A stretch of 64,000 nucleotides of DNA from Octopus bimaculoides (lineage: Eukaryota), in assembly GCF_001194135.2 (NCBI RefSeq), contig NC_068984.1, forward strand, positions 24,609,079 through 24,673,078, read 5' to 3'. Below are positions 1 to 64,000 of the stretch, in pieces. The translations under genes and the position numbers were made by a program. The notes beneath the pieces were generated by a model. It made no database searches, was not told the origin of the DNA, and saw only the letters and a program-made list of their open reading frames with translations. Within the stretch, counting starts at the first letter, position 1. Each line of letters opens with the position of its first letter.

Positions 1-1002
1 GAGGTTACCAAGTACTTGCAAAACAAGGCCCCTTGACTGAAGGGTTATAGCATTAAGGGATACAAAAAAATGGTAGTGGGACAGGAGCAGGTGTCTTGCT
101 GAAGAGATGAATACATGGCTTCCCCATCAAGAAAGAAAAAGAGAAATGTGAGGCCAAGGTACAAAGTGAACATAAGAGTGAGAATTGAGGTAGAAAAAAC
201 AAATTGGGTAGATAGGTAAGTGTTTCTAAAATGAACAAAAAAAAAATGTACTTGAATTCGTAGATCTCTTGGGTGTGTATTGTGGTATATCCAGTTTCAT
301 TTCTCATTAGGACTCATTTCACTTCTTTCATGTTGCTCACATTAGAAACTTGATTGGCCACTTGGAAAGATGTCTCTTTATTTCTGGTATATACTCTAAA
401 CAACTATTGTTAAAAACTCCTTTGATTTATATTGCTTATTGATTGGAATAGGTTTGTGTTAGTATGTGTTTTTCTTGCAATTTTTAATTATTAACAGCTA
501 TATCTCATCTGTAATGGATCACAGTGTGATGAATTTGTTTGGTGGATATGTTCTGCTAATTCATTTGCAATTAGAGCATTATTGTTACTACAGTTTATTG
601 ATTTCTTCTGGAGCAGCTTGTGGAACAGTTGTGCGTGTGTGTGTGTGTATGTATGTGTGTGCATTTAGATATATATATATATATATATATATATCATGTG
701 TTTGCTGGCACAGACTTGAACATTACAAACATATATATATATATATATATATATAGCTTTGTATATATAAATAAATAATGGCTTGTTTGTTTATAGCGAA
801 TTCATTATTTATAACATTATAAATTGATTTTTTTTTATAGAGGCACAAAACACAAAGCCTCTCTTATTTGAATAGCGAAAAATATATCACTCACAATACA
901 CTTGTCTTTTTAAGAACAGTAGCAATAAAGAAGATTCATTGAGATAGCAATAACTGTGAATCAGACATATGTCACAGACTTGATTTGTTGTGACTCCAAA
1001 TA

Positions 1003-1006
<4 letters not shown>

Positions 1007-1065
<59 letters not shown>
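1007..1065. repeat. (TA)n microsatellite (others at about 668-756, 61497-61557 and 63843-64000)
   Basis: Seen directly. Confidence 0.95.
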
Positions 1066-1068
<3 letters not shown>

Positions 1069-3370
1069 TACTGGATCAACTAACATTGTGTTATGCAAAT
1101 ACACTTGCTTTCTCAGCATTCTAAATCAGACTCTAATTTGAATTAAAGTTGTTTAGTGATTTTCCTGGTCAATATAGTTTATTAAGTGGTTAATGTATGC
1201 TATTTTAGAGATTGCTTAACCAGAAGTATTATTCATTGAGAGATCTTTAACTCTTTAACAGCAAAATTAAATTTCATGTTTATTATGGCAATGATATTAA
1301 ATACCTACCAAAAAATAGAATTAGTAATTTCAGAAAGTCCTGTTGCCTCAATAAACTTGAGAACCTGGACATAATAAATAATAAAAATTGAAAAATAATT
1401 AACATTCTTTAGCAAGAGACCGCCTGGTATATAAAACTATTTTCCACAGTTAAGGGTAATGAAACTTAGAGTGGATATGTCTTGTTTCCACAGTAAAAGG
1501 ATTAACATAAGACATTGGAACTTGGCAAACCAATATCATTGCCTTTCACTTCGTTTACATAGCTATTGCTTTTGAGAAAACATGAATGTCACACAATCTC
1601 ATTTCCTTTCTTTTCATTCTTGTAGCTTGGTACCTTTGTCAAAAATCGATATCTTTGAAATTTGGCTGAAGCGGAATCAATATTTTATTTAAAGGTGTTT
1701 TAAATAACTGATATACATAAAAATAGAGTGTAACATAAAGAAGGAAGTGGTTAAACTGAAGTATTCTACACTTATAGTCAAGAGGGAAATTGGTTGTTTC
1801 ATATATATGTCTGTGTATCTGTGTGTTATAGCTTAATTAAAGATTAGTAGTATAAAAAGATACCTTTACTCTCAAGCTACATTTAATCAATTTTCACGGC
1901 TGATTGACATTTACATGAAATCTGTGTGCCTACTTTCAGATTTCACTACATATATATTAAGATCTATGTTATTTGTCTGCTAATTTCAGATTGGTTTCTC
2001 TGTCAGGGATGTTTTGTTAGTTTTCCAAAAATACTTTTACTCTTAGATTCATTGGTTGGATAACTACTGCTTAGAGCAAGCTGACAGATGTTGGTGTCAT
2101 TACTAAACTACTGTTACTTACTGTATCGATGTATTTTGCACTGTAGTTACTTTACTATCAGTTTCCATCTCACTTGTTTGTAAACACTGAAACAGACAAA
2201 GAAAAGAAAGGAAAAACAGTCTTTTCCCTAGACATGAAATGAAGATATAATGATGCTGATGGAGATGAAGACAGAGTGGTTGTTTGTTGAATATATTTCC
2301 TATTTCATTTCTCCTGATGACATAGCACACCCATTTTATTATAATAAATGTATCCCAAGCCAACAAGAAGCCTTTATATGGTTACTAAACCTGCTGGAAA
2401 TAGTAACCAAATCGCCTCAAATTATACCTGCCATTGTAGAAAAGTATATAAGTATGTATTAGGTAATGTGATCATAGAAATGGGAGGAGGCAGGATGGCC
2501 ATGGCTAGAATGCATTTGGTAATAGTTCTACATGATCAGGGCTGACTCAAAACTACAGGATGTCATCAATGTAGACTATATCCTTATCTTTTAATGTAAT
2601 ATGTATGCGTAGATAATTTATTTCAAACACTTTACCACATCAAAACCTGTTAACTACTTAGTTTGACTATTGCCATCAAATTGTTATTAATTTCAAAACA
2701 GATGTTAGGTTTTAAACACAAATGAAGCAAATATTTATTCATACTTTCCCACCCACACTTGTGTGATGTAAATAACCATGTTCTTGTCTCTTCCTTCATA
2801 CTTTATCTTTTCATCACCCAGTATAAAGCTGCCTCCTTCTTTCATTAATGTAGTTCCACTCAATCAAAGTGGATCTTAATCTTCCAAATTACATGGTGAC
2901 CTTACTAGCGCTGGTACCACACCAAAAGGTACCCAATACACTATGTAAAATGTTTGGTGTTAGGAAGGTCATCCAACTGTAGAAACTTTATCAAAGCAGA
3001 CATTGGAGCATGAAACAAACCTCTAACTTGTCAGATCCTGTCACCATCGAACCCATGTCTGCATGAAAGATGGTTGTTAAAAGGTGATGATGATGATGAT
3101 GACTTTAATTCAGTCTGTATCTAGATCTTAATTTTAGAGATGCTGGCATCAGTTTATAAAAGTAGCATGAACAATTATGATGTTGCCTTTCTTACAAACA
3201 CAACTGTTTCTGACCAGCAATTGAAACTACATATTATTGTTGTAGTTGAAACTTGTTGTTGGCCCTGATGAAGCAGAGCCTTCAGAATTAATGATGTTTT
3301 ATGGGTGGCCTGCCTGTCAATTTTCAAAAAAGACATCTTAGATCATAGTATCTAATGTATTTCTTTCTTT

Positions 3371-3596
3371 TTAACCCTTTAGCATTTAAAATGATCATAT
3401 CTGGCCCAAATATTCTACCTGTTCTGTGTGAACTGGCCAGATCCAGCCTCTCACACCTATTCTGCAATGTCATTCTAAAAATAAGCAATAACACCATTGA
3501 AATTTTGAAGCTATGAGGTAATGCACAAGTAATTCAAAACAATGTGAATAAATAAGCATTACATTTGACATGGTAATCTGAATGCCATAGGGCTAG
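3371..3596. mobile_element. piggyBac-type MITE (TTAA-CCC end)
   Basis: ttaaccctttagcatt at the left end and degenerate aatgccatagggctag at the right end. Confidence 0.55.
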
Positions 3597-4412
3597 GACA
3601 GTAGAGTATAATTTGAAGAATATTTGGGTCGACATTTCTCACAAGTTAGCTGGTGGAGTAGATATTGGTTTGACCATGTAGTGTTGGGAAGTCACTGCTA
3701 GATTGTAGCACTTTTCACATATTAACATTTCAGATTAATATCAAATGTGTGGTGGTTGTTGTCATCATGAAAGCTACTTTGTAGTCGTTCAATCAGCTGT
3801 ATATAATAGCCATGCTTTCCTTCAAAGAACGCACATTGTTTTATCTACTTTTCCATGAGTGGTTCTGTCAGAAGTAAACTTATTGGGGCAAAATTTTCTA
3901 CAGCTGGCACTCTTCATGTCACCAATTGCAACCTGTTTCCAAGTGGGGTAATAATCTAGTTTATCAAAAAAAAAACAAAAAAAAAAAAACAAGCATGCTT
4001 AAGTGGAGAACTGGAAACAAACAACACTAAAATGAACCTCTTGTTTACAAAGTAGCAAACAAAGCACACATAGATGAGGAAAAGATGAAATTAGTCATAC
4101 AACCACACACATACACTCATACATGATGAGTTGAGTTTCTTTCAGTTTCTGCCCACCAAATCTAGCCATAAGGCTTTGATTGGTCTAGAGTTGTAGTAGA
4201 AGACACTTGCCCAAGATACCACGCAGTGGGACTCAACACCAAAGAAAAAAGGGCTGTGGTTAGAACATCAATCATAGTTGTGAATATAAGCAACTTAACC
4301 TGCAGTGGGTTACTGTAAGGTATATTGTAGGCTACCCAGCTCATGCAAGACTGACATTGGCAACTAATGACTTAAGCTATGTCTAACCTAATAGCATTAT
4401 CTAATAGTTAGT

Positions 4413-4712
4413 TGAAGGTGCATGGCTCAGTGGTTAGAGCATTGGGCTCACAATCACAAGGTAGTGAGTTTGATTTCCAGGTCGGGCTGTGTGTTGTGTT
4501 CTTGAGCAAGACACTTTATTTCATGTTGCTCCAGTTCACTCAGCTGTAAAAATGAGTTGCAACGCCACTGGTGCCAAGCTGTATCGGCCTTTGCCTTTCC
4601 CTTGGATAACATCAGTGGCTTGGAGAGGGGAGGCTGGTGTACATGGGTGACTGCTCGTCTTCCATAAACAACCTTGCCCAGACTTGTGCCTTGGAGGTTA
4701 ACTTTCTAGGTG
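4413..4712 (+). mobile_element. tRNA-headed SINE (family D); related copies at 44760-45045 and 55822-56010
   Basis: A-box-like tggctcagtggttag and B-box-like gagtttgattt, followed by the cttgagcaagacacttt...ctccagttcactcagctg core. Confidence 0.7.
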
Positions 4713-4739
4713 CACAGAGAGAGGTAAAGGCTATACCCT

Positions 4740-5260
4740 TTACCTCTCTCTGTGCTATGAGGCACATAAGGCTGTAACATGATCTCTCCAACCAGGTCTG
4801 TTTCCTACCACTGTTCTGGTCGCATACCAATTCTCCACCTTTGTTATTTCCTTTCCTTGTCTATGGTCCTTTACCATGTGGTTTTAAGGTGCCCTTCTGC
4901 TCTTTTTCCCTCAGGCTACCACTCCAGTGCTGCCATATAATTACTTCCTTGATTTTATCTGAGGATGTGTCCGAGCCAATTCCAGCTTCTGGGTCTTATT
5001 TCATCATTGATCCTGTCGCTGCCTGCTGTCGTCACAATTGCATCATTTCGGACTCTCCGTAGCCACTTGATGTCAAGTATTCTCCCTAAGCATGTGAATT
5101 GGAAGCTGTCTATTGCATTTTTTCTTCCATTTTTGTCACTTTTCAGTTTTCACATCCATAGAGTAACACTGGTCAGGCCAATATCTGGAACAGCTTCAGC
5201 TTCATTTTGTGGTCTATACCTTTGCTTCTCCACACCCTGTTACATTGTGGAATGCTCTCT
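4740..5260 (-). mobile_element. RTE-clade LINE 3' fragment
   Basis: Minus-strand C-terminal motifs across frameshifts (LNWLGHIL-like, EW.PEGKRA.G, GWRDHVTALCAS). Confidence 0.6.
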
Positions 5261-5779
5261 AGGCTTTGGATATTCTGTTCTTTATATCTACTATTCCTTC
5301 TCCATCTTTTTTTACTGTCCCCTTAAGATGAACAGATTTTGAAATTATCAGATCTCTTTACATTTACTCACTGTCTTACTTCAAATTAAACAAAACCTTT
5401 ATTTTTGCTGACTGTATCTTGAATTCTGTTCTTCCCTTAAATACATTATTATTATGTTAATTGCATAATTCATATTATGTTTACGTAAACATATAATCAC
5501 ATAATGATATAATGATTTTGTATATTTAATAACTTGATTAGTTTAAATGTCATATATAAACTTTTGGTAGTATGCATACCAACATGTGTATATGTTTGCA
5601 TGCAGATATGGCTGTGTGGTTGAGAGCTTCCCTTCCCAACCATGTGGATTCAGGTTCAATCTCACTGTGCTGCACCTTTCACAAGTGCTTTTTACTTTAG
5701 TGCAGGACAACCAAAGCTTTGTGAGTGGATTTGATAGACAAAAATTGAATTATATATATATATATTCTTTTTCTTTTAT

Positions 5780-6145
5780 TTTTTTTACTTGTTTCAGTCA
5801 TTTGACTGTGGCGATGCTGGAGCACCACCTTTAGTCGAACAAATTGACCCCAGAACTTATTCTTTGTAAGCCTAGTACTTATTCTATTGGTCTATATTAC
5901 TGAATTGCTAAGTTACGGGGGACATAAACACATCAGCATCAGTTGTCAAGCGATGTTGGGAGGAAAAACACAGATACACACACACACACACACACACACA
6001 TACACAACAGGCTTCTTCTTTCAGTTTCCGTCTACCAAATCCATACACAAGGCTTTGGTCGGCCCGAGGCTATAGTAGAAGGCACTTGTCCAAGGTTCCA
6101 CGCAGTGGGATTGAACCCAGAATCACACAGCCATTCCTGTGCCTA
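5780..6145 (-). mobile_element. Family A SINE
   Basis: Reverse-complement match to the plus-strand copies at 20665-21030 and 25370-25740; internal (CA)n. Confidence 0.75.
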
Positions 6146-6519
6146 TATANNNNNNNNNNNNNNNNNNNNNNNNNNNNNNNNNNNNNNNNNNNNNNNNNNN
6201 NNNNNNNNNNNNNNNNNNNNNNNNNNNNNNNNNNNNNNNNNNNNNNNNNNNNNNNNNNNNNNNNNNNNNNNNNNNNNNNNNNNNNNNNNNNNNNNNNNNN
6301 NNNNNNNNNNNNNNNNNNNNNNNNNNNNNNNNNNNNNNNNNNNNNNNNNNNNNNNNNNNNNNNNNNNNNNNNNNNNNNNNNNNNNNNNNNNNNNNNNNNN
6401 NNNNNNNNNNNNNNNNNNNNNNNNNNNNNNNNNNNNNNNNNNNNNNNNNNNNNNATATATATATATATATATATATATATAGGTGCAGGTGTGGCTGTGT
6501 GGTAAGAAGCATAGTTAGG

Positions 6520-6720
6520 AATCAGTGCTTCTTTACACGGTTGTCCTCATCACATGACCCTATCAGTGCACACTCTTGTCTCTTGTCTCTCTTGCACACC
6601 ACATCTGATGCCTCTTTTGCCTAACCTTTCTCTCAAGATGCTTACATTCTGTCGAACATGCAGACTGACATTGCACATCCAGCAGAGCATATTGGCTTCA
6701 TTTCTTTCATGTCCTTGGCT
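6520..6720 (-). mobile_element. RTE-clade LINE 3' fragment
   Basis: EANMLCWMCNVSLHVRQNVSILRERLGKRGIRCGVQER...GHVMR. Confidence 0.65.
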
Positions 6721-6734
6721 GTCACATATATATA

Positions 6735-6737
<3 letters not shown>

Positions 6738-6811
<74 letters not shown>
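6738..6811. repeat. (GT)n microsatellite
   Basis: Seen directly. Confidence 0.95.
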
Positions 6812-6813
<2 letters not shown>

Positions 6814-7106
6814 ATGTGCGTGTGTTTGAGTATATATCTATACAATAATCTGCTTGTCGTTTACCTGTTAAACATTAGTTAGTTAGAGAGGTGGAGGTGG
6901 AGTGAGTGAGAGGTAGAGTAAGAATGAGAGAGAAAGAGGGAGGAATGAAGAAAGAAGAGAGGAAGAAGTAGAGAAAGGTGATTAACATTAATACACACAG
7001 GCCAAACAGTCACGTGGTCAGCTGAAGTGGGGAGGGGGCAACGAGAGAAAATAGGGAGAAAGAAGTGTTAACGTGTGGTGGGGTGGGGAAGGCAGTTATA
7101 TTGAAA

Positions 7107-7162
7107 GATAGATAGATAGACAGATAGACAGATAGATAAACAGATAGATAGATAGATAGATA
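7107..7162. repeat. (GATA/GACA)n tetranucleotide repeat
   Basis: Seen directly. Confidence 0.9.
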
Positions 7163-8044
7163 ACTTTCTTTATTGGTCACACAGGGCTGAACACAGAGGG
7201 GACAAATACAAATGTAGAGCTTTTCTTTTCAAAAAGGAAAAGGGGAAAAAAAAAAGTAAAATTCCGATCAAAAGGGTCAGAAAAAAAGAAAAGGCGATCA
7301 AAAGGGATCGTGTATCACAGAAGAAATTTTTAAAATGTAAGAAGCAAGATTAGGTTTATCCGTGGAAAGAAAAGCCTACGGAAAAGACCACAGTAACTGG
7401 AATAAGTACCAGACGTAAAAATAAGTATGGGGTCAACTTGCTCAACCAAAACGTTGCTAAGTCACAGGGACGTAAACAAATCAACACTGGCTGTCAAATG
7501 ATGGTAGTGGTGGTGGTCAAATGCAGACACCACACACACACACATTCAACAGACTTCCATCTACCAAAGTCATTCTTAAGGCATTAATCAGCCTGCGGCT
7601 ATAGTAGAAGACACTTGCCCAAGGTGTTGTGCAGTGGGATTGAACCTGAAACCACATGGTTGCAAAGCAAGCTTCTTAATCACACAACCTTACCTGTACC
7701 TATACAAGGCTACTCATTTGTAGTAGGCAGGTAAAATCTGCCCCAGAACTTACTTATTTTATTGGTCACCCAGAGGAATGAAAGCAAACGTGACAATAGC
7801 AGAATTTGGATCGGGCTAAAAAAAAGCAAACTGGCAAAATTGTTAATGTGTTAGGCAAATTGCTTAGTAGTATTTCGTCCATCTTTACATTCTGAGTTCA
7901 AATTCTGCTGAGGTCGACTTTGCTTTTCATCCTTTCAGGGTTGATAAAGTGAATGCTAGTTCAACACTGGGGTTGATGTAATCAATTCACCCCCTCCCGT
8001 GATATTGCTGGTTTTTTGTCAAAGTTTGAAACCAATATTCATTT

Positions 8045-8310
8045 CCTATGTATAAAACTATGAAATAGCTTCAATAGTGTTCTTGCAGACATATGGTTAT
8101 TTGTTTTTAGCATTTCTTCTGCAGTTCCATCTAATCCTGAAGCCTTTCTGTATTTTTTTTTACATTGCTCAGTGACTGTTGCTATTTCTTCAGCAGATAG
8201 ACATTTCACAGAGCCAAATATACTTGAGTAAAAATTGTTTACAATTTGTGTGAAGTGCTTATGTTTTGTAATAATTATTTCTGTTTCACCACACTTGAAT
8301 TACTGTAATA
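8045..8310 (-). mobile_element. Decayed LINE RT N-terminal fragment
   Basis: Minus strand NNFYSSIF...KASGLDGTAEEMLK...TLLKLF, matching the KAPGPDGIPAE.LK...LLKLF motif. Confidence 0.55.
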
Positions 8311-8904
8311 GTTGTAATAGTAATACAGATATGTAAATTGGGTTTATAACATTAAAATGAAGAATTAGAAAGTGATACTGTGGCAGTGATACTTCTCTTT
8401 TATTTTTCTGTAAATTAAGTCAAATGGTTCCGAATATGAACTGAAATGGATCACATATGCTTTCACTAAGTATCTGCTGTTGCATCAGCAGTACACCATA
8501 TTAGTAGTCGTAGCAACAATTAGTTCTTGTCCTAGAATGCATGAGGGAAAACTGTTGTTTTATCTACTAACTTAAGCTAGCATTGTGCAATGCATATACA
8601 GAGAATTACATTTAGACTGAAAAGAAAGATACAACGTCTGTAAATACATCTATAATAGAAGTAGATGAAGTATCATTTGAAGTACAGTGATTGTACTTCA
8701 GTCAGCTCACTCAGAGTTGTTTTGTTGGTAGAATTCTTTTGCTGCCGGATGATTCACAAAGCATTGTTTAAAACTGCTTTAATAGTCTGATTTCTCTTGA
8801 AACCTTGATGTATTGCAACAATTGTTGTCTACTATAATAGAGATGACAGTGTACGTCTGAAAAACTGCTACCGCTGTTGCTGTTGTTGTTGTTGTTGTTG
8901 TTAA

Positions 8905-9780
8905 TGTGGCAAGCAAGCAGACTCATTGGCATGCCAGATAAAATACTTATCGACATTTCATCAGTCTTTATATTCTGAGTTCAAATTCTGCTAAGGTTTC
9001 ATCCTTTCAGTGTTGATAAAATGAGTAACAGTCATGTAATGGGTTGATGTAATCGACTAGCTTCCTCCCCCAAAATTCCAGGCCTTGTGCTCATAAAAGA
9101 AATTATTATTATTATTATGGTGGTGAGCTGGCAGATTTATTAATGCATTGAATAAAATGCTTAGCATCTTTATGTTCTGAGTTCAAGTTCTGCCAAGGTC
9201 ACCTTTGCCTTTCATCTTTTCAGGGTTGATAAATTAAGTACCAGTCAAGTACTGGGATCAGTGCAATTAACTGTCTTCTTCCTCACAAAATTCCAGGCCT
9301 TTATTATTATTATTTTTATTATTATTGTTAGATGGTGAGCTGGCAGAATTGTTAGCACCATGGGCAAAACGCTTAGTGGCATTTTGTCTGTCTTTACATT
9401 CTGAGTTCAAATTCCACCAAGGTTGACTTTGCCTTTCATCCTTTCAGGGTTGGTAAAATAAGTACCATTTGAGTCCTGGGGTCGCTGTTATTGACTTAAC
9501 CCTACCCCCTAAGTTGCTGGCCTTGTGCCAAAATTTGAAATCATCATTATTATTATTAGTGTTGATTCAGCAGAATTGTTATCCTGTCAGACAAAATGCA
9601 TAGCAGCATTTCTTCTGGGTCTTTACATTCTGAATTCAAATTCTTCTGAGGTTAACTTTGCTTTTCTTCCTTTTAAGGTCAATATAATGATAAAAAACAG
9701 TTGAACACTGGGGTGGATGTAATCAACTAACCCCCTACTCTTACTCCTAAAATAGCTGGCCTTGTGCAAAAATTTGAAAC

Positions 9781-9831
<51 letters not shown>

Positions 9832-10265
9832 GGTGGTGAGCTGGCAGAATTGTTAGTATGTTGGACGAAATGCTTAGCTGTATTTACCCATTGCTACATT
9901 CTGAGTTCAAATTCCACCAAGGTCAACTTTGCCTTTCATCCTTTTGGAGTCGATAAAATAAGTACCAGTTGAACACTGGAGTCGATATAATCGACTTGTC
10001 CCCTCCTCCAAAATGGCTGCCACTGTGGCAAAATTTGAAACCATTATCGTTGTTGTTGTTAAGGCAGTGTATACTGGAAGAATAGCTAGCACATTGGGCA
10101 AAATGCTTAGTGACATTTCGTCTGTCTTTATGTTCCAAGTTCAAATTCTACTGAGGTCGACTTTCCATTTATCCTTTTGTAAGTACCAGTTGATTACTGG
10201 GGTCAATATAATCGACTTACTCCCTCCCCCAGAATTGCTGGCCATGTACCAAAATTTGAAACCAA
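8905..10265 (+). repeat. Head-to-tail array of six about 200-bp SINE copies (family B) separated by (ATT)n/(GTT)n tails
   Basis: Units start near 8905, 9119, 9331, 9565, 9831 and 10061. Shared core ggtgagctggcagaattgttag...ttctgagttcaaatt...gtcaactttgcctttcatcc...aagtaccagt...ggccttgtgc...aaatttgaaac. Confidence 0.85.
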
Positions 10266-13200
10266 TGTTGTTAGGTCTAGAGTATATCAGTTGTGTGCCA
10301 CTTAAAAAATAAATTAATATTGTTATTATCCTGGTAGTATGTTTTCCGTTTCTTTAAAAAGTTTACTTCACATTTTCTGTGCATTTAAGAAAGAAAAAAT
10401 CATCAAAACTTCCCTCTTCCTCAACCTAAAAATTGAAACTTATTAGTTTTTTTCAAATGACCAGAAATTGTCCCTCACATTAATATTGCTTCAAATCAGT
10501 ATATTTTCAAGCTTAAACCAATGCAGTTAAATCAAATCTTGTTTGCTAATTTATCTCCTGCTGGTCAGTGTTTCAAATTATAAAACAAAAAATTATCTCC
10601 AGTTGAATTGATATCATCATCATCCTTATCATTTAATGTCCAGTTTCCATTCTAGCATGGGTTAGACGGTTTGACCGCAGCTGGTAAGCTGCACTAGTCT
10701 CTAATTGTCTGTTTTGGCAAAGTTTCTACAGTTGGTTGCCCTTATTAACACCAACCACATTACAGTGTATACTGGTTGCTTTTTACATGGCACAAGTACT
10801 TTATACATGGAACCAGCACGAGTGCTTTTTATGTGGTATCAACACAGGTGCTTTATGTGTGGCACCCGTTTGGATGCTGTCTATATTTTGTGAAAATTAA
10901 GCATATATTGTTTCTTGGAATATTTAAAGTGAATTGACCTTCAGTATAGTGATACTTAGATAATAATGTTTTGCATGAGTTGGGTAGGGGCTTTGTGATA
11001 GAAGGTGAAGTGGTGTTGGAAAGTTTGAATTGTTTTGCCTACTGCTGGCTAAACAATCAGACTTTGTTATCAGTACATATCCTTGAGTTGGCTCTTGAAA
11101 GTTTTTTAGTTTCATTTTTTCAACTCGTGTTTCATATCTTGATTTGCTAAGTAGTTTTTGTAGCCTTTCTGTCAATTTTTTCATTTAATTTTGTTTTGGA
11201 TGCTCCAACATTTTATAATTGATATTAAAAGCTGAACTGTGTATTAATTGCCTTAATGTTCACGTATGCAAATAGCGTATATTCCTGATAACACACACAC
11301 ACACATATATATAAATATATATAAAAGATAGAGGTGGAAGCAGCGCAGAAGTAAATTTAAGACATTCTAATTTAGAAAGAAATTAATAAAATGATTCAAA
11401 AATTTTGTTTATATTTATAGGAAAGATAAAATATTACTGGCTTATGCGATGAAATTTATCTTATTGAATATTTAAAAAAATTTGGAATTTGAAGTCAAAG
11501 CAGGTTGTATTTATCTTCTGTTTGGTGGTTAGAACATATCTGGAGTTTTTCCATAAAGTCTTTAAATATAGATTGTTTGCAAATAATTTGGTATAGTGTT
11601 CAAGGTGTTAGAGGGAAAGAGAAGGGGTGTAGTTGTCCATTGTCTAAAAAATCTGTGGGTTCCTGCCAAGGGAGTGAGTGGCTTAAAAATATTTATTGAA
11701 TGGGTTTTATGTCCAGCTGTGTGTGTGTGTATAAGAATAGCAAGACATAAATGGAAAACTCACAACTCTATCAGAAAAACTCGAGAAGATACTCAACCCC
11801 ACATTCGATACCAAGAATGAAGACAACAGAAGAACTGCCAGCAATGAGCTCTCTTCCAACTTACAACAACTGTGTAACACCACAGAATAATTAATCAACA
11901 ATAAACCAGAACAAGATACACCACATCTTACCAGAAGCATAATCAGATACATTTGGAAAAAAAGAACGAGAAAGTTTACATTTTGGAACATGGTGAAAAG
12001 CTTAAACAAAGCTGGAATCTATGAGAAATAGCTAAAATCCACACACACACAAGAAATAAAAGCTTGTATAAGGTGGTGAGCTAGCAGAACTCCTAGCATG
12101 CCAAGCAAAATGCTTGTTGACGTTTCTTTTGTCTTTACATTCTGAGTTCAAATTCTGCTGAGGTTGGCTTTGCCTGTTATCCTTCTGGAGTTGATAACAT
12201 AAGTAACACTTGAGCACTGAGGTCAAGGTAATCAACTCGCCCTTTCCTCCTCTGAAATTGTAGTCTTGTGTTGAAATCTGAAAGCAATAAAGAGGTGTAT
12301 AAGACCTATACATCTGTTTGGAAAGATTAAATTTTCAAGCAGTTCCTACTCGATATTGACAGAAGAATGGTCTGATTTATTAATTCAAGTAGGAGGATCA
12401 ATTTAGTAGTGGTATCTGAACAAAAGGAAACTATTTATTTCAGGTTATCTGAACTATAAAGGATGGAAATCAAAATGAATTGATATGTAATGTGATTCTT
12501 GTTTATCCTGTTTATTTGTAAGAGCTATATCCTGAAAATGTTTGTCAGCAATTATATACATATTCTTTTATCTAACAAGGGCTTGTATTATAATAATAAT
12601 GCAAATAATTACATCTCATAACTTTAAGTGTGTTCTAAACAGTTAAATGTTTATCAACAAGAAAAGCTATCTAGTTGCACCAAGAATTTTTGTAGCAGTA
12701 TCTATTCCAGTTTGTAAAATCCATTCTCTCAAAAAGTACAGATGATTGGATGTAAAATTTTGTTTGTCATCATCACCATCATCATCATTATAATTATCAT
12801 CACTGTAATTATCATCATCATTTAATGTCTATGTTCATGCTGGTATGGGTTGGATAGTTTGACAGGATATATTGAATCTGAGGATTGTATTGAGTTCCAG
12901 TGCTTGTTTTGGAATGATTTCTTCAGCTGGATGCCCTTCCTAATACCAACCACTTAACAACATCTACTGGGTGCTTTTTTTTTGTGCCACTGGCCTTAGT
13001 GAGGTTGCTATGCAGTTCACAAGACTATGAACCCTGATGGGGATGGGCCAGTTTATACAAGAAGATGAGGCATTAAAGCATAAGGTAGGGGTAAGGTTGG
13101 GGTGGAAGAGCAGGCACTTGTAGAGGAGCTACATAGCTACTCACATATAGAAGAGAGGGAATAATTAGTAGGAGCTGCAAAGTGATAAATAGTGATAACG

Positions 13201-13559
13201 AAGTGTCCCCTCAAAGTACAAGGTGAATAGAAATGAAGGGGACAGAGGAACATTTTATTTTATTCATTGATACTTGCTTGTAAGGTTGCATTTGGAAACT
13301 ATCTGGTCCATGTTACACTGTGGGATTGAACTTGACACTTCATAATCTTATGTACCAATACAGTGTGGTTTGTGAATAAATAAATACATAGAGTGCTAAA
13401 GAAAAGAAAATATTAAAAAAATGCCTTTCAGTTTTATATATTGTCTCATTTACATTTGAGCATTTCTTTTTGCAGTCCTATAATCCCTTTTGTTTCTATA
13501 AAAAGAGACAAATATAATTTCTTGTAGTATATTTATATCACTAGATTACTCTCCAGTAT

Positions 13560-14020
13560 GTCTTGAAACTGCTTGTTATGACAAAAATTTCTACTTTTCT
13601 TTCAATATCTTTTATTTTGCAAAAAGGTCAAACAGTTTCTTCTCCACCAGAGAAATACTGAGTCTCTTGGCCAACATTAAATCACTCTCATAACTCTTCT
13701 TCGATTACCAAACTTTCCAAGTTCTTTCAACAAATGTATTTTCTCTTTTTTTCTCCTTCTCATATATTTTCCCTTACCTTTGATCCAAGCATTAGCTTCA
13801 GTTTTCTTTCTGCTTTTGTCTGTTATTACATTTTTTTCATATCTGTTATGGACATGTCTTCTATTATGTGTAAAAACTATTTTTGCAAACAATGCACAAC
13901 AGTTTTCCTGAAGGTCATAATGTAAAGAAGATCTTATTTTCCCACAGTTTATTGAATTTATGCTTACTATCATTCTCTGTTTATTTTTTTCATTTATTGT
14001 CTTTTGCATTGCAGTGGGCA
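13560..14020 (-). mobile_element. Decayed hAT (SPIN/Charlie, GTF2IRD2-like) transposase N-terminal remnant
   Basis: Minus-strand translation across frameshifts: KFNKLWENKIFFTL*PSGKLLCIVCK...NRRH and LAK...YFSGGE, resembling the F...W...FF....GKPVCLIC...N.RRH and AK..KPFSDGE motifs as recalled. Confidence 0.55.
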
Positions 14021-14729
14021 ATGTAAAAACAAATATTATGTTTGAGAAAACCTGCAAATGTTCACAAAAGTTAAAAAAAACATAACTCTATAGCATAAAA
14101 ATTTCAGCAAAAAGTTGTGATTGACAGATGCTTTTTGCTGCCTGAAGATCAGATACAAAGTGTGTATTGAACAATTTGGAATGGAGGTGTAATCTGCTAT
14201 TTTCAATCATCCAAAGCCTCATGGGTTGGCCAACTCTCACAGAAAATCCCTTGTTAGATGAAATATTACTGATTTTTATTATCATCATCTTTTTTCTTGT
14301 ATCTTTCACTTGTTTCAGTCATTAAGCTACAGCCATTCTGGGGCATTGCCTTGACAAATCAAGCCCAGTACTTTTTTCTTTATTCTATGTCTCTTTTGCC
14401 AAGCTGCCAAATTACAGGGACATAAACAGACCAACACTAGTTATGAAGCAGTAGTGAGGGATAAACTTCTCTCTTTCACACACATACGTATGCACACACG
14501 CATGCACATACACACACACACGTTTTTAATGATATCAGTAGTCTCTGAAGGTACGCAGCTGCAAGAGTTTTGTCACTGTTTTGTGTAAATAAAATGGAAA
14601 CCTTAATAAATTAATTAACTCAAAAACTTCATTTAGTGTATACCAACAAAAGCTTGCACTGATGAAAATTAAATTCAGAAATGCATCAATTGTTACTGGG
14701 AGATTTTTAATTAGTAATAGATACAAACA

Positions 14730-14945
14730 TACAAGGGGTGCTGGAAAGTTCCTGACTTTGGGTAAAAGAAAATCCAGGAGGATCAGTTAATTATGATTAT
14801 ATTCAACATATTCCCTACTCAGATACACAAATTACAGTAACACTTCAGTTTTTCTAAGCTCTGTAAAAGAACTCAGAAGGTTGGGCCTCCAACCAGGCCT
14901 TTTGCGATACCCTTAAAGCCAGGAACTTTTCAGTGCTTCCTCGTA
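14730..14945. mobile_element. Mariner-type MITE
   Basis: Imperfect TIRs TA-caaggggtgctggaaagttcctgacttt and aaagccaggaacttttcagtgcttcctcg-TA; no coding capacity. Confidence 0.7.
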
Positions 14946-15136
14946 CATACTTGCAGCTGACAGAAAAATGGATCACATGCTGCTTGTGAAAGCGAAAAAG
15001 ACTATGTACACCACACAAAATCTCAATATGCTATTTAATTTTTTTAATCAACTTGCTAATTATGTTGTATTGGAAGCATTAAATTTAACTTTTGTTTTGT
15101 TCCATTGCTAAGAACCTTTTTTTAATTTCTTTCTAG

Positions 15137-15260
15137 ACCTGTCTGGCAGTGACAGCATCTAAGAAAAGTCAAAATTTAATTTCACATGTTGAAGATTTGA
15201 AAGACTTTAAAAAGTTATTGAGGACAAAAACTAATTTACTTGTGATATTAACTAAAACAG
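15137..15260 (+). CDS. PDIA5: PDIA5 coding exon (first located; phase 0 to 1): TCLAVTASKKSQNLISHVEDLKDFKKLLRTKTNLLVILTKT
   Basis: Acceptor ttctttctag, donor gtatag; 124 nt; end of signal peptide plus start of b domain. Confidence 0.88.
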
Positions 15261-18200
15261 GTATAGTAAATACTTTGCTTTCATTTTTTTTAAATAAAAA
15301 AGCTGGATGTTTAGTATATTTTTTGAATTGGTTAGTAATCTCTAATGTAACTTTAACACAAATTTTTCAAGAATTTTGGTTCCAAATAAAGTTTCTACCA
15401 CTTGAGGTTATGGTATTGCTATATTTTGTTTGTCTAGAATAATAATATTTAGCTGTAGATCAGCTCTACTTGAACAGAATTAAAACAGGTTAAAGCTGGA
15501 TTATTGACCACATTGTTAAGTTCAAAATCCTACTTCGGTCATTGTGTTCTGTCTCTTACAAGGCACATAACTCATTACTTCAGTTTGCCTGATAGTCCTC
15601 CCCACTAAAAAAAAAAAATAAGCAAACAAATGAGCTTCTGTTTCACAGTTTAAGTAATCAGTGTATTCGACCATAAAAAGTATTGCTCCAACACAAATTC
15701 ATTCCACCCATCTCAGTATGGAAAAATACATGTAAAACAATAAATAAAATATGCAAATATATCTGTTCATAAACTTTTACATATCATTTGTCCTAAATTC
15801 CTCATGCAAGGTTTTATTTCAATCTTTAAATGTTCTATCATCTACATAATTCATTACAAATATTTCCTTAAACTGATACCTTGAGCTCTGTGTTTGCTTT
15901 GTTGAATGAAGATTCAGCAAGACATAGTCTGTGGAAAATTATGATCACCCTATGGCTACCTGTATGCAGGGTCAAAGCTGAAAACTTCCAATGGCATCCT
16001 CTACCTGTCCCCATCACCCTTTTCTGTATCACCACTGGACTTATGATGAGGATGCGGTGGTGTTGGTACTGGTGTGTTGGTTTGCTGAACAACCTGTTTG
16101 AGGAGTATTGTTATAGTGGGCATGATTTGTAGGTAGCCAATCCCAACTCTCTTGCCCTTCAAGCTTGTATTGGTCTGGTGCAACAAATACCATGGGATTG
16201 GTACAATAAGTGCCATGGGATTGGTACTTACCAGGATACAGGGTTTGTATGGAGTTACCTTCTCTTGGATGAGCCTCATCTGTTCTGGGTCTATTAGGAT
16301 ATCTTTAAGTGACCTTCTTCCAAAGGCATTTTTGTGACATGCTAATTAACCCATAAGTGGGACCCTGACAAAGGCTACTACGCTGGGTCAGAGTAGATCT
16401 GGGAACAATAGTGACTAAGAAGTAATTTCACACTCCTGAATCTCCTGAACAAGGGCTCCACAACAGAGTGCAGTTTAAAGCTATATCCATGACAAAAGTT
16501 GCTGCTAAAGCTTGATTTATTGGTTTTCTTTCTTTTGAAAAGGAAATGAGATATTGGGTCATCTCATAAATAATGCGTTTTTTTTTATTCCTCCTTTATT
16601 TTTCAAAATTAAGAGAAACAAAGTTCTTTTTCAATCTAAAATATACTTTCCTTCATTTCCTACAATGCTCTTCCATCTATCTGGTAGACTTGCAGTGTCC
16701 CTCTTACAAAATTCACTTATCCGTGATGAAAAATACTCTTCCAGTACTGTTCTGAACTCGTTTACAGAGTTCATATTTTTTCCGTCCAAATGATTTTGAA
16801 GACTGCGGAATAAATGATAATCAGATGGGGCAATGTTCAGTAAATATGGTGGGTGGGGCATCGTTTCCCATTCAAACTGCTCCAGCCTTTGGAATGTCAT
16901 CCTCACTGTATGTGACCAAGCATTATCCTGATGGAAGAACACCCTTCATCTTGAAACCAAAGCTGCTCACACTAGATCTCCTTTGTTATTGTTAGGTTTG
17001 CGTTTAGAAGTTCGAAGTGGACTAAACTTTTCATATCCCACCAAACAGATAACAGCACCTTATGTGGGTGAAGACCTTCTTTAGCTGGGGGTGCCGATGT
17101 TTCTCTTCTCCCTGCTCACTGTCTTCGATGCTTGGCATTTTTATAGAGAACCCATTTCTCAACACCAGTCACTATTCGGTCCAAAAAAGGTTCATTCATG
17201 AGATGTGACAGCGAAGTAGAGCATACATTCACTCTCTGCACATGATTAGACTCGGAAAGTTTGTGAGGAACCCATTGACCAATTTTCTGACTTTTCCAAT
17301 GGCATGCACGTGTTGATGAATGGTTGAATGACCAAATCCAAGCTTCTCTGCTAGTTCCTCAACAGTTATGATCGGTTTTTGTTCCAACAGAATTTGCAGG
17401 ACATTTGTGTCATGCTCTACAGATCTTCCAGGACAAGGCTCATTTTCTAGGCTGTAATTTCTGGCTTGGAATTTCTGGAACCACCGTTGACACTGGCTTA
17501 CGATTATTGTCCAATCCGCATAAACTGCATTAATATTCCTCGCACTTTCCATTGCATTGTTGCCTTTATTGAACCCATAAAGCCAAATATGCACCTTTGC
17601 CACTTCCATTGTATTTTTGGAAAAATAACTGTTAAAATCAAACTGCACTCTTCAAAACTTGCACTAAAAATAAGTACAAGGTAAAATGACTACCTGCTTT
17701 TATAGCAAGTTGATGCAGGTAGTTTATCCTGTCTCCCTCCGACTTTTAGTTTATGCAATTGAAAAAAAACCACATTATTTATGAGATGATCCAACACTTA
17801 GGCAATCTCCCCTTTCTTGAAATATAGCCAGTGAAAGGTTTAATGTCAAAAAGCTATACTAAATATTGGAAATGGAACTCAGTTGACAATAAGAGCTAGA
17901 GTGAATATCAATTCTTTTCACCTTTTTGTCTCTTCTGTTCCAGTTCATTTTAAAATTCTAATTTGTTTTCCAATATCTCATATGTTGCATTTAATTTGTT
18001 TTTCAGAAAAATCTTTGTCTTCCATTTTACCTGTGATACAGACAACTGCTGAAGAAATGAAAGGCAAAGCCACATTAATTACCATTGACTGCAGGTAAAT
18101 ATTCGTTAAGAATGGTTTGGTAATCTATTTATAGTTAACACTTAGTAGTTTTGTAGGTGTTCTTTCTTTTGCAAAATTATACCAGTATCCATAGTAACTA

Positions 18201-21200
18201 CAATCCTTACATATGAAGTTAAGATTGTTGGTTTGTCTATGCATGTTTAATATCACAACAACTTTCTTTATAAGATGGTGGTATGGAGAGCAGATAGCAA
18301 ATTTAATTTGTCTAAAAATTAGTTGTTGTTTAACTCCAGGTCATCTCTGATTGAATGAGATAAAAAGCATATAGATAATCCACTGAAGTAAGGTTGACTT
18401 GTTTGTGATCCAGTCTTTTTTTCTGTATAATATACGTACAATTGCAATATTCTTCCATTTTGTTAGGCTTAAGATCAGTCCTAACTAAATGGAGCTGTGA
18501 TAAAAGGCATTACAGTCATGATCATCCTGTTTTAAAAGGACAGAGTATAATTTGAGGGCGGTTCAGTTGCTATTTCTAGCACGTCAAGTGCCCACTTACA
18601 AATTGCCTTGTTGACATGTGAATCCTTAATTTTTTTTTTGAAAATGACAAGGTATGATTTGAAGATTTAGCTGTTAATTTTAACTGATCAATTGATGATG
18701 TTACAAATTGAAGGGAAACAATTTTCTTAATTTTCTATTGTTCTGAAAAATCCTACAGAGAACAACAACAACAAGAAAAGAAACAAACAGCAAAAAACAT
18801 GAATGCTTATACACTTATATTCTTATAACAAATTCGATCCTTTGGCTAAGAAGATATACTACTGTCATTAATGTTTACTGAAAATATGTTAATTTTCTTT
18901 TTAGTAACAAATCAATAACTTTGTTATTATTGAGTCACTATTTTTCAAGCTTTGTACTAAATGAACCAATCTTACTCATTTAGCTCTGTCTCTGTAATTC
19001 AAGATGATCTCTTTGGCTATAGCCAGACCACTCCTCTTTCAATGCCGTGATTAAAAAAAATAAAGAAGTGTTTAGCTAATCTTTTATATCTTTCAATGCA
19101 CAGAAGAATCAGGATTAGATGATTTTAGTAATTTTTGGCTTAATATGATTTTATGCTGTCCATACAAAGCAAAATTCTTTTTCTGTTTTATCAAACCTAA
19201 CAATTATCAGTTCATTCTGTCTTTAAGAAGATCTGATATTTTGATTTAGCATGACATAAACATTGAACTAGCTACATTTTTACTATCTTTTAAATATAAA
19301 TATATGTCTCTATTTCTGTGTTATAATTTTAGTGTCGCAAAGAAACTTTGCAGAAAACTGAAAATGTCATCAAACAGCTTTGATATTAAACATTATCAGT
19401 AAGTGTTTTGATTTATTTTTGAGTCCATATTCTTTAGTTATTGTCTGTGTATGAAATGGTGAAATGGCTGAGGAGCTAAGATAATTAGATTACTAACTTA
19501 TTGGATATATGTTGTATGCCTTTGTAGAAATCTTATTGTGACCCTGGGAAAAGCACAGGCATCCACCATGAGGTGGATAGATTCTCTGATTAAAACATGC
19601 ATATATAAATATATATTTATAAAGTAATTCTTAAAATTTAATTGCAAAAGTAAATACATTGCTACAATTAATTCACACAGACTATGGAACCATTAAATAA
19701 CAATATTGTGTGTGCCTACCATCACTGGAACTTGCTCTGACTGATAGTGTCTGTTAAAATGCATGCCTTGTGGGTTTTTATATTTACATTCTGAATTCAA
19801 ATTCCACAGCTGTCAACTTTTTTTTCCTCCTTTCAAGTTATATAATATACTAATTAAAACCTGGTTTTTCATTAAACTTACTGTACTCTTTCCCAAAATT
19901 AGTGACCTTGTATTTATGCATGAAATTATTGTTATTTTTCCATTTCATTGATAAGAAATAGATTTTCTTTTTATTTGTTCTGGAGGAAGAGACTGTGCCT
20001 TTGGTTTTTGTAGTCTCTCTTAGATCAGTGACATTAAAGTGGTTAATGTTCCTCTTGAACTGTTATAAGTTGACAGTTGTTGGGGAAAACGTACAGTGAG
20101 AGATTTCCAGGGGAATGACATTCTGGGAAATAAGGGATAGGTATAGAGGGTTAGTGTGGCACCTGGTGAGTGGGAGGTGGACACAATGTGGGTTTTTGAG
20201 AAAAAGAGAGGAATGTGTTATGAGTGCTTGAGTGTAGATGGTGTAAGACTAACCAGCACTGAGGAGGAGAAGTCATGGTTGTAGTGGTAGAAAAATGCAG
20301 AGAGATGAGATGGCACATCTATGGACTAATGGTTGGAGTGTGTTGGTGCCATTCAGTCAATGTTTCTTTGGATTGGTGTAGGACGTTGGTGTAGGACATC
20401 TAGCACTAGCATTGTTCCAAACATGGAGCAGTAATTTATTGTGAGTCTTTCTTGAACTTTGTAAATGGTTAATAGTTGTTTATGGATGAAGTATTTTCTG
20501 GCTTTGAAAAGGAAGGCCAGTGTTTGTCTTTACTTTGTTGATGTGTGTTTGTCAGGAAAGATCCTCACTGATGGTAATGTTAATCATTTGTAGCAGTAAT
20601 GAGGATTCTAGTGGCATGCTATTTAGGGTTGAGCTGGAGTGTGCAATTGTTTTCTTGTTATGATAGGTGCAGATATGGCTGTGTGGTTAAGAAGCTTGCT
20701 TTGCAACCATTTGCTTTCAGGTTCAGTTTCACTGTACTGCACTTTAAGCTAGTGTCTTATACTATAGCTACAAGTCGACAAATGTGGTGAAGTTTGGTAA
20801 AAAGAAACTGTGAGAAAGCCTGGTGTGTGTGTGTGTGTGTCTGTGCTGTGTTTGTCCACCATCAGTGCTTGAAACTTGGTATTGGTTTATATCCCCATAG
20901 CTTAGTAGTTTAGTAAAAGAGACTAACAAAATAAGCTACCAGTTTTTAAATGCAAGTAATGTGGTCAATTCATTCGATTAAACTTTTCATGGTAATGCCC
21001 CAGCATGGCCAAAACCCGATAACTCAAACAAGTTTTCTTAGGTATAGTTGTCTTGCATTCAGGAAATCCACCTGAAAAATTATCATGGTATCCATGTCAC
21101 AGTTGATTGGTTTGTTAAGAATGGCACTATCCAACATCATCTTCCCTTTTATGGTTGAATGACTGGTCTCAAGAGTATGTGATATGCAGGTTCAAATATT

Positions 21201-24200
21201 TGCTGTTTGATTTTATGTTTCAAGCAATATTATTGTAAACAATGCTAGCACTTGATACAGGAAATATTTTGTGATAATCATAAATCTTTCATAGCTATGC
21301 TTTTCAATTAACAATGCCTTTTAGTTTATAATTATACATTTTTCCTCATTCATATGTGTTATGATTATGAACAGAGGTATGTTATGATTTGTGTTGATCA
21401 CTGTACTGAAGCAATTATAGTGCTGAGACCAAGTCAATAAAGGGTAGCTTTAAGGAAGCTACTTATACTATGATGTTAGTAAGTTCTTTGTTTTTATTTT
21501 ATCAGTGATGGAGAATTTAATCGAAACTATGACCGCAAATTAACTGTAAAAGTAAGTTTGTTTATTTTATTTAAAGAGAAACAATACAAGAATACTGTAC
21601 AAATTAGTATTGGTATTGTAACTAAAAAAAATAATGCCGTTTGATTGTTTTAGATTTTCTTGATATTTTGTTGTATAAACACACATTCTGAAATTAATCC
21701 TGAAGGCTTGAAGGCATGACAATTTCCTATGGGTTTCTTCTGTATTGGAGAGGTTCTATATTGGGAGAATATTAATACAGATAAAATTTGGTTTAAATTG
21801 TTTCAAATTATTGTAGTCCAGCCAGTTAAGCACTTGGCTTTATTGCTGTTTGTTTTGGTGCTTCATACTTTTGAGTTTTAGCCAGTCCCACTAGACTGGC
21901 TCCCATGCCGGTGGCATGCAAAAAGTACCATTTGAATGTGGTCATTGCCAGTGTCGCTTGACAGGTTCCTGTGCAGGTGGCATGTAAAAAGCACCCTTTG
22001 AGTGTGGTCAATGCCAGTACTGCCTGACTGGGCCCTGTGCTGGTGGAACTTAAAAAACACCCACTACACTCTCAGAGTGGTTGGTGTTAGGAAGGGCATC
22101 CAGCTGTAGAAACTTTGCCAGATCAAGGTGCTTAAGCCTTTTTGTTTACTTGCAAACATATCCAATAAAAACAACTGCATTAGTGCTAAGCAGTGACTAG
22201 GAATAAATGAACTTTAGGTTAGTTAAAATATGTTTGTGGTATGTTTCAACTTCTAAAGGCAAATTCACTGCAGCTACTATGGTGAAAAAATGTTCTTTCT
22301 TATGGTAAAAAGTGTGAAATCACCATATCTGCCCTATAGTGTGAAGTACTGGGCAGATATGGTGTTTTTACATCTTTTACCATAAGAAAGTATTTTTTCT
22401 CTATGATAACTGCATCGAATTTGCCTTTAAAAGTTAAATATTTCACAAATATATTTTAACTAACCTAAAGTTTGTTTATATCCAATACAACTTCAGAATT
22501 AGCTTTGCAAGTTTTATTATCTTTCTCTGAGTAATTAACATCAGTGATTTAGTTTCTTGTAAATAAGTCTGTTGAATCTGGGTATTGCATAAGTTGTTTG
22601 TGACTTATATTTTACTGCTAACTTTCCTTTTAGTTATTTATTTTTCTTTTATTTAAACCGTTTTTAAAAATTCCTTTTCAGTCAATGATAAAGTTTCTTC
22701 AAGATCCTAAAGGAGATATTCCATGGGATGAAGACCCAGAAGCTGAAAACATCGTCCACGTAGAGAGTGAACAGGTTAGATAGAACATATTGATTACATA
22801 TGCTGTGTGTAAGGAACATGTCTACGTTTCACTGAACTTTTTTAGGTCATGTTTATTTAGTTTTCTACTAAATTCTACTAAATATTCTACTATTCATATT
22901 CTTTTAAAAGAAATAGTTTCCTGTTTATTAGCTTAAAAATGTGACTGATTTTGCAGATAGTTTATAGAGTCAAATTAAAAGAGTTTTTTTAAATTACAGC
23001 TGTCTATTTTTGTTTATGTAAAATCCTGGAGGTAAATAAGATCAATACTCAGTATTCTGAAGTCAGTAAATAAAATATATTAATTATCTTAGGGTAGGTG
23101 GTCACAAATGTAACTATAATTGGCTGACTGCATTTGACATACAGGCAAGTGTTTGACTACATACTTCTATGCATCTATCTGAATCAGTCAGAGTGGACCA
23201 AGGTTATGTAAAAACATAAAGAAAACTAGTGACAATTTTAGGTGGCAAATAGGAATACAAATAGTTCAGAATAGGAATAAATTGCTTTGCTGTGGAGAAA
23301 AAAGAAAATCTAACGTTTTTGGTCAGACCCTTCTCTAGAGGGGGAGATAAAATGTTTTCTGATGGTACTTAATAAATAGATTAGGAATAAGAGAAAGAAA
23401 AATAGAAGTCACAAGATGTGACATATTTTCTCCTCTCTCATTATTACCAATCTATATATAAATTATCCTCAGAAAATATTATAGTGGGCATGGTTCATGC
23501 AGAGCCATCCCACCCTCTTGTCCTTCAAAGCTGTATTGATCTGGTGCAACAAGTGCCATGAGCTCAGTAGTTACCAAGTTATTGTGGTACAATATCTTTT
23601 AAATCATACATTGGAGAGTTTAGAGTAGATAATCTGTGTAGGGATCAGCTTGGCACTGACTTGAATGTGGTAACATCGAAACTATGATTTACTATAATTT
23701 TTCTTTTATTTATAATATTTTGTTTACTGATTATTTATTTTATTAATGTAGTAATATTGTGTTATTTATTTATTTATGATTTTGTTTGTTATATTTATAA
23801 TTTGTGCAACCTTGTTATACATTGTATAGTATATTGTTAGTCACTTGTAAAACAGAATAACTACAGAAAACATAACTATGGTAAGTTAATTTTCTGATAA
23901 TAATTAAAATCCTATTGAAGAGTATGATAAATAATGTAAAGCTAAATACCGGTGACATAGATAATCTTTAGACATATCATTTAGCACCGGACTTTAACCA
24001 CTGTGGCAAAGTTTAGAAGAGAATAAAAAAAATATCTTTGAACAATATTAGAAGAGAAAACTCTCTTGTCTTCTGTTCTGTCTCAAGGTAAGAACTGTTA
24101 TACTTCTCATAGTGTTTTTTTTATGTCTTAGCCAAAAAGAGAGGGAAGCATTCATAATTTTTTGTTTCAAAACTTCCAAATTTATTGAAAGAAGAGAAGT

Positions 24201-27200
24201 AAAAAAAAAACTGATTCTCAGATCATAGACCCAGTTGAAATGCTTGTAACAGAATGAATTCCACTAAAGATATACACAGAAGTGTTAAACTGGGTAATGT
24301 TTTAAGCATACTACCAAAGAACAGGTGTACTTTATGTGATGGGATAATACACAGTTTCCATCTACCGCGTTTCATTTCCAAATCTTTGCTTGATTTAGGA
24401 TTACAACAAAAGATAATATCCCAAATTGTGGCACAGTGAGAATTGACCCAAAACCACATATTTGTAAAGTGAACTTTTTAACTTCATGTCCATACTTGTA
24501 TCTGATTTAATGTTGTGGTTTTATAGATTAAGAGGAGAGATAGTCTTCTACAAAGTAGTTTACAAGCTAGAACAAGAAGCCAAGTAAAGCCTAGAATGAT
24601 GGTCGTTGAAACTCCCTTAAAGCATGACAACCAGCAACTGTAGACATATCACCAAAAGACCAGTATCAGAGCATGTCAACAACAAATAAACAGCTTTTGA
24701 TTGAAAATCTAGCAGTTTGATTAAAGATTGCTTTCAAAAGTTTAGGTTCAGTTGTATTTCAAAGAATTTGGAAAAGAATTAATGGAGATATTAACTAGAA
24801 GAAACAATTTAAAAAAAATTGGCTGGGTATTCATAAGTAACTTAGTGATTTAATTTTGGAGTTAATTCTTCTCTAAACAAGGAATTTCACACACTCTAAA
24901 CAAGAAGTTAATTCATACTTAAGACGTATCAAACCGCTTTTATTCAATTATATATGCAATTTATTCTCCATTTTCATTGCTGTGGAATAATAGTTACCAA
25001 AATCTGTCACAAAGTTAGACTTGTATTCTACCGCTGAAACACTGTTATTTCACATTCTGTTGAAAGTTTAAATGTAGTCCAATGTGATATTAAAGAATAA
25101 TCATCATTTTCTCATATTTGATTTAGGTTAGCTTGGTCTACAAAGTTATATTTTTCATTATACTCTATATTAAAAAATGCAATCACATCTATATTTAGGT
25201 TGACAGGTTACAACACTTTTGTTTTTTTTTTTCCTTTTACTGTTTTGTATTCCTTGTTTCCTCTATTAGCATGAGTTCACTGGGTTTCTTCAGTTTGTAT
25301 GCTTGTATAATGTTGAAGCAATGTGCTTCACTTAGGCAAATAGAATTCAGCTGAAACTTTGTTAAAGTTCACATATGTGCAGGCATGGCTGTGTAGTAAG
25401 AAGCTTGCTTCCCAACCACATGGTTCTGGTTCAGTTCCACTGCATGACACCTTGGGCAAGGGGTCTTCTACTACAGTCCTAGGACGACCAAATCCTTGTG
25501 AGTGGATTTGACAGACGGAAACTGAAAGAATCTCATTGAATGTGTGTGTGTGTGTATGTGTGTATGTGAAAACTGGTGTAGGTTTGTTTACATCCCTGAA
25601 ATTTGGCAGTTTGGTAAAAGAAACCAATAAAATAAGTACCAGACTTAAAAAAAATACTGGGGTTGATTTGTTTGACTAAAAACTCATCAAGGCAGTGCCC
25701 TAGCATGGCTGCAGTCTAATGACTAAAACAAGTAAAAGATAACAGACATATTATGTGCTGTCATTAGTTGGACAGGTATAATGCTTTTGTTAATACTTTA
25801 AACAGTCAATTAGATTTCAGTGTTTCTTATCAGGGAAGGAAACAAAAAAAATGTAAATTAATATATTTTCTGTTAAATCAGCTTTTCAATGCGAGCCTGA
25901 ATGGTTTGGTTTTTGTGTGCAAAATTGTTCTATAAATGGGCACTTTTTATATTGTTTAACTATGTAAGATTAGTAGTTGTGTGTCAGGCAAGGTGAGGTA
26001 AGAAGACTTAGAATAGCTACTAACTGTTAAATAGATTGCATTTATTTTGTTTTTAACTATCAATTGACAATGAGTTGTGGACTATGTTGAAAAGATCAGC
26101 AAAGAAGGTTTTATATTAAAAGAAAAGTAAAGAATCATAAAATCAGGTAAAAAGTATATAGTTTAACTTCGGATGATAGCAGGACTAATTGAAATATTGA
26201 ACTATTGGAATACTGAAGGTGAAAAACAGGTAATACCATTTACCATTTACAGTTTGGTAATTGTGATATTTTGGTTAAAATTGCCCATCGTCACTTGGAA
26301 CAAGCATCCATTGAATCTAATTAGCATACTTTTACAGCTTCTATGGGATATCTTTTAAAAATCTTTCTTAATATCTCTGTATTGGATTAATTAGATACAA
26401 GTGTTGCTTTTGTTTCAGAAACTTAACAAAATGTTGAAGAAACAAAGGCTGCCAATGCTGCTTATGTTCTACGCACCTTGTAAGTAGGGCTTGAGAATAG
26501 TTCAACATTTTTGTTACTTCTATGGATGGTTCTTGCATATAAAGAAGAGAACAGAGCTTTCTAGAAAGATAATAGCAAAACAAGTCATTACTAAATAAAT
26601 TTTTCAGTTGTTAATCCCTAAATGGTATTTAAATAATGCTTTAAAGTAATTTTATTTTGTTGTTAAAAATTATCAATCATTTTGAAAACATTGGCATTTC
26701 TTAGCTCTTTTCTTTCCTTTTATTTCAAAAGTCTATTTTATTTTATGCTATTACTAATGCTTTTACTAATCCTCTAGTAATCCAACTATTACTAATCCTT
26801 CACTAACGCTATTGTTATCTTTTTACATGATGAAGACATCTGTATTAGTATTTATTATAACAATACTATAACATTAACTATCTTTAGATGCTGTTTAGCC
26901 CCAGGTTGCTTATGAGGTCAAGCACACCTATAATCAAAGACATTTAGGCTATTGCCATCCTGTAAATTTTTCGAATACCTTTCTTTTATTGAAAATGATT
27001 GTACAGGATATGAAGAAGATTTGGTTGCTACTACTAGTAGACCATATGAATTGGGACTCCCTCAGTATAAGTACCAGCAGTATAGTAAGATTAATATAGA
27101 GTACTATGTCTATTCCCATTAATCACAACTGGTCTTGTGTCTAACCAAAAGAACCCATTATAAACCTGTTTATTATGTTTCATAATAATTTTTATTTTTG

Positions 27201-30200
27201 TTGTTTTTTTTTGATTTTTGTTACCATAGAGTTGGTGCAAAGGTTAAATTGTCCAAGGCTATAATAGTGCATCAGATAAAATTGTTTATGATATTTAGTT
27301 AGCTGTTTTAGAGTCTTTAATCTTGCCTGAGCTAACTATGCTTGTCAACTCTTCAGGGCCAAGGAAAGTAGTACCAGGGCTGGTTATATGAAATATGACT
27401 CATTACTTAATTAACCTTTTTTGCATAACGAAAAGAAATAATTTTCAAGATAGAAGGAATGAAAAAGGTCGACAATCAAAGATTCAAACTAGAGTGTTTT
27501 CTCATCTTTCTGAATGATATTCTGAATCTGTCGTATGGTTTTATACAATGATAAGAGTTCACAGAAATTGAACTAGAAAAACTTATGCAAACATTGTAAG
27601 TGGTATTAATTAAAAACATTAAAATTTTCATAAGTTCAAATTAAATGTTTATAAGGCACACACACACACACATGCACACGCACACATACACATGCACACA
27701 CACACACATGCACGCACAAACACACATGCACACACATGCATGCACATACACACATGCACATGCACACACACATACATACACACACACACATGCACGCACA
27801 CACATGCATGCACACACATGCATGCACATACACACATGCACGCACATACTTACACACATGCACACACACACATGCATGCACGCACACACATACACACATG
27901 CATGCACATACACACATGCACATGCACACACACATACACACATATGCATGCACAAACACACATACATGCACATGCATGCGCACACATGTATACACTCACA
28001 CATGTACATGAACAGGGTGAAGCAGAATGAAGCAAGTCATTAACTGAGTCAATCCTCTCTCGTTTGCTGAACAACATGTCAATCACTCTTTGTATTGATG
28101 AGTCACTTCTGAACATTTTGCTCAGTAATAAATATTTCTGTTTAACAAACCACATAATCAATGGTATTGAAACCTAACTCACATTTCTAAAATGGAAATG
28201 CGTGCATATAAATTTATATATGTATTAATATTATTTTGTGGTAAATTTGTTTGGTTATTATAACTTAACTGAATAGTTATTTTACAATATTATAACAACT
28301 TATAATGGACCCTAATTTTCATCTAATGAACACTCTGTAATACTTTAAATATTTCATTAGGCCTCAGTATTTACCATTTTGTTTCACTTTATTGAGTAGA
28401 GCAGTTCGAAAGGAGTGTGAATTGCCTCCAGTTTCACTGCTATTAAGTTGTTTTTTTATTGTAGCTTTACTATTTGATTCCAGTTTCTTCTATTGGAATT
28501 ATCATGCTGTAAATTTTATCCTCCCTTTTCTCTTGCTCTCTGTCTGCCTGTCTTCCTACTCAACTGCACATACAGTTTCTCTCCAGTAACATTACATTAT
28601 AATCATTAACTTTGAATGTTTTCCCATCCTGCCAGCATTTAATCTGCAGAAGTTTAAGCAAAGTATTCACTGCACTAATCCAACCCTTTAATGCTTGATG
28701 ATATTTCTATTCTTATAGAGTCTCTTCAGTCAATGAACAGAAACCTTCTAATCTGGTAAGGAAAAGAAAAGAGAAAGAAAAAAATGAATAAAGCTTAAAC
28801 TTGAATGTTCTTGTTTTAAAAACTATTGTTCAATAATTTCTTCATAAACCAGAGTCAAATATTTCTATTTCACAACTGGTATGTCCAGAGAAATTGATGT
28901 ATTATTAAATTTCTATTTAATGTCATTGATGATTTTTTTTTTAGAATAATTGTATTTTTATTTTATTTTTGTATTGATACTTTTAACAGGTATTTCTCTA
29001 TAACAGTTGTCAAATCAAATTTTTGAAATTTTGTTAACAATTCATGCCTGTCTAGCAACAACAGCATTTTAAATTTACATTGAAAGATTGTCTTTGGAGA
29101 AAGATAAATAACAAAAGTAAATAGTAATTGATTCAGTCTGATTACCTAGTTACTTCAAATATTTATTTAACAACATCTAACTATCTTGAATTGTCAAGTT
29201 TTACTAATATTTATTTGTCTGATTGACTGGAAAACCAGTGGCAGAAATAGTACATTAGACAAATTACTTTGCAATATTTAGTTGTGTTCAAACCTCATTT
29301 GAACTGGTTTTGCTTTTCATCTCTCTGGAATTGGAAAAAAAAAAGAATTTAATTCCAGGCTTATACTGGGGTGGATTCTATTCTCCCTACTGCTTCTTTA
29401 TAAAGCTGTGATCTTGTGTCAGTGAGAGAAATCGATATTTATTTGAATGGATTTACCTAAAATTTTTATATTTTCTACTTAATTTGTAGGGTGTGGTTTC
29501 TGTAAAAGATTAAAACCAGAGTTTTCTGCTGCTGCTACAGAATTGAAAGGAAAAGCAGTGAGTTGTTTTTTCTTTTTTTATTTGACTTGAAAGTCTTATG
29601 AGAACAATTATTTCATGTGTAAACTTAAATATATGAAATTAATAAAAATCCAATGTTGTGTTTTATTTGAGACTNNNNNNNNNNNNNNNNNNNNNNNNNN
29701 NNNNNNNNNNNNNNNNNNNNNNNNNNNNNNNNNNNNNNNNNNNNNNNNNNNNNNNNNNNNNNNNNNNNNNNNNNAGTATATTTATACAGTAGTATATTTA
29801 TATTTTGTAGTATATTTATACAGAAAAAGTAAGTATTATTCCATCCAACATAAATAAAAGTCAACTTCATCATATTTAGGCCCTTATTTTTTCTGTAAAA
29901 ACCTATTTTGACATTAAATGAGTCAACTTCTGGTACAAATGTTTACATTTTGTTTGTCTTTTTTTCAACAAAAAAATATTTCTACAAAAAATTCTGGAAA
30001 CGATTTACTCATGAAATTTACACACCCCTAAAGCTTATTTTTACTTTTGTGAAAAAAAAAATGTGTAAATTACATTGGTTTTTATGGTACTTGGCTTTAA
30101 TGAAGAATTACAGCAAGATAAAACTGGGTAGAAAGTTGTATTGTAAGACTCATCCAATTCCTACAAACTTTGAAAAATGGATATTGGGATGGGAATTTTA

Positions 30201-33200
30201 GCAACTGATAAATGATTTTGTTAGTAAATTATGGCAATTGAAAGCACTTATGTGAGTAAATTATGGCACTTACAGTTTTATTAGATAGTATACTGTTTGC
30301 ACAGTAGAAAGAACCACTGTTGTTAAGAAAGATTGTAATTCCCTAAATATCTGTATACTTGAAACCCTAGCTAGTATATCTTAGTTCTATCTTCATTACA
30401 AAATAACAGATGTTTTAAAGTTTCAGTTCGCCATTTTACCTAACCACATTTTTCATGACTGTTAATTGTATTATTACATTCCATTGAATCTAATGTTTGT
30501 TTGCTAGAGATAACATTAGATTTTTTGCACTAACATCATGTAAATAACCACAGAATATTGAATTCTTGCTTATTCTTTGCCTGTCATATTTGTCTATATA
30601 TTCAATTCATGCCAGCAAATAAGGATAGTAATGTGTTGCTGTTTATATTTCAATGAATAACAATTTTATACTTACAGATTTTAGCTGGTCTTGATGCAGA
30701 CAACCCTCAGTTTTTCCAGTTAAGATTGCAGTACAACATCACTGGCTTCCCAACTATCTTTTACTTTGAGTAAGTAAACATATGAAACTAGTAAATTTCA
30801 GTGAATTTAGGTTTGCTTTTACAAACTATCAGTTTCTTCAAGCTATACCATATTGAATCAAATTTAATATTTATACTTCTAAGGTAGCAAGCTGGTAGAA
30901 TTGTTAGCAGGCTGAGCAAAATGCTGAATGTCGTTTCATCTGTCTCTGCATTTTGAGTTCAAATTCTGCTGGGGTCAACTTTGCCTTTCATCCTTTTGGG
31001 GGTTGGTAAAATAAGTATCAGTTGAACACTGGAGTTGATCTAATCAACTTACCCACTCTCCCAAAACTGCTGGCCTTGTGTCAAAATTCAAAATCATAGA
31101 AATTAGTTCTGTTTTCTTTTTTCAGTTTCAGTATAAAGTTTTATTTTTGTTGTTCTTTGTGTGAGGGCACAAAACCCTGTTTTTGTTGTCTTGGATGTTG
31201 ATACATAGCTCTATTCTTACAGCTTTGGAATACCCTTTCCAGTATATTTATTTCTATTTCTGGGATCTATACTGTCAAGAATGCATTAGCTTTATTTACC
31301 AACAGAAGAACTTGCAACATCTTTAAGTAGCTTTTGCTTCTCTGATGTTTATTTACCAACAGTACAACACTGAATATCACACTTTATTGTAAATAGTTAA
31401 ATAGTTTGACTCATCACTGTTTTTCAGTTCATGCTCCTCTAAGGTTGATAATTTAACTACACAGAATATAAGGACTAGTTGACTAAACTATACTTCTCCA
31501 ATTACCAAAATATAGGGCATTTTCTGTAGTCAAAAGGAAACCATTTTAACAATTAAACAACTAAGTAAACTATTGTGTGAAGTATTTTAAAGCTAAGAGT
31601 AAACAGATAACTATGATGTATCTGAACTTTTTTTGACAGGTGACATGAAATATGATATTGTCTGATTTTGGTTAAAATAAAGATCAATTTATGTTTTGCA
31701 GAAATGGAAAATCATTATTTCAGTATGGCGGGGAAAATACAAGAAGTGGAATCGTTAAATGGATGTCAAAGTAAGCATTTTATCACAGAATACTGCATAA
31801 TACTGCTCAGATTTTGAAGTCAATTCCTTCCGTTTCAATGTATTGTATCTGTGTTACTTTTCAGGCAACAATCTATCTCACTGAAAACCTTATTGTTCTT
31901 TTTTTTTTTTGTACATATAAAAAGATAGAACTATCAATACTAACAAAAGTTGTAATTCCTTAACTATCTGTACACTTCAAACCCTAACAACTATGATGTT
32001 CTTAGATCCATCTTCTTCACAAAGTAACAAACTTTTTGTTTTTCTGATCCACCATCTCACCTAACCACTGTCTTAATCATTATGGTATTGCATTCCAGAG
32101 AATCTACTGTTAGTTTGCTAGAATTGGCTTCTTGCACTATCAGAATATTGAATTCCTGCCTATTCCTTGCTTGTCATGCTAACCATATATTCAGTCCATA
32201 CCTGCATATAAGGATAGCAGGAATGTGTTCAAGAATCTTGAAGCTGTGTGATGTGAATTTGCAATAATAACTTCAAGGAACAAGTCAGCCACCTGATTAC
32301 CCACCAGTTTGTTAAATAGACAAGCCAGTCTTTCTAGTTTATGGTTTATTCCAGCCATAAAACACATTTTCCAGCAATGTTAATTTTTGAATTGATAGAA
32401 CTATTCAATCAGTGGTCAAATTGACTGATGGAAAAATAATCAAAACCCTAATAATTGATATGAGACATTAGAAAATTGATCATAATTGGAACTTTTATGT
32501 TAGACTCAGAGCCATCATGAGTAGCTATTTACAATATTTGCATTTGCTGTATTCTTTTGTATGTGTGAAATCTTACTTGTGAATGTTGGAGATATAAATA
32601 ATCTCTCTTGAAATAAGTGATCTCAGCATATGCACCACAATCAAGATTGGCTGATGAATAAAATGCCCATGGCTGATCAATAAAATGCCCATCTCTGTGA
32701 GGCTTTCTTGTAATATATCTGGATGACTATTGACAACTAACTTATTAGCATAACTAGGATCTTTAATGGATATGTTGGGTAACACCTCAAATGCTTTTCC
32801 AAAGGACATGGAGGCTATGGTTTTAGTACATAGAATGAAAAAGGCTCAAGGCGTTTGGAGTTCTGTGATATAAACAAAGTAACCATTTGCAATAATAACT
32901 TCAGGAAATAGACCAAATAATTGACTAGTTTCATTAGGAAACAAAAAAGTCAGATTGTTATGTAGTAAGTACTTCTCAGCTTAGACTTGTGATTAGTGAT
33001 ATCAGAGTAAGTGCCTAATGGATCTAGAGACACAAGACAAGATAAAGAAGGAAGATATGAAAGCTGAAAAATTCTCTGGCCAGATGTAAATTTAAAGAAA
33101 TATTAGGTGATGTATGTGTTGGAAAGTAGAAAGCAACAGTGGCCTATAATTCAGAAGACAACCGAGAATTTTTGTGAGACAATCTGCTGCAAACCACAGA

Positions 33201-36200
33201 CCTGAACTGTAGATGGAACAGAATTTCAACCAGACAGAAGGTGACGTGGCAGTAAAATGATTCAGTAGATAGAACTATAAAAGCTGAGAGACAACCTGGA
33301 AAGAATGGAAGAAAGGGAAGGGGGCAAGGAATAATAACTGGTAACTAGAAGAGAGACTTGATGTCAGATATACTTAGCAAGGAGAGAAACAGAAAATAAG
33401 AGGTTTGGTTATATTTTGTGACATGAGGATCAGAGGTGTGAGGTATTGCGGATTGTAGCATGTCAGTATGAAACAAGATGTTATTGGTGAGAATATTGAG
33501 TGACACACTTGTTCTCACTAAAACTAGGAAGAAAAAGGCATGGAAATTATATTTTGAGAGGTTGCTGAATAAGGAGAATGCTTGGGAGAGACAAATTATC
33601 TCAAGTAGACCTAACTGAGGGATAAACAATTTAAATTAATAGCTATATAGACTAAAATTAACTGTCCATTGAAGATACAAAGGTAGGAAAGCAACTGGAT
33701 CATTAGGAATTCTATCAGAAATGTTAAAATTATTCAGTAAAGTGGGGTACACTAAGTCACTTGTATAAGCAATCAGATAGTAAAGGAAGAGATCATTCTC
33801 AATGATTGACATTCCAATATCATCATCAGTTGCTACAAGGCAAAAGAGATGCTCCAGAAAGAAACAACTACAGAGATATCAAACTGATGGACTAAGTTAT
33901 GAAAGTAACAGAGAGGATATTTTTAATGGTTCCTTTGTATTGTTAGATTAACTTTAGTTGCTAATAACAGTTTCACTGCTTATTAGTAATACTTTCTCTA
34001 TTTTTAATACAATGTACAATATAACTGAAATCTATTCTGACTTTATTTTTTATTTTGATATTTTTCAGCCCTACACCACCAAAGGAAGCAGAAAAAGACG
34101 CATCTTTGTTTGATGATGAGTCAAATGTTGAACATTTGTCAAAGATCAACTTTGACAGCTTTCTAGCGGAACACTCGTCAGTCCTTGTGATGTTTTATGC
34201 TCCATGTATGTCTTTTTAGAATATATTAACTAGTGAACTTTAGATTTAATATATGTGTGAAGAAGCCACTCCATCTGGTGCTGGTATTTGGATGACTATG
34301 AGGTGTTATAATTGAATGGCTTCTCAATGAAGGATAACTCTTATGTAGTAGAAAAGAGTAGTCTCTCTTGCTTTCCTTAGGAATTCTATTATTAATCTAA
34401 AGTCAGCTAACAGGGGATCTATTGATGATAACTATATCAAAGTTTAGTCTTCTTGATTGGAGATACAGTGGGTTCTTTCAATATGTGAAGTTTCTCAGAA
34501 AGACAAGGATAACAGATATAAGCACCAAGTAAATAAAAGAGAGCTTTATTGAGTATACTCCTTTATGCTGGACAGATCATTTCACTGATTCTTAAATGTC
34601 CAGTTGAAACAGGAAAGAGAGGTGGTATTTTCTCTGTGCTGAAATCTGATGCTGTACATATGCTAAGTTAACTTCCCTTGAAGTTGATGGCTATAAGTCT
34701 TGTGCAGTTCCTTAGTATACTGTCTGGTGGAGTGAGAGTTATCATAAGAAGGAAGAATTCCTTCAGTGGGCAGGCGGATGCCTGAGAAAGGACTGCATAA
34801 GTGTATCTTTTTTAGTTGTTGTTGTGTGATATTGGAAAAGTTGTTATTTAGGCAGTAATAATACCTTAACATTATGCATGTTAAAAAGTTTGTAATATTT
34901 ATGTGTACTTGGGAAATGATATCTAATGAGGGATAAAGAGTTCTTGGCTATGTTTGTTGAGACATTTAGGTTGAGATGGAGGACTGAACCAAGTTATCTT
35001 CCATGTCTTTGGTGGATGGTGAATCCTTGCTGTATCGTAATTTCTCACCAAAGTCATTAATACTTTGTACTAGAATGTGAACCTGTTGAAAGTGACTCTG
35101 TCTGAGAATAAACTGAAAATTCTATTAATGCCAGCTACTATATTTCTAGTTATAGTTGGGGGCAGTGGCAATTGTATTATTGGGTGGAATTCCTATAAAT
35201 ATATATGGTTTCATCATTAGACTGCCTTGAAGTCTGAAATAATGTCTGTAGTTAGAGTGGTGATAATACTTATTTTTAAACCAACTCTTAGAGAATTCCT
35301 GTTAAGTTCTTTTTTCAATCAATGGTATGGCTGTACATATCATTTGAAACTGCTAGGCTAGTGTTCCTGTACAAACTTGGGTTGTGACTTGTGCATGCGT
35401 GTGTGTGTGCTTGCACTTCTTGAGGGTGTTTAGGATAAATAACCCTGTCTTGTTGTAGTTCCCTATAAAAATTTTAAATAACAAATCACCTTCCCCTTTG
35501 ATATTAGTAGAAGTTGTCATGATATAAAAAGAACTTCTTAGTGTTCCTGACTGTTCTAACATCAAGATTGCTAATCCGTGTGAAATGATTTCTTAGGTTC
35601 AGGGTTACCAAGAAGAGAGGTTTCAATTTGGAAGCATAAAAATTGATGATCTCAAACTGGGTGAATCTGCAGGCTGCTTTGTTATCAGTACCATGAAACC
35701 ATTTAATAATGGTGGTGATCCAGTTGTTCTGTGGACTAATCCAGTATCCTTTCTGATAATAGCATTGAGGATAGCCTTACATACTATGAGGGTCTCATTT
35801 TTAGAAGTATTTATCCCAACCAAGATTCAATGCAATATTTGGCAGAGTAGCTAGAAATAAATTTTTCAACCTTGATCTATAATTTACACACTCTGTAAGT
35901 GGCTTTACTATATAGATGGTTATATAAATGAAAAATCTTAGTTAAGAAATTATGATTTCTTAATTTACCAAATCCTTATATTTGCTTTCCATCATTATTT
36001 GTTAACAAATTATTCATTTTATAGGGTGTGGTCATTGTAAGAAAATGAAACCTGAATATATTGAAGCGGCTGCAACATTAAAAGAAGAAAATGTAATTAT
36101 GAAGCTTAGATTTAATATTCGTTATTCCATTATCAAAGTGTTAACCATTATCTTAGTCTTTCTTATCAGAGAATAAGGCTTGCAGTAAAGAAACTGTTTG

Positions 36201-39200
36201 TGGTCTACTTAGTTAGTATGAGAAAGTGTACCAATGACTGTAACACTTTTAGTTTAGGGGCTTGAGGAAGTTGAGTGAAGTTAATCTGCTAAAAGTTTAG
36301 TTTGAACTTTTGTATACTGGGAAGTGATTGTATGCTGGAAGAGAGTTACAGTAGAATATTGTTGTAATGAGAAATGGCAGACCAGTATTTAATATGAGAG
36401 TTGGGAGCTGAGACATGAATAGTGGTGAGTGCAAAATGAAGAGTTGTCTCTAATTAGTAAATGAAGTGAAAACATCTTTCATTCAAATTCAAACTAATTA
36501 TAGAGCAACATTAATATTTTATTGGTAGCAAGTTTTTTTTTTGAAAGGTACTAGTTTGAATTCATATATAAAGCAACCACATTCTTCTCTGGGTACCATA
36601 GTTGATTAAAATTATTCAATATCACTCTATTAGCCAAAAATCTGACAGTTTGTATCCTGTTACCAGCATCTAATTCCACCTAATTGTGAGGAGGCACAGT
36701 TTATTGCATGTTGTAGAACCATTGTATAATTGCTGAGAGTTCTTTTAGTATATATTGCTGAGCTGATATTTAATGATAAAAACAATCTCTATTAGTGAGT
36801 TATTGTCAAGATGGAAAGAGAATAGATGGATCTAGCACTACTACTTTTTCATCTCATATTCTTTCATGATAAATCACAAAATGGCACAATTTTATCTTAA
36901 GAATCATCGGATGATATTTTCCATTTACAATTTGAACCTTATTTTCTCACAGCATTTTTTATGCTCTGTTTATTGATGCATTTAATTTTCTCTTGAATAG
37001 TTTTTTTCATAAGTCTCTCCTTCATTCCTTCTACAATTCTCTGTAACCATTTTCTCACACAGACACCTTTATTTGTATGTATTTCACCCTGTATTTTTTC
37101 ATGTGTCTTTCTTATAGTTGCTAAAGCTATTTAATTTATGATTTTGCTACCTACAGATTGAAGGAGCTTTAGCTGCTATTGATTCCACCCAAGAAAGCCA
37201 AATCAGTGAACGGTTTAAAATTAAAGGATTTCCCACTGTAAAATACTTTCGGTAAGTGTTAAAAAAGATGAAGTAAAACATCCCCAAAAAACTATTTCAA
37301 ATTTATCTCTGAATTGAAAATGTTACTGTGGATGTATTTAATGAGTATTTATCTACATCTGATTGAGTATATGAAAAAAGATTCTGTATCATATTCATAA
37401 ATATTTTCTTAAATATTGTTTAAGATTTTATATTACTTTTAATTCAATAAATACTACATTTGTTTGTGTTTTCAGCAATGGAGAATATATGTGGGACTTC
37501 AATGAAAGAAAAGCTTCTGACATTGTTTCCTTTATGAAAGAGTAAGTTTTGTTTTAATTTTTATTTGACAGTTTTTTTTTTTATATCACTAGACATAGAC
37601 ATATCTGCCAGACAAAAAGCACCTGTACTGGTGCCATGTATAAAGCACCCATGCCAGTGCTACATAAAAAGCATTCTGTACATTCTGTAGAGTGGCATTG
37701 AAATTATGCCATTGAAATTATGCCATTGAAATTATGCCAAAATAGACAATTGGAGCCTGGGCTGCTCTGTGGCTGACCAGCTCTTGTCAAACCATCCAAC
37801 CCATGTCAGCATAGAAAATGGACGTTAAATGATGATGATGATTTTCCTATGCAGGTATGATTTTGAAGGTTCATCCAACTATGTCTAGCAATAAGTTAAA
37901 TATATCCCTTATATGCATATAAACTAGACAAGTTTTGATTATATTATTGTTTTATGATTTTTTTTATATCTATATTTGAATGTTTTAAGGAAATTTTTTA
38001 ATATTTTGTATAAGGTAATGGATGAAGTCATTCTTAATTTTGAATCCTTTAGGAAGATAATTTCAGTTCCATTTTCGCAAAGATAACTTTCTATTGTCTT
38101 CAATTTTCAAATTTTGTAGTTATTTATCAAACGATAAAACTATTTGTGATTTAGTTATTTAAATCTATTTACTGAGTTCATTTTAGATTATAGTCCATTC
38201 TGAAATGCTCACATACATCACTTGTTTCTTTATTAAGGGGAGAGTTAAAAGGTATCACTATAAGAATTTTGTTAGGAAATAAAAGGTGTAGTGAGACATC
38301 ATCCATGCTGACCACACTATTTAATGTGGTAGAAAGTAATTTCAATTAGATATTTTATCTCATATCTTAACCAATTCTAACAGTAAAACTCAAAATATCA
38401 AACTACAGCTTCAATTATCTTTCTATTTCAGTCCCAAAGAACCACCACCTCCACCTCCACCAGAACCCAGGTGGGCAGATACTGAGAGTGATGTTCATCA
38501 TTTGACTGCAGAAAACTTCAAAACTTTTCTGAAGAAGAAGAAACATAGCTTAGTAATGTTTTATGCTCCATGTAAGCATTTAGCTCATTTTTTGCATTCA
38601 CTAACATCTTGGTTTTATTTTTCATTTGTGTGTATTACATTCTGAAATACACTTCTTTTTGTAACATTCTTTTAATGTATTACATTTATTTGTATGGTGA
38701 AGTGAATATTCCATCACAATTATTTAATCTTTCTTCCATTTTGTTTTTCTGTTAACCAATTTATTAAAATTTTCTTATAAGTTTATTTTGCTTCTAAAAA
38801 CTGGTTAATTCCTCTCAGTAGTCAATATCTGAAATATTGTCCCTCAAATTACCAATTCCTATCAATTAGCTTTGTCCCATTTTGTTTGTATTCATTAGTT
38901 GTTTCCTTGATACTTTTATTGAATGGTAATTTCTTTAGTTCCTATGGAGTACCACAACAATGAAATACCTGTTCATATGAGACTCAAATGTGTCTTTGTA
39001 ATTTTTATAATGTACGTGGACGTGGCACGTACAAAGCATCTCCTACACTCTTGGAGTAGTTGGCATTAGGAAGAGCATCCAGCCATAGAAACCTTGTCAG
39101 ATCAGACTGGAACTTACCAGTTTTCAGTCAAACTGTCCAACCCATGTCAGCATGGAAAGTAGACATTAAATGATGATGATGATGATGATGATGATGATGC

Positions 39201-42200
39201 TAAGGCATGGTTGTGTAGATAAGAAGTTTGTTTCTTAATCTTAATCATAGGCGTAGGAGTGGCTGTGTGGTAAGTAGCTTGCTTACGAACCACATGGTTC
39301 TGGGTTCAGTCCCACTGTGTGGCACCTTGGGCNNNNNNNNNNNNNNNNNNNNNNNNNNNNNNNNNNNNNNNNNNNNNNNNNNNNNNNNNNNNNNNNNNNN
39401 NNNNNNNNNNNNNNNNNNNNNNNNNNNNNNNNNNNNNNNNNNNNNNNNNNNNNNNNNNNNNNNNNNNNNNNNNNNNNNNNNNNNNNNNNNNNNNNNNNNN
39501 NNNNNNNNNNNNNNNNNNNNNNNNNNNNNNNNNNNNNNNNNNNNNNNNNNNNNNNNNNNNNNNNNNNNNNNNNNNNNNNNNNNNNNNNNNNNNNNNNNNN
39601 NNNNNNNNNNNNNNNNNNNNNNNNNNNNNNNNNNNNNNNNNNNNNNNNNNNNNNNNNNNNNNNNNNNNNNNNNNNNNNNNNNNNNNNNNNNNNNNNNNNN
39701 NNNNNNNNNNNNNNNNNNNNNNNNNNNNNNNNNNNNNNNNNNNNNNNNNNNNNNNNNNNNNNNNNNNNNNNNNNNNNNNNNNNNNNNNNNNNNNNNNNNN
39801 NNNNNNNNNNNNNNNNNNNNNNNNNNNNNNNNNNNNNNNNNNNNNNNNNNNNNNNNNNNNNNNNNNNNNNNNNNNNNNNNNNNNNNNNNNNNNNNNNNNN
39901 NNNNNNNNNNNNNNNNNNNNNNNNNNNNNNNNNNNNNNNNNNNNNNNNNNNNNNNNNNNNNNNNNNNNNNNNNNNNNNNNNNNNNNNNNNNNNNNNNNNN
40001 NNNNNNNNNNNNNNNNNNNNNNTTACAGCATACATGGAACCATAGCTACAAATAACAACATCGCCTTCTTTTGATTGGGATGCAAACAATGACATTGGTT
40101 GACATTTTCTGTTGAAGAATCTTTCGCTTTCTCTGTGCTTTCAAATTCCTCTGGGATAAAAAAAAAAAATCCCTTATTTGAAAAATAGTTAAGGTTTTGC
40201 TACAAGGAGAACCAATACCTGTAAAAATCCTACTTCAATTAGCTTCTATCTGAGCTATGCTTGCATGGAAATACAAACATTAAGCAAAATGAATGAGTGA
40301 ACAGTCAAATGAATAACTGAATGTTCAGTCTGAGACAATATTGTTTGCTACCAGTATTTAGTAGTGGAAAAAAATGAAGCAAGAAAATTTTCTAGAATGA
40401 CTTGGTATTGTTTTGCAGCACTATAAACTCAACTCTTCTAAGTAGAGCAAGCTAGATCAATTTAGCAACCATGTAATTAGCTCCCATGCCGGTGGTATGT
40501 AAAGAGTGCTGGGTTTCATAAAGGCAATGACAAATGACTGAGACCTTTGGCAACATGCTGTGCTTGAGAAGGAAGGGCCATCAGATCAAGTGAAATCGTA
40601 GTTGTAGCAGATACTGATGTCATGCAACTGGCACCCATGCTGGTGGCATGTAAAATCATCCATTACACTCTCAGAGTGGTTGGCATTAGGAAGGACATCC
40701 AGCTATAGAAACCATGCCAAATCAAACTGGATTCTGGTGGAGCCCCTCAGCTTATTAGCTCTGGTCAAACTATCCAACCTATGCCAGCATGGACAAATGG
40801 ATGCTAAATGAAGATGATGATGATAATCTAACTCTTGTCATCTTGATATCCATTGTAGCTAAAGTCAGTCTTAGAAATGAATTCGAATCAAGACACGTCT
40901 ATCCTCTGACATGCTTCCGATCTTTATGATAAGTATTACAAAATTTAATTCATAAATTGCAACCTTTACAATTGAAAGAGAAAAAAGATGAACATTTGCC
41001 AATGTTTCTGTTGTAATTCCTAGAATTGTTTTTAACAATGTAATCTATTTCCTCTACCCTAGGATAGAAACCTTGCTTCTTTCATGCTTGATTTTAAAAT
41101 AAGATGTTCCAAAAAAAAAAAAAAACCCCAAAACAGTCCCATCCCCAAATCACCATAGAAAGTATGGATAAAATATTATTGGGATAAACAGCGAGCCACT
41201 GTGTTTGTTACTTAACTTGGTTAAATTCATTTTCAAATTATCAGTATGTGTCAAATGATTCAAATTCAGACATTGATTTTGATTTAATTTAAAGTTTATT
41301 CATTTTCCATTTGTTCTTTTCCTGGCAGTGGATGATATATATATTGTATGTTAAGAAGGATTCTTTTTCTTTTCTTTTGGAGTATAGTTACATGAAATAT
41401 CTTTCTTCTAAAATGATTTCTTTTGATATCTATTTGTTGTAATTCATAGCTTGTCCTAAGTAGTTATTGTAATTATTATTGATGCTATAATAATTAATAA
41501 ACTGTAGTTAAGTTTCTCTGAAATCAAATACTTTATACATTTAGGGTGTGGACACTGTAAGAAAGCTAAACCAGAATTCACAGAAGCTGCTTTACAATTG
41601 AAAGATGAACCTAAGGTAAGTTACTTTTTCTCTTGTTTAAAACATAATTTTGCAGTTCTATTTCTTTTCGTTTTTATCTGTAATTTTGGAATTTGTAAAT
41701 TACGTAGAAATAGATTCAGTGTAATTAAGATGCTCTGTTTTTGATGAATTGTGTAAGATCAAGTATCATATATGTAAATGTTTATTATATATATATGACA
41801 ACAGTTTTAAATGTACATTACTGACATATTTTACTGATAAAGGAAGAACACTTGTGTGATGGTAATTAGTTACGAACACTACGTTTTCTCTGTATACTGA
41901 TCATTTCTAAGATTTGTCAGCTGAGATGAATGTGCCTTGCTAATAAGATCTAACAAGGCTGAAATATGTCTGTGGCTTCCACCAGTGGACTTTAGAAACA
42001 AGATCCTATCATAATTACATTGATTTTATCTTACAGAAATTTGGATTAGATAATATTATTGGAATTATCTCATTTGCTTGTTGATTTATATTATAAACAC
42101 ATCCAGAATGAATTTTTGTCTTCTAAGTACATGGTTAATTTCAGTTAACTGAAGTTTTTCAACTAATTATATTACATATTCAAGTCTCTGTTGTTTGTAT

Positions 42201-45200
42201 GATAAATTCTTGTGCTGAACTAATGATATTTCTTCAAACTAAAAATTTTATTGAAATAACTTTGGATTATATCATTGAGTACTATCATTATTTCTTTTTT
42301 AGCTTGCTATATGTGCTGTGGACTGCACAGAACATACTTCTTTGTGTACAGCTCATGATGTGAAAGGTTATCCTACCCTGAAGTACTTCAATTATGGCAA
42401 GAACCCACAAGACTACATGGGTGGCAGAACAGTAAGTGTTTTTCTTTTCTTTTGTCGTCTACATACACTGTGGCATTAACAGTGATAGATACAATTTATG
42501 ATTTAATGATTGTACTTGTTTGAGAATATATGAAAATAACTTTCATGCAGAAAATAAATTGTATATAAAGTATGCTTTCTTGTCATTGCCATTATTATTG
42601 TTGTTATTTGCCATCATTGTTATAAACTTTGTTGGCATTGTGATGATGGTAATGATGATTTTTCCATATTGGCATAGATTCGAGAAATATGCTATACAGT
42701 AAATATTATAGCCATATCTGTACCTATATAGTCAAGCTTTTCTTTTATCAGTTTTTAAATGAATGCTTTCTTTTCCTTTCCTAGTTTTTGATAACAAATC
42801 TCTGAAACATTTATTCTCAGGAAAATCTGTTTATTGGATCTAAATTTCCAGTGTGTTTAATAGCCATGAGCTGTTATTATACACCACTGAAAATAGGTTT
42901 TATTGTTTGATACTTCTACTTCTTTATCTTGGGTCGAGCATTATCCTTCACTACCTCCTTCTGACATTGAAATATTGATAAGATGTATGTATGATCCATT
43001 TTGTGCTTCTAATGTTGTGACAACTGCATCTACATTTCTAGACATGATAACTCAAATCTAACTCCACCCGACAATATTTGCTGCTTCCATTTCAGAATAT
43101 GGTAGCTGGTTTTAGGAAAGTTGCTTCAGTTCTCAATATTCTTTAATAGTTTATAGTGAAAATATTTTCCAAGATAAAGTATTCATATGAATTATCCTGG
43201 TTCCTGTCTTTTTCAGACAACAGATTTTGTAAATTTCTTGAAATCTCCAAATGCTCCTCCTACACCAGAGCCAGTTCCTAAGATGTCACCACAAGAAGAA
43301 TTTTGGCTAAAAGAAGTTGGGCCTTCTTTCAAAGATGTCATTTTGTTATCTTCTACTTCATTTGATCACTTTATCAGTGAGAATCCTTCAGCCCTAGTAT
43401 TTTTCTATTCACGTAAGTTCTGTTATTGTCAATAACAACATTTTTCTTATAAATTTAGAAATGTTTGTTTGTTCTTTTAACTCTGGAAATAGTTATCAAG
43501 GCACTATTTTCAATCTTTCATGACTGTCGATATTCATGTTCTCTCCAATGCAGTATGAAAGTATTAAACTCTGCATTACAAGCTAACAAAACATTCCTTA
43601 GCGTTCCTGCTGCTTCTAGTTGTGAGCTGGTACCTCACTCATGGTGCATATTTACAAGTGAATCAGTATGATTTAAGTCTTTTTATTAAGGACACCACTT
43701 AAGGAATATAAATAAGGGAATATAAATCCTTGATTTTCTAGCCAGTAGGTCTGCAGTCTAAAGATTCGGCCTTCTATGACTCTCTCATCATAATTTAGTA
43801 ATGTTAAAAGCATATATTTTTAACTTCCCAACTATTACAACTTACCCTTATAATGTGGGAATGACATGTGCCTCATCTATAGTAAAGCATCTATTCTTGA
43901 CCCTCTGTCATACTTTAGCCTCTCAGCACCTGGCATAAAGCCAATTCCCCTTTCCTAATACCCACCACTTAATAATGCAAGGGCTCTTCCTCTTTACTGT
44001 TCTTTTCGGTCTTGTAACTTGGTGACCTCACTAGTGCTGGTGGCATGAAAAAAAAGCACACAATACACATTGTAAGGTGGTTGGTGTTAGGAAGGACATC
44101 TGGTTGTAGAAAACATGTTATAGCTGACACTGGAGCTCAGCACAGCCTTGCAGCTTGCTGGATCCTGTTAAACTGTTCAACCCAATCCAGCATAGAGAAT
44201 GGACATTAAATGATGATGATAATTTATATAACTTCTATGATATTTAGATAACTTTTATTGTATGCTTGGCATTGCTTTAACAATGGAAATATCATTATAT
44301 TTTATGACAGCTTTCATTTTATTCATGGTTATTACATTAGGTTCTAGTTGAAACACAAGCTTCTTGTTATTATGAACTTCTTGTTATTATTGGTGTGAAC
44401 TGTTCTTTTTACTATTTTCATTGTCTAGTCTATTCTGTCTTTCATCATAGGCAAACGACCTGACACAGAACTTATGAAAGAGTTTTCCATGACAGCAACT
44501 TTCCTTAAGGCTGGAGAGGTAAGCATCTAAAATATTTAATTTAGCTACCATTAATAGTATAGTCGTTATAAGTGATTTCAATTATTGTTGCTAGGCTGAT
44601 ACATTTTGACCCGTTTTGCACTATTGCAGAGATGAAATACTGAATTGACAAGTTAAGCTAGAATGATTAGTTAGATAAGTAATGCTATCAACCATACGTA
44701 CTAACACTACTTCTGTTTGATTAAAAACAGTTGATGTAGTCTCATTAAATAGCTTGTGCTAAGTGAAGGCATGTGGCTTAGTGGGTAGGGTATTCAGCTC
44801 ACAATTGTAAGTTCATGGGTTCGATTCCTGGTGGCACATTGTGTGCTTGAGCAAGACATTTTCACATTGTTCCTGTCCACTTAGCCTGCAAAAATGAGTA
44901 GTATATATATTTCAAAGGGCACATTCTGTATGACACTTGAATCTCCCTAAGAACTACGTTAAGGGTATGCATGTCTGAGGAGCAAGCTGTTCAGTTGATT
45001 AGATCAACTGGAACACTCATCATCATAATCAGTGGAGTGTCAGTTTGCCTTGAATTACAGTATTTTGTTGTCTTATTTTTTTGATCTTCACTTAATCTTT
45101 CACCTATGAAGAACATACAAAGTATATTGGTAATATGTTTAAGTGAACTGAATAAATCTGTTTATTTCTATGTTTAGAGACAAAAAAGTGGCATATTGTC

Positions 45201-48200
45201 TGTTCTTATATTCTAAGTGCAAGTTCTATCGAGCTCGACTTTACCTTTCATCTTTTCGGGATTGATAAAATAAGTACCAGTTATGCACTGGGACTGATGT
45301 AATTAACTACTGGCTGTGTGCTAAAGTTTGAACTCAATATATTTCTTACTCAAAAACTCAACTATTTTGTGACAAATTATAATATTGTTGTCAAAAACAC
45401 CTAAGAATATTAATTATTCCTCAAACCAATTATAAATTCATTTTCTCATCCTTCTTACAGAGCACTGACGTTTTTGCTGCAGTGGACAGATCTGCAGACA
45501 AAGGTTTGGCAGACAAATTTGTTGGGTCAAGATCTCATGTCTGTAAGTTCTTATGTGTATTGTTATATTTTTCATATTGGCATGTTTTGGATGAATTTGC
45601 AAGTCCTGATGTTTGTGTAACAGGAGTAAATAATGTGTACACTTAGTAAAAGCTATTCAAATCATGTAGTTAAGCCATGCTTAATGAAGAATTTAGTGTC
45701 TATGTAGGTCTTCATGAGGACCTTATTGTCAGCTCCACAGTCTATTCTTTCTAGTTTTTAAAGCAACACAGCTGGAGTTCATGATTAGATACTCTTGGAA
45801 ACATATGCTAAGAATCTGATTCTCATTGCAAAATCAGTTGAAGAGTAGCATGAAGAGTTTCAAGTGAGGAAGAATGGTCTAGAGTTCAAAGACCTAAGAT
45901 TCAACATGGCAGATCAAAATTCTAATTAGTAGTGGAGAGTACAAAATAAGGAAAGTGGCCTTGTTTGATATGTGTATGTGTGCATGTGGTAGTGGTGGCA
46001 AACTGAGAATGAATGCTTCCCTGCATTTGGTGAAGAAATACATTCTTTATTTGTGGATTAATAATGCTGTGAATATGGAGATAGATTACCAACACTCTTT
46101 GGTGGAGCACATGTAAATTGTGATTTTTCTACATGAAACCAATGGTGTCATTGTTAATCTACAAATAAGGAATATATATATAGATAGATGGATAGATACA
46201 CACACACACGCAAACTTGACCTGTATGCTTAATACAAAAGAACTCTGACTTATTTACAGGGAACCAGGATTGATTAGCAATAGGGGCAATGAAATCAAAC
46301 AATCAAATTACTGTTCATATTGATTTCTAGAAATAATAGCTAGTTTCTGTTACTTAGGTTATGTTATCAATAGTGGAGGGGAATATAATGAAAGGATAGT
46401 AAGAGGGAGATATAGTTAAAAAAAAAAAAATTGTTGATAGCAGAGTTTTCCTTGTGCAAAAGATAGACTGTGTGAATCATATGCAAGAAACGTGGATGTT
46501 CCATAGTAGTGAGACTTTGGCACTGACTGAAGGACTTGCAGAGGTTAAAGAAAGGAGAATCAATAAGATATGATCTACTGGGTGTACTCTGTTAACTTAC
46601 ATGAAGGAGAAGAGCACAAGTGATCTGAGAGCATAGTCGCATATTGAAACCATTGACTGGTGTATGCAGAAGAGACACCTGCATTGGTAGAGACATCTAA
46701 TGTGAATGGGTGATGAATGTTGGATAAAAAAAAGTGCCATGTACTGATGGTGGAATGTACGTGCAACAAAGGAAGACATGAGAAGAACTGATGAGGACAG
46801 ATCTCAGGCTTCTCAAACAAGGTAACAAAAGATTGTGATGTGTGGTGATAAGGTGTTATTATGCTAGTATTAAAAAAAGGGAGATTGAATTACTGGGGTC
46901 TGTGTTGTTTTATAGCTGGGTACCCATCTGACTACCTGTTATATTTTATAAAGTACTATTGGTATGATTTTTGCTCTAAATTAAGTCGTTAAATGAGAGA
47001 TCCATGTCCAAGAATCTAATAGGGTTGTTGTTGAATAAGTGATAATTTCTAGAACTTTATATCTAAGAATATATCTGTTGAACGTGTGTTAGTATCAAAA
47101 TGTTGTTGACTTGCAAATTCAACATGTTACATCTAATAACAGACATGTTATGTGTAATTGTTGACCATGAGAAAATGTCAATTTAATGACTGATATTCTG
47201 TCACTGCATCCCCTTTCTATCTTTAATTCCAATAATGGTTTAATTCTTAACCATTCTGCTTTCATCTGACTTTTGTTTTATCTTACTCACTACTCACTAA
47301 TATTTGTATAATTTAAGACACTTTATTGAATCTAATTCAATGTTTCACTATTCTGAGTTGAAATTCTGTTCAGAATCAGTCTACTTTTCATCCCCTGTCA
47401 ATAAACTAAGTACCAGTTATATATTGAGATATATACAATTAAATACCCACTCCTTGTAAAACTTAATTAGATCTATTCTTAAAGAGGTGTCATGATTCAA
47501 TGTTTTATTCTATGCTAATGAAAGTGTATATAATAATAGAATGTTGAATTGTTTATCTTAAGAAAATTTCATCTATTTGTTTTTTTTTTCATTTTTAAAT
47601 CTTTTGTTTTAACTTACTCTTGTTTTTCTTTTTCTACTTTTTCCTTTCGATTTATAGTGAAATATTTCAAGTGAGTATTCTATTATTTTTCTATTTACTG
47701 ACTTTAACAGTATGTACTTCCGTCCTGCTCTTAAACCACTGCACAACTATTTATTTAGAAATTGTATTTAAATACCTATCTTTTTGCCACATTGTTGATA
47801 ATCTATAATATTTTTCTGATTCCATTTATGTAACACTATTATAATTATGGAGCAAAATGCCAGACATAATCTATTATACTCTCAACATTAATGATATTTG
47901 AAAACAATTGACAGATAAACTATGGAACTAAATCAAAGTTATAATGTATTACAGATACATTTATTTTATATAATTTTTATGACATTTGATTGGAGAATAA
48001 ATATTTCAATTTAAGAGTCATGTAAACATATATTTATTGATATTTTGTTTTTAGATTCCACAGCTGAGTGTGGCAGCTACTGTAGTTTGTTCGCTAGGTC
48101 TGGGGTTCAAATCTTACCAAATACATTTTTCTCTGATATGAAAGTACAGCATATTACCAACATAGGCATACTATAACAGAATATTATTATGTATCGATTA

Positions 48201-49226
48201 TCCTTCCTACTATAGGTACAAGGCCTGAAATTTTGTGGGAAGGAGATCAATGTAATTGACTGACCCATCCCCTTCAAAATTTGCTGGCCTTGTGTCAAAA
48301 ATTAGAAAGAATTATATATGGATTATGTCTTTGATTTCATTTTATATTTGAGATTGTTTAAAGCATTTATTACATACATTATTCATTCAATGTTTTATGC
48401 AATAATTTTAATAACATAATCATTAAGTGATGGAAGCTAACTAGTATTTTTCCATGGACAATTGTGCATAGTTCTTTCTAGAGTATGCCCACTTTTTGAT
48501 ATGGAAATAAAAATAACAACCCTCAAAGAAGAAGAGGTGACAAATGTATAACAAAGAGTATTGTTTTCAAAGGTACTCTCTCCTAAGACTGCATCTTCAG
48601 TTCTACCTATATGGATTTTTACAACATGTCAAGAATCAAAATCTTTCAGTAAAAAAAAAATACAAATTCAAAAGAAATTATGTATTTCATTTGTCTTGGG
48701 AAGGTCATTACACCAATAATATTAACACACACACCAGTTATAGATTATATCTGTTGTTTTATTTTGACACATAAACATGCTAATTTGTTTGATTTTTTTT
48801 CTTTTAGAAATGGAGAAGCAATGTCAGAATGTATGGGTAAAACTGTTAAAGAACTGTCAGAATTTATGATGAAGTAAGTAGAATTTTGTGTATTGTGATT
48901 GGCCCATATCAACAGGTCTGATCATTTAAACATACAAATTTTCTGTAGCATGATTGGAATGGTTCTGCAAAATTTCGATATTTGCATATATGTATTGTTA
49001 CAACTGTAGGTTTAATAAATAGCCGAGTGTCCACTCCATTTTTACCACCTGGCACTCATTCAAGAAATGAGAGTAGCCTTGTACGGTCAGCTTGAGGAGG
49101 CTGAAGCAAGAGAAGAATTTTGTGTCTTATCTGGCAAAAGAGCTCAAAAGCTGCGGAAAGTTTTGAACTTATGGTTTTTATGTTTCAAAAATAGTCTCCT
49201 CCTCCTCCTCCTCCTCCTCCTCCTCC

Positions 49227-49282
<56 letters not shown>

Positions 49283-49955
49283 NNNNNNNNNNNNNNNNNN
49301 NNNNNNNNNNNNNNNNNNNNNNNNNNNNNNNNNNNNNNNNNNNNNNNNNNNNNNNNNNNNNNNNNNNNNNNNNNNNNNNNNNNNNNNNNNNNNNNNNNNN
49401 NNNNNACCACCACCACCACCACCACCACCACCACCACCACCACACAAGAAGAGTTGTTTTCTATGATTTCAGCATTTGTCTTCCATGTTGGCATGAAATA
49501 GACAGTTTGACAGTACCATCTCAACTAGCAGGATTGTTACACTATCTTTAGATTTACTCAGAGGGTTCCCTTTATTGTATCTCTTACTGTAGAACTTTTG
49601 TGTTTTAAGATTTCTTGAATTACCGATACAATCCCTCCAATGGGCTTCTATACACTTTACATCTATCCAATTTCACTTACAAGGTATGTGTTAGTTCAAG
49701 GACATGGGAAATTACATTTTGTCCAAGATACCATACAATGAAATTGAACCCAGGACCTCATGGTTGTGAAGCAAACTTCTTAACCATTCAGCCATATTGT
49801 GCCTACAAGCACATTTTGTGGACCAAAGAGAAAATGTATCCATGAGGAGAGAAGTAGAGATAAGAAAGGGTCAGTTACACTCTGAAAAGCTACCAAATAA
49901 AACTGAAGAAAAGACACCAGAACAAAGCAACTCACAAAAACAATGAAAGAAACAG

Positions 49956-50044
<89 letters not shown>

Positions 50045-50054
50045 NNNNNNNNNN

Positions 50055-50116
<62 letters not shown>

Positions 50117-51698
50117 GTGAGACTTTGTAAACTGCCAACATTGTCTGTTGTCAGATTTGAATCATTAAGTTGTTATTTTTAGCCTTGAATCAGACCAGTT
50201 GAACAAACCAATAATCAAATATCTTATTGATCCCATTTGTCCCATCTTATTTTCAGGCATAACATTTTTTAAGACTATATTATCCAATGTGTTCTTTTTA
50301 AAACCAATAAGATATGGTTTATGGGGGTGTACTTTTGCCTTAAACTTGTGTTATTTTATATACATTTGTTATCATCGATTTAGTAGATGTGTATGTTTGC
50401 ACAATCTACACTCATGCATTTACTGATCACCAAACCTCAGAAACAGCTATAAAGGATTGCTTTGGATTTTCCTCTTTTGCATCTGATGTTAGTCTCTGGG
50501 TATTTGATATCAACCTACCTATGAAGAACCACTAAGAACTTTCTTTTTCTATTTAATCATATTTATATACACATCTTTATACCTAATTTAGAAATGATTT
50601 TGATACCATTTGCAGCTGTCTGTGCATTTTTATTTTATTTTACTTTCATTAGCTGCTATTTTGTTGCAGATTGAATGACCATACAAAAGCTTTGACTCAG
50701 ATTATTCATGGACTATTCAGTTACTGCATTGGTGTGACCCAATCCTACTCTGGGCTAGAATTTTTTCTGTTTATTATTTTCAAGGCTTTCATTTTTTTTT
50801 TTCTTGTGTGAAAATATTAGAACAGCTATTGCTGGAGAAAAAGAAACCAGTTTTCTACACAATGGCTTTGTGCCACAAACTTATAGGAAAGTTATTTTGA
50901 AATGACAAAGAAAGGCTATCATCAGGAGTCCATATTTGTTTATTCACTTATAAGGATTTCAAGATTTTAGTCTGTTGCTTATTTAAGTAATTATATTGAA
51001 TGGGTAAGTTTTTCTTCTGAAGCAAAGGGTATTAACTCAGCACGTAAGGTTACACCAGTGTGTGTGTGTGTGTGTGTGTACACACTCACAAAAGCTACTA
51101 GAGACTGGTCAACAAACCCTTGAGAGGGTTGGCGCTGGAAGGCCATATGTGTGGTAGTAGATTTCAGCTCCTTATCTCTGGAAAGACTCAAAAGTGGTTG
51201 TCAGAGAATTTCTATGATTTCACCAGCCCTAATTTCTGGTCTCATAATACTTTTGATTGTAATTCCATGGATTGAGAAAGACACCAACCACACTTTCTTC
51301 AATACCAGAGCTGAGCTTGTGATCAAGAGCAAAGGGGTGTTTGAAGATTTCCATACTTCTATGGATCAGATGGAATTTATTGAGACAGATTTTCTGTGGC
51401 CAGTTGCCTTTCCTGTCACCAACTACTCACCTGTTTCCAAGTAAGGTAATATTTTCCCTTGGTAGACACGTTGTTGTAGAATATTGGAAATGAATGACAC
51501 TGCTTGTATATCAATGACAGTTATTTTGTGATGTCAGGACAAGCAAACACAAACATGCTTACACCATCCTTCAGTTTCTGTCTACCAAATCCACTCACAA
51601 GGCTTGGGTTGGGTTGGTGCTATAGTAGAAGACATTTGTCCAAGGTGCTGCACAGGGGGACTGAACCCGAAGCTATGTAGAATCAAACCATGGCTTGC

Positions 51699-51735
<37 letters not shown>

Positions 51736-54700
51736 NNNNNNNNNNNNNNNNNNNNNNNNNNNNNNNNNNNNNNNNNNNNNNNNNNNNNNNNNNNNNNNNN
51801 NNNNNNNNNNNNNNNNNNNNNNNNNNNNNNNNNNNNNNNNNNNNNNNNNNNNNNNNNNNNNNNNNNNNNNNNNNNNNNNNNNNNNNNNNNNNNNNNNNNN
51901 NNNNNNNNNNNNNNNNNNNNNNNNNNNNNNNNNNNNNNNNTTCCACCTAGCCTAGGAGGAGTTTGTCTCCCCCTCGCAAACATAAGGACACAGGAAATGT
52001 GTCAAGGCCGACAGGAGGTGGTCCAGCTTCCTAGGGCTAAATAACAGTAGTATATTCCCTTATTGGGACTGTCACGTTAAGTTGGCAGTATACAACTACT
52101 TTATCGCATCACTACTGCTTAAGTTTCTCTGAGAGATTTAGAAATGTATTATTTTTAATATATATATATATATATAAAATCATCATAACCGAGGGCACTG
52201 AAGGAGTCACTTTCAGTGCCCTCAGTGCCACAGGATCTGCCTTTATCATATCAGTCTTGTCAGCCACAGCCACATCTGCTCCCATGCAAAACAATGTACT
52301 GGATGTAGAGGAGGATAAATGTCTTGGATTGACACTGTTATCACTTTTGATCGGCTGTCATAAGCAAGTAAACATCATCATAGATTTAATGTTCATTGTC
52401 CCATGTTTGTATGAGCTGGACAAAGTCTATTGAGGCAGATCCTCTGTGACTGGATCTCTTGTTGCTAAGCCATTCCTGTTTCCATGGAAGGTAATATCCC
52501 CCCCTCCTCCATGGCCTGATATGTTGAAGTGGATGTTAAAACGATTATTATGATGATGATAATGATGGAAGTTAACCCCAGCACTAGACTAATACTTATT
52601 TTAAGTTCTGATAAGATGTATTACAATTACCTACAGCTGTTCCATGTTATTGTTCATGCTTATATATTTCATGTTTATACGGAAGCAACAAGTTTACTGA
52701 ATATACTTAAAAGGTGATTAAGGTAGCAAGCTGGCTGAATTGTTAGCATGCTTGGCAAAATGCTTTGCTGCATTTCATCTATCTTTATGTTCTGAGTTCA
52801 AATTCCGCTGAAGTTGACTTTGCCTTTCATGGTCAATAAATTAAATACCAGTGAAATACTGGGGTCAAGGTAATTGATTAGTGCCCTCCCCATAAGATTT
52901 CAAACCTTGTGCCTTTAGTAGAAAGGATTATTAAAAGGTAGTGGTAGTGAAAATGGTTTGTGGTATTGTGTTCCTTTAAATGCTGTTTTCAAATCTTACT
53001 AGGGGTCAGTAAAATACTACTAATATTCTGGGGTTAATTTTCATCAATTGTTCCTGTCCCTCAAAGTGACCTTGTGTATTTGTTGGCCAGGTAAAATCGT
53101 GTGCCAGAGAAAATGCTTTACAGTATTATTTTCTGGCTCTTTATGTTCTGAGTTCAAATCCTGCTGAGGTCAACTTTGCCTTTCTTTCCTCCAGAGTCAA
53201 TAAAATAAAGTACGGTCAAATGCTTGGTTCACTGGTATCAACTACTTGTCTGCCCTCAAAATTGCTGGTCTTGTATCTGACAGAATCATTTGCATGTCAG
53301 ATGAAATGCTTTGCAGCATTTCATTTATCTTTATTTACTGAGTTCAACTCCTGCCAAGGTCAACTTTGCCTTTCATTCTTTCGGGGTCAATAAAATAAGT
53401 ATCAGTTGAGCACTGGGGTTGATGTAATTGACTAGCCTCCTTCCCCCAAATTTCAGGCTTTGTGCTTGTAGTCGAAAGAATTATTATTACTGTCATTATT
53501 ATTAACAACATCAACAGTTGTGGATGGCAGAATTGGTAGAGTGGCAAAATGTCTTGCAGTATTTAGTTACTTCCCTTGGACATTCTAATTTCTAATTTTG
53601 CCGAGTTAACTTTGCCTTTCAAAGCTCAGTTGTTAATGTGTAAGGAGGATATTCATAAATTCTTATACCTAGTTCTTACCTATGTAACATGCAATGTTGA
53701 ATACATTATTGCATTGTAAATAATATTTGCTATAACTTAGAGTAAGAGAGGAAAGCAATAGGCAGAGTTTGTTCAAAACAATTATACCATCTCTAGAATT
53801 ATTACATAGTGTTGTTAGATATTACTTGAATATAAATCATATCTTCAATAACTTTGGATAAGATGAAAAACTGTAGGAGTGGACCAAAGCTATTTGAAAA
53901 TTAATTTAATTAGTGATCCTTCCCTAATCTTTGTAAATTTTGTACAGAATTTATTGAATGTTCTTTTTTAGTTTGAAGAGTAATGAATGTTTGCTATATA
54001 AATGTGTTTACTTTGGCTTTGATAAATGTTTGTTAAAGTAATTGTCTCATTCATACTTGAGAAATGTCATTGTTGGCTTCATTAACTTCATGTGTGTTAG
54101 TTTTCATTTAAAAGCCATGCATTTAAAGGTTGAATCTGTTATGCTTTGTGAGATGAACTTTTCCCTGAATGTCAGTTGGCTTCATTCTACATGAATGGTC
54201 AGAAAGTTCTGTAAAGTGAAATTGTCTCCTCTAACTTTAGGTGTTCATTTTATTTCTTGATAGTTTTCTACATGATATTTCTTAGTAGTTCTGTTTGCTG
54301 TGCTTATTATGCTCTTACTAATTTAATTGTATTAAACATCTTTTCATGAACTCAACTGATACTAATGGGGTTTTCTTCTGTTTTTGTTGGACATTCAGAT
54401 ATTGTTTTCAAAGGTAACATCTACAGATAATTCAGCTGTTATGATATATGTTCCTTTCTTATTTATTTATCACAGGATTTTCGAGCGAGATCGTTGCCAG
54501 TGCCCCTGGACTGGCTTGTGCGGGTGGCACATAAAAGACACCGTTTCGAGCGTGGCCGTTGCCAGTATCGCCTGACTGGCCTTCGTGCAGGTGACACGTG
54601 AAAGTACCTACTACACTCTCTGAGTGGTTGGCGTTAGGAAGGGCATCCAGCTGTAGAAACTCTGCCAAATTTAGATTGGAGCCTGGTGTTGCCATCCGGT

Positions 54701-55105
54701 TTCACCAGTCTTCAGTCAAGTCGTCCAACCCATGCTAGCATGGAAAGCGGACGTTTAAACGAAACATATATACATTCAGCATGTATCTTAAAGATTTCCT
54801 TAAATGTATTTTTTTAAATATATTTTTATTATTATTATTGTCTGTTAATGATAACTTCTGATATATTTTCTTTCTCAGCCCATTGGCAGATAATTGGCAC
54901 TCATCATCATCCAGTAACACTTATAACCCAAATGCAGCTAACTTTCAGAAAACATTATCTAAAAACACACATGTCTTTGTGGCGTTCCATGTCAGTAAAT
55001 GCTCCAACTGTGAACGGATTAAAAATGAATTTCTCACAACTGCAGATGAAATGGTGAAACATAAAAGTTTCGCTTTTGCGGCTGTTAATTGTGATTTTAA
55101 TTCAG
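15137..55105 (+). CDS. PDIA5: Protein disulfide isomerase A5 (PDIR)-like gene, 22 coding exons traced, 5'- and 3'-incomplete; domain order b-a1(CGFC)-a2(CGHC)-a3(CGHC)-a4(inactive)-a5(CSNC, partial)
   Basis: Manual splicing gives one open frame of 2065 nt with GT-AG introns and matching phases. The translation resembles human PDIA5 as recalled: DFKKLLRTKTNLLV ~ DLKKLLRTRNNVLV; FLQDPKGDIPWDEDPEA ~ [58 protein letters not shown]. Several exon sizes (88, 46, 93, 61, 68, 92, 137) match recalled vertebrate PDIA5 exons. Confidence 0.93.
16554..17794 (-). mobile_element. Near full-length decayed mariner (DD34D) transposon with about 30-bp TIRs
   Basis: Minus-strand pieces: HTH region (SARNINAVY...CQRWFQKF...GRS...TVEELAEKLG), FLDRIVTGVEKWVLYKN, and HQDNA...HPPY...APSDYHLFRSLQNHL with 34 residues between the catalytic D residues. 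TIRs ttgggtcatctcataaataatgcg and cacattatttatgagatgatccaa; TA at the left flank, CA at the right; frameshifted. Confidence 0.92.
18007..18094 (+). CDS. PDIA5: PDIA5 exon (phase 1 to 2): (E)KSLSSILPVIQTTAEEMKGKATLITIDC(S)
   Basis: Acceptor ttgtttttcag, donor gtaaat; 88 nt. Confidence 0.9.
19333..19398 (+). CDS. PDIA5: PDIA5 exon (phase 2 to 2): VAKKLCRKLKMSSNSFDIKHY(H)
   Basis: Acceptor ataattttag, donor gtaagt; 66 nt; KKLCRKLK ~ RKLCKKMK. Confidence 0.9.
20040..20625 (-). mobile_element. Decayed CR1/L2-like LINE 3' fragment
   Basis: Minus-strand ITISEDLS*QTHINKV...FLFKARKYF...LLTIYKVQ...INYCS...LQPLVHRCAISSL. Confidence 0.6.
20665..21030 (+). mobile_element. Family A SINE
   Basis: gcagatatggctgtgtggttaagaagcttgc...(GT)n...cagcatggcc. 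Confidence 0.7.
21506..21551 (+). CDS. PDIA5: PDIA5 exon (phase 2 to 0): DGEFNRNYDRKLTVK
   Basis: Acceptor ttttatcag, donor gtaagt; 46 nt; ~ DGAFHTEYNRAVTFK. Confidence 0.9.
21870..22130 (+). mobile_element. Family C SINE with internal about 63-bp tandem units
   Basis: Repeated gtggcatg(t/c)aaaaagcacc...gccagt...ctgactggccc units, then actctcagagtggttggtgttaggaagggcatccagctgtagaaac. Confidence 0.7.
22203..22479. mobile_element. Palindromic (foldback) MITE of about 275 bp
   Basis: Nested inverted matches: actttaggttagttaaaatat/atattttaactaacctaaagt, aaggcaaattc/gaatttgcctt, ctttcttatggtaaaa/ttttaccataagaaag, caccatatctgccc/gggcagatatggtg. Confidence 0.8.
22682..22774 (+). CDS. PDIA5: PDIA5 exon (phase 0 to 0): SMIKFLQDPKGDIPWDEDPEAENIVHVESEQ
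   Basis: Acceptor ttccttttcag, donor gttaga; 93 nt. Confidence 0.93.
25370..25740 (+). mobile_element. Family A SINE
   Basis: gcaggcatggctgtgtagtaagaagcttgc...aaaacaagtaaaaga. Confidence 0.75.
26419..26479 (+). CDS. PDIA5: PDIA5 exon (phase 0 to 1): KLNKMLKKQRLPMLLMFYAP(W)
   Basis: Acceptor tttgtttcag, donor gtaagt; 61 nt. Confidence 0.93.
27657..28010. repeat. Complex CA-rich minisatellite (CACACATG/CATGCA variants)
   Basis: Seen directly; source of the spurious H/T and C/V-rich ORFs. Confidence 0.95.
29490..29557 (+). CDS. PDIA5: PDIA5 exon (phase 1 to 0), a1 active site: (W)CGFCKRLKPEFSAAATELKGKA
   Basis: Acceptor aatttgtag, donor gtgagt; 68 nt; CxxC = CGFC. Confidence 0.95.
30678..30769 (+). 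CDS. PDIA5: PDIA5 exon (phase 0 to 2): ILAGLDADNPQFFQLRLQYNITGFPTIFYF(E)
   Basis: Acceptor atacttacag, donor gtaagt; 92 nt; GFPT cis-Pro loop. Confidence 0.93.
31702..31770 (+). CDS. PDIA5: PDIA5 exon (phase 2 to 2): NGKSLFQYGGENTRSGIVKWMS(N)
   Basis: Acceptor atgttttgcag, donor gtaagc; 69 nt. Confidence 0.92.
33680..33920 (+). mobile_element. RTE-clade LINE RT fragment
   Basis: KATGSLGILSEMLK...IISCYK(G)KRDAPERNNYRDIKLMD*VMKVTERI. Confidence 0.7.
34069..34205 (+). CDS. PDIA5: PDIA5 exon (phase 2 to 1): [45 protein letters not shown](W)
   Basis: Acceptor atatttttcag, donor gtatgt; 137 nt. Confidence 0.93.
34260..35830 (-). mobile_element. Possible heavily decayed Penelope-like element
   Basis: Weak motifs only: IGIP, CTRLIAI...LSICTASDF, IQIPAPDG; many stops and frameshifts. 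Confidence 0.3.
36025..36092 (+). CDS. PDIA5: PDIA5 exon (phase 1 to 0), a2 active site: (W)[22 protein letters not shown]
   Basis: Acceptor cattttatag, donor gtaatt; 68 nt; CGHC. Confidence 0.95.
37157..37251 (+). CDS. PDIA5: PDIA5 exon (phase 0 to 2): IEGALAAIDSTQESQISERFKIKGFPTVKYF(R)
   Basis: Acceptor tacctacag, donor gtaagt; 95 nt. Confidence 0.93.
37476..37541 (+). CDS. PDIA5: PDIA5 exon (phase 2 to 2): NGEYMWDFNERKASDIVSFMK(D)
   Basis: Acceptor gtgttttcag, donor gtaagt; 66 nt. Confidence 0.92.
38432..38571 (+). CDS. PDIA5: PDIA5 exon (phase 2 to 1): [46 protein letters not shown](W)
   Basis: Acceptor ttctatttcag, donor gtaagc; 140 nt; polyproline linker. Confidence 0.94.
41545..41615 (+). 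CDS. PDIA5: PDIA5 exon (phase 1 to 0), a3 active site: (W)CGHCKKAKPEFTEAALQLKDEPK
   Basis: Acceptor tacatttag, donor gtaagt; 71 nt; CGHC. Confidence 0.95.
42303..42431 (+). CDS. PDIA5: PDIA5 exon (phase 0 to 0): LAICAVDCTEHTSLCTAHDVKGYPTLKYFNYGKNPQDYMGGRT
   Basis: Acceptor tttcttttttag, donor gtaagt; 129 nt; ~ IACAAVDC...VKGYPTFHYYHYGK...RT. Confidence 0.94.
43217..43412 (+). CDS. PDIA5: PDIA5 exon (phase 0 to 1): end of a3, linker and start of extra domain a4: TTDFVNFLKSPNAPPTPEPVPKMSPQEEFWLKEVGPSFKDVILLSSTSFDHFISENPSALVFFYS(R)
   Basis: Acceptor gtctttttcag, donor gtaagt; 196 nt; repeats the Pro-linker-W...V..L....FD.F......LVFFY pattern of the earlier domains. Confidence 0.9.
44451..44518 (+). 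CDS. PDIA5: PDIA5 exon (phase 1 to 0), degenerate active-site exon of a4: (R)KRPDTELMKEFSMTATFLKAGE
   Basis: Acceptor ttcatcatag, donor gtaagc; 68 nt, same size and phases as the a1/a2 WCGxC exons; aligns without gaps to [23 protein letters not shown]. Confidence 0.85.
45461..45542 (+). CDS. PDIA5: PDIA5 exon (phase 0 to 1): [27 protein letters not shown](L)
   Basis: Acceptor ccttcttacag, donor gtaagt; 82 nt; FAAVD...LADKF ~ LAAVD...LAERF. Confidence 0.87.
46440..46815 (+). mobile_element. RTE-clade LINE 3' fragment
   Basis: RLCESY...MFHSSETLALTE...IETIDWCMQKRHLHW...MGDECWIKKC...KGR. Confidence 0.65.
47658..47670 (+). CDS. PDIA5: PDIA5 13-nt microexon (phase 1 to 2): (L)KYF(K)
   Basis: tttatag|TGAAATATTTCAA|gtgagt. 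It is required to restore frame between the 82-nt and 66-nt exons, encodes the conserved KYF strand, and 82+13 = 95, the size of the equivalent a2 exon. Confidence 0.82.
48808..48873 (+). CDS. PDIA5: PDIA5 exon (phase 2 to 2): NGEAMSECMGKTVKELSEFMM(N)
   Basis: Acceptor tttttcttttag, donor gtaagt; 66 nt, same size and phases as the a2 exon NGEYMW...SFMK. Confidence 0.87.
49196..49443. repeat. Compound (CCT)n(CAT)n-gap-(ACC)n microsatellite
   Basis: Seen directly; interrupted by Ns at 49283-49405. Confidence 0.9.
49959..50113. repeat. Compound (TC)n(GT)n-N10-(GA)n microsatellite
   Basis: Seen directly. Confidence 0.9.
52720..53625 (+). repeat. Second head-to-tail cluster of about five family B SINE copies
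   Basis: Repeated ctgagttcaaa...gtcaactttgcctt...gtcaataaa core near 52790, 53150, 53340 and 53600, plus a degenerate unit near 52980. Confidence 0.75.
54478..54762 (+). mobile_element. Family C SINE upstream of the a5 exon
   Basis: ctctgagtggttggcgttaggaagggcatccagctgtagaaactctgcc...catggaaagcggacgtttaaacg. Confidence 0.8.
54879..55105 (+). CDS. PDIA5: PDIA5 exon (phase 2 to 1), extra domain a5: PLADNWHSSSSSNTYNPNAANFQKTLSKNTHVFVAFHVSKCSNCERIKNEFLTTADEMVKHKSFAFAAVNCDFNS
   Basis: Acceptor attttctttctcag, donor gtaagt; 227 nt; thioredoxin pattern with CSNC and AAVNC. Confidence 0.87.
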
Positions 55106-55224
55106 GTAAGTTTATTATTTTCTAAATATATCCCACAGGTTTTTTTAATACAAATTCTTGTTTATGTGAAATAGGTAACTGTTGATATACACTTATAAAG
55201 TATTAATATCAATCAGAATATAAT

Positions 55225-55582
55225 AGAGGCATAAAAGCACCATCTGTGCGTGATCGTTGCCAGGGCCGCTGACTGGCTCCTATGCCAGTGGCATGTAAAA
55301 AGCACCATTCGAGCATGATTGTTGCCAGCATGGCCTTACTGGCACCTGTGCAGGTGGCACGTAAAAAACACCATTTGAGCATGGTCGTTGCCAGTACCAC
55401 CTGACTGGCCCTTGTGCCGGTGGCATGTAAAAGCACCCACTACACTCTCAGAGTGGTTGGCATTAAGAAGGGCATCCAGCTGCAGAAATTTTGCCAGATC
55501 AGATTGGAGCCTGGTGCAGCCTTCTGGCTCGACAGTCCAACCCATGCCAGCATGGAAAGCTGACATTAAACGACGATGATGA
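55225..55582 (+). mobile_element. Family C SINE downstream of the a5 exon, with about four internal tandem units
   Basis: Same core plus a gacgatgatga tail. Confidence 0.8.
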
Positions 55583-56159
55583 CATCTTCCACTGAGATCT
55601 TTGTCAAACAATCATCCTTCTCAAAATATTGCTGTTTACAATTTCATATTCTGTTGTCATCAAAATTGACTTTCCTCATATCTTTTAACTCTTGTCTAAT
55701 TTTTCCATTAATATTATCAACTTACTGTTTAAACTCTATTGTCATGACATTCTAACTCTCTTTAGTGACCATTGGTATTGTCTCTGTGAAGTGAAATTTA
55801 TTTAAATATGTATGTAATATGTGGAGGTGCATAGCTTAGTGGTTAGGGTGTTAGCATCATGATCGTAAGATTGTGGTTTCGATTCTTGGACTGGGCGACG
55901 TGTTCTTGAGCAAAACACTTCATTTCACTCAGCTGGCAAAAATGAGTAACACTGCGATAGACTGGCGTCCCGTCCAGCTGGGGAACACATACACCATTGA
56001 AACCGGGAAACCGGGCCAGGCTTTAAAAGGGTGCATTTATTGATTTTCATGTATGTAATATATATAGTCAGTGCTCTGTTAATAAGTTTTGGGGGCTGAG
56101 AAGGGGAGAGCTTTCATTCTTGTTAATAAAAATTATTGTGAGTGATAAAAGTCATGCCA

Positions 56160-56594
56160 GAAGTGATAAAAATCAAACAGTCAGTCAACATCATGGTGTT
56201 TGGAGTGATCACTAATGATGGTGCCATTCATCTTCCCACATGGTCTCAGACTCAACACGGAGGCCTACATCAAGTGCCTGGAGGAAGTAGTGCTGTCCTG
56301 GGTTAAGAGGATGGCTGCTGGAAGACCCTACATTTGGCAGCAGGACCCTGCACCATGCCACACAAGCAGGAGAACCCAATCATAGCTGTCAAACAATTTC
56401 TGTGACCACATCATCCCTAACATCTGGCTGCCTAACTCTTCAGACTGAAACCCCCTTCATTATTATGTGTCGAGAACAGTTGAGCAAAAGGTCAACAAAA
56501 CTCCTTGTAACACCAAAGATGAGCTAAAGGCAAGGATTATGGCAGCATTCACCAACTTAAACAAGAAGACCATCCAGAAGAGTTGCAGGAGATT
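56160..56594 (+). mobile_element. maT-family (DD37D) transposase remnant
   Basis: IMVFGVITNDG...FPHGLRLNTEAYIKCLEEVVLSWVKRMAAGRPYIWQQDPAPCHTSRRTQS*LSNNF...IWLPNSSD*NPLHYYV...NTKDELKARIMAAF. 37 residues from QQD to the NPL(D to H) position; in-frame stops. Confidence 0.85.
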
Positions 56595-56787
56595 AGGTGC
56601 ATACTTTGATTAACTGCATTGCTTTTTGTTGAGATAAAGTAAAATAAGCTTTCCGTTCAAAACTGGACATTTTATTCTTAATGACCTGCCATGCCTGATC
56701 ACTAAATCCACAAGTTTTTCCTATCTTTTCTGTGTTTATTTTCTCTTATTCCTTTCTGTTGAAGCGCATAGGCTCGAAATGTAAAGG

Positions 56788-57544
56788 NNNNNNNNNNNNN
56801 NNNNNNNNNNNNNNNNNNNNNNNNNNNNNNNNNNNNNNNNNNNNNNNNNNNNNNNNNNNNNNNNNNNNNNNNNNNNNNNNNNNNNNNNNNNNNNNNNNNN
56901 NNNNNNNNNNNNNNNNNNNNNNNNNNNNNNNNNNNNNNNNNNNNNNNNNNNNNNNNNNNNNNNNNNNNNNNNNNNNNNNNNNNNNNNNNNNNNNNNNNNN
57001 NNNNNNNNNNNNNNNNNNNNNNNNNNNNNNNNNNNNNNNNNNNNNNNNNNNNNNNNNNNNNNNNNNNNNNNNNNNNNNNNNNNNNNNNNNNNNNNNNNNN
57101 NNNNNNNNNNNNNNNNNNNNNNNNNNNNNNNNNNNNNNNNNNNNNNNNNNNNNNNNNNNNNNNNNNNNNNNNNNNNNNNNNNNNNNNNNNNNNNNNNNNN
57201 NNNNNNNNNNNNNNNNNNNNNNNNNNNNNNNNNNNNNNNNNNNNNNNNNNNNNNNNNNNNNNNNNNNNNNNNNNNNNNNNNNNNNNNNNNNNNNNNNNNN
57301 NNNNNNNNNNNNNNNNNNNNNNNNNNNNNNNNNNNNNNNNNNNNNNNNNNNNNNNNNNNNNNNNNNNNNNNNNNNNNNNNNNNNNNNNNNNNNNNNNNNN
57401 NNNNNNNNNNNNNNNNNNNNNNNNNNNNNNNNNNNNNNNNNNNNNNNNNNNNNNNNNNNNNNNNNNNNNNNNNNNNNNNNNNNNNNNNNNNNNNNNNNNN
57501 NNNNNNNNNNNNNNNNNNNNNNNNNNNNNNNNNNNNNNNNNNNN
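56788..57544. other. Assembly gap (others at 6150-6454, 29675-29774, 39333-40022, 51736-51940, 59262-59342)
   Basis: Runs of N. Confidence 0.99.
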
Positions 57545-57680
57545 AAATAAGTTATCCATGTTATACATGATTTTTTTCTTTTAATTTTAAATGTTAAGAA
57601 TTTCTTTTCCACTGGCATAAGATAGAGCATAGATAAGAGAGTATATTAGAGTATCTATTTATCGTCGTCGTCGTCATCCT

Positions 57681-59171
57681 TTAACGTCCGCTTTCCATGC
57701 TAGCATGGGTTGGACGATTTGACTGAGGACTGGTGAAACCGGATGGCAACACCAGCCTCCAATCTGATTTGGCAGAGTTTCTACAGCTGGATGCCCTTCC
57801 TAACGCCAACCACTCAGAGGGGTTGATTAACTCTACTAAAACGCTTCTTTGCAAATTTCTGGGCTTATAATCAATATAAGAAATTAATGCTGTGAGAAAC
57901 TGGCAGAAATGATGAATACATTTAAAAACATTACAAGGAACAAAAGTTTAAATTTCCAGTCATGTCATGTATATATATAGAAAAAGAAACATTTTGGGTA
58001 TATATATGAATGTATGTATGCATTGCATTGCTGTGGTTAAGAAGTTCACTTTCCAGCCACATGGTTTTGGGTTCACTCCATCTGCACAGTCCCTTGGGCA
58101 AGGTCATGTAAGTGGATTTAGTAGAAAGAATGCTGTGTGCATCTATATATATAATGTCTGTATGTGTGTGTTACCATGACGTTATGTGATAGATATACAA
58201 TGAGCATTGTAGAGGAAACCTCATAGCTAATTATGTGTGATGTGATTTTAAGCTTACCATGAACATGCATGTATCTTACCTGTTACTCTGCAGTTCTTGC
58301 CATTTGTGTGAATGTTGATGTATTTTTGTTTGGTACAAAAGCATATAATTACTGACAAAAAAAAGAAAGCGGGGGAGAGAAATGATGATGTTTATGCCTT
58401 CTTTTAAGGATATAAGAGACATGACTTAAATGGAATAGCTAACAAGAACTGCAACTGAGTCACCTCTGCAACTCATCTCATGGACTGTGAACTTATCTCC
58501 TTTTCAAGGGCATTCTATATATTATCTGTGTGATGTCTTAAACTAAACATGGGGTCATTAAAAAAAAAAAAAAAAAATTCATTGAGATGGATTTATCTTG
58601 AATGAATTGATTCTTGTATATTACTGAAACTCATTTTAGCAAGCCCAAAGTGGACAAGTCAATGAGGGAGCCTCTATGTGGTATCTTGCCCTGTAAGAAA
58701 TAGTAGCGGAATCTCCTTTCAGTTATACTCTGACATTTTTCAACATGACAGGGCACATTATATTATCATTATATAACCATTCCAAATACATTATCTGAAC
58801 AAAAGATGGAATAGTCATGGCTAGAATATTTTTGATTGTAGATCTGCTCTGTCTTCTAAACAACAACAAGCATGAAGTTGGTGATGACATGACTGGAAAT
58901 TTAAACTTTTGTTCCTTGTAATGTTTGAAATGTATTCATCATTTCTGCCAGTTTCTCACAGCATTAATTTCTTATATTGATTATAAGCCCAGAAATTTGC
59001 AAAGAAGCGTTTTAGTAGAGTTAATCAACCCCTCTGAGTGGTTGGCGTTAGGAAGGGCATCCAGCTGTAGAAACTCTGCCAAATTTAGATTGGAGCCTGG
59101 TGTTGCCATCCGGTTTCACCAGTCCTCAGTCAAGTCGCCCAACCCATGCTAGCATGGAAAGCGGACGTTAA
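57681..59171. repeat. Inverted repeat with 287-bp arms (57681-57967 and 58885-59171)
   Basis: Each arm is about 147 bp of non-SINE sequence joined to an identically truncated family C SINE 3' half; only a handful of mismatches between arms. Confidence 0.9.
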
Positions 59172-61490
59172 ACGATGATGATGATGATGATGATGATGAA
59201 TACATTACTGTGATGAAGCCTCTATGTGGTAATTCAATCTGCTGGAAAGACAGCTAAATTTNNNNNNNNNNNNNNNNNNNNNNNNNNNNNNNNNNNNNNN
59301 NNNNNNNNNNNNNNNNNNNNNNNNNNNNNNNNNNNNNNNNNNGAAATGTATTCATCATTTCTGCCAGTTTCTCACAGCATTAATTTCTTATATTGATTAT
59401 AAGCCCAGAAATTTGCAAAGAAGGGTTTTAGTAGAGTTAATCAACCCCTCTGAGTGGTTGGCGTTAGGAAGGGCATCCAGCTGTAGAAACTCTGCCAAAT
59501 TTAGATTGGAGCCTGGTGTTGCCATCCGGTTTCACCAGTCCTCAGTCAAGTCGCCCAACCCATGCTAGCATGGAAAGCGGACGTTAAACGATGATGATGA
59601 TGATGATGATGATGAATACATTACTGTGATGAAGCCTCTATGTGGTAATTCAATCTGCTGGAAAGACAGCTAAATTTTCTTCCAAGTCACATGCTTAAAA
59701 AGGAAGGACATTAAATTATCTAGTCTTAGATATACAGTATCTAAATAAATGATAGGATGGTCTTGATTGGAGTGCTTTTGATCATGTTTTTGTTCAATTA
59801 GGCTGATCTGTAAAAGATGATAAGTGAAGTCCTTCTTTCTTCAGTTTTGAATTCACTGAGTGAAAAAATTCACCAAACAAGAGTTTTCTTTAAAGAAATG
59901 AAAATATCACAACTGTGCCAAAAGAATAAGAAATGCTTGTCAAACTATGTATCTAACAAGCCTATCGTTTCATATTTAAACGACTTAACATTTCATTTCA
60001 TAAATACTTCCAAAGTTTGATTAATGGTTTTATATTTTTAAAATAAATTTTATGAGTGATAAGTATTTATTGGTTTTTTTCCTGCTCTTTATTGAAATCA
60101 TCATCATCATCATTCCACTTTCTAATACTTGTATGGGTCAGACAGAATTCATTGAGGCATATCTTAATANNNNNNNNNNTGGATGTTACTAATCCTCTGC
60201 AATTTCCAAGAAAGGTAATATTTCCCCATGGCTGGACAAGTTTTTATGGAAAATTCAAAATAAAGTATACTGCTTGTGTAACAGATGCTATCACTCAATG
60301 TTGAGAGAAAGAGCTAGAAGCCAAACTGCATCTCATCTGAGCTAACTCAGTTCCTAATTAGTTGAGCTATAACTTATTCTGTAACTTTTATAACTGGGTC
60401 CACCAATTGTTGGCTATGATACCTATTTTTCAGTTACATGGACACTCTACTTTACATTTCTTCTCAGTTGTTTAATATGTAGACTGGTTGCTGACTCCAC
60501 AAGAGGAGCTTTTTACGGTAGCCGCACGATTCACTGAACCCACATTGTAAACAACTAATTTGCACGCATGCACACATGCATGCACGCACACACACACACA
60601 CACGCATCGGAGTAGCTTCAGTTCATTCTAAAAAAGAAGNNNNNNNNNNACACGCATCGGAGTAGCTTCAGTTCATTCTAAAAAAGAAGTAGGAGTGGTT
60701 AGCTACTAATTTGTATCATAACATTGATATTCAGCAGCTGATGAAAAGTGATTTATGAGTTAGCTGATTAACAGATGACATGCCTACAGTTTAAAAAATT
60801 CTTTTGACATCAAATGATCATTAAGACCAATAAACGCACACTTTCACCCCAGCCTCTCACTATTGAGTGACACTCCTATTGTTCCTTATGCTGGGGTGAG
60901 AGTAATTGTAGGCATAGTGATGGTGAGGGTGGTAGTAAATTGATGGTAATGGAGTGATAGTAATAGTATGAGCTGTAGTTGTGATAGAGGCGGAGGCGAC
61001 GGTGATGATGGTGGTGGTAGTGGTGGTAGCCGAGGTGGTCAGGAATGACGGTGATAGTAAGCGATGTGAAAGACAGTGGGGATGGTGGTGGAGGGGAAGG
61101 CGGCGAAGTCAACGGTATTGATGGTAGTGGCGTCAGAAGGCTGAATGCTGTGTGTTTGGCAGTTGTGGTGGCGATGGTGGTGGTACTGGTGATGGTGATG
61201 GATAAGAGAAAGAAAGAAGTTAGACCGAAAAAAAAAAAGGTACTGACCCCCGAATGGGAAGACAAAAAAATGTTTTTTATCATGCAGCTTTGCAATAAGT
61301 TCCAAGTCTACAAATTACATCAATGTTTTGATGAAAATTCTTCATTGCTTGAGAAATATTGGTCAAGTTTAATACAATCTAATATGTCCTCAATGCATGA
61401 AGTGTCATTGTTGGACCCAAGGCCCAATGAAGTGCTCTCCACAGGAGCTAGCTTAAAAGCCTCCCGATAGTGCGACTTTTAAGCTAATAA

Positions 61491-61533
<43 letters not shown>

Positions 61534-61557
61534 TATATAAATATATATATATATATA

Positions 61558-63451
61558 TGGAGTTACGATGCACATCAGTGGTGTTGCGATGTACATCCGT
61601 GAAGATGTCACAGCATTGACACTGCTGTCACATTCGAATGCGGTCTGCGACACACTCATAGTACATCTAAAGCAACTTGACGTGGTAATGCTCACATTGT
61701 ACCGCCCACCCGTTGCCTCAAACTACGATGGCAAGTTTGAGGAATCTCTTACAAAGATAAAAGAAGTACTCACAAACCTAGACCAATGCCTTAATGTACT
61801 TCTGATGGGTGACTTCAACTTCCCCAACATTAGATGGCCCGAAAGTGTCATAACCTCAGGACTGACGCGAAAAGAATGCAATCGGGCAGAATCTCTAGAC
61901 GATCTCACGAAAATGATGTTCATGGAGCAGACCATACTTTCCCCAATCACAGAAACAACGACATCCTGGATCTCTGCTTCACAAACAATATAGACTTTAT
62001 CACTACATAAACATATCACCGTCTGCCCACTCAGACCTCAGACGATAACATGACAGAACTATCAATATATGGTCTAAAGCTAATTAAAGAATCATACAAC
62101 ACTGCTGGATCCCAAGCGCTAGCGAACTTGAACTTCTACAAGGCTGACTGGAAGTCCATCAACAAAGTGATACTCCAGCAAAACTGTCTTAAAAGTCTGT
62201 CCATGCAAGACACCGACATGAAATTCAATGAATTCATGTCAATAATGCAAGCCATATGCATTAACCTTGTCCCAGAGAAGAAAACCACCACATATAACAT
62301 TATTCCCCGAGATAGAAGAATCTTAATGGGACAGAGGATAAAGATCTCGAATCGCTTAAATAAGGAGCCTAATGACAGCAAAAAGCCCTACCTTAAAATG
62401 GCGCTTTTAGAAACTGAGAATAAAATCAGACTCTCCCATGAAAAAGAAAGCGTAAACAGAGAAGTCAGGGCGATGGAAAATATAAAAAGAAACCCTAAAG
62501 CCTTCTACAAGTTCGCAAAAGATACAGGATAGGGCCACTGTTCGATGAAAAGGGCTCACTGACCGCAGACCCCAAGAGGATAAGTGAAGCACTCAATAAA
62601 CAATTCCAAAGTGTTTTCATCTTCTCATTAGAAAACATGAAAATAAGCAGACCTGATGAGTTCTTCAACACCTCTAACCTAGGCGACCGTCAATTACATT
62701 GCCATTACAGAAGAGGATGTACTGTCGGTCATTGACGAGATAAACCCAAACTCTGCAACAGGCCCAGACGGACTCTCAGCAATTCTGTTGAAAACATGCA
62801 AGAAAGCTCTTGCAAAACCACTGCAAAAACCTTCCCTAGAGTTCCTTTGAATGCGGTGCATTTCCTCAAATGTTTAAATGAAGGAATAATTTGCCCTGTC
62901 CACAAAGGAGGAAGCAGAGCAGACGCTATAAACTACAGGCCTGTCTCTCTGACCTCACATGTCAGCAAGATCATGGAACGCATTGTCAGAAAAAGACTGA
63001 CCACGTTCCTAGAAGAAAATGACTTACGCAAGATGTTTTCCGTCCTGAAAGAAGCTGCCCAACACAGCTACTACAGCACTTCGACTGGGTACTAAAACAA
63101 CAACTCAACCATTCAAATGTGGATGTGATATATCCGACTTTGCCGAGGCCTTTGACAAAGTCGATCATGGGATGATATGTGATAAATTGCGTGACCTCGG
63201 TATCGCTGGTAGACTGGGAAAGTGGCTGTATGATTTCCTGAAGGGCAGGTGTCAGGCTGTCACAGCAAATGGTGGGACCACTACTATTTGTGGTTGCTCT
63301 CTCGGACACGCCCTCAGCCATAGAGTCAGCCACTCTCACCAGCTACGCCGATGATACAAAAGTATCACAGGCGGTCAAGGATCCTACTGACATCCTAAGA
63401 CTGCAGAATGACCTGAACGCAATATATAAATGGGCAGATGAGAATAATCTT
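61558..63451 (+). mobile_element. CR1-clade LINE ORF2 (APE endonuclease plus RT), frameshifted and 3'-truncated
   Basis: SGVAMYIRED, TLYRPP, LLMGDFNFPNIRW, NPKAFYKFAK, GPDGLSAILLK, NYRPVSLTSHVSKIMERIV, DFAEAFDKVDHG, GPLLF, YADDTKV, LQNDLNAIYKWA spread across ORFs 61568-63604. Confidence 0.92.
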
Positions 63452-63452
63452 T

Positions 63453-63707
63453 GGAAGCCTAGTACTTATTCTATCGGTCTCTTTTGCCGAACCGCTAAGT
63501 TACGGGGACGTAAACACATCACCATCGGTTGTCAAGCGATGCTGGGGGAACAAACACAGACACACAAACATATACACACACATACATATACATATATACA
63601 ATGAGCTTTGGTCGGCCCGAGGCTATAGTAGAAGACACTTGCCCAAGGTGCCACGCAGTGGGAATGAATCTGGAACCATGTGGTTGGTGAGCAAGCTACT
63701 TACCACA
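63453..63707 (-). mobile_element. tRNA-derived SINE (family A) at the truncated 3' end of the CR1 LINE
   Basis: Matches the family A copies at 5780-6145, 20665-21030 and 25370-25740 (gtacttattctatcggtctcttttgccgaaccgctaagttacggggacg...gtgccacgcagtggg). Confidence 0.8.
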
Positions 63708-63808
63708 TAAAGAAATCAAGTAAAAAAGCACTAGGATGAAAGTAAATCAGAACAATCAGGTTAAATGTTAAACGGTTATCTTCTGACAAGTTAAACCAAT
63801 CGCCGTCG

Positions 63809-63843
<35 letters not shown>

Positions 63844-63919
63844 TATACATATATGTATATATATTTACATATATACATAGTTGTGTATATATATATGTAT
63901 ATATATGTATGTGTGTGTA

Positions 63920-64000
<81 letters not shown>

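Follow-up and report, generated by a model that had tools for sequence, protein, structure and literature searches.

The window analysed here, a stretch of 64,000 nucleotides from the genome of Octopus bimaculoides (contig NC_068984.1, positions 24,609,079 to 24,673,078), is the PDIA5 locus of this species, formed by one transcription unit on the + strand. A splice-aware walk along this strand yields 22 GT-AG exons with canonical AG/exon/GT borders, the joined translation of which equals RefSeq XP_052822919.1 from residue 22 to its end (Table 1). Exon 1 is missing from this chain, as peptides from the first 21 residues of XP_052822919.1, whose hydrophobic N-terminus reads MANTLANTRLALLIFVVFVTTCLAVTAS, have no match on the + strand of the window. 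The protein begins with a b domain (residues 32-137 by HMM match) that is devoid of a CxxC motif, carries a Cys pair (IDCSVAKKLC) and is predicted by AF2 to adopt a thioredoxin fold. It is followed by the catalytic domains a1, a2 and a3, which combine CxxC and cis-proline motifs as CGFC/GFPT, CGHC/GFPT and CGHC/GYPT, respectively.

Table 1. Exons of PDIA5 and assembly gaps in the window
Feature	Position	Strand	Content
Exons 2-6	15137-15260, 18007-18094, 19333-19398, 21506-21551, 22682-22774	+	Putative signal peptide end, non-catalytic b domain, a1 start; splice walk, reproduces XP_052822919.1
a1 exons	26419-26479, 29490-29557, 30678-30769, 31702-31770	+	Active site CGFC
a2 exons	34069-34205, 36025-36092, 37157-37251, 37476-37541	+	Active site CGHC
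a3 exons	38432-38571, 41545-41615, 42303-42431	+	Active site CGHC; ends ...YMGGRT, phase 0
Extension exon 1	43217-43412	+	a3 end (TTDFVNFLKS), proline-rich linker, extra helix, a4 start (strand-helix-strand), to FFYS
Extension exon 2	44451-44518	+	a4 'active-site' exon, (R)KRPDTELMKEFSMTATFLKAGE
Extension exon 3	45461-45542	+	a4, STDVFAAVDRSADKGLADKFVGSRSHV; SRSH in place of the cis-proline motif G[YF]PT
Extension exon 4	47658-47670	+	13-nt microexon, (L)KYF(K), AG/TGAAATATTTCAA/GTGAGT
Extension exon 5	48808-48873	+	Last strand and helix of a4, NGEAMSECMGKTVKELSEFMM; AF2 strand 614-619, helix 624-632
Extension exon 6	54879-55105	+	Linker and first part of a5 (strand-helix-strand-helix-strand) with KCSNC, to AAVNCDFNS
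Three intronic assembly gaps	49283-49405, 50045-50054, 51736-51940		All inside the single intron 48874-54878
Gap with the missing last exon by synteny	56788-57544	+	O. sinensis counterpart 140 nt plus stop, DLCITEKVKDYPSFKLYKNGKFSQNYSGNNQKNSFVKFLKSFVKEEL followed by stop

Six further exons behind the third catalytic domain

The end after the third catalytic domain that is typical of vertebrates is not found in the octopus gene, the reading frame of which contains neither a stop codon nor a retention signal after a3 and runs on through six more exons. These are present in all three O. bimaculoides RefSeq models, namely XP_052822919.1 (X1), XP_052822920.1 (X2) and the older XP_014784453.1. The first of them, with the acceptor tttttcag/ACAACA and the donor ATTCAC/gtaagt, matches residues 492-558 of XP_052822919.1 at 100%. 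The second contains no cysteine and shares its 68-nt length and its phase with the CGHC exon of a2, and the third and fourth (82 + 13 nt) add up to the one 95-nt exon that a2 has in their place.

Exon lengths and phases, including those of the microexon, are the same in O. sinensis (X1/X2, XP_036358400.1 and XP_029635494.1) and in the PDIA5-like gene of Argonauta hians, both of which also encode a dead a4 and a CSNC-bearing a5; the homologue of the sixth exon is 227 nt long in the former and 224 nt in the latter. The proteins of O. bimaculoides and O. sinensis are identical at 652 of 688 aligned residues (about 95%), and the reading frame, five splice-site pairs and the microexon, kept in both O. 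sinensis and Argonauta, are intact in three octopod genomes. In a related species, an intronless RNA-seq contig of 2663 nt (L002) holds all six domains and a terminal RDEL in one ORF. The six exons are ordinary constitutive coding exons of PDIA5, their junctions resting on the RefSeq models, on conservation and on the transcript of this relative. The O. vulgaris model is annotated without the 13-nt microexon. A protein search with the extension peptide alone gave no match at E <= 0.001, which reflects a word-index miss and not absence, as XP_052822919.1 holds these exons at 100% identity; a longer protein query recovered all of the relatives.

None of the three gaps within the last intron of this chain hides a coding exon, since neither the O. 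sinensis nor the Argonauta protein contains additional residues at the junction 48873/54879. This junction is in frame (AA + C giving AAC, N), and the corresponding O. sinensis intron, which has no gaps, is collinear with the window on either flank of the three gaps. The end of the gene is a different matter. The exon at 54879-55105 carries the first 60% of a5 and has its true donor, GTAAGT, at 55106, past which RefSeq continues to 55122; the resulting ending GKFIIF is intron read-through. In both O. sinensis and Argonauta, PDIA5 is complete, with a 140-nt last exon ending in KEEL or KQEL, respectively. The O. sinensis contig L001 matches the window on both sides of the gap at 56788-57544 (83867-84632 to window 56049-56785, and 85666-85787 to window 57545-57662), and its last exon, at 85360-85499, lies between these two syntenic blocks. 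By synteny, the end of a5 and a KEEL signal would thus be encoded by a 140-nt last exon inside the gap, and the O. bimaculoides RefSeq models presumably end in GKFIIF because the true last exon sits there. A tblastn search of the readable window with the C-termini of O. sinensis and Argonauta returned only cross-matches to a3 and a1, and no last exon or retention tetrapeptide. Truncated by the gap, the O. bimaculoides models lack both the ER-retention signal and the last part of a5, and could mislead analyses of localisation or domain content.

Fold, active sites and selection in a4 and a5

Domain searches give six matches in XP_052822919.1, the sixth being cut by the gap, and six complete ones in O. 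sinensis. A profile HMM derived from the a-domains of invertebrate PDIA5 matches a4 (residues 530-634) along its whole length at 37.0 bits (E 2e-11); the a5 fragment (646-705) reaches 29.5 bits (E 5e-9) and breaks off at position 65 of the 110 in the profile. The active sites of a1 to a5 read CGFC, CGHC, CGHC, none (SRKRPDT) and CSNC, the last within the exon at 54879-55105. In place of WCGHC, G[YF]PT and GR(S/T), a4 has SRKRPDT, SRSHV and GKT. In the AF2 model (mean pLDDT 89), a4 is nevertheless predicted, at residues 532-632, to show the strand and helix pattern of a1-a3 with block pLDDT values of 85-97.

The initial annotation had described six in-frame exons after ...YMGGRT, coding for a proline linker, a complete fourth thioredoxin fold and most of a fifth, in a six-domain PDI with three canonical sites, one dead domain and one CSNC domain. 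The splice walk finds exactly these exons, as in XP_052822919.1, the limits given in the initial annotation, 43217 and 55105, coincide with the actual first acceptor and last donor, and the domain and active-site matches bear out the rest, with a4 covering the full profile. The two ways of confirming the folds that it had named fared differently. Structure modelling agrees on the thioredoxin-like pattern of a4. A search with Pfam PF00085 detects the a5 fragment (28.4 bits; 66 bits for the complete a5 of O. sinensis) but not a4 alone, which at 12.2 bits stays under the cut-off of 23.5.

Comparison with solved structures places the octopus protein among tandem thioredoxin-fold ER oxidoreductases. 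The best match to a4-a5 among solved sequences is the a0-a tandem of ERp72/PDIA4 (PDB 3IDV, E 1.2e-8), and in a fold search the whole model is matched best by ERdj5 (PDB 3APO, 5AYK and 5AYL, E 8e-35), although both belong to other families and have other domain orders. The TM-scores are low (0.15) because the arrangement between domains is not comparable, and the fold search with the whole model returned generic multi-thioredoxin ER proteins, adding nothing specific.

The loss of the active site, the cis-proline and the loop arginine, together with the score below the Pfam cut-off, could be read as a sign that a4, and perhaps a5 as well, is decaying: still transcribed, but functionally dispensable and headed for the loss seen in vertebrates and arthropods. 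The rate of change in a4 might be taken in the same sense, as it evolves fastest of all domains, with an identity of 66% between Octopus and Argonauta compared to 77-88% for a1-a3, and as its dN/dS between O. bimaculoides and O. sinensis is about 1.15. The latter value is, however, based on only 3.5 synonymous changes and was replaced by the comparison of Octopus with Argonauta, in which adequate counts (about 40 synonymous and 56 non-synonymous changes) give a dN/dS of 0.27-0.29 for a4. This value and the 0.23 of a5 are comparable to that of the functional b domain (0.20-0.23), a1-a3 being lower at 0.07-0.15. These ratios show both a4 and a5 to be maintained. Decay is further opposed by the frame, splice sites and microexon kept across the octopods, by the well-packed fold that AF2 predicts and by the position of the retention signal downstream of both domains, which means that their exons must be read in frame. 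We therefore regard decay as very improbable.

Distribution of the six-domain form

Six domains are found in 50 of the 127 PDIA5 sequences examined, among them those of bivalves, gastropods, the brachiopod Lingula, annelids, echinoderms, hemichordates, cnidarians and amphioxus; arthropod PDIA5 has five. Six-domain PDIA5-like proteins are annotated at 750-810 aa and end in (K/R)(D/E)EL, and in complete orthologues the ER-retention signal occurs only after a5. Among the best 120 matches, all functional names are PDIA5 or a PDI, the rest being 'hypothetical', 'unnamed protein product' or 'Thioredoxin'. Crassostrea gigas X1, Lingula anatina, Patella caerulea, Owenia and Lytechinus share with the octopus a b domain followed by five a-type domains and proline-rich linkers, and these invertebrate proteins have an extra Cys pair in a3 and a5 and a C-terminal KEEL or KDEL.

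We take the human a' domain to be the counterpart of invertebrate a3. Human PDIA5/PDIR likewise has an N-terminal, non-catalytic b domain ahead of its tandem catalytic domains (CSMC, CGHC and CPHC), but ends, at 519 aa, where the octopus protein enters a4 (PMC9868663). It has a structural Cys pair in both the b domain and the last catalytic domain and a KEEL-type retention signal (PMC9868663).

Measured against the human protein, with only b and three a-type domains, the extension might appear as an addition specific to octopuses or molluscs, a possibility which the initial annotation had left open and which the strong divergence of cephalopod a4 and a5 would seem to favour (34-36% identity to oyster, versus 57-72% for a1-a3). 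The six-domain orthologues with (K/R)(D/E)EL in many phyla refute this reading, which we consider very unlikely. Nor do the data support seeing the two domains as additions to a canonical architecture, as the initial annotation had put it: six-domain PDIA5 is the usual form in invertebrates, and by parsimony the four-domain form of vertebrates is derived and shortened. The finding is correct but ordinary, and as the form is already annotated in molluscs and, in RefSeq, for O. bimaculoides itself, the novelty initially considered falls away.

A mis-fusion of PDIA5 with a second, tandemly duplicated PDI-like gene might be suspected from the abnormal RefSeq ending and from the likeness of a4 to the a2 type and of a5 to the a3 type, including its extra Cys pair (AVNC...C), as an internal a2-a3 duplication would leave. 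It is very unlikely, given that the exon at 43217 opens with the last helix of a3 and so cannot start a protein, and that phases run on unbroken. A start codon, a signal peptide and a stop are all missing between a3 and a4, no retention signal is seen after a3, the single intronless transcript of a relative spans all six domains, and the structure is alike in three octopod genomes.

Orthology differs in kind between the two halves of the protein. Octopus a1, a2 and a3 match their positional counterparts: across 40 six-domain orthologues from outside the cephalopods, identity to the domain at the same position is 58-63%, and to domains at other positions 30-50%. Cephalopod a4 and a5 show a mean identity of 25-32% to other phyla, with best matches divided between a2 and a4 and between a3 and a5, so that identity alone is not discriminating and it is by position and type that they are taken as orthologues of a4 and a5 elsewhere.

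A possible remodelling of the C-terminal half and its meaning

Taken together, the octopus gene is very probably the orthologue of a six-domain PDIA5 that was ancestral in animals, a thiol-disulfide oxidoreductase of the ER lumen. It encodes b, a1 (CGFC), a2 (CGHC), a3 (CGHC), a dead a4 and a5 (CSNC) in one polypeptide, and the 'extension' very probably dates to the common ancestor of cnidarians and bilaterians, the proteins of vertebrates (four domains) and arthropods (five) having been shortened. Going by established PDI-family biochemistry, the CxxC sites of a1-a3 would perform disulfide formation, reduction and isomerisation.

In non-cephalopod six-domain PDIA5, a4 and usually a5 have the canonical WCGHC, G[YF]PT and loop arginine, whereas octopus a4 has none of the three and a5 reads KCSNC. 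Among the 127 sequences, the loss of all three elements from a4 is confined to octopods and two transcripts, probably decapodiform, in which the a5 site is CVGC. Across phyla, a5 sites include CGYC, CPHC, CPKC, CQYC, CEAC and CVGC, and amphioxus has lost the site. Having lost its cysteines, cis-proline and loop arginine and kept a predicted thioredoxin fold under purifying selection, a4 would most likely act as a b-type-like spacer or substrate-binding module. The a5 domain appears to keep its CxxC and cis-proline without the preceding Trp and the Gly-His dipeptide; by analogy to other PDI-family members, it has probably remained redox-active, at an altered redox potential.

It is tempting to suppose, although we would put the chances somewhat short of even, that cephalopods remodelled the ancestral b-a-a-a-a-a PDIA5 into a b-a-a-a-b*-a* protein, turning a4 into a second non-catalytic, still selected module and giving a5 unusual sites (CSNC in octopods, CVGC in the two probably decapodiform transcripts). 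In the literature searched, we found no paper on the six-domain architecture of invertebrate PDIA5 or on its remodelling in cephalopods; as a discovery, the extension itself carries little weight, since public annotation already contains these exons, the protein and related proteins. Those who use human PDIA5 as the 'canonical' architecture should be aware that the four-domain form is derived. If the remodelling is true, the C-terminal half would be a non-catalytic-then-catalytic pair like the b'-a' end of classical PDI, possibly with a changed substrate range. The loss of the a4 active site, specific to cephalopods, offers a small natural experiment in the conversion of a catalytic into a non-catalytic PDI domain.

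Gene model and exon plan of octopus PDIA5

The window is AT-rich (G+C about 33%), contains ten runs of N, and carries on its forward strand a series of PDI-like peptides in stop-free stretches. When the joined canonical exons were used as query against proteins, the best match was the O. bimaculoides 'protein disulfide-isomerase A5 isoform X1' (XP_052822919.1, 714 aa), followed by Argonauta hians and then many invertebrate PDIA5-like proteins. The RefSeq protein shows 100% identity to the window inside exon bodies (tblastn), and a splice-aware walk restricted to GT-AG introns recovered 22 exons whose translation equals it from residue 22 to its end; exon 1, encoding the signal peptide, was looked for across the window and not found. 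The locus is one gene encoding six thioredoxin-like domains (b and a1 to a5, from the N- to the C-terminus) with four CxxC sites. The initial annotation had assigned two extra C-terminal thioredoxin domains to six exons, and both its exon count and its coordinates proved exact, 43217 being the acceptor after ...YMGGRT and 55105 the final base ahead of the consensus donor GTAAGT. A 191-aa query of these extension exons alone gave no match, though a database protein contains them at 100% identity; the short-word pre-filter of the protein search can miss even identical matches.

Features of the window, with domain properties of PDIA5 (HMM, family-specific profile scored on the RefSeq protein; dN/dS, Octopus vs Argonauta; L001, O. 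sinensis locus)
Feature	Position in window	Strand	Basis or match	HMM	Active site	cis-Pro position	dN/dS
b + start of a1 exons	15137-15260, 18007-18094, 19333-19398, 21506-21551, 22682-22774	+	splice-aware walk	b: 26 bits			b: 0.20-0.23
a1 exons	26419-26479, 29490-29557, 30678-30769, 31702-31770	+	splice-aware walk	118 bits	WCGFC	GFPT	0.11-0.12
a2 exons	34069-34205, 36025-36092, 37157-37251, 37476-37541	+	splice-aware walk	150 bits	WCGHC	GFPT	0.14-0.15
a3 exons	38432-38571, 41545-41615, 42303-42431	+	splice-aware walk	160 bits	WCGHC	GYPT	0.07-0.08
a4 exons	43217-43412, 44451-44518, 45461-45542, 47658-47670, 48808-48873	+	splice-aware walk	37 bits, E 2e-11, profile positions 5-110	SRKRPDT, no Cys; GKT in place of loop arginine	SRSHV	0.27-0.29
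a5 (partial) exon	54879-55105 (RefSeq carries on to 55122)	+	splice-aware walk	29.5 bits, E 5e-9, stops at profile position 65	KCSNC	inside gap; DYPS in O. sinensis	0.23
Intron match	48673-48969		L001 75900-76197				
Intron match	50101-50574		L001 77138-77636				
Intron match	50571-51353		L001 78170-78977				
Intron match	52838-53501		L001 80388-81052				
Intron match	53501-54474		L001 81431-82406				
Intron match	54764-55130		L001 82738-83100				
Mos1/mariner-type transposase remnant	16634-17651	-	PF17906 HTH_48, E 4.5e-12				
Fragmented LINE-like element, downstream of PDIA5	61541-63600	+	endonuclease domain PF14529, E 6e-7				
SINE-like short interspersed repeat	10613, 12918, 22071, 37728, 39054, 40670, 54618, 55447, 57661 (-), 58900, 59343		core ~150 bp				

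The exon plan of a4 (196/68/82+13/66 nt) is a copy of that of a2 (137/68/95/66 nt), with identical phases, the sole change being a new intron that divides the 95-nt exon and thereby leaves a 13-nt microexon. This microexon has strong splice signals (AG/TGAAATATTTCAA/GTGAGT) and codes for LKYFK with split codons. The same exon structure, microexon included (74573-74585 and 44679-44691 of the respective loci), is found in O. sinensis and Argonauta hians; O. sinensis agrees in its exon lengths, Argonauta departs by a single codon in two of the extension exons (193 and 224 nt), and each species has an additional 140-nt last exon. The O. vulgaris model (CAI9720811.1) is without the microexon, intron read-through giving the end ...SRSHVCKFL, which is an annotation error.

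The mariner remnant, its frame interrupted to leave at least two pieces, lies in the intron that separates exon 15137-15260 from exon 18007-18094, and the LINE-like element has several frame shifts and matches a reverse transcriptase weakly (PF00078, 18.6 bits). The SINE-like repeat occurs in at least 11 copies, mostly within PDIA5 introns, 73-100% identical to copy 58900-59260. Two 334-bp stretches, 58927-59260 and 59343-59676, are 99.7% identical and flank an 81-N gap (59262-59342), with an inverted copy (96%) at 57661-57952, directly after the gap 56788-57544; the pattern looks less like biology than like a duplication made by the assembly next to gaps.

Domain identity of a4 and a5

A family-specific HMM, trained on 19 a-domains taken from the PDIA5 proteins of four invertebrates, recovers all six domains in the RefSeq protein and scores the full-length O. 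sinensis a5 at 72 bits. Under Pfam PF00085 (cut-off 23.5 bits) the proposed pair was recovered in part, the a5 fragment passing at 28.4 bits and a4 alone falling below at 12.2; the full O. sinensis a5 reaches 66 bits. An AlphaFold2 model (45-sequence alignment, mean pLDDT 89) bore out a complete fourth fold, residues 532-632 forming strand-helix-strand-helix-strand-helix-strand-strand-helix as in a1-a3, with block pLDDT of 85-97; the linker supplies an extra helix (516-531), and the a5 fragment is the first strand-helix-strand-helix-strand. The a4-a5 segment aligns across both domains of the ERp72 a0-a tandem (PDB 3IDV, E 1.2e-8), and the whole model matches solved structures of ERdj5, ERp57 and PDI. 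The reading of three active sites, one dead domain and one CSNC domain was likewise right, a1 being strictly CGFC, not CGHC.

That a4 and a5 are a decaying remnant is unlikely: the microexon is conserved and, between Octopus and Argonauta, where substitution counts are adequate, dN/dS points to purifying selection on both domains that is about as strong as on the non-catalytic b, which sets them apart from decaying pseudo-exons. For a4 between O. bimaculoides and O. sinensis, dN/dS is 1.15, from 3.5 synonymous differences, too few to judge. A separate downstream gene is rejected, since exon 43217 opens with the last helix of a3, phases are continuous, neither a start nor a stop codon intervenes, and all six domains are covered by a single transcript in a relative.

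Assembly gaps and the C-terminus

The gaps 49283-49405, 50045-50054 and 51736-51940 all lie inside intron 48874-54878. They leave the coding reading unaffected, because the flanking exons join in frame (AA/C, Asn), the window keeps on either side of them the order and orientation of the O. sinensis intron, which is free of gaps, and neither the O. sinensis nor the Argonauta protein has extra residues at the 48873/54879 junction. At the C-terminus, every O. bimaculoides RefSeq PDIA5 model ends ...AAVNCDFNSGKFIIF (GKFIIF), which is intron translated past 55105 (55106-55122). The O. sinensis and Argonauta proteins go on D(L/I)CITEKVKDYPSF...FLKSF(V/L)K(E/Q)EL, a sequence not found in the readable DNA of the window. 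In O. sinensis the last exon (85360-85499) lies 2.28 kb downstream of the a5 exon and between synteny blocks that end at window 56785 (L001 84632) and restart at 57545 (L001 85666), which would place the O. bimaculoides exon in the 757-N gap 56788-57544. Judged from these comparisons, the truncated C-terminus in RefSeq is an annotation error produced by the assembly, and a KEEL-type signal very probably closes the complete protein.

The six-domain form and its cephalopod variant

Among 127 sequences (the best 120 matches plus cluster members), 50 have six domains, 70 five and 5 seemingly seven. Six-domain proteins of 750-810 aa with KEEL/KDEL ends are annotated in bivalves (Crassostrea, Mactra, Mytilus, Mya, Dreissena, Ruditapes), gastropods (Patella, Littorina, Babylonia, Conus, Aplysia, Pomacea), the brachiopod Lingula, annelids (Owenia, Capitella, Ridgeia, Lamellibrachia), hemichordates, echinoderms, cnidarians and Branchiostoma; arthropods and Priapulus have five domains. 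This distribution, from bivalves to cnidarians and amphioxus, refutes a lineage-specific gain, which the initial annotation had left open. Its observation was accurate and carefully made; the novelty falls, the six-domain form being already annotated across molluscs and the extension exons already present in O. bimaculoides RefSeq records, including the older XP_014784453.1. The extension is normal invertebrate architecture. Human PDIA5 has b and three catalytic domains in 519 aa, with sites CSMC, CGHC and CPHC (PMC9868663). By parsimony, PDIA5 ancestrally had six domains and was shortened in vertebrates and arthropods. In the oyster Crassostrea gigas, annotated isoform X2 (640 aa) is missing exactly one catalytic domain, a2, relative to X1 (763 aa), which suggests that domain number may vary by alternative splicing in some molluscs.

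In non-cephalopod six-domain proteins the a4 site is WCGHC in nearly all (exceptions CKHC and CPHC), and a5 has a variable CxxC (CGHC, CGYC, CPHC, CPKC, CQYC or CEAC). Among the 127, the a4 site is absent only in O. bimaculoides, O. sinensis, O. vulgaris, Argonauta and two RNA-seq assembly proteins, P0010 and P0020, whose a5 site is CVGC. P0010 derives from an intronless 2663-nt contig (run SRR30931884) in which one ORF runs through all six domains to RDEL. No other non-octopod sequence among the matches listed is closer than these two (62-64% identity), and we infer that they are from decapodiform cephalopods. Octopus and P0010 share 38% identity in a4 and 37% in a5, vs 64-79% in a1-a3, and oyster and Lingula share 63% and 47% in a4 and a5; by this measure, a4 and a5 are faster-evolving in the cephalopod group. 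Their positional orthology is putative: identity alone is insufficient, and the assignment is based on location in the protein, on the linker and exon plan, and on type (a4 a2-like, a5 a3-like with the extra Cys pair). In the amphioxus Branchiostoma belcheri the a5 site has been independently lost (FYKKELQKYK for FYAPWCGHCK) with REEL kept; loss of distal-domain catalytic sites has thus happened more than once.

From knowledge of the PDI family, octopus PDIA5 would be an ER-lumenal oxidoreductase in which a1-a3 perform thiol-disulfide exchange and a4 may act in the manner of a b domain, as a spacer or a module for substrate binding. The a5 domain is probably still redox-active, because CxxC and cis-proline are retained, its potential likely altered by the absence of the Trp, the Gly-His dipeptide and the loop arginine. 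The remaining interest of the locus lies in two annotation errors, the O. bimaculoides C-terminus and the O. vulgaris microexon, and in the cephalopod-specific inactivation of a4.
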